Shown here: piece after piece, positions 1-49,348 of the stretch | Position numbering within the stretch: position 1 is the stretch's first letter | Layout: each line of letters opens with the position of its first letter | Virus record (IMG/VR): IMGVR_UViG_3300005831_000057 | Strand: one strand, 5' to 3' | Origin: a virus | Taxonomy: Duplodnaviria; Heunggongvirae; Uroviricota; Caudoviricetes | Length of the DNA: 49,348 nt | The notes under the pieces: generated by a model | Database searches by the model: none | The model's input: only the letters and a program-made list of their open reading frames with translations | What the model was told of the DNA's origin: nothing | Program-made: the position numbers and the translations under genes

Positions 1-173
1 CTCTCGCCTATTTTGTAACTATATGAGTCTTTATTTTTTAGATATAAAGGACGCTCTCCCTCTCCGTCCCAAATTTCTAATAACTTTACCACGTCGCCAA
101 TTTGGACATTTGGTAAATTAAATCTTTTGATACACTCCTGCGTTTCCGCAGATATTACTTTTAAACTTTCCAT
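1..173 (-). CDS. Hypothetical phage protein, 3' end outside window (MESLKVISAETQECIKRFNLPNVQIGDVVKLLEIWDG...)
   Basis: Open frame from ATG at 173 to the window edge, GAAAGAGG RBS upstream. Read manually; not in the ORF track. Confidence 0.7.
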   Translation of the reverse strand, partial: MESLKVISAETQECIKRFNLPNVQIGDVVKLLEIWDGEGERPLYLKNKDSYSYKIGE

Positions 174-198
174 TTTTGCCTCTTTCTAATATTTTTTA

Positions 199-214
199 TG
201 TTTCACGTGAAACG
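199..214. promoter_or_regulatory. parS: parS-like site (ParB/Spo0J binding), 15/16 match
   Basis: TGTTTCACGTGAAACG versus consensus TGTTNCACGTGAAACA. Confidence 0.75.
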
Positions 215-276
215 TTTTTTAATATAAACACTTAAGTGCACAAAACAATTGGTGTTATGCACTTAATGAATATATT

Positions 277-612
277 TTATTGAAAAGCTGGTGTACCTAC
301 TGGAATACCTCCCTCTCTTTTCATTAAGGTAGAGTTTGGACTCAGTAAATCTGTCCTATTCGGTAATGCTGAACGAACCACGCCAGAAACTATATAATAA
401 ACATCTTCTGCCCACTCTGGTAATCCGTCGACGTCTCCATATACAACATCATAACGAGGAAATGTGTCTCCGTCCTCGTCTGTTACGTAAAAGGCAATCT
501 CTTGACTTGTTGACACTCTGCATAATCCAACGCTTGGATATGCTTTTTTTATTTCTCCGTTTTCGTCCAACATTACAACTGGATGAGGACATAAATTTTT
601 AATAATTGACAT
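277..612 (-). CDS. Conserved small phage protein of unknown function
   Basis: 111 aa, AAGGAG RBS. The NLCPHPV...GLPE...YYIVS...RTDLLSP pattern is typical of a recurrent phage family. Confidence 0.8.
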   Translation of the reverse strand: MSIIKNLCPHPVVMLDENGEIKKAYPSVGLCRVSTSQEIAFYVTDEDGDTFPRYDVVYGDVDGLPEWAEDVYYIVSGVVRSALPNRTDLLSPNSTLMKREGGIPVGTPAFQ

Positions 613-1132
613 GATAATCTCCTTAACTTTTAAGGCAAAGCGTAGCCATATATTTTTAATACTTAACGCAGTATATTATATATATCTATGTCGTTCGGTC
701 TCATGAATTGCTTTTATTACAATATTAAGGTTGGATACAAGCCTCGCCGTTCTTGCTTTTTATTATGCATATCGTACACCGCATATAATATTTGTTATAA
801 TATACTGCTTTAAATACTAAATACATTTTGTTACATTTATATTAAGCCTTTTCAAATATGCTCTAATTCCGATTTATTTTACATGAATACAACAAAAAAA
901 TTGTTATACCATGCCATTTAAACACCGACGGACTAAGGGACTGCCTTGACTGGTCTTGGTGTATGGATAAGTTACGGACTTTTTATAGTTGTTCCCTGCT
1001 ACAGTTTCAACTTGCCACAATACCATCTTGAAAATACTAATAACCATTACTGAATAATTCATGGTGTTCGTGGGTATTTAGGACTACGGACAAACCAATA
1101 TTTAATTGTAGATACCTATTCGGTACTATTAC

Positions 1133-1161
1133 ATATTATCACTATATAACTTGTTTGTCAA
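1133..1161 (-). promoter_or_regulatory. Sigma-A promoter, leftward (copy 1)
   Basis: Minus strand TTGACA-17 bp-TAATAT with extended TG. Confidence 0.75.
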
Positions 1162-1226
1162 CACTTTTTTTTAAAATGTTTCAAAACTTTGATACTATGT
1201 AGTTGCTACCTTCTTGGTACTATTAC

Positions 1227-1255
1227 ATTCTAATACTATATAACTTGTTTGTCAA
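1227..1255 (-). promoter_or_regulatory. Sigma-A promoter, leftward (copy 2, near-duplicate of copy 1)
   Basis: Minus strand TTGACA-17 bp-TAGAAT; spacer nearly identical to copy 1. Confidence 0.75.
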
Positions 1256-2036
1256 CACTTTTTTTCATTATTTTTTAACTTTTTTTATACTACAATATAT
1301 AGTATTTTTATTATACAGTAACCACTATATATAGTATATTAATCATAATTTTCCAATTATTTCCAACTTATATTATTGTTTCGCCACAAATAAACTTTTT
1401 TTATTATTATATATAGTAGAAACTTTTACATTTTTTATACCAATAATAGCCATAAACCTTTTATTTTCCTTGCTTTTTAGCCAATTTTAAAAGTGTTTTT
1501 CTTGCAGTTTATACATATAAAATAAATGTTTAGTGTCTGCTACCAGTAGTTTGTTTGTAGTCTTGTATGATATCCACCATAATCCACCATATACCTTTAA
1601 AACGCACCAGAACGCCCAAATTGGCGAATACACACTACGCCTATATATTAATACCAATTTAAAATAAACGTGGCTATATGGCTAAATTCACCTTTTAGTC
1701 GCAAACAAATGTCGTTTTCTGTCTTTCTACCACGTACACAAACGAAACTTGTATATATTTATTTTTTACCAATAGATAACATAGTTTTCATATAGATTTA
1801 GTATAATATAATGATGGTATTTCATAGTAGTTTACTAGGAATTAAAAGATATAGATAATTGCAGTAGTATTATTCATTACCATATAACATAGTTTTCATT
1901 ACTATATGTAAAAATTTGATAATTGCAGTATAAGTTTTAATTACTATATTATGTAGCTTTCATTACTACTTGTATAATTTTCAGCGACTCTTGGTATAAT
2001 TTAAGAAATAACAATTATTATTTGTATTGGATAAGA

Positions 2037-2188
2037 AAAACATATGTTCGATGGTATATGTTCGATTTGTGTATCATTGTATTAGTGAAGTGATACATCG
2101 GTCCTTATGGGATCTAAATATAGAACAAACGTTCGACTTAATGGCAATGGAATAACGACATACAGTAGCAGTATAGAACGCATGTTCG
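2037..2188. promoter_or_regulatory. Cluster of Firmicutes LexA (DinR/Cheo) boxes
   Basis: AGAACAAACGTTCG at 2122-2135, AGAACGCATGTTCG at 2175-2188 and AAAACATATGTTCG at 2037-2050; consensus GAAC-N4-GTTC. Confidence 0.7.
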
Positions 2189-2703
2189 AACATAAGTATT
2201 TATTGGAATATTACAAGTAATTGCAGTAGGTTATTAATTGGAAAATATTGGAAATACAAATATATTATAGTAATCCCATGGTAATGTATATTTATGCAGT
2301 AATTTGGTAAATAGTGAATATTTATGCAAGATTGAATAGTATTGTGGAATTGGAAATAATTGGAAAAAGTAAGAGTACTATGACAGTGGTATTATATTAA
2401 TTAAGTATTAACAAGTAATTAAATATAATTAATATGCAGGATATAATTATTGATACTAGTAAGTGATACATAGTAGTAAATGGGATTGATAGGAGTTGTG
2501 AAAAATGAATGATGGGAATGAATGATGTGAAATGAAATGAAAATAATTGTGAGAAAAAGAATGATTTTTTTATATAAAAAGTTGACAAAAGTTTCATGTT
2601 TATTACCCTAAAATACGCCCAAAATATGGATATATGCAATTTTGACGATTCACACAAATATCATAATAGTGTCAAAATATCATAATAATACTAATCATAA
2701 CTA

Positions 2704-2719
2704 TGTTTCACGTGAAACA
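2704..2719. promoter_or_regulatory. parS: parS site, perfect match
   Basis: TGTTTCACGTGAAACA inside an 18 bp perfect palindrome (2703-2720). Confidence 0.85.
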
Positions 2720-3149
2720 TTTATAACATTTGGTATTTGATAAAATGGTATTATATGAAATACAAACCTTGGAAAGCCTTATAAACAAAGGGTTTGCGGG
2801 GGATAGTTCACATCTAAAATATTTTCCCAACTTAAAATCCCAACACTATCTATCCCTCTCTATCCCCAACTCAATTTTGTCACGATTATTTCATCCTCTC
2901 ACCCCACCACCCACAACACATATCCTATTTTAACTATATTCCTCGTACTTTAACGTTGTTCCTTGATTCAGCAAAAGCCACGAAGAACTAACCAATCTTT
3001 ACAATATCATTCTAATTTACAATATTTTCCAAATTAAACATTTATCAATAGATCACCAACTCTAACTTATACATTTCCAATTATTCACAAATTAACAATT
3101 CTAAAATTTAACACTACATCCTATTCCAAATATTTCCAAATCTATAATA

Positions 3150-3178
3150 TTGACAGATATGCTGCACAATGATATAAT
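3150..3178 (+). promoter_or_regulatory. Consensus sigma-A promoter with no credible downstream CDS
   Basis: TTGACA-17 bp-TATAAT with extended TG. Confidence 0.7.
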
Positions 3179-4056
3179 ATTACCATCAGATCAATTTCAT
3201 AACCACCATTATCAATTTACAATTATTTACAATTATAACATTTTATCACAGTCTAATATTGTCACAGAATTTGGATTTTCGACGACATGAGTTTTGTCAC
3301 GATTGCTGTCATGTAATTAAATATCTTCATATATGGCGACATTTTTTAACCACCATAAATCATCAAAATAATGCCACTAAAATCATTAAACTTTTAACCA
3401 CCGATTAGCCACTCTTTGAATTTACAGATATTACCAATTGGACAATTTTAATCCATGATCAATATCGATAATCACCAACTATCAGATTCTTGATAGCAAA
3501 CTGTGGTCATAGCATACCCCTAGAACGCACCAGAATCGATTTTAAGACACTTTATAGCCTAACGTATATATTTATGCCAAAAAGGATAATCATGGTCGAT
3601 TTAAGGCGTATATGGCGAACATTTATCAATCGCTGCTATTTCGTCCAAATATTCCCAGATTAACGATATATCTTACAGTCTATGCCGATAATACATTCTT
3701 GTTGGCAAATATCCCATTATTGGCTATCAAAAACATGGTTGGTAAATTTTACATTCACACATACCATTGTAACGCACTAGAATCGATTTTAAGACATCAA
3801 AACATATTTTTTGGATATTTCCTTGCTTAAAAAATAAAACGTCTTATTTTGGATTCTGATGCGTTGTAGGGCATATAGCCAAAACTAGATTATTTTCCAA
3901 GAATAGAATATGCCAATAATGGAATAGGGCACATTGGTTGGTAGAATGGCTTGTTTTGGTAGAATGCGTGAACTATTCAAAGGGTTTGACTTTAAAAGAT
4001 AAATAAAAAAAATAATAAAAATTCAATAAAATTGGTTTTTATTTTAATGGATTTTT

Positions 4057-4094
4057 GAGGGTATGATTATCACGCAAGTGATAATTGTGCCCTC
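4057..4094 (+). other. 17 bp stem-loop with GCAA tetraloop
   Basis: GAGGGTATGATTATCAC-GCAA-GTGATAATTGTGCCCTC pairs fully when three G-U wobbles are allowed. Confidence 0.65.
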
Positions 4095-4121
4095 GTACAC
4101 TTGTTGACAAACCCTAAAATC

Positions 4122-4530
4122 CTAGATATAACCACGTTCCTAGGATATAACTATACTCCTAGACAATAACTATAAACCTAAAACACAACAGTAATCCTAG
4201 ACATAACTTAGCAACTAGATAATAACTATAATCCTAGTATATAACTAGATGACTAGAATATAATATACTCCTAGAATATAACTATAATACTAGATAATAA
4301 TATATAACTAGATAATAACTATGATACTATAATATAACTAGATTACTAGATAATAATAAACATAATACTAGATAATAACTATAATCCTAGTATATAATAA
4401 ACATAATAATATAATATAACTATGATAATATATAATAACTATAATACTAGTATATAATATATAATATAATACATAAAACATACTACTAGAATATAACTAT
4501 ATAATATATATATAATAAACACTAATATAA
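4122..4530 (+). repeat. Degenerate low-complexity array built around CTAG (units like CTAGATAATAACTATAAT)
   Basis: 17 CTAG counted between 4122 and 4489; G almost absent outside these cores. Confidence 0.85.
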
Positions 4531-5609
4531 TATATAAAACCTAAAGACTAAGTACAAAAGATAAAAGATAAGTTCAAAAGATTAAATACACGACAAAAAT
4601 ACTACGTATTTTCGTCTTTCAAATCTAACATATTCATTACATTCATATGTTAGATTTATTATAATGCTTTTATTATCTAAGATCTTTAAAAGATATTAAT
4701 AACAATAACTAGTAATTAACTAAATTATATTAATAATATACACAATTTAATAAATTAACAGAATATTTACTACGACCAAGATATATATTGGCAAATAAAA
4801 TACTCTAAAATAACCCATAAATTATAGTTAAAAAATACCTAAATTTTGCTATAAAATACTAATTCATGATTGTCAAATAATTATGTCATTTCTCTAAAAT
4901 AATACGTGACATTCTGTCAAAATCTAACATTTAAATATGGTAAAATATGTAAATAAATACCATATAACCAAACGTATGTTATACACTAATTATGATTATG
5001 GTGGTAAAAAATGATCGACTAGATGGCGAATATGCAATAATAAATATGTATACTTGAATAATATGTATAAATATGCAGCATAAACACTAAAATTATACAT
5101 GATGGCAAATAAAATCATATGACAAAACGATAATATTTGTTGGAAACTATAAAATATATCGCTAGAGTACTATTTAAACGCACTACAATCAAATTCTAGC
5201 CACTAAATCATATATATTGAGCAATACTATGCCTATTTTATAAAACGCCTTAAAATCGATTCTGATGCGTTACAATGGTATTATACGATTATATTGCTAT
5301 ACAAGATGTCTTATGTTAGTTATTAGGTACCCCTTTATAGATTGGCGATTATGCTGTCTGATATATTCTACATGGTACAAAGTTATTATGACGACAATAA
5401 GATGTCTTAAAATCAATCGTGGTGCGTTGCAGCTATATATAAATAATACAGAATATACTGCTTGGTCGAAGCGATTCTTACTAGTAAATATATTTATTGG
5501 TAATATCGTATATAATTGGGAAAATATGGAAATTGAGTATGTAATCTAACAACGATCTTCTATATAAATGATGGAAAAATATACTTACAAGAAGATTAAA
5601 TATTCACTA

Positions 5610-5638
5610 TTGACTTATCATTAATCTGGTGGTATAAT
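5610..5638 (+). promoter_or_regulatory. Sigma-A early promoter
   Basis: TTGACT-17 bp-TATAAT with extended TG. Confidence 0.75.
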
Positions 5639-5673
5639 CAAATAAAAAACAACAATTATTTTTAAATATTATG

Positions 5674-5702
5674 TTGACAAGTGGTAAAAGGTATGATATA
5701 CT
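5674..5702 (+). promoter_or_regulatory. Sigma-A early promoter
   Basis: TTGACA-17 bp-TATACT with extended TG, 50 bp upstream of the first rightward CDS. Confidence 0.8.
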
Positions 5703-5752
5703 ATATGTAGATGGAAAATAATTCATCACAAAATAAAATAGGAGGAAAAGAA

Positions 5753-6094
5753 ATGGAAAAAATTGTAAATTGCCCAATCACGAAAGAAAGTTTTTGCAGT
5801 TATTTAAATATAGTGAAGGAGAGGGCTGATTTTCAAGATGGAATCGATTTGCTATGTTCTAAGTTTAATAAAACATCTCATGGCGACGCTGAAATATGTA
5901 TGCCGAGTACTTATGGCATTATCATAGATGTTCTTGAAGAAGTGATGCGTGATAAATACGAAACAATTTCTTGGTGGTGTTGGGAACTTAATTTTGGGAT
6001 TAAATACAAAGATCAATTAAGAGTAGATGATAAAGTAATCGATTTAAGTACATCAGAGTTGTTGTATAACTACCTATGCGAGAGTTATGAATAG
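5753..6094 (+). CDS. Hypothetical early protein
   Basis: GGAGG RBS favours ATG 5753 over 5711; first gene of a tightly packed operon. Confidence 0.8.
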   Translation: MEKIVNCPITKESFCSYLNIVKERADFQDGIDLLCSKFNKTSHGDAEICMPSTYGIIIDVLEEVMRDKYETISWWCWELNFGIKYKDQLRVDDKVIDLSTSELLYNYLCESYE

Positions 6095-6269
6095 TGTGGC
6101 TAATATGGTAATAATGATGGGAGCAATGTTTATGCAAGGAATGTTTGTTGGAATTGCGATTATGATGTTTGTTACAAGAAAAGAAGTGGATAAAGCATAT
6201 CGTGATATTGAAGATATATTTAGCGATATAGAAGTTTTAAAAATAAAAACAAAAGGAGAATTAGAATGA
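6087..6269 (+). CDS. Small membrane protein
   Basis: 60 aa with a hydrophobic N-terminal helix; overlaps both neighbours. Confidence 0.7.
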   Translation: MNSVANMVIMMGAMFMQGMFVGIAIMMFVTRKEVDKAYRDIEDIFSDIEVLKIKTKGELE

Positions 6270-6667
6270 AAGCTTGGGAATTAAAAGAAGGCGAGATTTA
6301 TATCTTAGCATCAAAAGACGACCAAAATAATACAGACGATGTGCGTTTTAGGATTGAAGATGGAATTTTACAAACTGACGCAGCCTGCGGCGATGATTGG
6401 TTTGATAGCTATCTGTCATATAACGAGTGCGCACGTCTCGAATTTAGACATCGTGCATCTCAAAAATTGATATCACTGCTAAAACTTGTAGATAAAAAAT
6501 ATAAATATATTTCTTCATGTGAAAATAGTTTATTAGTGCTATATGAAGAGTTGTGCGATCAGAATATAACCCCTTATTTATCACTAAAAATGTACGGAAT
6601 CGAAAATCCATTTACGTACGAAGATGGATATATATTAATACAAGATATTATAGATGAAAAGTGGTGA
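6266..6667 (+). CDS. Paralog family member 1 (MKxxELxEG..Y / YKYI..D.G motif family)
   Basis: AAAGGAG RBS; shares N-terminal and central motifs with neighbouring ORFs. Confidence 0.8.
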   Translation: MKAWELKEGEIYILASKDDQNNTDDVRFRIEDGILQTDAACGDDWFDSYLSYNECARLEFRHRASQKLISLLKLVDKKYKYISSCENSLLVLYEELCDQNITPYLSLKMYGIENPFTYEDGYILIQDIIDEKW

Positions 6668-7104
6668 TCAGAATTAAACTGCACGAGTTAAAAGAAGGAA
6701 AACTATATATAGTGGATTCGTATATTAGCGTGTTTACAGTTATAAATGGACATCTAGAAATGCTATTATGTGCGTCATTCGGAGGTAGGTGGATTAGATG
6801 TGGCGATTTTTTAGGCGATTTTAAGCCATGCGTAAAATGTAGCGAAGAGTTTATAGATTTATTGCGATCGTTACATACAGATTATGAATATATAACAATT
6901 AGTAAAGATGGGGTATTAACAGCATACGACAACAGACCGTATATAGTGGATTGCGAATGGGTTTGCGATTGCGAAGATGGTAAATATACTAAAATTTTGA
7001 TTAGCTACGAAATTCCATTTACCGATGTGGATGAAGTGATGGATATAGGAGATATTTTATTAAGAGAAACAACTATAGAATACGAAAACTGGGAAAGGAG
7101 TTAA
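6661..7104 (+). CDS. Paralog family member 2
   Basis: LHELKEGKLY...YEYITISKDGVLTAY. Confidence 0.8.
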   Translation: MVIRIKLHELKEGKLYIVDSYISVFTVINGHLEMLLCASFGGRWIRCGDFLGDFKPCVKCSEEFIDLLRSLHTDYEYITISKDGVLTAYDNRPYIVDCEWVCDCEDGKYTKILISYEIPFTDVDEVMDIGDILLRETTIEYENWERS

Positions 7105-7105
7105 T

Positions 7106-7522
7106 ATGAGGTTTAGTGAATTAAAAGAAACGAATCTATATGAAGCTAGTGGATATGTTAGCATTTTTAGACTCAAAAATGGGCGATTAGAATTAGGTCG
7201 GTGTAATAGCTGGAAAGAAGATGGTCTTTATTTATACCCAATTCCCGAGATGGAGTTTAGACTGTATGTAAAACTTGAGGACGAATTGATGGAACTTTTA
7301 GAATCTTTACGAGAGAGTTATAATTATATGACAATCAGTGAAGATGGAGTGCTTGAAGTGTTTGAGTGTATGCCACACATTGTTGATGGAATATTGAAGC
7401 AAAGTTGTGAAGATTTTAAACATGCTCGCTTTTTACCAAATGTCGAAACTCGATCCGTAGACATATCACATATAGGCGATTTTATAGCAAGAGAAAAATA
7501 TAGGCAAGGAGCTGATTTGTAG
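7106..7522 (+). CDS. Paralog family member 3
   Basis: FSELKETNLY...YNYMTISEDGVLEVF. Confidence 0.8.
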   Translation: MRFSELKETNLYEASGYVSIFRLKNGRLELGRCNSWKEDGLYLYPIPEMEFRLYVKLEDELMELLESLRESYNYMTISEDGVLEVFECMPHIVDGILKQSCEDFKHARFLPNVETRSVDISHIGDFIAREKYRQGADL

Positions 7523-7963
7523 ATGAAGTTTTGCGAGTTGGAAGAAGGAAAACTATATAGATCTGACACGAGTATTAGAATTTTTAGACTTAATCATGGT
7601 GAACTTGAAATGGCAATAACTGGAAATACTTGGGTAAAATCATACCTATTTCAAACTACCATCGACAGAATTAACTTTAGACCATATATTAAGATTAAAG
7701 GCGAATTAATGGAATTATTTGAGTCTTTGAACAATGATTATAATTATATGGCGGTTAGCGAAGATGGAATTGTAGAAGTTTGGAAGGAATATCCATCTGT
7801 CATAAACGAAGATGGCGACCGAGAACTAATATTAGAAGATTGCGAATATGCTCGTCTATTGCCTAATTTAGATATTCCATTTATAACTAAGAGTTACGTT
7901 ATAAAGATAAGTAATTTTATAGAAAGCGAAAGAGAAAAGTTTGTAAAAGGATGTGATTTATAG
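7523..7963 (+). CDS. Paralog family member 4
   Basis: FCELEEGKLY...YNYMAVSEDGIVEVW. Confidence 0.8.
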   Translation: MKFCELEEGKLYRSDTSIRIFRLNHGELEMAITGNTWVKSYLFQTTIDRINFRPYIKIKGELMELFESLNNDYNYMAVSEDGIVEVWKEYPSVINEDGDRELILEDCEYARLLPNLDIPFITKSYVIKISNFIESEREKFVKGCDL

Positions 7964-8389
7964 GTGAATATATACGAATTAGAAGAAGGATATTTGTACA
8001 AAACCGACTCATCTGTTGATGTTTTCAGAGTTAAGGATGGACATTTAGAAAAATACGAGTCTAAAACTTGGCAAGAATCTTGGTTTGGCATAGATCGTGC
8101 TGTTGATTTAGAATTTGAAGTATATACAAGACTAAAAGATGAATTTGTTGAATTACTAGAATCCTTATACCAAAGTTATAGCTATATAACAGTTAGTGAT
8201 GACGGTGTGCTTGAAGCTTACGTAAGTAAACCACACGTAATAGATGGCAGATGGGAATGTAGATACCAACATCATAAATGCACTCATATTTTACTTAACG
8301 TAGACACTCCATTTACAAGCAAAGATGGTGCTATGTATATATGGAAAATTTTATTAAGAGAAGAAACTAACGAAGGATGTGATTTATAG
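7964..8389 (+). CDS. Paralog family member 5
   Basis: IYELEEGYLY...YSYITVSDDGVLEAY. Confidence 0.8.
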   Translation: MNIYELEEGYLYKTDSSVDVFRVKDGHLEKYESKTWQESWFGIDRAVDLEFEVYTRLKDEFVELLESLYQSYSYITVSDDGVLEAYVSKPHVIDGRWECRYQHHKCTHILLNVDTPFTSKDGAMYIWKILLREETNEGCDL

Positions 8390-8866
8390 GTGAGAATTAA
8401 CGACTTAGAGGAAAACAAGGTGTATGTACGCATCGACGACGAAAGCAGCAAAGCTATATTATACAAGATAAGTAATGGCGATTTGTTATATGGCGATTTG
8501 TTATTTAGGTTTAATCAGATATCAGAATGGGATTTAAGCAAAGCAGAATACAACGAAGTGTCTAAATGGAAGTTTAGAGAGTATGACGAAGATTTGTCAA
8601 ATAAGTTTATTGAGTGGCTAAAGCAAGTAGATGGTAAATTTAAATATATGGCTGTTGATAAATGCGGAATCTTAGTTTTTGCAACAGAAAAAATGAAATA
8701 TGTGGCTGTATTTGGATGGCGCACTAATTACCATCTTAATCATGGCTACGAGTTAGAAGATACAGCAATTGAGTTAGATATTAGCCTATTTGGTATATCG
8801 AATCCTTTTACTTTTGACGATGGATGTATGCTTATAAGCAATATAGTAAGAAAAGTTACATATTAA
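8390..8866 (+). CDS. Paralog family member 6
   Basis: INDLEENKVY...FKYMAVDKCGILVF...NPFTFDDG (C-terminus like member 1). Confidence 0.8.
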   Translation: MRINDLEENKVYVRIDDESSKAILYKISNGDLLYGDLLFRFNQISEWDLSKAEYNEVSKWKFREYDEDLSNKFIEWLKQVDGKFKYMAVDKCGILVFATEKMKYVAVFGWRTNYHLNHGYELEDTAIELDISLFGISNPFTFDDGCMLISNIVRKVTY

Positions 8867-8887
8867 AATTAATACAAGGAGGAATAG

Positions 8888-9235
8888 ATGGGTAAGATTT
8901 TTTATAAGAACATAGATGGAAGTATGATTACTTATCAGTTTGATAGAAAAAATGAATACACTGGAGAATTTATATGTTTCGTAAGTATGGATATGGGGAA
9001 TACTGTAATGGAAACGAGTATATGCGAAGCTACTTTTAAAACTCTTCATAAAACGCAAGCTGATGCAAACGTAGAATATTACAACAAAATGGTCGAAAGA
9101 ACATTATATGATATTAAGATTATTGAAGATAATATATCTATGCTGCAATTCGATATAGCTCACAAATATGATAGGTTAAAAGATTATAAAAACTTACTAA
9201 TCAAAAACGAAATAGATGGTTTGTACGAATTATGA
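8888..9235 (+). CDS. Hypothetical protein
   Basis: AAGGAGG RBS, 115 aa. Confidence 0.75.
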   Translation: MGKIFYKNIDGSMITYQFDRKNEYTGEFICFVSMDMGNTVMETSICEATFKTLHKTQADANVEYYNKMVERTLYDIKIIEDNISMLQFDIAHKYDRLKDYKNLLIKNEIDGLYEL

Positions 9236-9273
9236 TTGCCAATAAAAAAAACAAATAAAAGGAGATTATTTAA

Positions 9274-10053
9274 ATGATTAATACGATTTTTAACGAAGAC
9301 TGTTTTATCACTATGAAAAAAATGATTGACACAACAAGCAAAGTTGATTTAATTTTAACATCCCCACCATATAATACTGGAAGAGTAACTCAAACACAGA
9401 GAAGCATTGATAATTACGAGAATAGATACGATATTCATTTAGACAACATGGGTGAAGAAGAGTATTTAGACTGGAGTGTTAATCTATTTAGTTGTTATGA
9501 TTCTATACTACAAGATAATGGAGTTGTGTTATACAATATGTCGTACGGAAATGAGAATCCAAACATTATGTGGCTTACTGTCGCTAAGATTATACAAAAT
9601 ACTGATTTTATGATAGCAGACAGCATAGTTTGGAAGAAGAGGTCAGCACTTCCTAATAATGTCAGCCATAACAAACTTACGCGTATTACGGAATATATTT
9701 TTGTATTTTGTAGAAAAAGTGAATATAAAACATTTAATGCGAATAAAAAAGTGAAAAGCGTAGCAAATACTAGTCAGAAATTTTATGAAAATATTTACAA
9801 CTTTATAGAAGCTAAGAATAATGATGGAAGTTGCAAGTTGAATAAAGCTACTTTTTCTACCGATTTAGTGATTAAGTTGCTGAACATTTACGCAACAAAT
9901 CAAAGTATCGTGTACGACAGTTTTATGGGAACTGGAACTACAGCTAAAGCTTGTGAGGAGTTCGGATGTAAATATATTGGTTCTGAGTTATCAGAGAAAC
10001 AAGTAGAGTTTGCTAATAATAGAATAAATAAAACAAAAAAGGAGATTATTTAA
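9274..10053 (+). CDS. Orphan DNA amino-methyltransferase (N4-cytosine/N6-adenine, beta-type motif order)
   Basis: Catalytic TSPPY near the N-terminus and SAM-binding DSFMGTGTT near the C-terminus; no restriction gene adjacent. Confidence 0.9.
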   Translation: MINTIFNEDCFITMKKMIDTTSKVDLILTSPPYNTGRVTQTQRSIDNYENRYDIHLDNMGEEEYLDWSVNLFSCYDSILQDNGVVLYNMSYGNENPNIMWLTVAKIIQNTDFMIADSIVWKKRSALPNNVSHNKLTRITEYIFVFCRKSEYKTFNANKKVKSVANTSQKFYENIYNFIEAKNNDGSCKLNKATFSTDLVIKLLNIYATNQSIVYDSFMGTGTTAKACEEFGCKYIGSELSEKQVEFANNRINKTKKEII

Positions 10054-10491
10054 ATGAAAATACATGAATTAGAATTGGGTAAAGTATATAGAATCGAAGG
10101 AGAATATGAAAAGTATTCGTATTTTATCGACAGTTCAAATAAATTATGTCAGAAGAATGTAGACGATTGTTGTACTCTGTTTAGTCCGTTACAGTATAAT
10201 GAGGTTGTTGTAGCTAATTTTATCGAAGTTAAGCATTATTCAGAAGAGTTTAAGCAGTTTTTAAGATTAATAAATACAGAGTTTAAATATGTAACAGTGG
10301 ACAGTGACGGATCAATGTCTATTTACCACGAAAGACCAATGGTAGGCGTACATGGAGGAGACTATTATTATGGCGAAAGAGGGGATGGTTTACCAATCGG
10401 ATGTCGTGAAAATTTTAAAGGTGAGTTTCCAAAGTTCGAAGATGGAATTATCGAGATTGAAGATGTTTTAAAAAACGAGAAAGGAGATTAA
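10054..10491 (+). CDS. Paralog family member 7
   Basis: MKIHELELGKVY...FKYVTVDSDGSMSIY. Confidence 0.8.
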   Translation: MKIHELELGKVYRIEGEYEKYSYFIDSSNKLCQKNVDDCCTLFSPLQYNEVVVANFIEVKHYSEEFKQFLRLINTEFKYVTVDSDGSMSIYHERPMVGVHGGDYYYGERGDGLPIGCRENFKGEFPKFEDGIIEIEDVLKNEKGD

Positions 10492-10492
10492 T

Positions 10493-10936
10493 TTGGATAG
10501 AATAACAAGTTTATGTAATAATAATACTAAGGCTGAATTGGCAGAAAAGATTTGTATACTAGAACATAACAACAAAGCACTAGAAGATACGATAGGCCAA
10601 CAATATAAAAATATAATGAAAGTGTTTAATAAATCAAGGATAATTGGAAACGAATTAGCAGAATTGATTATTAATGAGTATCTTTATATAGTGAAAGATG
10701 AAGATAGTGAATTATATGCGTACACGAAAACTCCTGTAAGAATAGGCAATAAGTGGGAAAGAGGATATGTTGGGACACGCAAACATTTATACGAAAATAA
10801 ATATCTTTACATTAAGGATCAGATGTGTTATAATGAATTATACAAAATAATAGACTTGAAAGAAGATATAAATATTTTTTTGAATAAACAAGAAGGAGAC
10901 TCAGATGAAGAAGATAGTTATAAAATACCACGATGA
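10493..10936 (+). CDS. Hypothetical protein carrying the C-terminal module of the paralog family
   Basis: Coiled-coil-like N-terminus, then YLYIVKDEDSELYAYTKTP. Confidence 0.7.
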   Translation: MDRITSLCNNNTKAELAEKICILEHNNKALEDTIGQQYKNIMKVFNKSRIIGNELAELIINEYLYIVKDEDSELYAYTKTPVRIGNKWERGYVGTRKHLYENKYLYIKDQMCYNELYKIIDLKEDINIFLNKQEGDSDEEDSYKIPR

Positions 10937-11285
10937 CGATTTGGGAAATATTGGAAAAATAAAGATTGGAGATTGGGTAGATTCAAGAGCTGAGGAAGAT
11001 ATATGTATTAGTCAAGGATTCTGTAATCTTATACCGCTAGACGTATCAATGAAGTTGCCAAAGGGATATGAAGTTAGTGTAATTCCATTAAATAGCGATT
11101 TTAGAGGGTATGGAATTGCTAGACGCGGAATTGCTGGGCAGCTCGCTACAAAATGGTATCTTATGACATTTGCTGCTGAAGATATTAAAATACTTAAAGG
11201 CGAAAAAGTTTGTCAGGTTGGTATTGTAAAAAGTAAACCATGTATTGGATTTATTAAAAAAAGATTAATGTCAAACAAACGCTAA
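10905..11285 (+). CDS. Degenerate trimeric dUTPase-like protein
   Basis: Resembles Firmicutes phage dUTPases (IKY...GDWVD.RA...LIPL.V.M.LP.GYE...I.KG...CQ), but motif 2 (RSS) and the motif 3 catalytic Asp are absent. Confidence 0.65.
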   Translation: MKKIVIKYHDDDLGNIGKIKIGDWVDSRAEEDICISQGFCNLIPLDVSMKLPKGYEVSVIPLNSDFRGYGIARRGIAGQLATKWYLMTFAAEDIKILKGEKVCQVGIVKSKPCIGFIKKRLMSNKR

Positions 11286-11365
11286 TTAAAGGTGGCTAAG
11301 TCGACAATAAAATGTTATACTAGTCTCTAAAATAAGTTTAGTAAAAACAGAAAAGAGGATATTAT

Positions 11366-11788
11366 ATGCCGAAGTTAAAAGAATTTTTTCAAGTAGAAGA
11401 AGATGTTGAATTTTTTATTAATGAAGATGACTATACCCGTTATAGAGTGCATGATAACATATTGCAGTTTTATTATAAAGAAGAATGGACACATTCTGGT
11501 CATTTGATTAACAATATAAAAAACATAAAAATCATGCCTAATTTTACATCGGAAGAATTAGCTATAATGCGAAGTATAGAAAAATGTTACAAGTACCTGT
11601 TTAGGGATGGCAACGGAGATTTATTTATAAGTGTATTCGAGCCGACAAAAAGTCATAGCGAAAAAGAATGGGTTGCTATAGAATGTATGTCGCTTAATAT
11701 GTTTAGTCACATTTTTAAAAGTTGTAAATATGAAGATGATATGCCAATCGAAATCGATAAATATGTAGATAGAGATGATTGTCAATAA
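11366..11788 (+). CDS. Paralog family member 8 (divergent)
   Basis: YKYLFRDGNGDLFISVFEP module; same two-part layout. Confidence 0.7.
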   Translation: MPKLKEFFQVEEDVEFFINEDDYTRYRVHDNILQFYYKEEWTHSGHLINNIKNIKIMPNFTSEELAIMRSIEKCYKYLFRDGNGDLFISVFEPTKSHSEKEWVAIECMSLNMFSHIFKSCKYEDDMPIEIDKYVDRDDCQ

Positions 11789-11809
11789 AATAGAAAGGAG
11801 GAATATAAA

Positions 11810-12022
11810 ATGAGTGATAAAGAAATTATTCAAAAACTAAAAGATGAAGTAATGGAGAATTATAACAGTTCTCATTGCGAATATACCGACGAAAGATCTT
11901 GTGGTAATTATTCTGATTGTTTCGAAGACGGAGTTGATCAAGGAAGTTCATCTGTGTGGTATGTAGTTGGTAAAATTATAGGGATGGAATTAGAAGAACC
12001 AGATTTTGACGATGAATACTAA
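11810..12022 (+). CDS. Hypothetical acidic protein
   Basis: AAAGGAGG RBS, 70 aa. Confidence 0.75.
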   Translation: MSDKEIIQKLKDEVMENYNSSHCEYTDERSCGNYSDCFEDGVDQGSSSVWYVVGKIIGMELEEPDFDDEY

Positions 12023-12041
12023 ATAAAAAGGAGGAGTGAAT

Positions 12042-14750
12042 TTGGCATTAAATAAACAGATATACATATATTCTGTAGATACTGGATGTTTCTATAATAG
12101 TATAGAGTCTGAACATCATAAAAAAATGATTAGATATAGCCGATATAAAAGAATTTTAAAGCAGCTAGACACGTCAAGTTATACAGAAGATAAAAAGCAT
12201 AAATACAAATCATTGTGTACGTTTGTAAATAATAAAATAAGAGAAAACAAAGATAATTTAAAGGCTTCACTTATCGAGAATGTAGAAATAAGAACATTAA
12301 ACGACGAGCTGCTAAATAGCAAAATGGTTATATCTGTATTCGAATCTTCGCTTACTAGAATTATAAAAATAGATACTGGAGAGCTGTCAGAGGATATAGT
12401 TGTAGTTCATTCATTTTTCTATTCAGTGTTTGAGCAAGTGGTTAAAAATGGTTTTATGTTTCGTGGGGAAAAATATGTATATTTAACATCTAGCGCTGGA
12501 CAGATAAGGCTTAAAAAAGGGGTGTTTATAAAAGAAAGCATATTAAGTACTATTAGCAAAACTTTAATGTGTGGACTTACGATAGACGTTATAAACTCCT
12601 ATGGCGGAATGAATGTTAATAAATTTTTGGCTTATCTTGCGTTGTCGAATTCTGCTACAGATATATATAAAGGATTTAACATAGACAGATGTATAGTTGT
12701 TGACGATTTCGAAACTTCTATAAATGGACAGGTTGATCATATTGATGATATTACGTATGAGATAAATAGAGTTACTATGGACGTACCAGTAGCTCATACA
12801 GATGGATGTGGAATGATTTTGCCAACTCTAAGTAATAAGAATTTTATGATTAGACTTCCTTGGATGAAAGGGTTGTTAGCGTCGTTTGATTACGTTAAGT
12901 TTATAAGAGAGAAAAAGTGCAGTCCAATAATAAAGGATATTTATGGCAAAGAATGGGATGTAGTAAAAGATAAGATAAGTATAATATTTACAAAAAGCCA
13001 ATTCAAAATGCATGGATATTATAAAGATTGGGAAGAGTATAAGAGTTATTTTAAAGAGTTTAATTGCCAAGCTGGAATATGTAATGTCGAAGATGATTAT
13101 TTTACAAATGCTACAATAAACTATCAGATGATGCAGACACTAACAGATATAACCGATGACGAAATTGACAAGATTACAAGTAAGTCACTAGATAGGCTTA
13201 ATAAAATCGCAAGCGACAAAGATACTATGCTTAAGGTTTTTGGAGTTAGTAAAAATATTCATAATTGTAGTAATAACTACGAAAATAGCAATCTTCAAAA
13301 TAGTTTAATGATATATCCAGAGTTGTTAAGGGATGAATACTGTAAGAAGGTGCTCGTACAGATAAAGAAGAGCATGGTTAATAAATATAGGTCGGCAAAA
13401 ATAGATGTTAATTGCAAATACACATTTATACTTCCAGATTTATATGCATTTTGTGAACATTTGTTCTGTGGAATATCGAACCCAAAAGGATTAATAAATG
13501 ATGGAAATGTATTTTGTAGATTATTTGATTATGGCAAAAAATTAGATTGTCTTAGGTCGCCTCATCTATATATCGAACATGCAATAAGAAATAATGTTAC
13601 AGACAAAGAATTATGCAGATGGTTTAAGACTAAAGCTTTATACACAAGTTCGCATGATTTAATTTCCAAAATATTACAATTTGATGTAGATGGCGACATG
13701 GCTTTGGTGGTAGACGAAGATGAATTTGTTAAAGTAGCTGAAAGAAATGTAAAAAAATATGATGTAGTACCATTGTATTACAATATGAAAAAAGCTAATC
13801 CATGTAGTATTAATGGAAGCAGTTTGTGGAATGGATTAAATAATGCCTTTAGCGGTGGTAATATAGGATTGTATAGCAACGATATATCAAAAGTATTTAA
13901 TAGCGATGTTTTTATAAATGGAAGTGACGAAGAAAAAAGATTAGCACTAGACGTGGTTAAGATTTTATGCATGGAGTCGAATTACGTAATAGATTATGCC
14001 AAAACTTTATATAAACCTACAAGACCAGAAAATATCGACACTATAGTAAAATCGTACACAAAAAGTAAAGTTCCTAGATTCTTTGTATATGCTAAAAATA
14101 AAGAGATCCACCAAACAACCTTAATGAATGATAGTGTTGTAAATAAGTTAAGTGCAGTATTTAAAAATACACAAACAAGATTTAAGATGGAAAATTTTGG
14201 AACTTTCGACTATAGAAATCTTATGAGCGACAAAAATGTAAGTTTAGATAGCAACGTTACTGAATTATTCACTAAAATAAATAATAGCTATCATTTCGAT
14301 TTAAATAGTAAAAATAAAGATGATAACAAACATGTGATTAATAGTATTAAGAATAAATTGGAAGAATTTGGATATTCTGAAACAAAAGTATCGGATATGA
14401 TTGTTAAGTATATGCATCATAAAAGAAAGACTCCGTCAAAAGAGCTGATGTGGCAGTGTTATGGACATATAATACTTGAAAATCTTAAAAGAAATATAGT
14501 AGAAGGAAGTAAACAATGTAGAAAATGTGGGGAAAGATTTATTCCTAAGTTTTCGAACGAAAGTTTGTGTGACAGATGTGATATACATGTTGTCGTAGAA
14601 ACTAAAGTTATAAAGTGTGTTGGTTGCGAAAAAGAATTAATAATAAAAGCATGGGATATGAAAACTTGTAGATGCGAAGAGTGTAAAAAAATACATAGAG
14701 TTAATTATCAGAGAGATCTTATGCGAAAAAGAAGTAAAAATTTAGCTTAA
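12042..14750 (+). CDS. yonO: YonO-like single-subunit phage RNA polymerase with a C-terminal Cys-rich extension
   Basis: Catalytic LQFDVDGD, TDGCG and RSPH motifs; NKQIYIYSVDT N-terminus; position immediately before the late genes as in SPbeta. Start TTG 12042 chosen from RBS spacing. Confidence 0.88.
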   Translation: MALNKQIYIYSVDTGCFYNSIESEHHKKMIRYSRYKRILKQLDTSSYTEDKKHKYKSLCTFVNNKIRENKDNLKASLIENVEIRTLNDELLNSKMVISVFESSLTRIIKIDTGELSEDIVVVHSFFYSVFEQVVKNGFMFRGEKYVYLTSSAGQIRLKKGVFIKESILSTISKTLMCGLTIDVINSYGGMNVNKFLAYLALSNSATDIYKGFNIDRCIVVDDFETSINGQVDHIDDITYEINRVTMDVPVAHTDGCGMILPTLSNKNFMIRLPWMKGLLASFDYVKFIREKKCSPIIKDIYGKEWDVVKDKISIIFTKSQFKMHGYYKDWEEYKSYFKEFNCQAGICNVEDDYFTNATINYQMMQTLTDITDDEIDKITSKSLDRLNKIASDKDTMLKVFGVSKNIHNCSNNYENSNLQNSLMIYPELLRDEYCKKVLVQIKKSMVNKYRSAKIDVNCKYTFILPDLYAFCEHLFCGISNPKGLINDGNVFCRLFDYGKKLDCLRSPHLYIEHAIRNNVTDKELCRWFKTKALYTSSHDLISKILQFDVDGDMALVVDEDEFVKVAERNVKKYDVVPLYYNMKKANPCSINGSSLWNGLNNAFSGGNIGLYSNDISKVFNSDVFINGSDEEKRLALDVVKILCMESNYVIDYAKTLYKPTRPENIDTIVKSYTKSKVPRFFVYAKNKEIHQTTLMNDSVVNKLSAVFKNTQTRFKMENFGTFDYRNLMSDKNVSLDSNVTELFTKINNSYHFDLNSKNKDDNKHVINSIKNKLEEFGYSETKVSDMIVKYMHHKRKTPSKELMWQCYGHIILENLKRNIVEGSKQCRKCGERFIPKFSNESLCDRCDIHVVVETKVIKCVGCEKELIIKAWDMKTCRCEECKKIHRVNYQRDLMRKRSKNLA

Positions 14751-15078
14751 GCTTTTCATGTCAAAACCCACAAACCCTTATAAATACTAGCTTTCTTATG
14801 TACTCGATCGATTTTTTAGACATAAAAAAGCCTTTAAACCCTTATAAACACTAGCTTTTTTGACGTTTTTAAACTTTTAGCTACATAGGAAACAATAAAA
14901 CTAATATACAAATAATACGTAAGTATGGGTAGCTGGTCTATCTCATCCCCCAAAATAATATCCGAATAATTCTAATTTAATTATAATATATTATTAATAG
15001 TTTGCTTGTCCTATTAAAAAAAGATAAGCCAACGTAGAAAATGCGGACTTCGTAAATATCCGCTAAACTTAAAAATAA

Positions 15079-15304
15079 TTAGATGCAAACAGCAATCATA
15101 CAAGAGTTAGCCGTTTGAGCCAATTTAAAATAGTATCTAGTATTATATAACACGTTAAGATATCCACAGCAACATTAAAATCATATAGGATGAAAAATAT
15201 GATATCTTGTAGTGTAAAGTATTTAGGTGTCAGCAGCAATTATAAGATTTTCTAAAGTCTTGACTATACATTTATGCATAGTTTAGCAAATCAACGACAC
15301 CTAG
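15079..15304 (+). ncRNA. Three tandem copies of a structured RNA motif: closing stem, CAGCAA, variable interior
   Basis: Stems TTAGATGC/GTATCTAG, TAAGATATC/GATATCTTG and TTAGGTGTC/GACACCTAG, each followed by CAGCAA after 2-3 nt. Confidence 0.65.
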
Positions 15305-15310
15305 TAATAA

Positions 15311-15382
15311 TACCTCGTAGCTCAATGGTAGAGCGTCAAGCTGTTAACTTGGATGTTACAGGTTCGAGTCCTGTCGTGGTAG
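15311..15382 (+). tRNA. tRNA-Asn (GTT), CCA not encoded
   Basis: Full cloverleaf: D arm GCTC/GAGC, anticodon loop CTGTTAA, T loop TTCGAGT; one U-U mismatch in the acceptor stem. Confidence 0.92.
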
Positions 15383-15441
15383 TTTGTTTTGGCTATATTT
15401 TATAAGTATTATGCAACGGTCTTATATAAATATACCAACAT

Positions 15442-15514
15442 GCCTAAATAGCTCAATTGGCAGAGTAATGCTCTTGTAAAGCATAGGTTAACAGTTCAAT
15501 TCTGTTTTTAGGCT
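15442..15514 (+). tRNA. tRNA-Thr (TGT), CCA not encoded
   Basis: Acceptor GCCTAAA/TTTAGGC, anticodon stem ATGCT/AGCAT with loop CTTGTAA, T loop TTCAATT. Confidence 0.92.
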
Positions 15515-15561
15515 TAATCAATTAGTTGTATAATAAAAAATAATTTAAAGGAGATGATATT

Positions 15562-15750
15562 TTGGCAAAAGTAAGTAAAAGTCTTTCGTTTAAAAATGCT
15601 ACAATTTCATTAAATGGGGAAACCTTGGTAATAAAAGAATATGACAAGAACGACGATTATGAAGAGTATGACTTATTAAAAGTTTTAAGTGAGTGGATTG
15701 ATGTTTATGGAGTTTCTATAACTGTAAAGCATAATTCAGATCTAGTATAA
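15562..15750 (+). CDS. YonK-like small protein
   Basis: Size, position and the EYDL.KVL.E....VSITVK pattern. Confidence 0.6.
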   Translation: MAKVSKSLSFKNATISLNGETLVIKEYDKNDDYEEYDLLKVLSEWIDVYGVSITVKHNSDLV

Positions 15751-15770
15751 AATAGTTTAATGGAGGATTT

Positions 15771-16946
15771 ATGGAGATAAAAAGAGTTGATGGAGAAAGC
15801 TATGTAAAGTTTATAAAAAGAATAATTTCTTTGGTGGAACAAAAAACGATAAACTATAACGAAATGGGTGACGCACTTCTTGGAGAAGATAATGTGTATT
15901 CGTCAGATAATTTAAGAAAGTCGTTTTACGTATTGAAGAAGTTGTCAGAAAAAATCGAAGATGATTATGTAGTTACAGATTTCGAAATGGATAATATTTT
16001 AACACAAAAGAAACATGAAGTTATAAAAGAAACTATAAAAATGCGTGATGAACGTAATGAATTAAATAAGAAGCTGCGAGAACAAAGCAGAAAAGAATCT
16101 TTGGTTGAATTGTTTAAAGATATAATTAATGGTTCTGATTGCGAAGGTTTAAGTTATACGCCAAATGTAATAAGCAGTAGCGATAATGATTTAGTTGTGC
16201 ATCTTACAGATATTCATACTGGCATAGAGATAGATAATTTCGCAAACCAATTTAATGAATTTATTTTGAAAGATAGGCTCGCAAGATATATAGATAAGAT
16301 ATTAGAAATACAAAAAAGACATAATTCTAAGGATTGCTATTTAATAGTTTCAGAAGTCCTTTCTGGGATTATACATGAGAATCTAAGAATAGAAAATAAT
16401 ATGAATGTAATACAACAGTTCAAAGTGGCATCTACTTACATTTGCGACTTCATAAAAGAACTTGGCAGTGTATTTGAAAATGTTCATGTTCATACAGTAA
16501 TTGGAAATCATTCAAGAATAACCGCAGACAAGAAAAAGTCTGTAATTGGTGAAAACTTGGATTTTTTAATACCTTATTATGGAAGATCTAAACTGCAAAA
16601 CTTTACAAATATAATCTTTTACGACAATGACATCGAGGAAACTATTTCATGTTTTCATGTAAGAGATAATTTTATAGTTGCGTCACATGGTGATAGAGAT
16701 TGTGCTAATAGAGTTGTGCAAAATATGTCAATGATGCTAAAACAACAGCCTTCAATAGTGTATCTTGGTCACAGACATACAAATGGATACTCAACGGTAT
16801 ACGATACTAAAGTTGTAGAATCTGGGTGTATGAGTGGAACTGATACTTTTGCTATTGGATATAGAATGAGAAATAAGGCAGAGCAAACCGTATCTGTGGT
16901 TAATAACGAAGGATTAGAATGTGTATACGATATAACATTGCAGTAA
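15771..16946 (+). CDS. Calcineurin-like metallophosphoesterase (YonJ-like)
   Basis: HLTDIH, GNH, HGD and GHRH motifs. Confidence 0.85.
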   Translation: MEIKRVDGESYVKFIKRIISLVEQKTINYNEMGDALLGEDNVYSSDNLRKSFYVLKKLSEKIEDDYVVTDFEMDNILTQKKHEVIKETIKMRDERNELNKKLREQSRKESLVELFKDIINGSDCEGLSYTPNVISSSDNDLVVHLTDIHTGIEIDNFANQFNEFILKDRLARYIDKILEIQKRHNSKDCYLIVSEVLSGIIHENLRIENNMNVIQQFKVASTYICDFIKELGSVFENVHVHTVIGNHSRITADKKKSVIGENLDFLIPYYGRSKLQNFTNIIFYDNDIEETISCFHVRDNFIVASHGDRDCANRVVQNMSMMLKQQPSIVYLGHRHTNGYSTVYDTKVVESGCMSGTDTFAIGYRMRNKAEQTVSVVNNEGLECVYDITLQ

Positions 16947-17022
16947 TATATAGGATGTAAAACGTGCATCGTAAGTGGTTGTATAATTGTTTATGGTGTA
17001 CGAAATCCGACAAGGAGATATT

Positions 17023-17226
17023 ATGGATGAATATAAAACTACAATATGTTTAGGCAATCGTGACGTTGACAATTTATTAAATAATCAATCGGCATCAAAT
17101 CGCAGACCATATGAAGATATTTTTGGTAAAATGCGTGATCTTACGAACGAAGAGTATGAAGAAAGTCGTAAATCGCTAGATGATATATCAGAATTTATTG
17201 GAGTAAATTTCTTCGACTTGTGTTAA
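17023..17226 (+). CDS. Hypothetical protein
   Basis: AAGGAG RBS before ATG 17023. Confidence 0.65.
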   Translation: MDEYKTTICLGNRDVDNLLNNQSASNRRPYEDIFGKMRDLTNEEYEESRKSLDDISEFIGVNFFDLC

Positions 17227-17252
17227 TGCATGTATTAATTAAAGGAGATGTT

Positions 17253-17696
17253 ATGACTAAAAAAGAAAAGTTAATAGAAGAATACAATAAGCTAAAAGAA
17301 GATAATATAATTAGTATACACATGTTTTTAAAAGTTCATGGAACTGACGAAACAATAATATCTACAAGTGTAGGACAAAAGATTGATTTTATAAAAGATA
17401 CATATGACGACGACTTGAAAAAGAATTTTGACAAAGAAATAGAAATATTGGACGTCACATTTATGATAAATGGGATATTGTCATTTGGAGAGGCACTAGG
17501 GCATCTTGAATGGGGAAAAGGAATTAGACTTAAGTCTTGGAATAAAGAAACTGTAATAAAATTGCAAATTCCAGATTGTAACAGTAAGATGACCGCAAAC
17601 TATTTATATGTAGATAGTTTAAAAGGCAGAGTTCCGTGGATTCCTAATATGATTGAAATACTTAGCGATGAATGGGAAGTCGTGGCAATAGTTTAA
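17253..17696 (+). CDS. DUF2829/Tad2-like anti-defence protein with an extra N-terminal domain
   Basis: C-terminal LSFGEAL..L..GK..RL.SWN...VPW.P...EIL.DEWEVV pattern. Confidence 0.7.
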   Translation: MTKKEKLIEEYNKLKEDNIISIHMFLKVHGTDETIISTSVGQKIDFIKDTYDDDLKKNFDKEIEILDVTFMINGILSFGEALGHLEWGKGIRLKSWNKETVIKLQIPDCNSKMTANYLYVDSLKGRVPWIPNMIEILSDEWEVVAIV

Positions 17697-17709
17697 TTGG
17701 AGGAAATAT

Positions 17710-18675
17710 ATGATTGATATTATAATACCATTATATAACACAAATAACAAATTATTTAAAAGATGTTTATCTTCTATAGCAATGCAAACTATGATTGACG
17801 ACATCAGTGTGACTATAGTTGATGACTGTTCTAGTGATGATTATAGTGATATTCTTGAGACATTTAATAAGATTATTGATATAAGTTATATTAAACTAGA
17901 AAGCAATGTAGGAAGTGGGCTTGCTAGAAAATGCGGTTACGAAAATTCAAATAATAAATATGTTATGTATGTAGATTCAGATGACAGTTTTGCAAGTGTA
18001 TATTCTGTAGAAAAGATGTTTAATGCATTTAGCAAGGATAATACGATTCAGTTGGTATTGGCTGGATATATGGAAGAATATCCCAATCTTAGACTTGGTT
18101 ACAAGGGGTACAATATAACATGGCTATTTAGTAAGATGTATAAAAGAGAAGAACTTAATAAGTATGGTATAGAATTTACTGATTTAAGATATAATGAAGA
18201 CGCATGTTATAATATGAAAGTTTTTGCAATGTTTGAAAAAATAGCATTTATAGACGAACCTTTGTATAATTGGCATAACAATCAAGAAAGCCTTACAAGA
18301 TGTAATCGTAGCAATGTGGTTAGTGCATGTAATTTCGTGGATGCCTATATACAGTCATACGATTGGAAAGAGAGTGTAAAAATCGCCAATGAAGACTACT
18401 CAAATATACAAAATATAGATGGATTAATTCTGATGTATATGTACTATTGTAAATACGTGTGGACGGAAGAAGATGATTTTACTGACGAAGTATTAAAAAG
18501 GATAAAGATCTACTATGACAAAACAGTTTATGATATAGAGGAGTTGGCGAATAGCGAATTGTTTAACGAAAGATATTTTACTATATTTAAAAATCAAGAA
18601 TCTATAATTCAAAAATACATACCAACAATAACAATATATGACTTTTTGTTCAAACTTAAAAATATGAATAATTGA
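17710..18675 (+). CDS. Glycosyltransferase family 2
   Basis: IIIPLYN, IVDDCS, G.ARKCG, YVDSDD and RYNED motifs. Confidence 0.9.
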   Translation: MIDIIIPLYNTNNKLFKRCLSSIAMQTMIDDISVTIVDDCSSDDYSDILETFNKIIDISYIKLESNVGSGLARKCGYENSNNKYVMYVDSDDSFASVYSVEKMFNAFSKDNTIQLVLAGYMEEYPNLRLGYKGYNITWLFSKMYKREELNKYGIEFTDLRYNEDACYNMKVFAMFEKIAFIDEPLYNWHNNQESLTRCNRSNVVSACNFVDAYIQSYDWKESVKIANEDYSNIQNIDGLILMYMYYCKYVWTEEDDFTDEVLKRIKIYYDKTVYDIEELANSELFNERYFTIFKNQESIIQKYIPTITIYDFLFKLKNMNN

Positions 18676-18709
18676 CAACGCAGTAATAGTTGATAAGGGA
18701 GGTTTTGTT

Positions 18710-19843
18710 GTGGCTAGTGAATATGCTACAAGAAATGGTACTAAAAGTGTTTTAAATGTACATGCACAAGTCGGAGGAGTTGCTAATAGAGTAAAGTCGG
18801 ACGTAAGATATCATTGCACTTGCTGCGGAGTTTCTTATGCTGGACAGATGAATAACTTTAGTAGGACAAAATCTCCTTTGTATGTAAGTAATAATGGATA
18901 TATGACAGTGTGTAAAAAATGCAGAGATATATACTACGACCAATTAGTAGAGTTCTTTAATAATAACGAAGAATTGGCTATAGATAGAATGTGTAGTATA
19001 TTTGACTGGTATATAAATAAAGATGGGTTTAATGCATCTGAAAAAAGACCAGAGGGAAGAAGTAGGCTCGGTGTATTTCTTAGCAAAAGGATGCTTGGAC
19101 AGAATTGCAAAGGTTCTAGTTACCTAGATGTGATAAAAGATAGAGTTTATTCAAGAGATACGGCTATAAACACTTATTATAGTGAATTTGTTAAAGACGA
19201 AGATGCTGATAATCAGTATGTTTTAAAGATAAAAGAATTAGAAAAAGAACTAGAGTTGGAAAAAGCTAGAACGGAGTCACAACAGATTGAAAGAGAAAGA
19301 ATAGAAAGAGAATCAAAAGAAGAAGAAGAGTATGCAACTTATTCTGCGACTGAATACAAACCTACTCAAAAAGTGGTAAAATTCTGGGGAAGTGGATATA
19401 AGTCAGATGAGTACCAAAGTTTGCAAGGATATTACGAGAAGTTACTTGATGAATGCGGAGATAGGAAACCAGATATTATAAAGCAGAAGTCGATGAAAAA
19501 TCTATGTTTGCTTGAGTATCAAATTCAAAACTGGATACAATCTGGTAAGGATGTTGGAGGCATGGTAAGAACTTATAACACAATATTCGAGTCTTCTGGA
19601 TTAAAGAAAGATGTAGATTCTGTCAATAATAGTTTTGGCGAAATAATAAGCATGATTGAAACTTATACTCCAGCAGAATATTATAAAGACAAGACTAAGT
19701 ATAAAGATTTCTTTGGAATTGGAGACTATATTGAAAGATATATGTTCAGACCATTAAAGAATTTACTAACTGGTTCAAAAGTTCCAGAAAAAGAACATTG
19801 GATTGGCGACGTTAAAGATTCAGATGGTGGTGATATCTTATGA
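18710..19843 (+). CDS. Zn-binding protein upstream of terminase; putative terminase small subunit
   Basis: CTCCG...CKKC; overlaps the start of the large subunit gene; synteny. Confidence 0.55.
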   Translation: MASEYATRNGTKSVLNVHAQVGGVANRVKSDVRYHCTCCGVSYAGQMNNFSRTKSPLYVSNNGYMTVCKKCRDIYYDQLVEFFNNNEELAIDRMCSIFDWYINKDGFNASEKRPEGRSRLGVFLSKRMLGQNCKGSSYLDVIKDRVYSRDTAINTYYSEFVKDEDADNQYVLKIKELEKELELEKARTESQQIERERIERESKEEEEYATYSATEYKPTQKVVKFWGSGYKSDEYQSLQGYYEKLLDECGDRKPDIIKQKSMKNLCLLEYQIQNWIQSGKDVGGMVRTYNTIFESSGLKKDVDSVNNSFGEIISMIETYTPAEYYKDKTKYKDFFGIGDYIERYMFRPLKNLLTGSKVPEKEHWIGDVKDSDGGDIL

Positions 19844-21123
19844 CAAACGAACTATTGGATGAATATCAAATGTCTGTTCATAAAAACTTTGGCGATAACA
19901 GTTGGTTAGGAAGTGCTTCAAATTGTAGAAAAGCTATTGATTGGATAACATTTCTTAGAAGAAACATATCTACGTTTATAGAAGACGTTCTTTTAATACC
20001 TCTTCATTGGTATCAGATTATTTGGATATACGTACTAAGCACACATAAGTCAACTGCTATAGTGGCATCAAGAGCCTCGGCTAAGTCATTTATTATAGCT
20101 GTTTTTGCTTGCGCTAAATGTATATTATTTCCTAATAGTAAATTTGTAATAGCATCAGCTACGAAAAATCAAGCTGGGCTTATAGTTACTGAAAAGATAG
20201 AAAAAGAATTGATGCCAAAATCTCCTAGGCTTGCAAGAGAAATAGTAAAGATAGTCGGTAATACAAATAAGACAGAAGTAATATTTAGAAATGGGAGTAC
20301 TATTACGGTTGTTCCAGCTAGTGAAAATGCTTTAGGTATGAGGTCTACAGATCTTATATTTGAGGAGTTTAAAATTATAAAGGAATATATTGTAGATAGT
20401 GTATTAAGTCCGTTTCTAGTAAGTAGACATTGTATATTTAGAGGATTGCCACACTATGTTAATAATAAGGAATTAATAGAAGAACCAACTAAGATGTTTA
20501 TAAGTTCAAGTTTTAGAACTAGCACTTGGCAGTTTAGAATGATAAAAAATTTCATAAATACAAAGTTCGGCGATGGAACTAATTGTTTATTGGCGTGTGA
20601 TTATTCTGTTTCGCTTAAGCATGGCATAAAGACTATGGCTACACTTTTAGATGATAAAAGAAAGTTTGATCCTATTACTTGGAGAATAGAATATGAAAAT
20701 GAAGCACTCAAAGAAAATACAAGTGCTTTCTTTACGTACGATATGATATTACCAAATCAAATAAACAAACAGCTATTTTATCCTAGAAAAACCATAGACG
20801 TTCTTACTAAGAAAAGCAATCAGTTTGCTATACCTAGACAAGATAACGAGATAAGAATAATATCATGCGATATGGCATTTGTAGATAAAGATGGGAATGA
20901 CAATTCGGTGTTTAGCTGCATAAGATTGTTGCCAGAAACTATAAATTACAAAACTCATGAACAACAAAATAAAGAAATTCAAAATAACAAAGGATATAGA
21001 AGAGTGCTGTCATATTTAGAAGCTAATAGAGGTGGAGATATAGATATTCAAGCTATAAGAATAAAGCAACTATATGAAGACTTTGATGCTGACTATTGTG
21101 TACTAGATGCACGAAATGGGGGT
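19840..21123 (+). CDS. terL: Terminase large subunit, exon 1 (428 codons)
   Basis: Walker A-like ASRASAKS, Walker B LIFEEF, nuclease SCDMA; ends LDARNGG at the group I 5' splice U. Confidence 0.9.
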
Positions 21124-22241
21124 AGACAAAAATGCTCTCTCCATTGGAAACTTTGGAGTAATAAACTGCGAAAGAAAACTGGGAAGCTGAAATGCCAATC
21201 AGAATGGAAGGATATGTGTAAAAATATATTCACATGCAACGCGTAGGCTTTGAAACTTGAAAAAGAATATAATAAGCCCAAGAGTTCGCAGTGTCTAAAA
21301 TTTATAAAAAAGAGGTAATTATGTTATTATCAAAAAATGTCAACATAAAATGGAATTCAAGGAATAAAAAACATTATGAAGAACAAGGATATGTATATAC
21401 TAGTATGGGAAATATATTTAATGTAGATATAAATCATATAACACATGGTAGTAACGCTATAGTAGATGTGTCGTGTGATTATTGTAATATCATATATAGT
21501 AAAGTATATTGCAGATATTTGCATGAAATAAGTGGTGAGATAAAGAAAGATTGCTGTTATAAGTGTAAAAGTAAAAAAATAACAGACACTGCTATTTCTA
21601 AGTATGGGGTTAACTCTATATTTAAATTAGAAAATATAAAACAAGATATAAAAAATACAAATATGCATAAATATGGTTCTGAAAATGTATTTTCTTCCGA
21701 CGTAATAAAGGATAAAATATATTCCACTAATATAGCAAAGTATGGATTTAAAAGTCCACAACAAAACGATATTATAAGAAAAAAGACAGAAAATACATGT
21801 ATTAAAAGATATGGATTTAAATCATTTCTGTGCACGATTGAAAAACATGGTGATAAAAGCCCAAGATGGAAAGGCGGATTTAAATACCATAGAAATGAAA
21901 GAGTTACATATGAATATAATACTTGGAGAAAATCTGTATATGCAAGGGATAGATATCGTTGTAAAAAATGTAATAATAAAAGTGGAGTTAAAAATAAAGT
22001 ATATCTTGAGGCACACCATATACTTAATTGGAAAGATTATGTTGATAAAAGATTTGATATAGAAAATGGAATAACTTTGTGTGATAAATGTCATCACGAT
22101 TTTCACTCTTTATATGGCAAATCGTTTAATACAAAATTACAGACATTAACATTTATAAATCATGACAAAAAGGTACGCTGACCTAGTAGGAATACAAACT
22201 ACTAGAACTATTGGATAAAAAGCCGATAGGATAACAAAATG
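21124..22241 (+). mobile_element. Group I intron in terL
   Basis: P1: exon GGGGGU pairs with GCUCUC. P10: AGACAAAAAU pairs with exon 2 AUUUUAGUCU. P7: GCGUA/UACGC. P9 hairpins and terminal G present. Splicing restores the frame ...RNGG|ILVYD... Confidence 0.9.
21321..22181 (+). CDS. Intron-encoded HNH homing endonuclease
   Basis: CKKC...EAHH...N..TLC..CH; KYG repeats at the N-terminus; AAGAGG RBS. Confidence 0.9.
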   Translation: MLLSKNVNIKWNSRNKKHYEEQGYVYTSMGNIFNVDINHITHGSNAIVDVSCDYCNIIYSKVYCRYLHEISGEIKKDCCYKCKSKKITDTAISKYGVNSIFKLENIKQDIKNTNMHKYGSENVFSSDVIKDKIYSTNIAKYGFKSPQQNDIIRKKTENTCIKRYGFKSFLCTIEKHGDKSPRWKGGFKYHRNERVTYEYNTWRKSVYARDRYRCKKCNNKSGVKNKVYLEAHHILNWKDYVDKRFDIENGITLCDKCHHDFHSLYGKSFNTKLQTLTFINHDKKVR

Positions 22242-22766
22242 ATTTTAGTCTATGACAGACTTGCAAAATTCTTATATGACGAATCAAGAGATAAAGAGTA
22301 TAAGGCTTGGAAGTGTATGAACGATGCAAATACAGCCGACAGAATAAATGTAGAAGGTGCTATAGAAAATGTGTTTGTCATAAACGCAAGTCAAAGACTT
22401 AATAACGATATAGCGTTTTCGTTTAGAGAAGTGTTACAAAGTAAAAGAATAGATTTACTAGTTGATCTTAATGATATTATAGATGATATGCAAGAAAAGA
22501 TTTCTGATTATGGCAAGTGTATAGATTTGGAAACTCAAATGTTTTATGAAAGACCATTTCTTGAAACGCAAGCGTTTATAAACGAGACTACTTCTCTTGA
22601 ATATGAAAAGAAGGATCAGACTGGATTGATAGTGATATATGAAACTAACGGAAATACAAAAGATAGATATACAAGCGTGTCATATGGTAGTTATTTTGCC
22701 TCGCTATTGGAACAAGATTTGCTATCTACAAAAAACGAACACGATTTTCTAGTACTAATAAATTAA
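22242..22766 (+). CDS. terL: Terminase large subunit, exon 2
   Basis: Contains KDRYTSVSYG nuclease motif; spliced product would be 602 aa. Confidence 0.9.
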   Translation: MLVYDRLAKFLYDESRDKEYKAWKCMNDANTADRINVEGAIENVFVINASQRLNNDIAFSFREVLQSKRIDLLVDLNDIIDDMQEKISDYGKCIDLETQMFYERPFLETQAFINETTSLEYEKKDQTGLIVIYETNGNTKDRYTSVSYGSYFASLLEQDLLSTKNEHDFLVLIN

Positions 22767-22781
22767 TAAGGAGGGCTTAAC

Positions 22782-24362
22782 TTGGGAGACGAGACTAAGC
22801 AAGATAAAGAGATAGTAAACGAGTTTTGCTCTTTCTTTTCACTAAATCCTACAAGTATTTTTGATTCAACATGTAGCATATCTACACAATATACCGCTAC
22901 AGATATAACAAATATACTTAGAGATCCAATCGTAAATCACCAAGCAACTAGAGATTTGGCTTTATTTATATATAATACAAATGGATTGGTAGCTAATGCT
23001 ATAGATTATGCAGTTGCGCTGCCATGTCTTGATAAAGTGGTTTATGGTAAAAAAAGAATGTTTGGTAAGAATAAATTAAACAAGAATAAAGACTTAATGA
23101 TATCTGCTTTAGATTCAATAGGAGATAAGCAGTTTATAAGAGACGTTATGTTTAGAAGTGCAACAGAAGGAACTTCATTCTATTATTTCGAAACTAAGAC
23201 AAGAAAGATTGATAGAAGTAAATTTCTTAACGACTGGGATGTAACAAATATAACAGAATTATGCGATCTAGGTATTAATATATCTATGATGTCATTGCCT
23301 TATAGTCATTGCAAAATAGTAGGATTTAAGAATGGAAGGTATGTTGTAGCTTTTAATTTAGAATATTTTGTAAAGTTTGATGGTGAAAGACTTGAGCGAA
23401 AGCTGATGAAATTCCCGTCAGAAATATCTAATGCATATAAATTATGGAGTGAGAGTAAGACTGGAAATCAGTGGTATGTAATTGATAACACAAAAACTTT
23501 GGCGCACAAAATAAAGTCAAGCAAAAGCGAACCATGGGGAAGACCTTATGCTATAGGTTCGATTCTTGACATATTGTATTCAGAAGATTTTCAAAATACT
23601 AAAGCTAACGTATTAAAGGAAATGAATAATAAATTTGTATTTCAAACATTTCCAGAAGGCAAAGATAAAGGAAGTAGTTCACTTGGAGCTGACGCACAAA
23701 GAGTACAACATGAGGCTGTGAAGTCTGCATTGAATACTAAGAATAATTATGGTGGCACAAGCTTTGCGAGTGTTGCTGCTGGTACTAAATTAGATAAATT
23801 GGATATATCTAGTACAGATATTTTTGATTCTAAAAACGAAACTAACTTGCAAGATAAAATAGCTCAGTCTTGTGGAACAATAACATCACTAATTGGCGGA
23901 AGTGGAAGTGGAACTTATTCTTCTCAGCAAAACAATTTGGCGTTACTATTTTCTCAAGTATATAGTTGGGTTAAAGAAATACAAGATGAATTAGTTTATC
24001 TAATAAATACAAATATAATTAAAGATACCAAAAATAAAGTAGAAGTATTTTATCTTCCTACATCATTAGTTAATAGAAAAGAGTTTTTCACTATGATGAA
24101 AGATTTATACACATCTGCATCTGGAAGTCTTACATTTCTCGTTGCAAGTTCTGGAGTTTCTCCCGATTCTTACTTCTCTGTTCTTGACGAAGAGATTGAA
24201 AATGGAATATATGATAAATATAAACCACATCAAACAAGCTACACTATGTCAAAAGAGCAGCAATCAGAAAATAATGGAAGACCACAAAGTGATAGTCTTA
24301 ATGATAACACTACAAAATCTCAAGCTCTTGGTGGAAATAAACTTCCTAGAGCCACAAAATAG
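22782..24362 (+). CDS. Portal protein (YonE-like)
   Basis: 526 aa directly after terL; EPWGRPY motif; synteny. Confidence 0.8.
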   Translation: MGDETKQDKEIVNEFCSFFSLNPTSIFDSTCSISTQYTATDITNILRDPIVNHQATRDLALFIYNTNGLVANAIDYAVALPCLDKVVYGKKRMFGKNKLNKNKDLMISALDSIGDKQFIRDVMFRSATEGTSFYYFETKTRKIDRSKFLNDWDVTNITELCDLGINISMMSLPYSHCKIVGFKNGRYVVAFNLEYFVKFDGERLERKLMKFPSEISNAYKLWSESKTGNQWYVIDNTKTLAHKIKSSKSEPWGRPYAIGSILDILYSEDFQNTKANVLKEMNNKFVFQTFPEGKDKGSSSLGADAQRVQHEAVKSALNTKNNYGGTSFASVAAGTKLDKLDISSTDIFDSKNETNLQDKIAQSCGTITSLIGGSGSGTYSSQQNNLALLFSQVYSWVKEIQDELVYLINTNIIKDTKNKVEVFYLPTSLVNRKEFFTMMKDLYTSASGSLTFLVASSGVSPDSYFSVLDEEIENGIYDKYKPHQTSYTMSKEQQSENNGRPQSDSLNDNTTKSQALGGNKLPRATK

Positions 24363-24376
24363 TTGGATGGTAAATT

Positions 24377-25321
24377 ATGAACAATATTAAAGTTTCAGTA
24401 ATAATCCCAATATATAACGTAGAAAAGTATCTTGATAGATGCTTAAGCTCGGTAACAAATCAAACGCTAGAAGAAATAGAAATTATATGTGTAAACGATG
24501 GATCTACTGACTCTTGTATGGATATTATATCACGGCACTCTGACAAAGTCAATAACATTAAAGTTATTTCTAAAGAAAATACTGGATACGGAGATAGTGT
24601 TAATATTGGAATTGAAAATGCTATGGGAGAATATGTATGCATATTAGAATCGGACGATTACGCAAAAATCAATATGTGCAAAGAAATGTACGAGAAAGCT
24701 AAGTCTAATAATCTCGATATATTACGTGCTAATTATTATGCGAATGACGAAAAAATGGGTGCTATGTATCAATCTATATGTGATGTGATTGGATATGAAA
24801 ATGTATTTTGTCCTATCGATAACTTAAACATATTCTTGCTAACTCCATACGTATGGTCTTATATCTACAATCGTAAATTTATAATGGATAACAATATAAG
24901 GTTTACAAGAACTAAAGGAGCTTCGTATCAAGATGTAGCTTTTAATTTTAAATGCTTATCTTTGGCTAAACGAATGATGGTATTAGATAGGGCTTATGTT
25001 TATTATACCATAGACAATCCAAATTCTTCAATAAGATCTAAGGATAAAGTTTATTGCATATGTGATCAATATTCAGAAGTAGAGTGTTTCTTAAATAACA
25101 ATATATATTTGAAAAAATGTTTATGGGAAGTTAAAAATATAATAAAACTAAGTGCATACAAGTGGAATTATCGTAGGTTGTCGGATGAATTAAAACCTAT
25201 GTTTAGACGTATATTTGTGGCGCAGTTTATGCGTGAAATAGAAGATGGTACACTTACAAGTACTTATGTAGATGAATTATATTGGAGTGAGTTATATAGG
25301 TTTTGTGGAATAAATAAGTAA
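24377..25321 (+). CDS. Glycosyltransferase family 2
   Basis: SVIIPIYN, VNDGSTD, ILESDD and SYQD motifs. Confidence 0.92.
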   Translation: MNNIKVSVIIPIYNVEKYLDRCLSSVTNQTLEEIEIICVNDGSTDSCMDIISRHSDKVNNIKVISKENTGYGDSVNIGIENAMGEYVCILESDDYAKINMCKEMYEKAKSNNLDILRANYYANDEKMGAMYQSICDVIGYENVFCPIDNLNIFLLTPYVWSYIYNRKFIMDNNIRFTRTKGASYQDVAFNFKCLSLAKRMMVLDRAYVYYTIDNPNSSIRSKDKVYCICDQYSEVECFLNNNIYLKKCLWEVKNIIKLSAYKWNYRRLSDELKPMFRRIFVAQFMREIEDGTLTSTYVDELYWSELYRFCGINK

Positions 25322-25380
25322 TAATAGTGATAATTGCTATTAATATAAATTATGGGTATATCCCAAAAGGAGGCTACCAA

Positions 25381-26544
25381 ATGCTAAATCGTATCCTCGA
25401 AATTTCTAAACGAGCTTCAAAGGGTGGTAGAAGAAAAATAAAACTAATACTGCTTACAATTGGCGAGGTTAACAAAAATGGACTTTTATGGACGGAGGAA
25501 AACGTAAGAAGGAATTTAGACTCATTAAAACTTATCTCTATAGTTGCAGAGCTAGATGACGAAAAAACTGTTCCTAATGGACATGGACTTACTGGCATAT
25601 ACAAATCTGATATATCTGGAAGGGTAGATGCATTTTTTGAAAATTCCGAAGTTGTAGGTGCGTTAGAAAAAGGTGAAATTGAAGATGCTGAAATAGATGG
25701 TGTTATGAAAAGGGTGTTGGTTGGATATGGATATATATACTACCAAAGATATCCTAAATTCTTCGAATGGTTAAAAAAGAATATATTATTGTCTAATATT
25801 GATTCGTCCATTGAGATTGTTGGATTTGAAGAGAATGATGGTGAGATAATATATGAAGAAGGAGATAACATTACTGATGAGTTAAGAACTCCTAGAGATT
25901 TTGATTTTTCAGCTACAGCAATACTATCAGTTCCCCCAGCCGATGACAATGCTATCGTTTTGGAGGTTGCTAACAAATTAAATAAGGAGGAAACAAAAAA
26001 AATGGATGAATTAGAAATGAAAACTATGATTGCTGAAATTAAAGCTGCTATTGCAGAGGTTATATCAAAAAATGACGTATTGCTTGCTAAAATCGACGAG
26101 TTAAATGTTACCGTAGAAGAGAAAGATACTGCTATTGTAGACTTGGAAGCTCAGTGTGGGATGGTTAAGGAAGAAATGTCAGCTAAAGATGTGCGTATTA
26201 GCGAACTTGAGGCAGAAATGGTTATTAAGAAAGACGAACTAGATAAAGTAGCTATGGCTTCAAAAGTTACTGAAATGGAATCAGCTATTAAAGATTTCAC
26301 AAAAGACGAAGTAGAGGTTGCTAAAGAACTTATTGAAAAGTTTAAAGAAGCTCCGCTTGTGAGTGAAGTTAATGAAATTGTAGCGAAGATTAACGAAGGA
26401 ATTGTTGCTAAATTAATTGAAGATAGAAAGAAAGTATCAGAAGTTAATAGTGATAAAGACACAAAAGATATCGACATTTTTTCAGAGATTTGCGAAGCTG
26501 AAGCTGACGCAAACGAAGATTATGAAGATATTAGCATTTACTAA
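25381..26544 (+). CDS. Prohead protease/scaffold (YonD-like)
   Basis: AAGGAGG RBS before ATG 25381; protease-like N-terminus (SSIEI) and acidic coiled-coil C-terminus. Confidence 0.7.
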   Translation: MLNRILEISKRASKGGRRKIKLILLTIGEVNKNGLLWTEENVRRNLDSLKLISIVAELDDEKTVPNGHGLTGIYKSDISGRVDAFFENSEVVGALEKGEIEDAEIDGVMKRVLVGYGYIYYQRYPKFFEWLKKNILLSNIDSSIEIVGFEENDGEIIYEEGDNITDELRTPRDFDFSATAILSVPPADDNAIVLEVANKLNKEETKKMDELEMKTMIAEIKAAIAEVISKNDVLLAKIDELNVTVEEKDTAIVDLEAQCGMVKEEMSAKDVRISELEAEMVIKKDELDKVAMASKVTEMESAIKDFTKDEVEVAKELIEKFKEAPLVSEVNEIVAKINEGIVAKLIEDRKKVSEVNSDKDTKDIDIFSEICEAEADANEDYEDISIY

Positions 26545-26568
26545 AAAATCAATAGGAGGATATAAAAA

Positions 26569-27033
26569 ATGATTAAGCCAAAATTAATTGGACAAACAGT
26601 TAAATATAATAATGGAAAGTCAGTAACAGCTGGTGGAAGCTACCAAAACGGAGCTATCGGCAATGTATCAAACAATGTATTTACAGTATCAAGTACTGCT
26701 CTTGAATATATCTTAGTTCAGGAACAAGTAGGTGATGACGAGTATGATTCAGCTTATGTAGTAGCAAGTGGTGCTGACTGTAGAGTTTACGCACTTGACA
26801 CATGGGATGGTTTTGAATTACAAGCAACTCCAGAAAGCTATGAATTTGCAACTAGTTCAGATTATGATGATTTTGCAGTTGGAACTACACATTTCACAGT
26901 AAATTCAACTAACGGAAAATTGTTACAAGTTACGGCTACAGCTACAAATACAGATTACTTCAAGCTTACTAAGAAAATTATGTTTAATGGTAAGGGAATC
27001 GAAGTTACAAAAGTACACACAGCAAATTCATAA
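26569..27033 (+). CDS. Capsid-associated protein (YonC-like)
   Basis: Position between scaffold and major capsid genes. Confidence 0.6.
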   Translation: MIKPKLIGQTVKYNNGKSVTAGGSYQNGAIGNVSNNVFTVSSTALEYILVQEQVGDDEYDSAYVVASGADCRVYALDTWDGFELQATPESYEFATSSDYDDFAVGTTHFTVNSTNGKLLQVTATATNTDYFKLTKKIMFNGKGIEVTKVHTANS

Positions 27034-27066
27034 TAAAAATAATTTAATAAAGGAGGAAGAGAAATA

Positions 27067-28191
27067 ATGAAATATACATATGAATTAAACAACGCAAAAA
27101 GAGATACTGATTTCGTTGATGGAAGATTGAATGAAAAATCACCAGTAGCAGAAGTATTCTCTGCTTTGGTTAATGGTAAAGAGTTAAGTTCTTTAAAGAT
27201 TGGGGCAAAGCAAGCTGACGCATGTGAAAAATCAATCAGAGAAATGAATAGAAATGCTGGCGAGGGAGATTTTAAATCAAGAGCAGAGCTTAATACAATT
27301 AGAAAATTTGTTTACGAGCCAATCATCTTAAAGGATCTACAATTACTAGGACTTTTTGGTTCTATGGAAAGAATTGGTTTTGGAGAAACAGCTGAAATCG
27401 ATGTATATGAAGCAGTTGGCGTTGAAGCAAGACAGCAAGCAGCTGGTACTGATGTTACTTTTGGTCAAGTTGTTAAAGGAACTACTCCAATCGCTACACA
27501 AATGATTTCAAGTGGTTATAAATTGAATTACAGAAAAGCACAAATGGGCGATATGACATTCGAAAATACTGCAATGAATAACACAAGAACTGAAATCAGA
27601 AACAAAGCTTTACAGTACGTTGTTAAGACAATTTACGATAGAATTAAAAATGCTACATCTCCAGTAACTAACTTCGAAGAGGCTTCAACTCTTACTAAGT
27701 CTGGTGTTGATGCAGTAATTAATAGTATTCGTAGATACGGAAAGCCATCATTAACTGGTGATTATGCAGTTCTTTCACAGTTGACTTCATGGGCTGGATA
27801 TTTTGGCACAAACGGAACTACTACTTTTGGCAACTTAGCTCCGTCAGCACTTGAGTATTTTGCTGTTAACGGTTTGTTAGAATGGTACAACGGATGTCCT
27901 ATGATCGAAGCTTCTGCTGGATATGATTTCAACGCTCTTAATACTGCTGGAACAAACTTTGAATTACTTAGCCCAGCTGGATTGTTATTCGTTACTCCTA
28001 GTGGCGTTCAATCTCCAGTTAAGACAGTTATTCGTGGAGATTTAACTACATTCTCTGGTAATGATGTTATTAATGGAGAAATCGCTTCAAGATTCGATAT
28101 TGAAATCGGTGCAGAAGTTGCTCGTGGTCGTGAGCACATGATCGGCGTAATTAATGATTCAGACGCTGAGGGAAGTGCTATCTTAGCATAA
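27067..28191 (+). CDS. Major capsid protein (YonB-like)
   Basis: 374 aa, strong RBS, followed by a terminator; synteny. Confidence 0.8.
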   Translation: MKYTYELNNAKRDTDFVDGRLNEKSPVAEVFSALVNGKELSSLKIGAKQADACEKSIREMNRNAGEGDFKSRAELNTIRKFVYEPIILKDLQLLGLFGSMERIGFGETAEIDVYEAVGVEARQQAAGTDVTFGQVVKGTTPIATQMISSGYKLNYRKAQMGDMTFENTAMNNTRTEIRNKALQYVVKTIYDRIKNATSPVTNFEEASTLTKSGVDAVINSIRRYGKPSLTGDYAVLSQLTSWAGYFGTNGTTTFGNLAPSALEYFAVNGLLEWYNGCPMIEASAGYDFNALNTAGTNFELLSPAGLLFVTPSGVQSPVKTVIRGDLTTFSGNDVINGEIASRFDIEIGAEVARGREHMIGVINDSDAEGSAILA

Positions 28192-28206
28192 TAAAATATA
28201 AAACAA

Positions 28207-28235
28207 AAGGGAGCATATTAATAGTATGTTCCCTT
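28207..28235 (+). terminator. Stem-loop terminator after capsid gene
   Basis: AAGGGAGCATA-TTAATAG-TATGTTCCCTT. Confidence 0.6.
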
Positions 28236-28258
28236 AATAGTTAAAAGGTAGGTACATT

Positions 28259-28459
28259 ATGGCTGAAAATGAAAACAATATTTTTTATTGCTATTCGTAT
28301 AGGATGTTCTTATTTCTAAAAAGTCTAAGATTTTATTATATTTCAGAAGGTGTTAATAAGAACACAAATAATAAGTATTGGACTTTCAGTAAAAGTGACG
28401 TGTTAGACATGGCAATAACTACTTGGAATGATATAAAAAATTTAAATAATAATAGTTAA
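28259..28459 (+). CDS. Small DUF5659-like protein
   Basis: FYCYS...FL......Y.....N..T..KYW.F pattern. Confidence 0.6.
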   Translation: MAENENNIFYCYSYRMFLFLKSLRFYYISEGVNKNTNNKYWTFSKSDVLDMAITTWNDIKNLNNNS

Positions 28460-28482
28460 AATAGTTGATAAGGAGATATAAA

Positions 28483-29058
28483 ATGGCAAATACAACAAGT
28501 ACTAAAAAGGTAGAAACTAAAACTGTAGAAGTTACAAATATTGACGAATTGCAACCAGTAATTGAAGTTGCTAAAGAAATTAGAATGGAAGACAAAGTTA
28601 CAATCAGAAGTATTGCTCCTTGGTATACATCTACTCCTAGAGTTACATCTGTTGGCGATATTAGAATTCCACCAAGAGGAACAATGAGAGTTACAAGAGA
28701 AGAAGCTATCGCACTAGGACAGAGCAGAAGAAAATTAATATGTGGACTAGACGGACGTGGAAGCCATGCTACTTGGTATATCGAAGATGATTTTACTAGA
28801 GAAGAGCTTGATTTTGAAAACAAACAAGAAGGAAGATTACAATCTTTTCTTACTGTAGGAATTATTAAAAAGATGTTTGAAATTCCAAGCATACAACAAT
28901 TCAAAAATAAATTAGAAGATTTGGTTGCTACAAGAGCAGAAGGAGTAATGCTGCTTGAGGTTATTAGGGATTCAAAAATTAACGATTATGATAAAGTTAG
29001 AACTTGTGAGTCTCATACAAAATGCAGAGTTCCAGAAAAAATTGTAGCTCGTAGATAA
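28483..29058 (+). CDS. Head-associated/morphogenesis protein (YonA-like)
   Basis: AAGGAG RBS before ATG 28483; synteny. Confidence 0.6.
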   Translation: MANTTSTKKVETKTVEVTNIDELQPVIEVAKEIRMEDKVTIRSIAPWYTSTPRVTSVGDIRIPPRGTMRVTREEAIALGQSRRKLICGLDGRGSHATWYIEDDFTREELDFENKQEGRLQSFLTVGIIKKMFEIPSIQQFKNKLEDLVATRAEGVMLLEVIRDSKINDYDKVRTCESHTKCRVPEKIVARR

Positions 29059-29075
29059 TAGAAGGCGGTGATATT

Positions 29076-29465
29076 TTGGCAACTACTTATGAAGATGTTG
29101 AAAAAGTTTTTGCTAGCATTTTTGCAGACAAGCAAGTTGTGTCTGATGAACTTGTTAGTCAGTGGTTTGATATGGCTCTAGGTGAGTATGAGCTTGAAAT
29201 TGAACCTCTAATATATGATAATGTAACAAAAGAATTTGATTCTGATTTGGCTAGACCAGTGATAAATGTACTAGGATATATAGTTAAGAAATTTTATCAA
29301 GAGAGACTAATATCTCTTACTAATAAAAGGAATAATATAGTCACGTCCGATATATCAATGACTGGAACAGATAGTGCTAAATCGCACATGGAAACTGAAT
29401 TAAATCAAATAAAGGAAAGCATACGTTCATATTATGCCAACCTTAAAACTCCAGCTTATAACTAA
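29076..29465 (+). CDS. Putative head-tail adaptor
   Basis: Size and synteny. Confidence 0.55.
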   Translation: MATTYEDVEKVFASIFADKQVVSDELVSQWFDMALGEYELEIEPLIYDNVTKEFDSDLARPVINVLGYIVKKFYQERLISLTNKRNNIVTSDISMTGTDSAKSHMETELNQIKESIRSYYANLKTPAYN

Positions 29466-29477
29466 GAAAGGATTACT

Positions 29478-30470
29478 ATGAAAGATTGGTATTTAGTTGG
29501 TTCAAGACCAGTGTATTTATCTGGGGATGAGTCTGATATATTTAATGAATATGCTACAGACGGATTTTCTGAATTGATAGATAGTCCAGTCGGAAGTAGT
29601 GTAGTCTTGTATAGTGACGACTTGTCGAATTACAAAAGCGTAAGATGTATTATAAAAGGAAAGACAAAAGATGGACAAGACGCATCTTTGAAGTTAGATA
29701 TATTAACAGAATTAAATGCTATGAATGGATTTTCTTATGTACAATATGACGGATATTTCTGGCTAATAACAAGTAGAAAAAGCAATAATATGATAAATCA
29801 AAAGGCTTCGCTAGAGTTATGCAATTATGAAATAAAATGGCAAAATGCAAGTGGTCAAATAGTACAAAGAAAAGCTATTGTGACATCGGCTTCTAAGTAT
29901 GCAGATGGTGAAGACAAAGGAAAGCAAATGATATTAGGAAGCGACCAATTAGGTATAAATATTCCAATTGATAGCGAATCTCTTAATATTGATCATGGTA
30001 AAATGTTTATTATAGATAATGGAACTTTAAAAGATACTGTATATCAGTTGACAAGTCCTAACAATGTAGTTAATACATATAATGGATATGGTACTACGGC
30101 ATGGATAGTTCAAGAAATGCAATACGAATTAACCGCAAATGATATATCATATGGAGTAGTTGGATATGTAGAGCCTACTCAAGAAAATCCTACTGTTGGA
30201 AAATACTCTGTGATAACTGGAAACCAACACATGAAATTAGACAGAACTAGAAAATATTCCGTAGAGTTTTATGATGGTGAAGCATTGCAAAATATCACAG
30301 CTAATTGGGTGCTAGATGGGCAATATAAGAACTACGTGACAAAAGGTATATCTGGAAATACTATAGAACTCATACTGTATAATGAAGATGCTATAGGAAG
30401 CACATTAACTTTGTCTGTCACTAATAGTAATTATCAGAGCGAAATTTCAATATTAGTTGAAGGGATTTAG
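29478..30470 (+). CDS. Putative head closure/neck protein with C-terminal Ig-like domain
   Basis: Synteny; beta-rich C-terminus. Confidence 0.5.
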   Translation: MKDWYLVGSRPVYLSGDESDIFNEYATDGFSELIDSPVGSSVVLYSDDLSNYKSVRCIIKGKTKDGQDASLKLDILTELNAMNGFSYVQYDGYFWLITSRKSNNMINQKASLELCNYEIKWQNASGQIVQRKAIVTSASKYADGEDKGKQMILGSDQLGINIPIDSESLNIDHGKMFIIDNGTLKDTVYQLTSPNNVVNTYNGYGTTAWIVQEMQYELTANDISYGVVGYVEPTQENPTVGKYSVITGNQHMKLDRTRKYSVEFYDGEALQNITANWVLDGQYKNYVTKGISGNTIELILYNEDAIGSTLTLSVTNSNYQSEISILVEGI

Positions 30471-30478
30471 GTGATTGA

Positions 30479-30952
30479 ATGATTAAAGAGTTGGGATCAT
30501 ATAAACAAAAGATTATTTCATTACTGTACGATTCTGAATTAATAAAACACTCTTTGCTTGGAAACTTATATATAGGCAAGACAGATGAGCAAGTAGAATC
30601 TATGTTAGCTTCGCAGATATTCAATAGGTTATATATAGATGGATTTGTAAGTGAGCCAAAATGCTATATATTTGTAGAAACTATAATACCAAGACTCCAT
30701 ACTAATGTAAAAGATTGCAAGGTAATGATTCAAGTATTATGTCACAAGCAAATAATGAATTATAGCAAATCTGGGTATATTGGTACTAGGGTAGATATTG
30801 TATGCGAGCAAATCGAAGAGATATTAATACAGAACAAAATAAATGCTAATAAATTTGGAATAGGGGAAATAGTTTTGACTGGAGTAGACGTTATGGGTGA
30901 CGTTAATTATTATGGAAGAAAATTGGAATTAACAGTTCCTAATTTTAGGTGA
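30479..30952 (+). CDS. Putative tail terminator/completion protein
   Basis: Synteny. Confidence 0.5.
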   Translation: MIKELGSYKQKIISLLYDSELIKHSLLGNLYIGKTDEQVESMLASQIFNRLYIDGFVSEPKCYIFVETIIPRLHTNVKDCKVMIQVLCHKQIMNYSKSGYIGTRVDIVCEQIEEILIQNKINANKFGIGEIVLTGVDVMGDVNYYGRKLELTVPNFR

Positions 30953-30956
30953 TTTT

Positions 30957-31748
30957 ATGGAAGATTTGATAACAGACTTTTCATATGATGATCTAGTAAA
31001 TCCATATCCGATATACGTCGAAAGCGTAGGAACTATAAGAAGTCCAAAAGTTGATGATATATTCAAGTTAAGCATAGGAGAGTATAATCAATATATATGT
31101 TTTCTTACGATGACACCAAAAGATTACTATAAAAATGTTGGAGAAATAGACGTTTATAATAGTATGGACGATTCGTATAAAATGTCTATAGACATGTATG
31201 ATATTTTAACAAGTGAAGACTTCGTTATGTATCTAAGCGATATACTGTCTTTTTTTATTATAGAAGATTGTGTCTGGGATAAAACAAGCAATTCTTTTAA
31301 TGTTTGCAGATACAATTCGGATAATGAATCGGATGGAATAATTGTTGGAAATATAAACAGAGATAATTTCTTTACTGTTAAAAAACTTATACTTGCTAGA
31401 AATAATATAAAAATTAAAAGCAATATAATAGATGCTAAAAAGTTTAAAAAGAAACGTGCTATGAAAATAATGGCTAAACTTACAAAAGCTAACGAAGAAT
31501 TAAAAACTACTTCTAAATACAATAAAGATTTGGAACTAGGAAACATAATTTCTAAAGTATGTGCTAGACACAGTAGCATAAACTATATAAATGTGGGAGA
31601 TCTTACAATATACCAACTGTATGATATTTTTTACAGTATGATAGGCAATATAAGATATGATATATATGGAAGGATATTGGCACAGCATGGTGGTAAGGCA
31701 GTACCAGATTTTAAAGATACCGATTGGTATAAAAATACGAATACTTAA
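30957..31748 (+). CDS. Tail-region structural/assembly protein
   Basis: Synteny; DLTIYQLYD motif. Confidence 0.5.
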   Translation: MEDLITDFSYDDLVNPYPIYVESVGTIRSPKVDDIFKLSIGEYNQYICFLTMTPKDYYKNVGEIDVYNSMDDSYKMSIDMYDILTSEDFVMYLSDILSFFIIEDCVWDKTSNSFNVCRYNSDNESDGIIVGNINRDNFFTVKKLILARNNIKIKSNIIDAKKFKKKRAMKIMAKLTKANEELKTTSKYNKDLELGNIISKVCARHSSINYINVGDLTIYQLYDIFYSMIGNIRYDIYGRILAQHGGKAVPDFKDTDWYKNTNT

Positions 31749-31766
31749 AAATAAGGAGGAATAAAA

Positions 31767-32783
31767 ATGTCAGATTTGAATATGGCTAACAGACAGTGTT
31801 GTGACGTTGATATAAGGGAATATTCTACAAACAGACCTTGGGGATTCTATGACAGTGCTAACGTAACTACAGTTGGATTTACGGCTGATACAACTTTTGC
31901 GATGGAGAAAGGTGCTAAATCTATTGCTTTCGCTAATCCAATGGAAGGCACAATGACTATGGAACTACAAGTACATCCTTTCAAACTTTACTCATTATTC
32001 TCTGATGGAACAATTGGTACTTCAACAGTACTTCCTAAGAGAGAAAGAATTCAATGTGCTGTGGCTGGACAAGTTACTGCTACTGGTACTCCAGTTAGTG
32101 GAACAATGTACGTGTATGCTGATAACGATTATGCTGGAACTGCATTAGTAGGAACAGTTGCTGGTTCAGTATTTACTGCTACAACTCCAGCTCATGTTGC
32201 ATTGAACAGCTATTATGAAGTTACTTACTTAGAGGCTATTACAAGTGGAATCAAGTCTATTTCATTTGATAACACTAAGGCTCTTAAGGACTTTAGAGTA
32301 ACAATGGAAACTTTAGACAAAGACGAGAATGGCGATTTAGTACCAGTTAAGATTACGGCTTTCAAGGCTTCTCCAAAAAGAAATATGTCATTATCTTTTT
32401 CATCTGAAGGAGATCCTGCTACACTTACAATTGAATTTGATTGTTTGGTTGATAGCGATCAGAGAGTATTAGAAATGGTAGAAATTGATGACGTTGATTC
32501 AGATCAGTTTACAAAGATTTTTGCATCTCCGTCAATTATAACATTGGCTAATTCTGGAACAAGACAAATCACTACTTACGGTTTGCTTGGCGACGATTAT
32601 GTGCCAGCTTTACTAGATACTGCTGATTTAACATTTTCAGAAATCGCTGATACTTCTGGAGCGTTTACAGTTAGTTCAACTGGATTAATCACAGCTCATG
32701 GAAGTACAGATGGTTCAGGACAGATCTTAGTTACTCTTACAGGAACTTCTGTTACATGTGTAGTTCAAGTTACAGTAGCGTAA
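31767..32783 (+). CDS. Major tail protein with C-terminal Ig-like domain
   Basis: FSSEGDPATLTIEFD motif; Ig-like tail VSSTGLITA...VQVTVA; followed by a terminator. Confidence 0.8.
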   Translation: MSDLNMANRQCCDVDIREYSTNRPWGFYDSANVTTVGFTADTTFAMEKGAKSIAFANPMEGTMTMELQVHPFKLYSLFSDGTIGTSTVLPKRERIQCAVAGQVTATGTPVSGTMYVYADNDYAGTALVGTVAGSVFTATTPAHVALNSYYEVTYLEAITSGIKSISFDNTKALKDFRVTMETLDKDENGDLVPVKITAFKASPKRNMSLSFSSEGDPATLTIEFDCLVDSDQRVLEMVEIDDVDSDQFTKIFASPSIITLANSGTRQITTYGLLGDDYVPALLDTADLTFSEIADTSGAFTVSSTGLITAHGSTDGSGQILVTLTGTSVTCVVQVTVA

Positions 32784-32798
32784 TAAATATGTAACAAT

Positions 32799-32829
32799 AT
32801 GGGAAGGTTGAGATATATCTTCCCTATAA
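32799..32829 (+). terminator. Stem-loop terminator after major tail gene
   Basis: TATGGGAAGG...TCTTCCCTATA. Confidence 0.5.
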
Positions 32830-32845
32830 TTTACAAGGAGGTACT

Positions 32846-33076
32846 ATGGAAGAAACAAATGATATTGTAAAGAAAAGTACTAGAACTAAAAAGAAGTATA
32901 TAACAGAAGATGTAAAAGTAGTATCTTATAACAAAGATATGAAAATTATATGCATATATATATTAGATTGTGGCATAAGTCTTAAATGCGAAGATGATTT
33001 TGTTGGTGAATTTATAAAGGTAAAATACTATGGAATCCCTAGCGATAAAGACTTTGAAATTGAGTGGATAAAATGA
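32846..33076 (+). CDS. Hypothetical protein
   Basis: AAGGAGG RBS. Confidence 0.7.
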   Translation: MEETNDIVKKSTRTKKKYITEDVKVVSYNKDMKIICIYILDCGISLKCEDDFVGEFIKVKYYGIPSDKDFEIEWIK

Positions 33077-33185
33077 TGATTGATATAGAGTGTGATTCAA
33101 AAACGGACGGACAACTCTTAATCTTAATCAGATTTTGAATTATTCTGTCCTATTTTTTACAAAATAGAGTTTAGGAGAATCATGT

Positions 33186-33386
33186 ATGGATGATAAAAGA
33201 AAGAAAGTGTTTGATAAAGAGTATAAGACTCAATATCAGTTAGAAAATTTGTTTTTAAAAGAGAGTGGAATAAGATATGAATTTGTATATTCAGAAGACG
33301 GAATTACCACTTGGAAATACAAAAAGAACTCAGAATTATTCGAAAAACTTTTAGAGTTTTGGAAGATGCTAGAGAAAAATAATTAA
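33186..33386 (+). CDS. Small DUF5659-like protein
   Basis: FL...GIRY.FV....G.T.WKYKK pattern, similar to 28259-28459. Confidence 0.6.
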   Translation: MDDKRKKVFDKEYKTQYQLENLFLKESGIRYEFVYSEDGITTWKYKKNSELFEKLLEFWKMLEKNN

Positions 33387-33437
33387 GTTGAAAATAAAAA
33401 CTAGTTTAATATATATAACAATTAAGGAGGTATAAAT

Positions 33438-33773
33438 ATGTTTGAATATAAAAATGTAGACTTGTTAAAAGATTCTGTGCAAAATATTATAGAGAATTTA
33501 GATGGTAAATGCTCTACTTTAAAAGTACAAGTTAAGATACCAACTGGAAGTTTGAGTATGCAGATTCAAGGTAGACTTAGACCAGATTTTGATTACGTTT
33601 CGATAAAAGGAATTATGATTTCTAGTACCGATGGTTATAGTACAGTTTACAATATAACTACAGATGGAATATATGAATTTGATATTACTGGGTATAGCGA
33701 CATAAAAATGTATACTACGTCAGTAATTACATCAAGTATGCAAGTGTACGCAACTGCGTTGGCAGAAAGATAG
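33438..33773 (+). CDS. Hypothetical beta-rich structural protein
   Basis: AAGGAGG RBS; heads the fibre gene cluster. Confidence 0.7.
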   Translation: MFEYKNVDLLKDSVQNIIENLDGKCSTLKVQVKIPTGSLSMQIQGRLRPDFDYVSIKGIMISSTDGYSTVYNITTDGIYEFDITGYSDIKMYTTSVITSSMQVYATALAER

Positions 33774-33781
33774 GTGATAAA

Positions 33782-36748
33782 ATGATATCTACATATAGAT
33801 TGAACAATGATAAAACATTTTCAAAATCTAGCCAAAATATTAATTATGTAGGCGAAAACGATGTAGAAATATTGAGATTTGTGATACATAAAGATTATAA
33901 TGGGCTAGACATGTCAACTTCATCAGTTCTTTTGTTTGTAAATGACACAGAAGGCATATTGAGTACAAGTTATGAATTATCAAAAGAAAATACTTTGTAT
34001 TCAGATAGTTACTATGTATACAATTTTAGTATACCTAACAATTTTACTACGTCAAGTAATGTGTTAAATATATGGCTTAGCATACTTACTACTGATAATG
34101 AACTGTTAAAAACAGAGGATATTTCTCTTATTGTGATTGATAAACCTATAGGACAAGATTTAATACCATCAGAAGATATGTCAGCTTTCGAACAAATGGT
34201 AGTAGATGTTGACTATTTGTTGTCACAAGGACTTACTACAGAGAATATAGACGAAGCTGTTTTTGATTATATTGAAACACATCCTACTGAATTAGTAAAT
34301 AATACAGAATTAAGTACTATACTTGACGATTATGTAACTGAAACAGTTCTTGGAACTACATTGAATGGATATACGACTGATTCAGAATTAACTACTACAT
34401 TAGGCGACTATGTTACTGAAACTGCGCTCAGCACGACGTTAGGTGGTTACGTAGAAGAAAGTGCGTTAACAACTACTCTTGGAGATTATGTGTTGGAATC
34501 AGATTTGACAACTACTTTAAGTGGATATACGACAGATACCGAACTTGGTACTATTCTTGGAGATTATATAACCGAGACTAATCTAGGAAATACACTTGCA
34601 GATTATCCAACAGAAACAGAACTTGGTACTGTATTAGGAGATTACGTTACCGACACACAACTTTCTACTTCTTTGGGCGATTATGTGCTAGAGTCTGATT
34701 TAACTACTACATTATCTGGATATACTACTGATAGCGAATTATCAACTGTTCTTAGTGATTATGTCACAGAAACTTCATTATCTACAGAACTTGGAAATTA
34801 TCCTACCGAAACCGAGCTTGGGAATGTATTAGCTGACTACGTAACTGATACTGAATTAGGAACTGCGTTGGGCGATTATCAAACAGAAAGCGGTTTAACT
34901 ACTATACTTGCTGATTATCCTACAGAGACTGAATTAGGAACGATATTAAATGATTATGTTACAGAAACAAGCTTAGGTACGACTTTGGGCTATTACGTTA
35001 CTGACACAGAATTGGGCACAACATTGTCCGACTATGTAACCGACACGTCACTAGGAACAACGCTAGCTGATTACGTTACTGAAACCAGTCTTGGAACAAC
35101 ATTAGGAGATTATACTACGGACACAGAATTAACAAATACTTTAGCTGATTATCCAAAAAGAAGTGAGATAAGTAGTTCTGGTGGATACGAAGGAAATATA
35201 TATTTAACTGCCTCTGCGTCAATTGTAAATCCGTCATACTATGCACTTAGCTATACAAACGATTTAACTGCTACGATATCAGATATTATAGTTACAAATA
35301 CATCAGAAGTGTTAGTAAAAACTTATATTTCAGACTTGCAAATAGGAGTAACAACTATAGATTCTGGAACTTGGAAATTTACTTTTTATGTCAAACAAAC
35401 AGCTAACAACAAAGATACTAGAATGAGAGTCGTAGCGTTTAAAAGACATGCTAATGGAGTAGAAGAAAATTTATTTGAGGCATCAAGTTACAACATAGTA
35501 AATACAGATTTCGAAGTTATAAAGATGGAAATGTATCAACCGACGTTGTTAATACTAGAAACTGATAGGCTTGGATTTAGATTTTACATAAGCACAACCG
35601 CAGCTACAAATACAGTCACATGTAGTGTTGGAGATGGATATGGATGTTATGTAAATACTCCACTTTCACTACGTCATGATTTGCTAAGGGATAAGAATGG
35701 TAATTTATCTTTTCAACATGTGACTAGCGACAAAGTAGGTGTGTTATCAAAATTATCTGTAACTGACAACATAATGTATTTAGATAGTAATGTATTACGT
35801 CCAGTGCCAAACGCTCCCACTACTAATCCACAGGATTATATATTAGATGGAAGTTACTCGTTTGTTCCGAAGTCATCTATGGCGTATATAGGCGGAGGAG
35901 GAATGTATCTTACCAATGAAGATTCCACTATAGTTGTCGGTTATGATAAATTATCTTATACCAATAGCGCTGCTGTTACTGAACATGAAATAGTGGTTAA
36001 TAATAACGAGGTTTTAGGCGATATTCACTTATTTGAAAACGTGATTAATACAACTCAAATAGACTCTGGTAATTGGGCGTTTAGTATATATTGTAGAGTA
36101 AGCTCTGCTTCGGGTGTCACAAGGATAAGAGGTGAAGTTTTTGTAAGAACAAACGGTGGCACAATAGTTCCTTTGTTTAGCGTGTATAGTCAAGAAATAA
36201 ATAATTTGTCAAGCACACATATAAAAATGGAATCATATCAATCACAGTTTTCAGTAAATGCAGATGATAGATTAGGGTTTAGATTGTATGCGACCACAAC
36301 TCATAATGCAAACATATCAGTGTTTTATACAGAAGGTGGTGTAAATTCTTCATATATAGTAACACCGTTGCATTTAAGACATAGCCAACTTAGGGCACTT
36401 AACGAAGATGTTAATTATCAGCACATTAACGCAACAGATAGGAATGTATTAGATAAATATCCAGCAGAAGTTATAGATTGGGGTACAACATATACTGCTA
36501 CGATTTTGCCAAATAAATTTAATTTGTGGGGAACTTTGACAAACGCAAATACGTTAGCCATAACGTTAGGCTCGACTACTAGTGGAATAGTAAATCAATA
36601 TATGTTTGAGTTTAAAACTGGTGCGTCAGTCCCAGCGTTTTCTGCAATTAGTGGAGTTACATGGATAGGATCTAATCCTACTTTGCAAATAAATAAAACA
36701 TATCAGTTTTCAATCATAAATGGAATTGGAGCGTGGGCTTATGCTTAA
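33782..36748 (+). CDS. Long virion fibre protein: BppU-like N-terminus, 13-aa repeat shaft, two copies of a beta domain, C-terminal tip domain
   Basis: 988 aa; repeats and internal duplication visible in the translation. Confidence 0.75.
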   Translation: MISTYRLNNDKTFSKSSQNINYVGENDVEILRFVIHKDYNGLDMSTSSVLLFVNDTEGILSTSYELSKENTLYSDSYYVYNFSIPNNFTTSSNVLNIWLSILTTDNELLKTEDISLIVIDKPIGQDLIPSEDMSAFEQMVVDVDYLLSQGLTTENIDEAVFDYIETHPTELVNNTELSTILDDYVTETVLGTTLNGYTTDSELTTTLGDYVTETALSTTLGGYVEESALTTTLGDYVLESDLTTTLSGYTTDTELGTILGDYITETNLGNTLADYPTETELGTVLGDYVTDTQLSTSLGDYVLESDLTTTLSGYTTDSELSTVLSDYVTETSLSTELGNYPTETELGNVLADYVTDTELGTALGDYQTESGLTTILADYPTETELGTILNDYVTETSLGTTLGYYVTDTELGTTLSDYVTDTSLGTTLADYVTETSLGTTLGDYTTDTELTNTLADYPKRSEISSSGGYEGNIYLTASASIVNPSYYALSYTNDLTATISDIIVTNTSEVLVKTYISDLQIGVTTIDSGTWKFTFYVKQTANNKDTRMRVVAFKRHANGVEENLFEASSYNIVNTDFEVIKMEMYQPTLLILETDRLGFRFYISTTAATNTVTCSVGDGYGCYVNTPLSLRHDLLRDKNGNLSFQHVTSDKVGVLSKLSVTDNIMYLDSNVLRPVPNAPTTNPQDYILDGSYSFVPKSSMAYIGGGGMYLTNEDSTIVVGYDKLSYTNSAAVTEHEIVVNNNEVLGDIHLFENVINTTQIDSGNWAFSIYCRVSSASGVTRIRGEVFVRTNGGTIVPLFSVYSQEINNLSSTHIKMESYQSQFSVNADDRLGFRLYATTTHNANISVFYTEGGVNSSYIVTPLHLRHSQLRALNEDVNYQHINATDRNVLDKYPAEVIDWGTTYTATILPNKFNLWGTLTNANTLAITLGSTTSGIVNQYMFEFKTGASVPAFSAISGVTWIGSNPTLQINKTYQFSIINGIGAWAYA
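34322..35155 (+). repeat. Coding tandem repeat, 39 nt / 13 aa unit (LxDYxTxTxLxTT), 21 full copies plus one partial
   Basis: Counted in the translation; 21 x 39 nt spans 34322-35140 exactly. Confidence 0.9.
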
Positions 36749-37442
36749 CCGACACATAATGCTTTCTAAGCCAAAATTTGATGCCAATACTTCATTATTA
36801 TTGCATTGCAATGGATCAAATAATTCGACTAATATAGTTGACGAAGCTGGGAAGATTGTAAATATAGGAGGAAGTGCTATTCTATCTACTACTCAATACA
36901 AGTTTGGCGGTGCATCATTAAAACTAAATGGTACAACAGACTATATTTATATTGACGATAGTGAAGATTTTAGCTTTGGCAGTGGAGACTTTACGATTGA
37001 TTTTTGGGTATATTTTAATAGTTTATCAACTACGACTGGTTTATTTGCACAGAGAAATGCTTATAACGCAAATCTGTCTGTGTATTCATATATAAATCCA
37101 TCTGATAAGAAAATATATTTTTACTATAGTATAAATGGAACTGCAAATGTGGGAGGGGTTTTCAATACTGTGCTTGCTACTGGGCAATGGTATCATGTTG
37201 CTATAGTTAGGAATAGTACTGAAATTGCATGTTATATAAATGGAAATAAAGAAACTACGACATTAAATATATCTACGTCTTCTATATATAATAGTACTAG
37301 ACCATTTTCTGTTGGAGCTATGTATGCGTCTACTACGTTTGCATCATTTACTAACGGGTATTTTGACGAGTTTAGGATATCCAAAGGGATTGCTAGATGG
37401 ACGAGTAATTTTACGCCAAAATCCGCAGAATATTACGAATGA
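36741..37442 (+). CDS. LamG/concanavalin-A-like lectin domain protein (copy 1)
   Basis: LLLHCNG...FTIDFW...WYHVAIVR...GYFDEFRISKGIARW; ATG overlaps the fibre stop codon. Confidence 0.85.
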   Translation: MLNRHIMLSKPKFDANTSLLLHCNGSNNSTNIVDEAGKIVNIGGSAILSTTQYKFGGASLKLNGTTDYIYIDDSEDFSFGSGDFTIDFWVYFNSLSTTTGLFAQRNAYNANLSVYSYINPSDKKIYFYYSINGTANVGGVFNTVLATGQWYHVAIVRNSTEIACYINGNKETTTLNISTSSIYNSTRPFSVGAMYASTTFASFTNGYFDEFRISKGIARWTSNFTPKSAEYYE

Positions 37443-37503
37443 TAATTTGATTATATAGTGTAATAAATTATATTACATGTTACAAGAAAGGAGTGATTTT
37501 TTA

Positions 37504-40500
37504 ATGGCAAGTGATAACATTGCTAGAGGTCTTGCGATAAAAGGGCTTTTAGATGCTAAGAGTTACGTGGACGAGAAAATAGAGTTAGTTGCTCAAGGAG
37601 CTTTTGTTCATATTAAATATGCAAGCAGCGAACCTACACAAGATAGCGATATAAGCGATACCCCTAATTCTTGGATGGGAATTGCAAGTACATCCAATCC
37701 TACAGCTCCTACTAGTTATTCAGCATATGAATGGAATTTAATTAGAGGTAATGGAGTATCTTCAATTGATTTAATAAATACACAAGGTTTAGTTAAAACG
37801 TATAGAATTAGTTATGATGATGGGTTGTATGAAGATTTTAATGTAACAGATGGCGCTCAAGGTATTCAAGGTATTCAAGGGCTTAAAGGCGATAAAGGAG
37901 ACACTGGTGCAACTGGTCTTACTGGAGCGCAAGGAATTCAAGGATTGCAAGGTATTCAAGGACTTAAAGGTGACAAGGGAGATACTGGTTCTGCTGGTGC
38001 TCAGGGCGCTCAGGGTATTCAAGGCGTAAAAGGCGATACTGGTGCAACTGGAGCTGCTGGTGCAACTGGGGCGCAAGGCATACAAGGTATAAAAGGTGAT
38101 ACTGGTTCTCAAGGAGTTCAAGGTATTCAAGGTTTGCAAGGAATCCAAGGCGAAAAAGGAGATACTGGTTCTCAAGGTATACAAGGACTTCAAGGTGAAC
38201 AAGGTATTCAAGGTGAGAAGGGTGATACTGGAATACTTACTACATCTAAAGATTTCGAGTATACCGATGATAATTTAACCTTGGCAGATAGAGATAAACT
38301 ACAAAATAAGTTGAATGATTATAATTTCAAGTCTATGTATACACAGTGGAATGTGGCTTATTCATATGACGTATTACAAGTTAAAGTAAATGAAAATTAT
38401 ACAACACTTACATCTTCTGCAACTACAAATAAACAAGCTTGGAAAGGTGTAAATATTGCTAATGGTCATACATATTTCTGCTTGCTAAATTGTAGAGTAA
38501 ACGATAGTGGAGCTGGAACTTTTAAAGTAAAACTTAATCTTCAAGCGTCACCATATACAGAATATGCGTACGAGTATATTGCTATTTCTGAAAGTTTTGC
38601 GAATTATGGATTTACATATACTAATGAAACTGGAACTGATAACTATTGTCAATTTAGTTTGCAAGATGCTAGTACTCATGCATTAGATGTAGATTTAGCG
38701 TATGCTGTGATTTTAGACATAACTGGAACAGATTTGATTAATATGAGCAGAACAGATGTTATAAATAGTTACATTAACAATATTGACGTGTTTAAAGATA
38801 ATTATATTTACTTCGACATTAAGAAAAAGTTGGAATATTTATACGACGCTCCATATACAGAAGAGTGGAATAGAATGAATACTTCAAGATATACTAAAAA
38901 CTTTTTACGCACACAAGGAACTAGAATTGTAGATGCTTATGGAACTGAATATTTTATCAAGGGTATAAATGTTGGTAATGATTGTACTAATGTTAACAGT
39001 ATAGCTGGTTCTGATTTGATAGTTTCTACTGATGGATATCCAGAGGATCATGACGAAGACTCATACAGAGAGTTGGCTGAGTTAGGATTTAATTGTATGA
39101 GATTTCAATTCGCATATACATTTTTTGAAGGAGCTAACAATAGAGTAATAGATCCTACATATCAAGGACTGCCATCACAATACCAAGATGGAGTATGGGA
39201 ATGGTTAGACAGAGAAATAGCTATGGCTAGAAAATATAACATAAAGTTGCTATTTAATATGCATGTATATTGCGGACAAGGCGGATGGGAAATTGCTACT
39301 AACGAAATATGGACTACTTTATCTAGCAGGCAAAGACTTATAAATATGTGGAAGGCAATCGCTCGTAGATATGCAAACGAAGATGTTGTATTGGGCTATG
39401 GACTAATCAACGAGCCAGTTATAACCTTCCAAACAGACAATGCTACGACTATCGGAGTTTACCAAACTCTTGTAAATGATTTATGTACAGAAATTAGAAA
39501 AGTAGATACCAATCACATACTTGTAGTAGAAAATGCACTAAGGGCGTCAAATGGAACTACTGCGTTAAACTCTAACAACAACTTTGTTGAAGTTTTAAAC
39601 AATGGTGTAACTGACACTAATTATCTATACGAGGCTCATATATATCAAAATATGGCGATTACTCATGAAATGTCAGCGTCAAAACATCCATCAATAAACT
39701 ATCCTAACGAGTTTGCAGTGTTTAATTATGGAGGAACATATGATTGGATTGCCAACAACTCTGTATATGTAAGCATCCCAGTAGGAACAGCTGATCAAAC
39801 TGCTTGGACTGATTATATAACGCCGATAGTAACACCTAATGCATTGACTAAGTTGATATATCCTTGGATAAGAGTTCGTGATGCTAATGGTGGTGAAATT
39901 CTTCAAATGTGCGACTATAAAATAAATGTATATGATTCAAGTGATAATTTTATCGAAAGTATATTTGTGGACGATGGACAACATGGAGCTATATTTTCTG
40001 GAGGAGGTCTTGGAACAATGACAAACCCTCAGTTGCCATCTGCTATCGGTACTGGATATATGCAGTTAGTTGCTAATGCGTTAAGTGGGTACGCTACTAC
40101 AGTTTCAATGTCTAGTGTGCCAGTTTCTACAAGATATAGAATACCAACTGGATTAAAGTATAGCATAAGTGCAAAATATAGAGTGAGCAATATTGCTAGT
40201 TCTGGAGTTGCTTTCAGATTTTATATTGGATGTGACGAAATTAATAGTGCTTGCTGTGCTGATACAGAAGAAAGATTTAAATACAACATAGCATTGTATA
40301 AAGCTTCTGCTGATGCTAAAAACGTTCCGATTCATATTGGAGAGTTCGGTGTTAATTATTTATCATTTCTTACATACGAACGTGGTGGAGAATTGTGGGT
40401 TAGAGATGCCTTGAAGGTTCTTAGAGATAATTTAATCAGTTATAGTTACTTTTCATATTGTGGTGCTACTTTTTCATTATACCCAAATATTAAAAGATTC

Positions 40501-40599
40501 GATGCTAGACAAAGAAAATTATATGATGCAATAATAGGACATTTCAAAGATATACCTCACGAATCGATAGATACAATAATAGAAAAAGCATTTATGTAG
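37504..40599 (+). CDS. Collagen-repeat fibre protein with C-terminal GH5 glycoside hydrolase
   Basis: HIKY...YSAYEW virion-anchor-type motif; Gly-X-Y run; GH5 motifs GIN, FNCMR, NMH, INEP (acid/base), HIY and IGEFG (nucleophile). Confidence 0.85.
37852..38232 (+). repeat. Collagen-like Gly-X-Y repeat
   Basis: [19 protein letters not shown]... repeats. Confidence 0.9.
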
Positions 40600-40614
40600 A
40601 AAGGAGGAAGCAAA

Positions 40615-41487
40615 ATGAATAAAATGGATGAAATAATTGCAAGAATAGTTACTAAGTTGAAGGCGTTTAATGACGCTACGTCTCATTCGGTTCAAACAAG
40701 ACCGACATATCTATCAAACACGGCAGATGCGGTAATTAGTGGATATAAGACTTTGTCAAAATCTAACGATTCTTCGCTTACTACAATTACAACTACTGTA
40801 AAGCAAACGGATGGAGAAAAACTTTTATATGCGTTTTTAATGCCATCAAACATGGGAGTGACTACTATAGATGCTGGCACTTGGACTTTCGATTTGTGTT
40901 GTGGTATTAGTTCTAATATGGCTACAACAAAATACAGATATGTAGTATTTAGACGTGATACTGGCGGAACTGAAACTACACTTTTTAGTGTATATTCAAA
41001 TCCTATATCAAATGTTACTGCAAATGGATTAAGAATGTTAAAAACAAGAAGTACGCAACCTCCTTTTACAGTGACTGCTACAGATAGGATTGGAGTAAAA
41101 GTTTATGTTTTAACAAACAGCCAATCAACATTAACATTGTCTGTCGGAGTCGGAGGAACTGCCACTACTAGTTATATAAGCACGACTTTACCATTGGATA
41201 TAGTTGATGTCGTAGATTGGGGCACAACATATACTGCCACGATAGCTCCTAATAAGTTTAATAAATGGGGAACATTGACCAGTGCGAATACATTAGCTAT
41301 AACTTTAGGCGTAGAGAATAGTGCTGTGATGAACAACTTTGTATTCGAGTTTAAGACTGGTGCAAGTGTACCGACGTTTAGTCCTATTAGTGGTGTTACT
41401 TGGTCTGGTTCTAATCCTACTTTAGCTATAAACAAAACGTACCATTTCTCGATAGTTAACGGAATTGGGGTGTGGTGTTATGCTTAA
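40615..41487 (+). CDS. Short fibre protein, paralog of the C-terminal part of 33782-36748
   Basis: One copy of the beta domain (GVTTIDAGTW...DRIG) plus a closely similar tip domain. Confidence 0.8.
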   Translation: MNKMDEIIARIVTKLKAFNDATSHSVQTRPTYLSNTADAVISGYKTLSKSNDSSLTTITTTVKQTDGEKLLYAFLMPSNMGVTTIDAGTWTFDLCCGISSNMATTKYRYVVFRRDTGGTETTLFSVYSNPISNVTANGLRMLKTRSTQPPFTVTATDRIGVKVYVLTNSQSTLTLSVGVGGTATTSYISTTLPLDIVDVVDWGTTYTATIAPNKFNKWGTLTSANTLAITLGVENSAVMNNFVFEFKTGASVPTFSPISGVTWSGSNPTLAINKTYHFSIVNGIGVWCYA

Positions 41488-42193
41488 TGCTTTTAGAAGA
41501 AGCTTAATGTCTAAACCAAAATATGATACCACTTACGATGTACTATTTACTAACTTAAATGGTTCAAATGCGTCTACTGTATTCGTTGACGAAACTGGAA
41601 AAACTATTACAAGAGGTGGAGAAGCTTTTCTCGATAAGGATATATATAAATATGGTGGAGCGTCTTTGAAATTAAACGGATCTACCGATTATATATCTCT
41701 AGCTGATACAGACGACTTCAACTTTGGTAATGGGGATTTTACTATCGAATATTGGGTGTATTTTAACGTATTTCATGCAACTAACGCTAACGGAATGATA
41801 TCTCAAAGAACTACAAGTGGTACTAATGTGGCTTTTTATAACTACATAGCACAAGCAGACAAGAAGATGTATTTCTACTACTCTGTCACTGGTACAGCTA
41901 CAATAGGCGGAGCATTTAATACTGTATTTCAAACTGGTCAATGGTATCACGTTGCTATAGTTAGAAATGGAACTGAAATTGCTATGTATTTAGACGGAGT
42001 TAAAGAATCTAACACAATAAATGTATCGACCGATACTTTTTTTGATAGTACAACAACAATGACTATAGGTTGTATGAAAACCGCTGCTAGTACATATTCT
42101 CATTATACTAATGGATATTTTGATCAGATAAGGATAAGCAAAGGAATAGCAAGGTATACGAGTAATTTTACACCAACAGAAATAACGTATTAG
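41480..42193 (+). CDS. LamG/concanavalin-A-like lectin domain protein (copy 2)
   Basis: Closely similar to copy 1 (KYGGASLKLNG.TDYI, WYHVAIVRN, RISKGIARY); same ATG/TAA overlap. Confidence 0.85.
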   Translation: MLNAFRRSLMSKPKYDTTYDVLFTNLNGSNASTVFVDETGKTITRGGEAFLDKDIYKYGGASLKLNGSTDYISLADTDDFNFGNGDFTIEYWVYFNVFHATNANGMISQRTTSGTNVAFYNYIAQADKKMYFYYSVTGTATIGGAFNTVFQTGQWYHVAIVRNGTEIAMYLDGVKESNTINVSTDTFFDSTTTMTIGCMKTAASTYSHYTNGYFDQIRISKGIARYTSNFTPTEITY

Positions 42194-42230
42194 AAATATC
42201 CCTAGTGGTAGAAATATTGCTAGGGAATTT
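42190..42230 (+). terminator. Possible terminator hairpin before the second GH5 gene
   Basis: CCCTAGT...GCTAGGG followed by AATTTT. Confidence 0.4.
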
Positions 42231-42252
42231 TACTATATAGAAAGGAGAAAAT

Positions 42253-43797
42253 ATGTTACCTACAACTTATACATCTGCATCTAACTTAGTTAGTAACATA
42301 AAAGTTGGATGGAATTTAGGAAATACTTTCGAAAGCGGAAGTACTACAGTTCCTTATGAAGTAGATATATACAAAAAATCATCATATAAAACTTGGTTAT
42401 ATTTAGTAGATAGTTATAGTGGGTTTCAAATAATAGGAAGTTCTTCTCAGTCAGTATCATCTGCTGGATTGGCGAATATTTCAACTACAATAACATCGAT
42501 AGACGTAAATGAAAGAACGAGAACTCCATTAAGGTTTAGTATAAGACTTGCAAATTACGCAATCGGTAGCTGTGGAACTAATGAAATAAAGTTTACAATT
42601 TCTAACTTTGTTATAACCAGAGCTGATTCGGTGGTTATTCCAATAAATGAAATGAACGCTAGTTTTACTGGCACAATTTCAACTGGAGGAGTAGTTTCCG
42701 TAGAAGTTCCAGTGTTGAATTTTAGTGCTTATGGACTTGGAACTTTGGCTAATTTTGTTAACGCTACAGTTACATATACATTGCAAATCACGCAATGGTT
42801 AGTGCCTACAAACCCGATAAGTAAAGAAGATTGGACTGAAAGATATTATGGAAATCCAGTAACTACAAAAGCTATGCTACAAAAAGTAAAAGATAAAGGT
42901 TTTAATGCAATCAGAGTTCCTATAACATGGATATCACATTGGAATAATGCCAATAATACATTCGATACAGAATGGCTAAGAAGAATTAAACAAATTGTTG
43001 ATTGGGCGTTTGAAATAGATCTGATAGTTCTTATAAATATTCATCATGATGGTCAGTCTTCTTGGTGGATTAAAGCTTATTTAGACACATACAATAAAGA
43101 TATAGTAAAGGCTAGATTATCAATGTATTGGAATAGAATAGCTTATATGTTTAAGGATTATGATCACAGACTTGTGTTTGAGGGAATGAATGAAATTTTA
43201 GATAGTAGTGGATCTTGGTCTGCGCCTACGCTTGATGAACAAACGTCTTTAAATGAGTTATATCAAGTATTCTTAAACTCGGTGAGAGCAACTGGTTATA
43301 AAAATGCAGATAGAATATTATCTATAAATACATATGGAGCTGCTACGAACTATAATTATATACAAATGCCTACTGATTCGGTTGCTAATAGACTTCTGGT
43401 TCAAGTTCATTATTACAGTCCACAAGATTTTTGTTGGTATACTGGAAGTGGTAGTGGAAATACTGCTATGGTTAATTATGACGCAGTTACGCATGGAGCT
43501 TTATTAGACGGCTTATTTAATGACTTAAAAGTTAAATTTATAGATAATGGAATCCCAGTAATAATCGGAGAGTTTGCTTCGTATTCTAAAAATAACACAG
43601 CAGAACGAGTTGAACATGCTACTGCATATATATCAAAGACTAAAGCTATTGGAATTAAATGTTTTTGGTGGGATGTTGGTGGCGATGGAACTAGAACTGA
43701 ATCTCAAATAACAAGTGGAGCTTTGCTTAACAGACACAATCTTACTTGGTGGTTCGAGTCTATTCCTAATGCTTTGGTCGCTGCTGCGAATAGTTAA
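42253..43797 (+). CDS. GH5 glycoside hydrolase (endoglucanase-like, resembling subfamily 4) with an inserted domain
   Basis: GWNLGNT, GFNAIRVP.TW, IN.HH, FEGMNE (acid/base), HYY and PVIIGEF (nucleophile). Confidence 0.9.
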   Translation: MLPTTYTSASNLVSNIKVGWNLGNTFESGSTTVPYEVDIYKKSSYKTWLYLVDSYSGFQIIGSSSQSVSSAGLANISTTITSIDVNERTRTPLRFSIRLANYAIGSCGTNEIKFTISNFVITRADSVVIPINEMNASFTGTISTGGVVSVEVPVLNFSAYGLGTLANFVNATVTYTLQITQWLVPTNPISKEDWTERYYGNPVTTKAMLQKVKDKGFNAIRVPITWISHWNNANNTFDTEWLRRIKQIVDWAFEIDLIVLINIHHDGQSSWWIKAYLDTYNKDIVKARLSMYWNRIAYMFKDYDHRLVFEGMNEILDSSGSWSAPTLDEQTSLNELYQVFLNSVRATGYKNADRILSINTYGAATNYNYIQMPTDSVANRLLVQVHYYSPQDFCWYTGSGSGNTAMVNYDAVTHGALLDGLFNDLKVKFIDNGIPVIIGEFASYSKNNTAERVEHATAYISKTKAIGIKCFWWDVGGDGTRTESQITSGALLNRHNLTWWFESIPNALVAAANS

Positions 43798-43806
43798 AGG
43801 AGTTTT

Positions 43807-44262
43807 ATGCCTAAAAGAGAAAGTAAATTTAATATAAGTAAAGACAAATCTAAAAGAACATACAATGGAATAGTTTTTGATAGTGTAATAGAAATGCTAT
43901 TTTATATAGACTACATAGTTCCAAGATTAGAAAGTGGAGAAATTTTAAGTGTGAATAGGCAAGCAGAGTATGAGTTGCAACCTAGGTTTGTGCATAACAA
44001 TAAAAATTGTAGCGCCATAAAATACATCTCGGATTTCGATGTAACATATAGCGACGGAAAGATTGTAGTTATTGATATAAAAGGTATGGTTAAGCCTATG
44101 GATTCTATAAAAAGAAAGATGTTTAATTACAGATATCCAGATATAGATTTAAGATGGATTAATTTTTCTAAACTAGATGGAGGATGGGTTAGTCTTGACG
44201 TTATAAAAGAAGGAAGAAGTAAGCGCAAGAAAATAAGAGAAGATAAAATAGCTAAAAAGTAG
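43807..44262 (+). CDS. DUF1064-like PD-(D/E)xK endonuclease
   Basis: FDS..E...Y...YELQP...YISDF...IDIKG. Confidence 0.75.
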   Translation: MPKRESKFNISKDKSKRTYNGIVFDSVIEMLFYIDYIVPRLESGEILSVNRQAEYELQPRFVHNNKNCSAIKYISDFDVTYSDGKIVVIDIKGMVKPMDSIKRKMFNYRYPDIDLRWINFSKLDGGWVSLDVIKEGRSKRKKIREDKIAKK

Positions 44263-44353
44263 ATTAACTACCGTTGAGGCTAGCAACGTAAAAACTTAAA
44301 ATATAGACTGTGATTAAGCACATAAACTAGCCAATTTATAAGGAGTTGATTAT

Positions 44354-44539
44354 ATGGTATATAGATTTAATTGTGAAAAATGCAATGATAAGAAATTATT
44401 AAAAATTCCAATGAGTGAATATGATGGAAGTAAAGAATATTTATGCGAAGATTGTGGAGAAGTTATTAAAAGAGACATTAATGATTTTTGCAGCAATAAT
44501 ACATGGAAGTGTGATGGTGCTTATGGAAAATCTAGTTAA
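44354..44539 (+). CDS. FmdB-like zinc-ribbon protein
   Basis: Y.F.C.KC...CEDCG. Confidence 0.75.
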   Translation: MVYRFNCEKCNDKKLLKIPMSEYDGSKEYLCEDCGEVIKRDINDFCSNNTWKCDGAYGKSS

Positions 44540-44556
44540 TAGTTAAGGAGGTTTAT

Positions 44557-44748
44557 ATGTATTCGTATGAAATCAAGCAGTTGTTAGATTGTAAAAATAA
44601 TGAAATAAGCGTGAGTGAGTATATTAATATTCTAGGAAACTCGCCACAGATAAATTTTATAAAATTTGATCCATATAGCAATACGTTTAAAATTACAACG
44701 AGCGATAATTATAATTTTGAGTTAAGAGTGATACTAGATGCAAAATAA
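44557..44748 (+). CDS. Hypothetical protein
   Basis: AAGGAGG RBS. Confidence 0.7.
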   Translation: MYSYEIKQLLDCKNNEISVSEYINILGNSPQINFIKFDPYSNTFKITTSDNYNFELRVILDAK

Positions 44749-44767
44749 AATAAGTGGAGGGTTTAAA

Positions 44768-45388
44768 ATGAAAATTACATTTAATGAGAAAGAGATTAAT
44801 GTTAAAGATAGACTTACATTTACCGAGTCAGTAGAATTTGTAAGTAGAGTGGCTAATAATGTTTCAAGTATAGAAGATATGTCATATATCCCAACAGTAA
44901 AAGATTTGTATATTGTTTTTGGATTTTACAATATGTATGTCGAAGGTGGTGATATTTCTGAAGAGTTGGACATAGAGAAATTATATCATGATCTTGATTT
45001 ACATTTGGAAAATATTGACAAGTTTAAACTAGAAAATTTACAATTCAGAAGATTGCTTAACGACATAGATTTATTAATTGAACATAATAATAATGTAATA
45101 GTTAGTAATAGCAAAAAAGATTCATTGTCTGAATTTATTGATAATGCAAGCGAACTGCTAGACATGGCTAAAGATAAACTCGATGGTATTGACAAGAATT
45201 CTATAGAGACTTTATGTGGAGTTATGGGAAAATTGAATCTAATGGATGAAAAAGAGATACTTAATACTATAGTAGAAACTTTTAGAAAAGATGACAAAGA
45301 AAAAGAATCTAAACCTCAAAACTTTGTGTCAAAAGAAGATGAGCCAAAAATAGAAGATATATTACAAGATATGTTTAAGGAAGTGTAA
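44768..45388 (+). CDS. Hypothetical protein (tail assembly chaperone candidate)
   Basis: GGAGG RBS before ATG 44768; lies upstream of tape measure. Confidence 0.55.
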   Translation: MKITFNEKEINVKDRLTFTESVEFVSRVANNVSSIEDMSYIPTVKDLYIVFGFYNMYVEGGDISEELDIEKLYHDLDLHLENIDKFKLENLQFRRLLNDIDLLIEHNNNVIVSNSKKDSLSEFIDNASELLDMAKDKLDGIDKNSIETLCGVMGKLNLMDEKEILNTIVETFRKDDKEKESKPQNFVSKEDEPKIEDILQDMFKEV

Positions 45389-45389
45389 T

Positions 45390-45806
45390 ATGAAAACTTT
45401 CGCCACTACATTTGAACTAGAAAGATATATAAGACCAAGAGTAAGAATAGCATTGGAAAAAGCTTCGATAGAGATAACGCTTAAACTTAGGGATTTTATA
45501 CAGTCAGAGTTTTATGACAAATATGAGCCAGAAGTATATGATAGAACTTATAAGTTTTTAGATTCTGCGTTATATAATATGATATCTTATAATAAGTCTG
45601 AGGTCTTTATAAATAAAGATTATGACAATGATTACAAAACGATAGACAGTTCACAGCAGGCAGGATATGCATACAAAGGGCTTCATGGTGGATTTATATT
45701 TAGAGAAGGATATTTTTGGGAATCATTTATGGAGTGGGTTGATATTAATTGGAAGACCATAATTAAATTAAAACTAGTAGAACAAGGTCTGAAAATAGTT
45801 AAATAA
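45390..45806 (+). CDS. Conserved virion morphogenesis protein
   Basis: FY..YEP.VYDRTY.FL motif; directly before tape measure. Confidence 0.55.
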   Translation: MKTFATTFELERYIRPRVRIALEKASIEITLKLRDFIQSEFYDKYEPEVYDRTYKFLDSALYNMISYNKSEVFINKDYDNDYKTIDSSQQAGYAYKGLHGGFIFREGYFWESFMEWVDINWKTIIKLKLVEQGLKIVK

Positions 45807-45836
45807 AGTTTTGCTATGAAAAGAGGTGATATTTAT

Positions 45837-46870
45837 ATGGATGAACAATTAAAGATTTTGCTTGGGGTTGCTTTTGATACTGCTCAAGCTAAAATACAAG
45901 TAAATGCTTTGACTGAAAGATTAAAAAAAGATGCAAAACTAAAGCTTGGAATAGATTTATCAGATAAAGATGCTAATAAAATTGTAGATAAATATCTTAA
46001 AGATACGCAACGTAAGCAAGAGTCTATGATTAGTTATGTTACCAACAAAAAATTGTCAGACATTAGAAAAGTGGAACAAGCAGAAAAACAATCTATAGAG
46101 AGTAGAAAAAGAAGTAATATATCTGCTATAGATTTGGAAATAAAAAAGCGTGAAGAAGCAAGTAAAAGATTTTCGTCTCAATTAAAAGAGCAAATAGTTC
46201 AGTCTCAAAAGGATTCGGAATCCGCTCTTAGTATGACTAGCAAAAAGGATAAAGCCTTTTCTTCTATAGATTCGTATATGAATAGCAACACTAAACTTAC
46301 AAGAGCGTCGAGGAATGAGTTTGAAGGGTTGAGAAGGCAAATTGCTTTAACTGGAGACGGTAAAGAATTGTCTAGGCTTACAAGCAAGATATCAATACTG
46401 AAAGATAAGACTAAGTCACTCGGTCAAGTTGGTAAGAGTTCTTTTGACGAAATGAAGAATAATCTTGGGAAAATGGCAACATGGTTAGTAGCTGGAACTG
46501 TTATATTCGGAAGTCAGCAAGCGATACAAAGTATGGTTGATAATGTATTCGAACTTGACAAAGCTATGATTGAGCTTAAGAAGGTAACAGATGAAACAAG
46601 CAAAAGCTATAATAGTTTTACAGATAATGCATTTGATACCGCAAAGAGACTTGGAACTGGAGTTGCTACATTTGTAAATCAAACTGCTGAATGGGCAAAA
46701 GCTGGATATAACCTCAAAGAAGCTGCTAAGTTGGCTGAATCAAGTACTGTATTCCAAAACGTAGCAAATATAGACAGCTCTGAATCTGTAGGAGTTATGA
46801 TTTCAGCTATGAAGGCTTTTAATATAGAGTCTGAAAAATCTATAGATATTGTGGACAAATTAAATGAGGT
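45837..46870 (+). CDS. Tail tape measure protein, exon 1
   Basis: ELDKAMIELKKVTD...WAKAGY...IVDKLNEV pattern of the tape-measure minor tail domain. Confidence 0.9.
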
Positions 46871-48358
46871 AAACGCAAACTGCCTCCTCGTATAGTAATA
46901 TATGTAGAAAAAGCTAGCTCAAATAAGGGGAACTCCAGAGATGGACAATCCTTAGGGTAAGAACTGTAATGATAATGTCGATGTACTTTGGGGGTACAAA
47001 AAATAAAAATGGAGATATGTAATATTGAATGATAATTTAGATATAAAATATTCATACTGTATTAAGTGTGATAAGACAATGGATATAAATGTGTTTTATA
47101 CTAACAAACAAAATATAAAAAACAGTTATACTAAATGTAGAATATGTACTTGGAAAAATAATAATAAGGGATATAACATAAAAGGGTGGAATAGTGTAGA
47201 TATAGATGATTTTATATATTTTATATTTAAAAATGATATGTGCATTTTAAATAACTTTATAAAAACGCATACCCATATATCTCTTCGTGACGCAGTAAAT
47301 GGGTTCTCTGAATTAGCCATTGGTAACAGAAAGACAAGAGTATTTTGTAAATGCGATAGTTGCGGGTGTAATATATTAAAAAAGCCATATTTATATAATG
47401 ACTTATTTAATTATTGTTCTAATAAATGCTATCATGACAATAAAATAAAAACGTCCAAAAGAGGCTCTGAGTGTTATAATTATAATAGTATTAATTCTAA
47501 GTGTTGCAATTGTAATAAAGATATAGTAGTTAAAAAATATAATTATGACAAACTTAATTCTTTTGGAGATAGAAATAATTTCTGTTCACACAAGTGTTAT
47601 TATAAATATAGGTCTAAATATTATATAGGTATTAAAAACCATAATTATGGACGAAAACTAAGCGAAGAAGCTAAAAACAAACTTAGAATCAACATGATCA
47701 ATGGCGGAAGACTTGCAAGTAGACTTAATAGTAAAATACAATTAAAAGTAAACAGTATACTTGATGATAATAACATAAGATATATAAGAGAGTATGTTAT
47801 TAAGTATTATGCAGTAGATAATTACTTAGTAGATAGTAGACTTATAATAGAGGTTATGGGAGATTATTGGCACTCAAATATTAATATTTACAATAACGAT
47901 GGATATAATATAAATAAAATGCAACAAAAGGGTATCATAAAAGATAAGGCTAAAAATACTTATATAAATAATTATATAGGGACAAATATACTTTATCTAT
48001 GGGAACGAGATGTAAATAAAAATATAGAGTTATGTAAACTTTTAATACTTGAGTATATAAAAAATAATGGAGTATTAGATGATTACAACTCATTTAATTA
48101 TAGTATATACAACAAAGAATTATGTATAAATAAAAACATAATAAAACCATATCATGAATATCGACAAAACGAACAAACCCAAATGTTCGAATCATTACTA
48201 AATCCCTCAACGACCACAGCTATATAGGCGACTATGTAGCGTATGCTAGCCTCATAATAATGATGAAGGTATGGTCTGGACTGCAAATATAATCTAAAAA
48301 TAAAATTGCAGAGATAAGCAGAAATGACTTATCCCCTTGAAAAAGGAGTAACAAAACG
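46871..48358 (+). mobile_element. Group I intron 1 in the tape measure gene
   Basis: P1 GAGGU/GCCUC; P3 GCUAGC; P4/P5 AAAUAAGGGGAA...GACAAUCCUUAG; P7 GACCA/UGGUC; P9 hairpins; terminal G. Splicing gives ...KLNEV-DNLFSV... Confidence 0.9.
47025..48227 (+). CDS. Intron-encoded homing endonuclease (Zn-binding repeats, NUMOD3, Vsr/DUF559-like EDxHD nuclease domain)
   Basis: CS.KCY repeats, NYGRKLSEEAK.KLR, IEVMGDYWH...KDKAK...LYLWE. Confidence 0.8.
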   Translation: MNDNLDIKYSYCIKCDKTMDINVFYTNKQNIKNSYTKCRICTWKNNNKGYNIKGWNSVDIDDFIYFIFKNDMCILNNFIKTHTHISLRDAVNGFSELAIGNRKTRVFCKCDSCGCNILKKPYLYNDLFNYCSNKCYHDNKIKTSKRGSECYNYNSINSKCCNCNKDIVVKKYNYDKLNSFGDRNNFCSHKCYYKYRSKYYIGIKNHNYGRKLSEEAKNKLRINMINGGRLASRLNSKIQLKVNSILDDNNIRYIREYVIKYYAVDNYLVDSRLIIEVMGDYWHSNINIYNNDGYNINKMQQKGIIKDKAKNTYINNYIGTNILYLWERDVNKNIELCKLLILEYIKNNGVLDDYNSFNYSIYNKELCINKNIIKPYHEYRQNEQTQMFESLLNPSTTTAI

Positions 48359-48545
48359 TGATAATTTGTTCTCGGTAAATGCATCTGGAATTGGACAAGG
48401 TTTACAAGTATCGGCTTCTGCTATGGCTATGGCTGGAAACGATATAAATAAAACGATAGCGCTCTTAACTGGTGGTTCTGAACTAACTCAAGCGCCAGTG
48501 GAAATGGGCAACGCAATAAAAATTTTATCTTTAAGGCTTCGAGGT
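48359..48545 (+). CDS. Tail tape measure protein, exon 2 (187 nt)
   Basis: DNLFSV...SASAM..AGN...TIALLT...MGNAIK.LSLRLRG continues the tape-measure motif in frame. Confidence 0.88.
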
Positions 48546-49348
48546 AAACACTACATGCCTCCATATCACGAAAGCGATATGCTATGTGCCTAACATAGAT
48601 AACAACTATATAAGTTAAAGCTCTGGGAAGAGTAAGACTTAGGAAAGACTTATAATATTATAATTCCATATAATAAATAAATTAATAAAATATGATAAGA
48701 GAAGATTACAATAAAGTACTTGAAGAATTTGGACTAATTCCTATAACAAATTGTACTAGCACGTCATGCAAAACTGCGTGCATAAATAAAAATGGACTTA
48801 CCGTAATTGCATGTATTGACAAAGTTAGAAATTCAAACAAAACTCCAAAAGAAATACATGTATGCAATCCATATACTATTGATAACATAAATAAGCTTAT
48901 ATTGCGAAACATATCTGATGAATATAAATGCGTATCAGATACGTACACAGACAATAAAACACTTTTAGATATATTACATATTAAATGTGGGACTTTATTT
49001 AAAATATCTTGGACTAATATTCAAAAAAGAGTAAGCAGAAATGGTTGTGGAGAATTGATATCATGTAATAAGTGTAACACAAAAAGAACAGAGTCAATGC
49101 ACGCATTGGTTTTAAAACAAGTAATGTTAAAGGAATTATGTGGTACTGTGGTAGAAGATACATCTTGTATTAACCCTTTGACTGGGAAATGCCTTCCTAC
49201 GGATATAGTTAATCATAATTTAAAAATATCAATAGAAATACAAAGCTGGTTTCATGAAAGACCAGAGCAAAAGATAAAAGATGTTATAAAGAAAGATTAT
49301 TGGATAAATAACGGATACGAGTTTATAGAGATAGACCATAGAGATGTA
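48546..49348 (+). mobile_element. Group I intron 2 in the tape measure gene (5' part; runs off window)
   Basis: P1 GAGGU/GCCUC and a P2 hairpin as in intron 1; tape-measure similarity stops at GGT 48545; a nuclease ORF follows. The 3' core is not visible. Confidence 0.75.
48692..49348 (+). CDS. Intron-encoded Vsr/DUF559-like homing endonuclease (partial)
   Basis: Manually translated, open to the window end: H..CG..F...W...C.KC...IEIQSWFH...KD..KKDYW..NGY.FIEIDHR. Confidence 0.75.
   Translation, partial: MIREDYNKVLEEFGLIPITNCTSTSCKTACINKNGLTVIACIDKVRNSNKTPKEIHVCNPYTIDNINKLILRNISDEYKCVSDTYTDNKTLLDILHIKCGTLFKISWTNIQKRVSRNGCGELISCNKCNTKRTESMHALVLKQVMLKELCGTVVEDTSCINPLTGKCLPTDIVNHNLKISIEIQSWFHERPEQKIKDVIKKDYWINNGYEFIEIDHRDV

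What the first reader, a model, noticed from the sequence alone, without database searches (positions are those of the whole stretch)
15079..15304. Three tandem copies of an unnamed structured RNA motif (stem-CAGCAA) heading the tRNA cluster
Seen: three units of 62, 54 and 82 nt. Each has an 8-9 bp closing stem that starts with a U-G pair, an invariant CAGCAA 2-3 nt inside the 5' strand, a variable interior and GTA at the 3' end. The stems differ in sequence yet keep pairing (AGAUGC/GUAUCU, AGAUAUC/GAUAUCU, AGGUGUC/GACACCU), which is internal covariation. The units are spaced like tRNA genes, and the third ends 6 nt before tRNA-Asn. Inference: small RNAs processed from the tRNA precursor, possibly tRNA mimics or decoys for host anticodon nucleases, or protein-binding RNAs. 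I cannot match them to a named family.
Basis: partly seen in the sequence, partly recalled or inferred. Interest (0 to 1): 0.75.

Follow-up and report, generated by a model that had tools for sequence, protein, structure and literature searches.

The report
Three CAGCAA-handle phage small RNAs
The three repeats are real members of a very widespread, uncatalogued family of small folded RNAs that sit among phage tRNA genes and nearly always travel with a gene for a ring-shaped Ro60-like protein, so they are probably that protein's partner ("Y-like") RNAs and not tRNA decoys.

Summary
Three units (15079-15140, 15156-15209, 15223-15304, + strand) each have an 8-9 bp closing stem that opens with a U-G pair. 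An invariant (A)CAGCAA lies 2-3 nt inside the 5' strand, and the third unit ends 6 nt before tRNA-Asn.

They are not a local oddity. Pattern scans and two covariance models recovered over 100 relatives in phage contigs and in genomes of many bacterial phyla. In these, 98% of stem positions pair and compensatory changes are abundant. Every unit lies on the tRNA strand. No Rfam family matches.

The family is tightly linked to DUF2828/DUF7788 genes, whose predicted fold matches Ro60. The gene was present in 15 of 17 near-complete motif-bearing phages, against 1 of 16 comparison phages. It usually lies within a few kb of the units, on the same strand.

Best reading: these are Y-RNA-like partner RNAs. 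The stem plus ACAGCAA would be the protein handle and the interior a variable module. Here they are co-transcribed with two tRNAs between the YonO polymerase gene and the late genes.

Binding is inferred, not shown. This window has no Ro60-like gene. Earlier scan notes place one about 45 kb beyond it, which I could not check. The scan has found this family before on other DNA.

The parts
15079..15142 (+). Unit 1. The closing stem is 15079-15086 paired with 15133-15140 (U-G, then 7 bp, one of them G-U). AAACAGCAA lies at 15087-15095. The interior is 37 nt, and UA trails the stem.
   Evidence: Model R1 scores it 55.6 bits and R2 44.4 bits, E 5e-7.
15156..15211 (+). Unit 2. The 9-bp closing stem is 15156-15164 paired with 15201-15209. 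CACAGCAA lies at 15165-15172. The 28-nt interior holds a short hairpin, and UA trails the stem.
   Evidence: R1 scores it 52.2 bits and R2 47.3 bits, E 1e-7.
15223..15306 (+). Unit 3. The 9-bp closing stem is 15223-15231 paired with 15296-15304. AGCAGCAA lies at 15232-15239. The interior forms two hairpins, giving a three-way junction, and UA trails the stem.
   Evidence: In one search the fold energy is -17.8 kcal/mol, z -2.65. R1 scores it 60.0 bits and R2 45.9 bits, E 2.5e-7.
15311..15382 (+). tRNA-Asn (GUU). It starts 6 nt after unit 3, so cleavage at its 5' end would free the 3' side of unit 3.
   Evidence: ARAGORN. Rfam tRNA, 66.3 bits.
15442..15514 (+). tRNA-Thr (UGU), the last RNA gene before the yonK-like late gene.
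   Evidence: ARAGORN. Rfam tRNA, 68.3 bits.
12036..14750 (+). Gene for a YonO-type single-chain phage RNA polymerase, lying upstream on the same strand. It is context for how the units are transcribed.
   Evidence: tblastn gives 44% identity to SPbeta YonO and 47% to Clostridium phage D-1873. phrog_8308 matches at E 1.5e-246.
15562..16946 (+). yonK-like gene (15562-15750) and yonJ-like exonuclease gene (15771-16946). These open the late/structural gene block that follows the RNA genes.
   Evidence: Pfam YonK PF09642, E 1.8e-10. phrog_284 exonuclease, E 1.7e-47.

Best explanation
The three units are small non-coding RNA genes of a large, uncatalogued family. A family member is a 54-105 nt RNA whose two ends pair in an 8-bp stem (U-G, W-W, A-U, G-C, then four covarying pairs). 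The stem is followed on the 5' side by a single-stranded NN-ACAGCAA. Between this 'handle' and the 3' stem strand lies a freely variable interior.

I propose that the handle is the docking site for a phage Ro60-like ring protein (DUF2828 + DUF7788), so that the units act like Y RNAs. They would regulate or tether that protein, and the interior would specify a second partner. In many members the interior copies a tRNA anticodon arm or T arm. In this window it is plain hairpins.

Here the units lie in one orientation with tRNA-Asn and tRNA-Thr, between the YonO RNA polymerase gene and the yonK/yonJ late genes. They would therefore be made as part of that transcript and released by the same cuts that free the tRNAs.

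Shown: the fold, the family, its strand bias, its genomic coupling to DUF2828, and the Ro60-like fold of that protein. Inferred: physical binding, processing into discrete RNAs, and that this phage's own Ro60-like protein is the partner.
For: Family and structure:
- A first IMG/VR scan gave 12 loci, and all 12 had complementary stems.
In 100 of 115 matches the four free stem positions were Watson-Crick complementary, where chance gives 1 in 16.
- Across 105 aligned units, 98.2% of stem cells pair, 6 of 8 pairs show compensatory changes, and the U-G pair is kept in 91.

Specificity:
- Model R1 found 38 units in 140 kb of seed loci and none in 738 kb of other YonO-phage loci.

RNA-level orientation:
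- Of unit-tRNA pairs within 3 kb, 444 of 444 lie on the same strand.
- Of unit-DUF2828 pairs, 63 of 64 lie on the same strand.

Coupling to DUF2828 (PF11443):
- 5 of 5 seed records carry it, against 0 of 14 control genomes.
- Among 49 YonO-phage records, 9 carry DUF2828. Eight have an R1 hit, all eight are among those nine, and each hit lies 0.3-4.3 kb upstream on the same strand. The other 40 records have neither.
- Of motif-bearing records at least 90% complete, 15 of 17 carry it, against 1 of 16 comparison records.
- 56 of 127 IMG/VR loci hold the gene inside the locus itself.
- In bacterial genomes, 50 of 66 loci with a complementary unit hold DUF2828 within 8 kb or less, and all 54 such units lie on its strand. 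Only 9 of 54 loci with non-complementary matches hold it.

Protein fold:
- The AlphaFold model has pLDDT 79. Its top 12 PDB matches are all Ro60/TROVE proteins, including Thermus phage phiLo Ro60, with E 2.7e-9 to 1e-5 over the full length.

Same layout elsewhere:
- A YonO phage with 45% YonO identity (L126) has units interspersed in the tRNA array downstream of yonO, one of them just upstream of tRNA-Asn. Its DUF2828 gene, with its own unit, lies about 40 kb away.

Precedent:
- Known Ro60 partners are a terminal 5'-3' stem plus a short conserved motif, encoded within 4 kb of the gene on its strand (PMC4201824, PMC12135203).
Against: No binding experiment or prediction exists; the link is genomic association only. 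The window has no DUF2828 or TROVE gene (tblastn E>0.5; Pfam). The claim that this genome has one about 45 kb past the window's end comes from earlier unchecked notes. I could not verify it because the genome is in none of the collections. One complete 75 kb phage (G090) has a good unit but no PF11443 match. The three units here lie among tRNAs, not beside the protein gene, so a role in tRNA-transcript processing cannot be excluded. The association counts include related phages and are not corrected for relatedness.
Confidence: 0.6

Rival explanations
1. The units act in cis as parts of the tRNA precursor. They could be structured spacers that insulate neighbouring tRNAs and guide or pace RNase P/Z cuts. 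They could also tether the Ro60-like protein to the nascent tRNA transcript for quality control, without being free-standing partner RNAs.
For: Units are packed like tRNAs, 0-10 nt from neighbouring tRNAs and always on their strand. Within 150 nt downstream, 36 of 105 units have a tRNA and 22 have another unit. No terminator-like site or good promoter separates the units from the tRNAs in the window.
Against: A plain spacer role does not explain an invariant ACAGCAA and U-G pair across phyla. It also does not explain the coupling to DUF2828. Eleven units abut the DUF2828 start with no tRNA in between, and many loci have units but no nearby tRNA.
Confidence: 0.17
2. The units are tRNA mimics that act as decoys or sponges for host anticodon nucleases or other tRNA-targeting defences, independently of any phage protein.
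For: In the family, 15 of 38 units hold a hairpin with a 7-nt anticodon-type loop. Shuffled interiors give a mean of 5.6 and a maximum of 12 in 200 shuffles. CUUUUAA, the tRNA-Lys type loop, recurs. Some units enclose a T arm, for example L084:2622-2726, where Rfam scores tRNA at 37.9 bits.
Against: None of the three window units has an anticodon-like loop, T arm or D arm. The conserved part of the family is the handle, not the tRNA-like part. The DUF2828 coupling argues for a protein partner.
Confidence: 0.1
3. The units are DNA-level elements. They could be small mobile inverted-repeat elements, or recombination or binding sites, that accumulate in tRNA arrays.
For: Each unit is bounded by inverted repeats with TA-rich flanks. 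Units occur in tandem and in several places per genome.
Against: The orientation is absolute relative to tRNAs (444 to 0) and to DUF2828 (63 to 1). The arms covary instead of keeping one sequence. The conserved outer pair is U-G, which would be a mismatch in DNA. The asymmetric ACAGCAA sits on one arm only.
Confidence: 0.03
4. The units are a new self-cleaving ribozyme class that helps to cut tRNA precursors.
For: They are small, conserved, abut tRNAs, and have an invariant single-stranded heptamer next to a helix. HDV-like ribozymes are known beside phage tRNAs (from my own knowledge).
Against: No ribozyme family matches in Rfam. The interior is not conserved at all, which is unlike a catalytic core. 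The DUF2828 coupling is left unexplained.
Confidence: 0.03

Closest known systems
Bacterial and phage Y RNAs with Ro60/Rsr: YrlA/YrlB (Rfam RF02553; Chen et al. 2014, PMC4201824) and Yrl1/Yrl2 of Thermus phage phiLo (PMC12135203)
   Same: Both are small RNAs whose 5' and 3' ends pair in a stem, with a short conserved motif on the 5' side. Both are encoded, often in several copies, near a Ro60-fold protein gene and on its strand. Some members of both groups mimic tRNA.
   Different: The motif here is ACAGCAA, not GNCGAAN0-1G/CGAA. The protein is DUF2828/DUF7788, which resembles Ro60 only in fold; phmmer finds no Ro60 chain. The units are shorter (54-105 nt). Most lack a tRNA-like domain. Rfam YrlA and Y_RNA models do not match. 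The three units here lie at least 34 kb from any such gene.
Dictyostelium Class I RNAs (Rfam RF01414; Kjellin et al. 2021, PMC7919456)
   Same: [quoted passage not shown] The rest of the RNA is variable, and the genes are often clustered. The paper's nearly invariant motif positions (T3, C6, C9, A10, A11) fit the phage consensus C-u-a-A-C-A-G-C-A-A. From memory, the Class I motif reads CCUUACAGCAA.
   Different: Class I RNAs are eukaryotic, have their own promoters, have a 6-bp stem starting with G, and are reported to bind the RRM protein Rnp1A. The RF01414 model does not match the window units at E<=10. Common descent or a shared partner has not been shown.
Stable small RNAs inside phage tRNA clusters (T4 species 1 and 2 RNAs; ROOL and tmRNA genes in phage tRNA arrays)
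   Same: These are non-tRNA structured RNAs co-transcribed and co-processed with phage tRNAs. ROOL and tmRNA occur in the same arrays as the units.
   Different: They have no sequence or structure likeness to the units. The T4 comparison rests on my own knowledge and was not tested here.

Membership tests
CAGCAA-handle RNA family (defined here by models R1 and R2; not in Rfam) | An 8-bp terminal stem opening with U-G, then W-W, A-U and G-C, with (A)CAGCAA 2-3 nt after the 5' strand | tested here: met
   All three units score 44-47 bits with R2, E about 1e-7. Stems were read directly.
CAGCAA-handle RNA family (defined here by models R1 and R2; not in Rfam) | Same strand as neighbouring tRNA genes | tested here: met
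   The units and both tRNAs lie on the + strand. In the family the count is 444 of 444.
CAGCAA-handle RNA family (defined here by models R1 and R2; not in Rfam) | A DUF2828/DUF7788 (Ro60-like) gene in the same genome | not testable with these tools
   There is none in the 49 kb window. The rest of the genome is not held. Earlier notes place one about 45 kb past the window, which is unchecked.
YrlA / bacterial Y RNA (RF02553) | GNCGAAN0-1G (CGAA) motif near the 5' end | tested here: not met
   No CGAA occurs in 15079-15306. The conserved motif is ACAGCAA.
YrlA / bacterial Y RNA (RF02553) | Match to the Rfam covariance model | tested here: not met
   There is no match at the gathering score or at E<=10.
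YrlA / bacterial Y RNA (RF02553) | tRNA-like domain with D and T arms | tested here: not met
   ARAGORN and the Rfam tRNA model find nothing inside the three units. Some other family members do carry tRNA parts.
YrlA / bacterial Y RNA (RF02553) | Encoded within 4 kb of a Ro60 orthologue on the same strand | tested here: not met
   This is not met for these three units, since the window has no Ro60-like gene. It is met for many relatives.
YrlA / bacterial Y RNA (RF02553) | Physical binding to Ro60 | not testable with these tools
   No RNA-protein prediction or assay is available.
Dictyostelium Class I RNA (RF01414) | Short terminal stem plus a conserved 11-nt motif next to the 5' stem strand, with a variable remainder | tested here: met
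   The architecture and motif positions C6, C9, A10 and A11 fit (PMC7919456). T3 fits the family consensus but not the three window units.
Dictyostelium Class I RNA (RF01414) | Match to the Rfam covariance model | tested here: not met
   There is no match at E<=10 on the 243-nt stretch.
tRNA | Cloverleaf with an anticodon loop and a T arm | tested here: not met

The most novel reading that the evidence does not exclude
The stem-plus-ACAGCAA handle is a universal docking tag for the DUF2828 branch of Ro60-like ring proteins. It would be used from phages of many bacterial phyla up to eukaryotes, and the enigmatic Class I RNAs of Dictyostelium would be the same kind of RNA. The variable interior would be an exchangeable adaptor that brings tRNA-shaped or other targets to the ring. 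The phage would express different adaptor sets at different times: an array beside the protein gene, and a second set, these three units, driven with the late genes by the phage's own YonO polymerase.
Probability: 0.2. Interest if true: 0.85.

Novelty: new variant of a known kind. Interest (0 to 1): 0.68.

Why it matters
Ro60 and its Y RNAs are a classic RNA-protein particle. It is tied to RNA quality control, to stress survival in bacteria and to human autoimmunity. So far only one partner-RNA type, with the CGAA motif, is known in bacteria and phages.

The data here point to a second and far more widespread pairing. The protein family has thousands of members and no assigned function (DUF2828/DUF7788). 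It travels with a small RNA family that is absent from Rfam and was not found in the literature I could search.

The handle and the variable interior give a clear, testable design for binding, mutagenesis and structural work. The likeness to Dictyostelium Class I RNAs could give a long-unexplained eukaryotic RNA class a candidate partner.

For phage biology, the finding shows that tRNA arrays carry a second cargo besides tRNAs. In YonO-type phages, part of that cargo sits at the entry to the late genes.

Tried and rejected
- **Link to YonO.** I first suspected the units were promoter or leader elements specific to YonO polymerase. A strict hairpin scan of 80 YonO loci with 3.5 kb flanks found nothing convincing, and model R1 found none. 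Most YonO phages have neither units nor DUF2828. The YonO context is therefore a location, not the cause.
- **Close relatives of this phage.** Single-protein scans of IMG/VR with YonO and the yonJ-like protein found none. The best YonO homologue is 59% identical.
- **Extending the window to look for the Ro60-like gene.** No genome is held. The one window protein I looked up by exact sequence is not on record. Exact 40-mer scans of metagenome and genome collections were empty, and the phage collection shares only tRNA matches with this region.
- **Rfam.** Only the two tRNAs pass the gathering score. Weak hits such as RAGATH-26, tmRNA and permuted tmRNA (E 0.4-9.5) are noise.
- **Armless tRNAs, integron attC sites, CRISPR repeat or tracrRNA mimics, box C/D-like RNAs, Hfq (ARN)n sites.** I considered these from the sequence and dropped them for lack of the defining features.
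- **A special tie to tRNA-Asn.** Asn is the most frequent tRNA directly downstream (6 units), but Met (5) and many others also occur.
- **Literature.** A search for DUF2828 returned only incidental mentions in plant and tardigrade papers.

Full report
**The observation**

The sequence at 15079-15306 holds three + strand units of 62, 54 and 82 nt.
- Each closes with an 8-9 bp stem that opens with a U-G pair.
- Each carries CAGCAA 2-3 nt after the 5' strand and is followed by UA.
- RNAfold puts the closing stem in the minimum-energy fold of each unit.
- tRNA-Asn starts at 15311, 6 nt after unit 3, and tRNA-Thr follows at 15442.
- Rfam 15 matches only the two tRNAs, both at the gathering score and at E<=10 on the 243-nt stretch alone.

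**Context**

The 904-aa gene ending at 14750 encodes a YonO-type single-chain RNA polymerase. It is 44% identical to SPbeta YonO, and phrog_8308 matches at E 1.5e-246.

Downstream come yonK-like and yonJ-like genes, a Tad2-like gene, glycosyltransferases and a terminase. [quoted passage not shown] The units therefore lie at the entry to the late genes. Between yonO and yonK there is no terminator-like site and no good sigma-70-like promoter on the + strand. Transcription by read-through or from a YonO promoter is an inference.

**A real and large family**

- A pattern taken from units 1 and 3 found 12 IMG/VR loci. In all 12 the free stem positions were complementary.
- Covariance model R1, built from 14 units, found 38 units in 140 kb of these loci, often in tandem runs of 2-4. 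It found none in 738 kb of 80 other YonO-phage loci.
In 100 of 115 matches the four free positions were Watson-Crick complementary, where chance gives 1 in 16.
- On 105 aligned units, 98.2% of stem cells pair and 158 cells show changes on both sides. Slid controls pair at 21-56%, and the outer U-G is kept in 91 units. That alignment was fitted by the model, which favours pairing. The pattern scans did not require complementarity, so they are an independent check.
- Model R2, built from the 105 units, finds exactly three copies in the window at 44-47 bits. The next best match scores 15.6 bits.
- A scan of bacterial and archaeal genomes found complementary units in records labelled Clostridia, Bacteroidota, Proteobacteria, Actinobacteria, Spirochaetes, Cyanobacteria and others.

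**The element works as RNA**

- All 444 unit-tRNA pairs within 3 kb lie on the same strand.
- Units sit 0-10 nt from neighbouring tRNAs.
- The conserved outer pair is U-G, which would be a mismatch in DNA.
- The stem arms covary instead of keeping one sequence.
- ACAGCAA is present on one arm only.

**The interior is a free module**

In 15 of 38 units the interior holds a hairpin with a 7-nt anticodon-type loop. Shuffled interiors give a mean of 5.6 and a maximum of 12. The tRNA-Lys-type loop CUUUUAA recurs, and some units enclose a T arm or an almost whole tRNA. The three window units have none of this. Units 1 and 2 hold short hairpins, and unit 3 is a three-way junction.

**The protein link**

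Earlier notes of this scan proposed that stem-plus-CAGCAA RNAs accompany a Ro60-like DUF2828 protein. I tested this independently.
- PF11443 is present in 5 of 5 seed records, including two fragments of 15 and 22 kb, and in 0 of 14 control genomes.
- In 49 YonO-phage records chosen without regard to the motif, 9 have DUF2828. Eight have an R1 hit at E<=1e-3, and all eight are among the nine. Each hit lies on the gene's strand, 0.3-4.3 kb upstream. The other 40 records have neither. By my arithmetic Fisher's p is about 2e-8, uncorrected for relatedness.
- Of motif-bearing records at least 90% complete, 15 of 17 have the gene. One of the two exceptions has only a non-complementary pattern match, so it is probably a false hit. 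The comparison figure is 1 of 16.
- 56 of 127 IMG/VR loci contain the gene within the locus itself. Units and gene share a strand in 63 of 64 cases, and 11 units abut the gene's start.
- In bacterial genomes, 50 of 66 loci with a complementary unit hold the gene within 8 kb or less, always on the same strand. Only 9 of 54 loci with non-complementary matches do, which serves as an internal control.

These proteins combine PF11443 and PF25043. phmmer finds no solved relative by sequence. An AlphaFold model (pLDDT 79, pTM 0.76) has Ro60/TROVE proteins as its 12 best PDB matches over the full length. They include the phiLo phage TROVE domain at E 2.7e-9, and Xenopus, human and Deinococcus Ro60.

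**This window's case**

The window has no DUF2828 or TROVE gene. Earlier notes place a Ro60-like gene, preceded by four hairpin RNAs and a tRNA-shaped RNA with the same module, about 45 kb beyond the window's end. I could not check this, because the genome is in no collection available to me.

A comparable two-site layout does exist in a relative that I could read. In IMG/VR contig 3300045988_166720 (YonO 45% identical), five R2 hits are interspersed in the 24-tRNA array downstream of yonO. One lies just upstream of tRNA-Asn. The DUF2828 gene, with its own unit, lies about 40 kb away. The three units are therefore best seen as a satellite set of the family within the tRNA and late-gene leader.

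**Mechanism proposed**

By analogy with Y RNAs, the handle would dock on the Ro60-like ring. Known Y RNAs have a terminal stem plus a short motif and are encoded beside Ro60 on its strand (PMC4201824, PMC12135203). The interior would select a second partner or gate the ring. The units would be freed by the cuts that mature the flanking tRNAs.

Binding, processing and biological role are all inferred. Possible roles include RNA quality control, tRNA protection or repair, and control of host exonucleases as reported for phiLo. DNA-element and ribozyme readings are unlikely.

**Comparison and novelty**

The units are not YrlA-type Y RNAs. They lack the CGAA motif, do not match the model and have no tRNA-like domain.

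Their architecture closely matches Dictyostelium Class I RNAs, which have a short terminal stem and an 11-nt motif after the 5' strand. The nearly invariant positions in that motif (T3, C6, C9, A10, A11) fit ..U..C..CAA (PMC7919456). The RF01414 model does not match, however, and no shared partner is known.

I found no paper describing this RNA family or the function of DUF2828. The same family has been found repeatedly by this scan on other DNA. I rate it a new variant of a known kind, the Ro60/Y-RNA-type particle.

Noticed in passing
window 14763-14797 and 14827-14861: Two 35-nt direct repeats (83% identical, 64 nt apart; core AAACCCTTATAAAYACTAGCTTT) lie just after the yonO stop codon. By eye, similar CC..T..TA...CTAGG.TTGA elements follow yonO in Clostridium phage D-1873 (L001, about 6670-6775) and in SPbeta (L002, about 6506-6600). 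They are candidates for a conserved terminator, or for a signal of the still-unknown YonO promoter.
   Followed up: no
L002 (SPbeta) 7025-8705: SPbeta has a 1.68 kb stretch with no annotated gene between yonN and yonK. Rfam places a DUF3800-VIII RNA at 8384-8449 (47.5 bits). This may be the 'unannotated non-coding RNA' mentioned for the YonO late transcript.
   Followed up: partly
L062 7022-7179 and 8533-8608; L084 2403-2476; L086 3421-3491; L088 2141-2227: Phage tRNA arrays hold tRNA-shaped genes that ARAGORN reads with 2-nt or 4-nt 'anticodons' (6- or 8-nt loops). Rfam also reports tRNA matches of 113-150 nt. These may be degenerate or insert-bearing tRNA look-alikes.
   Followed up: no
L084 2622-2726 (-); L108 and L153 units: Some family members wrap the handle around a tRNA-like body. 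A T arm of the GGTTCAAATCC type and an anticodon-like arm lie inside the closing stem.
   Followed up: partly
L087 5041-5620; L088 799-1192; L089 1960-2339: A ROOL RNA (306 bits) and two phage tmRNA genes lie in the same tRNA arrays as the CAGCAA units.
   Followed up: no
L155 (IMG/VR 3300021400_000864, 75 kb, direct terminal repeats, rated 100% complete): This complete phage has a well-formed unit but no PF11443 match. Either its partner protein is too diverged to detect, or it relies on a host or helper copy.
   Followed up: no
window 15522-15533: A perfect TATAAT preceded by TG lies between tRNA-Thr and the yonK-like start codon, with no clear -35 element. It could be a host-type promoter for the late genes that bypasses the RNA genes.
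   Followed up: no

Follow-up and report, generated by a model that had tools for sequence, protein, structure and literature searches.

Why would a large gut-type phage carry, in one run of six genes, two fibres, two LamG lectin-fold proteins and two GH5 hydrolases, and how might their products fit together? The genes lie on the + strand (gene calls) at positions 33782–43797 of the window, the whole 49,348-nucleotide stretch of DNA analyzed here. A preliminary description read them as a three-gene module (fibre, LamG, GH5) present twice, in which a fibre tip docks a lectin and an exchangeable hydrolase. The six features that it listed (the gene order, the similar tips, the shared overlap, the LamG paralogs, the differing GH5 enzymes and their glutamates) are all present in the sequence. 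On balance, we lean toward the view that this stretch supplies an SPbeta-like siphophage with its arsenal of receptor-binding fibres, comprising two assemblies with LamG-capped tips and glycan-cutting GH5 domains.

The fibre slot and its six genes

The window carries SPbeta-like homologies in its YonO-type RNA polymerase, terminase, portal and tape-measure genes, and by these homologies the phage is therefore an SPbeta-like siphophage. The cassette sits between genes on the tail-tube side and the tape measure, which is where SPbeta keeps its own fibre genes; there, the interval from yomU to the tape-measure gene yomI holds the XkdV/XkdW/XkdX-like (PBSX-type) genes yomS-yomR-yomQ-yomP. The tape-measure-like product of the window matches PHROG tape-measure families (6e-43) and, by tblastn, yomI (1e-21). 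The slot is thus the same, but its contents differ: the SPbeta interval has neither LamG nor GH5, and tblastn at an E cut-off of 1e-3 found no similarity between the cassette proteins and the yomU–yomI interval. In the nearest relative, MT835469, the slot holds only small genes.

Table 1. Features of the cassette and its flanks, in window coordinates
Feature	Position	Strand	Basis
Virion structural protein at SPbeta yomU position, upstream edge of slot (context)	31767..32783	+	phrog_2729; synteny with SPbeta, MT835469
Terminator-like hairpin after yomU-position gene	32801-32824		hairpin scan
Fibre 1, 988 aa	33782..36748	+	ORF
Fibre 1 BppU_N-like anchor, residues 1-123	33782-34150	+	ESM Atlas features
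Fibre 1 Thr/Asp/Tyr-rich 13-residue repeat, ~22 copies, residues ~175-465	34304-35176	+	read from translation
Fibre 1 jelly-roll domain, residues 462-660	35165-35761	+	own HMM
Fibre 1 jelly-roll domain, residues 707-892	35900-36457	+	own HMM
Fibre 1 tip ("socket"), residues 893-988	36458-36745	+	own HMM
LamG1 lectin-fold protein, 233 aa	36741..37442	+	Pfam Laminin_G_3 1.3e-21
LamG1 putative plug peptide, residues 1-14	36741-36782	+	N-terminal peptide comparison
GH5 fibre, 1040 aa	37477..40599	+	Pfam Collagen 6.5e-20; PHROG tail-fibre families
GH5 fibre N-terminal domain, residues 1-125		+	
GH5 fibre collagen-like G-X-Y run (43 triplets), residues 126-254	37852-38238	+	Pfam Collagen
GH5 fibre conserved beta-rich domain, residues 259-455	38251-38841	+	
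GH5 fibre catalytic domain, residues ~470-1015	38884-40521	+	solved GH5 relatives, CelC profile
GH5 fibre acid/base E646 (LINEP)	39412-39414	+	invariant signature residue
Beta-rich ~200-aa insertion in GH5 fibre catalytic domain, residues 745-945	39709-40311	+	
GH5 fibre nucleophile E956 (GEFG)	40342-40344	+	invariant signature residue
GH5 fibre C-terminal helical tail, phage-specific		+	
Fibre 2, 290 aa	40615..41487	+	ORF
Fibre 2 N-terminal helix, residues 4-22		+	alignment, model, own HMMs
Fibre 2 single jelly-roll domain, residues ~28-194	40696-41196	+	
Fibre 2 tip ("socket"), residues 195-290	41197-41484	+	
LamG2 lectin-fold protein, 237 aa	41480..42193	+	Pfam Laminin_G_3 1.2e-18
LamG2 plug peptide MLNAFRRSLMSKPK, residues 1-14	41480-41521	+	predicted complex contacts
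Terminator-like hairpin in LamG2/GH5_4 gap, 12-bp stem then T-rich tail	42199..42226	+	hairpin scan
GH5_4-type endoglucanase, 514 aa	42253..43797	+	Pfam Cellulase 9.2e-50
GH5_4 Ig-like insertion after first barrel strand, residues 37-185	42361-42807	+	Atlas fold, TM 0.70
GH5_4 acid/base E314 (MNE)	43192-43194	+	
GH5_4 nucleophile E440 (GEF)	43570-43572	+	
Tape-measure-like gene, downstream edge of slot (context)	45816..46895	+	yomI match

Fibre 2 aligns with residues 709–988 of fibre 1 at 45% identity (E 5e-70), and the last 96 residues are 74% identical, which bears out the closely similar tips of about 92 residues noted before. The LamG proteins are indeed paralogs (55% identity, E 4e-89; Laminin_G_3 in both). 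At the DNA level, the two copies of the repeat are 72–73% identical over 282 and 90 nt, and the duplication is, on sequence, old. Fibre 1 begins with a putative anchor (ESM Atlas features 0.95, TM 0.69–0.78 to BppU_N-bearing clusters); a Pfam scan of its N terminus gave no BppU_N match. Fibre 2 has no recognizable virion anchor of its own, and its middle domain has a fold similar to the CocE/PepX_C and TNF-type jelly rolls (model pLDDT ~70–89 there). In keeping with a structural character, N-terminal parts vary between phages, and C-terminal parts are held in common.

The three genes recur together in a handful of metagenomic phages; a lack of conserved gene order, which would have counted against the preliminary description, is thus not what is seen. 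The recurring order is GH5 fibre, short tip fibre and LamG, sometimes followed by GH5_4; it is found in loci L002 and L012+L004 and more loosely in L011. Thus, although the order fibre, LamG, GH5 does occur twice in the window (33782–40599 and 40615–43797), that register is one reading only and, given the recurrent order, is off by one.

The two GH5 enzymes

The enzymes are as different as had been claimed (BLASTP E 0.013 between them), and both retain their catalytic glutamates. The first does contain a GH5 domain, but at the C-terminal end of a collagen-containing fibre rather than as the free enzyme initially envisaged. Pfam scans of the 1040-residue protein gave no Cellulase match; a five-sequence profile of its C-terminal part matches Clostridium thermocellum CelC (GH5) at 1.7e-31 in two pieces, its homologues carry precomputed PF00150, and the signature residues Arg-542, His-596, Asn-645, His-721, Tyr-723 and Trp-974 are invariant in five homologues. 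With a pLDDT of 49, its model cannot serve to confirm the barrel. Its collagen stalk and PHROG tail-fibre matches point to a structural character, as does the BppU_N-like N terminus for fibre 1.

Erwinia phage S6 offers a parallel in gp095, a virion-associated GH5 cellulase of a phage whose first receptor is bacterial cellulose (PMC9544554). Like the GH5 fibre, gp095 is encoded in a structural region and ends in a GH5 domain that keeps both catalytic glutamates; a glycan serves S6, and may serve the phage here, as both receptor and substrate. The analogy is not exact because S6, an N4-like podophage, infects a Gram-negative plant pathogen, whereas ours is an SPbeta-like siphophage; gp095 has choice-of-anchor D domains and neither a collagen stalk nor a partnered lectin, and the ~200-residue insertion in the GH5 fibre barrel is a further difference.

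Solved GH5_4 endoglucanases match the second enzyme at 2e-61 to 1e-50, in two pieces flanking its Ig-like insertion. Bacterial homologues align at residues ~196–510 only, and the insertion, absent from nearly all of those found (possible exceptions, L121 and L128), appears to be phage-specific. The closest cellular relatives are ~40% identical cellulases in MAGs of fibre-degrading Ruminococcus, Clostridium, Oscillospiraceae and Lachnospiraceae from herbivore guts. These affinities, and the fact that GH5_4 has no fibre part, anchor or plug and is set apart from LamG2 by a hairpin, would suit hydrolases, above all GH5_4, that are auxiliary metabolic or lysis-released enzymes rather than virion parts; freed at burst, they would break down plant beta-glucan or xyloglucan to the benefit of the host population or loosen the matrix for progeny. 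Indeed, Yan et al. (2023, PMC10465536) report rumen viral GH5 and GH9 genes to be functional AMGs, and these too are phage-borne, flanked by virus genes and related to the enzymes with which gut bacteria degrade fibre. Unlike those, however, one GH5 of the window is fused in frame to a collagen stalk and fibre N terminus, and both lie inside a fibre/adhesin cassette, which argues for a role in infection over one in host metabolism. Also against release are the lack of a signal peptide on either translation (1040 and 514 residues), the phage-specific insertion, the retention of GH5_4 beside the fibre/LamG pair in L004, and the precedent of the S6 enzyme. We consider release of the hydrolases unlikely.

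The notion of the hydrolase as a third, exchangeable subunit docked on the tip is not supported. In the first case, the GH5 domain is part of a fibre that has an N-terminal domain and a collagen stalk of its own, the plug peptide described below is at the N terminus of neither enzyme (translations), and a terminator-like hairpin lies between LamG2 and GH5_4. Since only two such sites occur in 16 kb, fewer than in shuffles, the hairpin is supported by its position right after the stop codon and not by the count.

The fibre tip and its partners

The tip, of ~95 residues, is the best-conserved fibre segment (68–85% identity, as compared with 35–73% for the preceding jelly-roll domain and 53–66% for LamG). 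Both fibre stop codons overlap the downstream LamG start as TATGCTTAA, the LamG1 ATG with the fibre 1 stop and the LamG2 ATG with the fibre 2 stop (ATGCTTAA). The junction alignment thus agrees with the overlap reported earlier, and the same junction, with TAA or TAG, is found in two related metagenomic loci.

Gut viromes and metagenomes yielded 63 fibre/partner pairs, 46 of them distinct. The tips of all pairs form one family, but the partner bodies fall into at least nine unrelated clusters, which include LamG, a glycine-rich domain (Pfam Gly_rich_2, in one distant partner) and Lcl_C-like or FGE-like folds. In 31 of the 46 distinct pairs, the next gene overlaps the fibre stop with an 8-nt ATGnnTAR geometry. 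Otherwise unrelated partners begin with a conserved peptide, consensus MSNFRRRLMMS (M-S-N/S-F-R-R-R-L-M-M-S), whose Arg and Leu codons differ synonymously between loci; therefore, the constraint acts on the protein. LamG2 begins MLNAFRRSLMS, and the plug is diverged, without the F-R-R-R core, in LamG1 (MLNRHIML..) and the LamG of L002 (MLRRHMML..).

Although the tip monomer is modeled poorly (pLDDT 43–60), complex prediction with three tip copies and LamG2 gave a median score of 0.82 (individual runs, 0.86, 0.62 and 0.82) versus 0.42 for the best control, with at least 82% of contacts common to the runs and a partner pLDDT of at least 91. Among complexes with solved structures, 58 of 80 attained the mark for this score, the model's own confidence, as did 2 of 110 mismatched pairs; this calibration is only rough because the alignments were ours and one chain was present three times. 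In the predicted 3:1 complex, residues 1–14 of LamG2 lie on the axis of the tip trimer and touch the same residues of all three copies. The conservation of the tip, the coupling and plug peptide across the 46 pairs, and a predicted complex that passes its controls support the proposal that the fibre tip docks a lectin.

A fibre-assembly chaperone of the T4 gp38 or Mu/P2 Tfa-like kind, which would bind the folding tip and then have no place, or no importance, in the mature virion, is also encoded directly 3′ of its fibre gene with translational coupling, and a trimerization helper could occupy the trimer axis as well. A chaperone of one conserved tip should itself be conserved, however, whereas the partners have nothing in common beyond a short N-terminal peptide, a pattern that suggests a handle for attachment. 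Moreover, LamG is a carbohydrate-binding fold, and its PHROG matches are to domains inside baseplate and virion proteins. A chaperone role for the LamG proteins thus seems improbable.

Proposed assemblies and related systems

The fibre arsenal that we favor would occupy the usual fibre slot of the lineage with two assemblies. Assembly A would join fibre 1 (BppU_N-like anchor, repeat stalk, two jelly-roll domains and tip) to LamG1; assembly B would comprise the GH5 fibre, the short fibre 2 and LamG2, with the free GH5_4 encoded just behind. Each tip domain is probably a trimeric socket, along whose axis the first ~14 residues of the downstream, translationally coupled LamG would insert, so that one lectin caps each fibre as its distal adhesin. 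The lectins may bind, and the GH5 domains cut, a beta-glucan-type polysaccharide, with host capsule/EPS and plant polysaccharide both candidate targets, allowing the tail to reach the cell surface. We infer the presence of these proteins in the virion and their glycan target, as well as any link between fibre 2 and the GH5 fibre or between GH5_4 and another component.

Locus L161 again has the GH5 fibre and, next to it, the helix-plus-jelly-roll fibre, but there the tip and LamG have given way to a fused CE4 polysaccharide deacetylase; exchange of modules in this way is typical of receptor-binding proteins. Other phages carry the cassette close to portal or minor-capsid genes, without a tail module around it, and attachment to the tail in general is therefore only putative. 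Such head-proximal positions, the lectin and cellulase-family content with the herbivore-gut affinities of the enzyme, the occurrence of a BppU_N-type anchor in proteins that bear the name neck passage structure in the Atlas, and the precedent of the collagen-like capsid binder SPP1 gp12 would fit fibres that hold the virion on gut glycans or plant-fibre particles at the sites that hosts inhabit, much as phages adhere to mucus, with host recognition left to a baseplate encoded beyond the tape measure. We think this quite unlikely given the SPbeta tail-fibre-like genes in the very same slot and the swapping of distal modules typical of host-range determinants. In addition, the tip fibre of most of the 46 pairs is the last in a series of large genes and has small genes after it, which by gene order in unannotated sequence looks like an ordinary distal-tail position.

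Two known systems resemble the lectin-capped fibres proposed here. First, in the long tail fibres of T2, T6 and S16, in which separately encoded gp38 caps a gp37 trimer, the adhesin gene also lies directly 3′ of the fibre gene; according to Trojet et al. (2011, PMC3157838), gp38 has a conserved N-terminal part that attaches to the gp37 tip and a variable specificity part. Both joints would place one adhesin on a trimeric tip, here by prediction, and the glycine-rich domain of one distant partner is a further resemblance. No Pfam, PHROG or solved-structure match links our tip and partners to T2/S16-type gp37–gp38, however, and the attachment element here is a ~12-residue peptide rather than a domain. 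The adhesin bodies are unrelated folds instead of one glycine-rich scaffold, and the phages are siphophage-like, with hosts that appear to be low-GC gut bacteria. Second, in the baseplate of the lactococcal phages TP901-1 and Tuc2009, BppU (Pfam BppU_N, PF10651) holds the separately encoded receptor-binding protein BppL. There too a peripheral scaffold carries a separate receptor-binding protein by the N terminus of the latter, and fibre 1 may start with the same type of anchor, judged by its Atlas features. Here, however, it is a long fibre that does the carrying, by a distinct socket at its C terminus, and the prediction places a single copy of the partner on the 3-fold axis, whereas BppL is a trimer. 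Many uncultured gut phages whose heads are unrelated share the plug-and-socket joint, which seems undescribed.

The fibre tip and its partner protein

The preliminary description of the cassette listed six genes, and all six are present (see the table). It further held that the two fibres end alike, that the LamG proteins are paralogs and that each LamG gene overlaps its fibre gene in the same way, and these observations stand. Fibre 2 aligns with the C-terminal 280 residues of fibre 1 (E 5e-70), with 74% identity over the final 96; LamG1 and LamG2 share 55% identity; and both fibre/LamG junctions read TATGCTTAA. A recent tandem duplication was rejected, the two DNA copies being merely 72-73% identical.

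Positions of the cassette genes and of other features of the window
Feature	Position	Strand	Product or remark
YonO-type RNA polymerase	12036-14750		single-subunit
Glycosyltransferase-like genes	17710-18675; 24377-25321		head-morphogenesis region
Split large terminase (region)	19840-22766		
Terminase ORFs	19840-21246; 22239-22766		
HNH homing-endonuclease gene	21291-22181		between the terminase ORFs
Fibre 1	33782-36748	+	988 aa
Jelly-roll domains	35165-36457; 40696-41196		~190 aa
LamG1	36741-37442	+	233 aa; ATG at 36741
GH5 fibre	37477-40599	+	1040 aa
Tandem DNA repeats	37857-38231		collagen stretch of the 1040-aa gene
Fibre 2	40615-41487	+	290 aa
LamG2	41480-42193	+	237 aa
GH5_4 enzyme	42253-43797	+	514 aa
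Nuclease gene	43807-44262		DUF1064 / Holliday-junction-resolvase-like
Tape-measure region	45816-49348		
Tape-measure-like gene	45816-46895		359-aa ORF
ORFs that follow	47025-48227; 48324-48593; 48692-end		

The tip, or socket (the last ~95 aa of fibres 1 and 2), is the best-conserved part of the fibres, at 68-85% identity versus 35-73% for the jelly-roll domain and 53-66% for LamG. Searches with alignments of the tip as query, the only queries that recovered such loci, gave 35 loci in IMG/VR and 32 in metagenome contigs, 30-42% identical and many of them labelled human gut, in which the tip forms the C-terminus of 119-748-aa proteins that often bear collagen repeats. Fibre 2 had no tblastn match in 50,697 cultured-phage records and, as a single-protein pattern query, none in IMG/VR; the partner type of locus L014 likewise had no tblastn match among cultured-phage records. 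The tip profile was unmatched in 401 + 401 genomes (orders around Ruminococcus and Lachnospiraceae MAGs), an uninformative search, since it had no positive control.

Pooling yielded 63 fibre/partner pairs, 46 of them distinct. Every tip falls in one cluster; the partner bodies, taken past residue 15, fall in at least 9 unrelated clusters. In 31 of the 46 distinct pairs the start codon of the partner precedes the fibre gene's end by 7 nt (ATGnnTAR, -7 offset); the partner N-terminus, the plug, has the consensus M-S-N/S-F-R-R-R-L-M-M-S. The plug is recognisable in LamG2 (MLNAFRRSLMS) and in the LamG of metagenomic locus L004 (MLNFRRGLMY) and diverged in LamG1 and the LamG of locus L002. Few partner bodies hold known domains: LamG in this phage, Gly_rich_2 and, by weak matches, Lcl_C and FGE-like domains.

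The tip and the short handle stay constant and the bodies vary, a pattern expected of an attachment handle and not of a dedicated chaperone. That the plug might be conserved merely through the gene overlap was rejected: the overlap is 8 nt, and the F-R-R-R-L-M codons lie beyond it, downstream of the fibre stop, and differ synonymously between loci, so that conservation acts on the protein.

Complex prediction agrees with this independently obtained comparative result. Three copies of the tip (fibre 2 residues 190-290) with LamG2 scored 0.86, 0.62 and 0.82 (median 0.82), and the best of three controls 0.42; in the calibration of the tool, 58 of 80 solved complexes reached that mark, as did 2 of 110 mismatched pairs, counts that are only rough here because our own alignments and a three-copy chain were used. 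The complex runs share at least 82% of contacts, and LamG2 as partner in them has pLDDT of at least 91. LamG2 residues 1-14 contact the same tip residues in all three copies (197, 213, 215, 239-243, 264-266, 277-281 and 285-288), which would place the plug peptide on the three-fold axis, with the lectin body leaning on one subunit. The model supports a predicted binding of LamG2 to the tip. The earlier proposal that the tip docks both a lectin and an exchangeable hydrolase therefore survives in part: the conserved joint and the complex prediction support docking of the lectin, but docking of the hydrolase found no support.

With 77.7 and 68.1 bits, the two LamG proteins exceed the Pfam Laminin_G_3 gathering cut-off of 27.6 and are assigned on this match to the LamG / concanavalin A-like lectin fold; their sugar binding is a prediction. 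More distant stand-alone LamG proteins (34-38% identical) occur in other phages (loci L005-L010, around 7642-8771 in each). They sit close to where a run of large genes ends, and some of those genes have tail-fibre Pfam families; directly upstream of each is a 117-119-aa gene whose stop overlaps the LamG start. Their N-termini are unlike the plug peptide, so LamG adhesins may use several docking modes.

The jelly-roll domain of the fibres, with motifs GSGGYAANVYLT ... TPL.LRH.QLR, belongs to a very large family, with 2,936 representatives in many architectures at a cut-off of E 1e-3 (proteins P0079-P0225). In predicted structure it is similar to the jelly rolls of the CocE/PepX C-terminal and TNF types, the fibre 2 model being usable for this domain only. 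By sequence, neither this domain nor the tip had a Pfam, PHROG or solved-structure relative.

Gene order in relatives

Close relatives of the cassette are very few. A 51-kb phage with an SPP1-type portal (L002/L013) carries a GH5 fibre 61% identical to that of the window from residue 233, a 320-aa tip fibre, LamG and then the portal gene. Two fragments from one sample, L012 and L004, whose overlapping ends are 91-98% identical, together give a minor-capsid-type gene, a GH5 fibre (1269 aa), a tip fibre 69% identical to fibre 2, LamG, and a GH5_4 enzyme with the same Ig-like insertion as the window's. In L011 the terminase gene and a 468-aa gene precede a GH5 fibre (39% identical), and a 562-aa protein and LamG follow it. 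Finally, L161, a strain variant from the sample of L012, shares that locus's GH5 fibre, at 97% over the end of the gene product, followed by a fibre (L161:726-2531) with the same N-terminal helix and jelly-roll (87%) in which an in-frame C-terminal CE4 polysaccharide deacetylase replaces tip and LamG; it is a natural case of distal-module swapping.

From these orders, the recurring unit is GH5-fibre, short fibre, distal module. The three-gene repeat originally read from the window as fibre, LamG, GH5 is thus off by one, and fibre 1 with LamG1 looks like an extra, self-anchored copy. A BppU_N anchor in fibre 1 residues 1-123 is a lead only, because Pfam gives no match to BppU_N (PF10651) there even at E up to 10; the ESM Atlas feature score is 0.95 (217/256 features shared), and the predicted structure has a TM of 0.69-0.78 to clusters with BppU_N. 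An anchor domain is absent from the short fibres (290-320 aa), which in this set always lie directly 3' of the GH5 fibre, whose C-terminus is a phage-specific helical tail. This suggests that the short fibres may hang on the GH5 fibre.

The two GH5 proteins

The GH5 proteins were said to be of very different types and to retain their catalytic glutamates, and both statements proved correct (E646/E956 in the 1040-aa protein, E314/E440 in the 514-aa protein). By its layout the 1040-aa protein is itself a fibre: an N-terminal domain is followed by 43 G-X-Y triplets in an uninterrupted run (residues 126-254; Pfam Collagen 6.5e-20), and a conserved beta-rich domain separates these from the GH5 domain; the protein matches many PHROG tail-fibre families. 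As a single sequence, its C-terminal 590 residues match the solved GH5 endoglucanases 8b3y (2e-11) and CelC (9e-10). A profile of five homologues of the GH5 part gives a two-piece match to Clostridium thermocellum CelC (1.7e-31) that takes in the NEP and GEFG motifs; the aligned CelC motifs hold that enzyme's catalytic glutamates. The clan GH-A residues R542, H596, N645-E646, H721, Y723, E956 and W974 are invariant in the five homologues. With hmmscan, Pfam Cellulase (PF00150) was absent at E up to 0.01 for the whole protein and at E up to 10 for its last 590 residues, because the domain is split by a beta-rich insertion of ~200 residues that lies between strands 6 and 7; PF00150 is precomputed on the homologues P0074, P0075 and P0077. 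The AlphaFold2 model of residues 259-1040 has strands alternating with helices, but its mean pLDDT of 49 is too low for a fold search. Similarity and conserved residues together point to membership of GH5. P0077, a bacterial GH5 of 586 aa (29% identity) that starts with a lipoprotein-type signal peptide, has the same ~200-aa insertion, so the phage enzyme type has a cellular counterpart; the C-terminal helical tail is absent from it.

The 514-aa protein matches Pfam Cellulase at 9.2e-50 and has its best solved matches in 6q1i, 6wqp and 6mq4 (about 1e-61), 6xsu (2e-57) and the xyloglucanase 4w84 (7e-50). Its closest characterised relatives and its two glutamates point to GH5 subfamily 4, an assignment made by the titles of solved matches, of which 6xsu alone is cited as a "GH5-4 broad specificity endoglucanase"; the other top matches are endoglucanases, cellulases or xyloglucanases by title. 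A phage-specific Ig-like insertion (residues 37-185) follows the first strand. Of eighty bacterial homologues (~40% identity), mostly herbivore-gut MAGs of Ruminococcus, Clostridium, Oscillospiraceae and Lachnospiraceae, nearly all cover residues ~196-510 only; two of them, L121 and L128, are listed across residues 6-476 and are candidate exceptions to the phage-only status of the insertion.

Lineage, fibre slot and implications

The window (G+C ~30%, nearly all genes on the + strand) is that of an SPbeta-like siphophage, as its RNA polymerase, terminase, portal and tape-measure relationships indicate, and its host is probably a low-GC gut bacterium. The polymerase is 44-47% identical to the SPbeta, phi3T and Clostridium botulinum phage versions, a large terminase is encoded, and the portal is 50% identical to that of MT835469, an unannotated 176-kb phage from human faeces; cluster tables assign window proteins to a 113-kb contig. 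Window proteins keep the SPbeta order of terminase, portal, yomV-like gene and tape measure (yomI). Because the SPbeta yomU-yomI interval contains yomS-yomR-yomQ-yomP, XkdV/W/X-like fibre genes, the cassette occupies the fibre slot of the lineage. In MT835469, the closest relative, this slot holds nothing but small genes, and its content is thus exchangeable. Insertion as a head-module "moron" is possible for L002 and L011; for the window it was rejected, since SPbeta carries fibre genes in the same slot.

Several neighbouring genes were observed in passing. Both ORFs of the split terminase match one continuous gene in MT835469 and SPbeta (yonF), and Rfam gave no intron model in this region at E up to 0.01. 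The two glycosyltransferase-like genes (PHROG galactosyl transferase, GtrB-like), one directly 3' of the portal, may glycosylate the virion or the host surface. The nuclease gene directly 3' of the cassette, before the tape-measure region, may mark a recombination-prone boundary; the comparable SPbeta interval has the integrase-like gene yomM. Tape-measure similarity is confined to the 359-aa ORF, as against ~6.9 kb in SPbeta, and the window gene may therefore be split or interrupted.

Two known systems bear on the cassette. Erwinia phage S6, with a virion-associated GH5 and a glucan receptor (PMC9544554), is a precedent for that combination. With T2/T6/S16 gp37-gp38, a fibre with a separately encoded adhesin (PMC3157838), the cassette shares its design: the adhesin gene comes immediately after the fibre gene, and its product joins a conserved N-terminal part for attachment to a body that varies. 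In Pfam and PHROGs, LamG aside, the window fibres, the tip and seven distant fibre/partner proteins had no gp37/gp38-type family, the only matches being to collagen repeats and to three Pfam domains, weak or unrelated, and the tip profile matched no solved structure. The cassette is an analogue of gp37-gp38, not a member.

Most likely, a trimeric fibre would end in the socket, a single lectin would plug into it as distal adhesin, and the glycan held by the lectin would be cut by GH5 domains of that appendage or of one next to it. The target would be host capsule/EPS or the plant glucan where the host sits; GH5_4, its xyloglucanase-like relatives and the CE4 alternative fit both. More broadly, we tentatively propose, at slightly less than an even chance, that gut phages share an undescribed "socket-and-plug" receptor-binding system, which here would form the final tier of a branched appendage with three tiers. 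The conserved ~95-aa trimeric tip would take the ~12-residue N-terminal peptide (MSNFRRRLMMS type) of the next-encoded adhesin, and the fixed junction would let recombination exchange unrelated binding heads: LamG lectin, glycine-rich domain, C-type-lectin-like domains and several folds without assignment. In the three tiers, the C-terminal helical tail of the collagen-GH5 fibre would carry the anchor-less short fibre, and the short fibre the lectin.

Glycoside hydrolases of phages are frequently classed among the "auxiliary metabolic genes", with a contribution to carbon turnover. Taken as metabolic genes of a virus that belong to no virion or infection protein, these do not include the 1040-aa protein, because it is fused to a fibre; GH5_4 may or may not be one. 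With one GH5 part of a fibre and a second travelling with a fibre/lectin pair, at least some such genes are infection equipment. The part worth following is the widespread plug-and-socket junction. Receptor-binding proteins of gut-anaerobe phages are mostly unannotated, which blocks host prediction and rational retargeting. A conserved plug and socket would yield a sequence rule, namely that a gene after the tip with an MSNFRRRLM-type start encodes an adhesin, and this rule could identify adhesins in metagenomic phages. The joint would also supply a natural junction for swapping binding heads.
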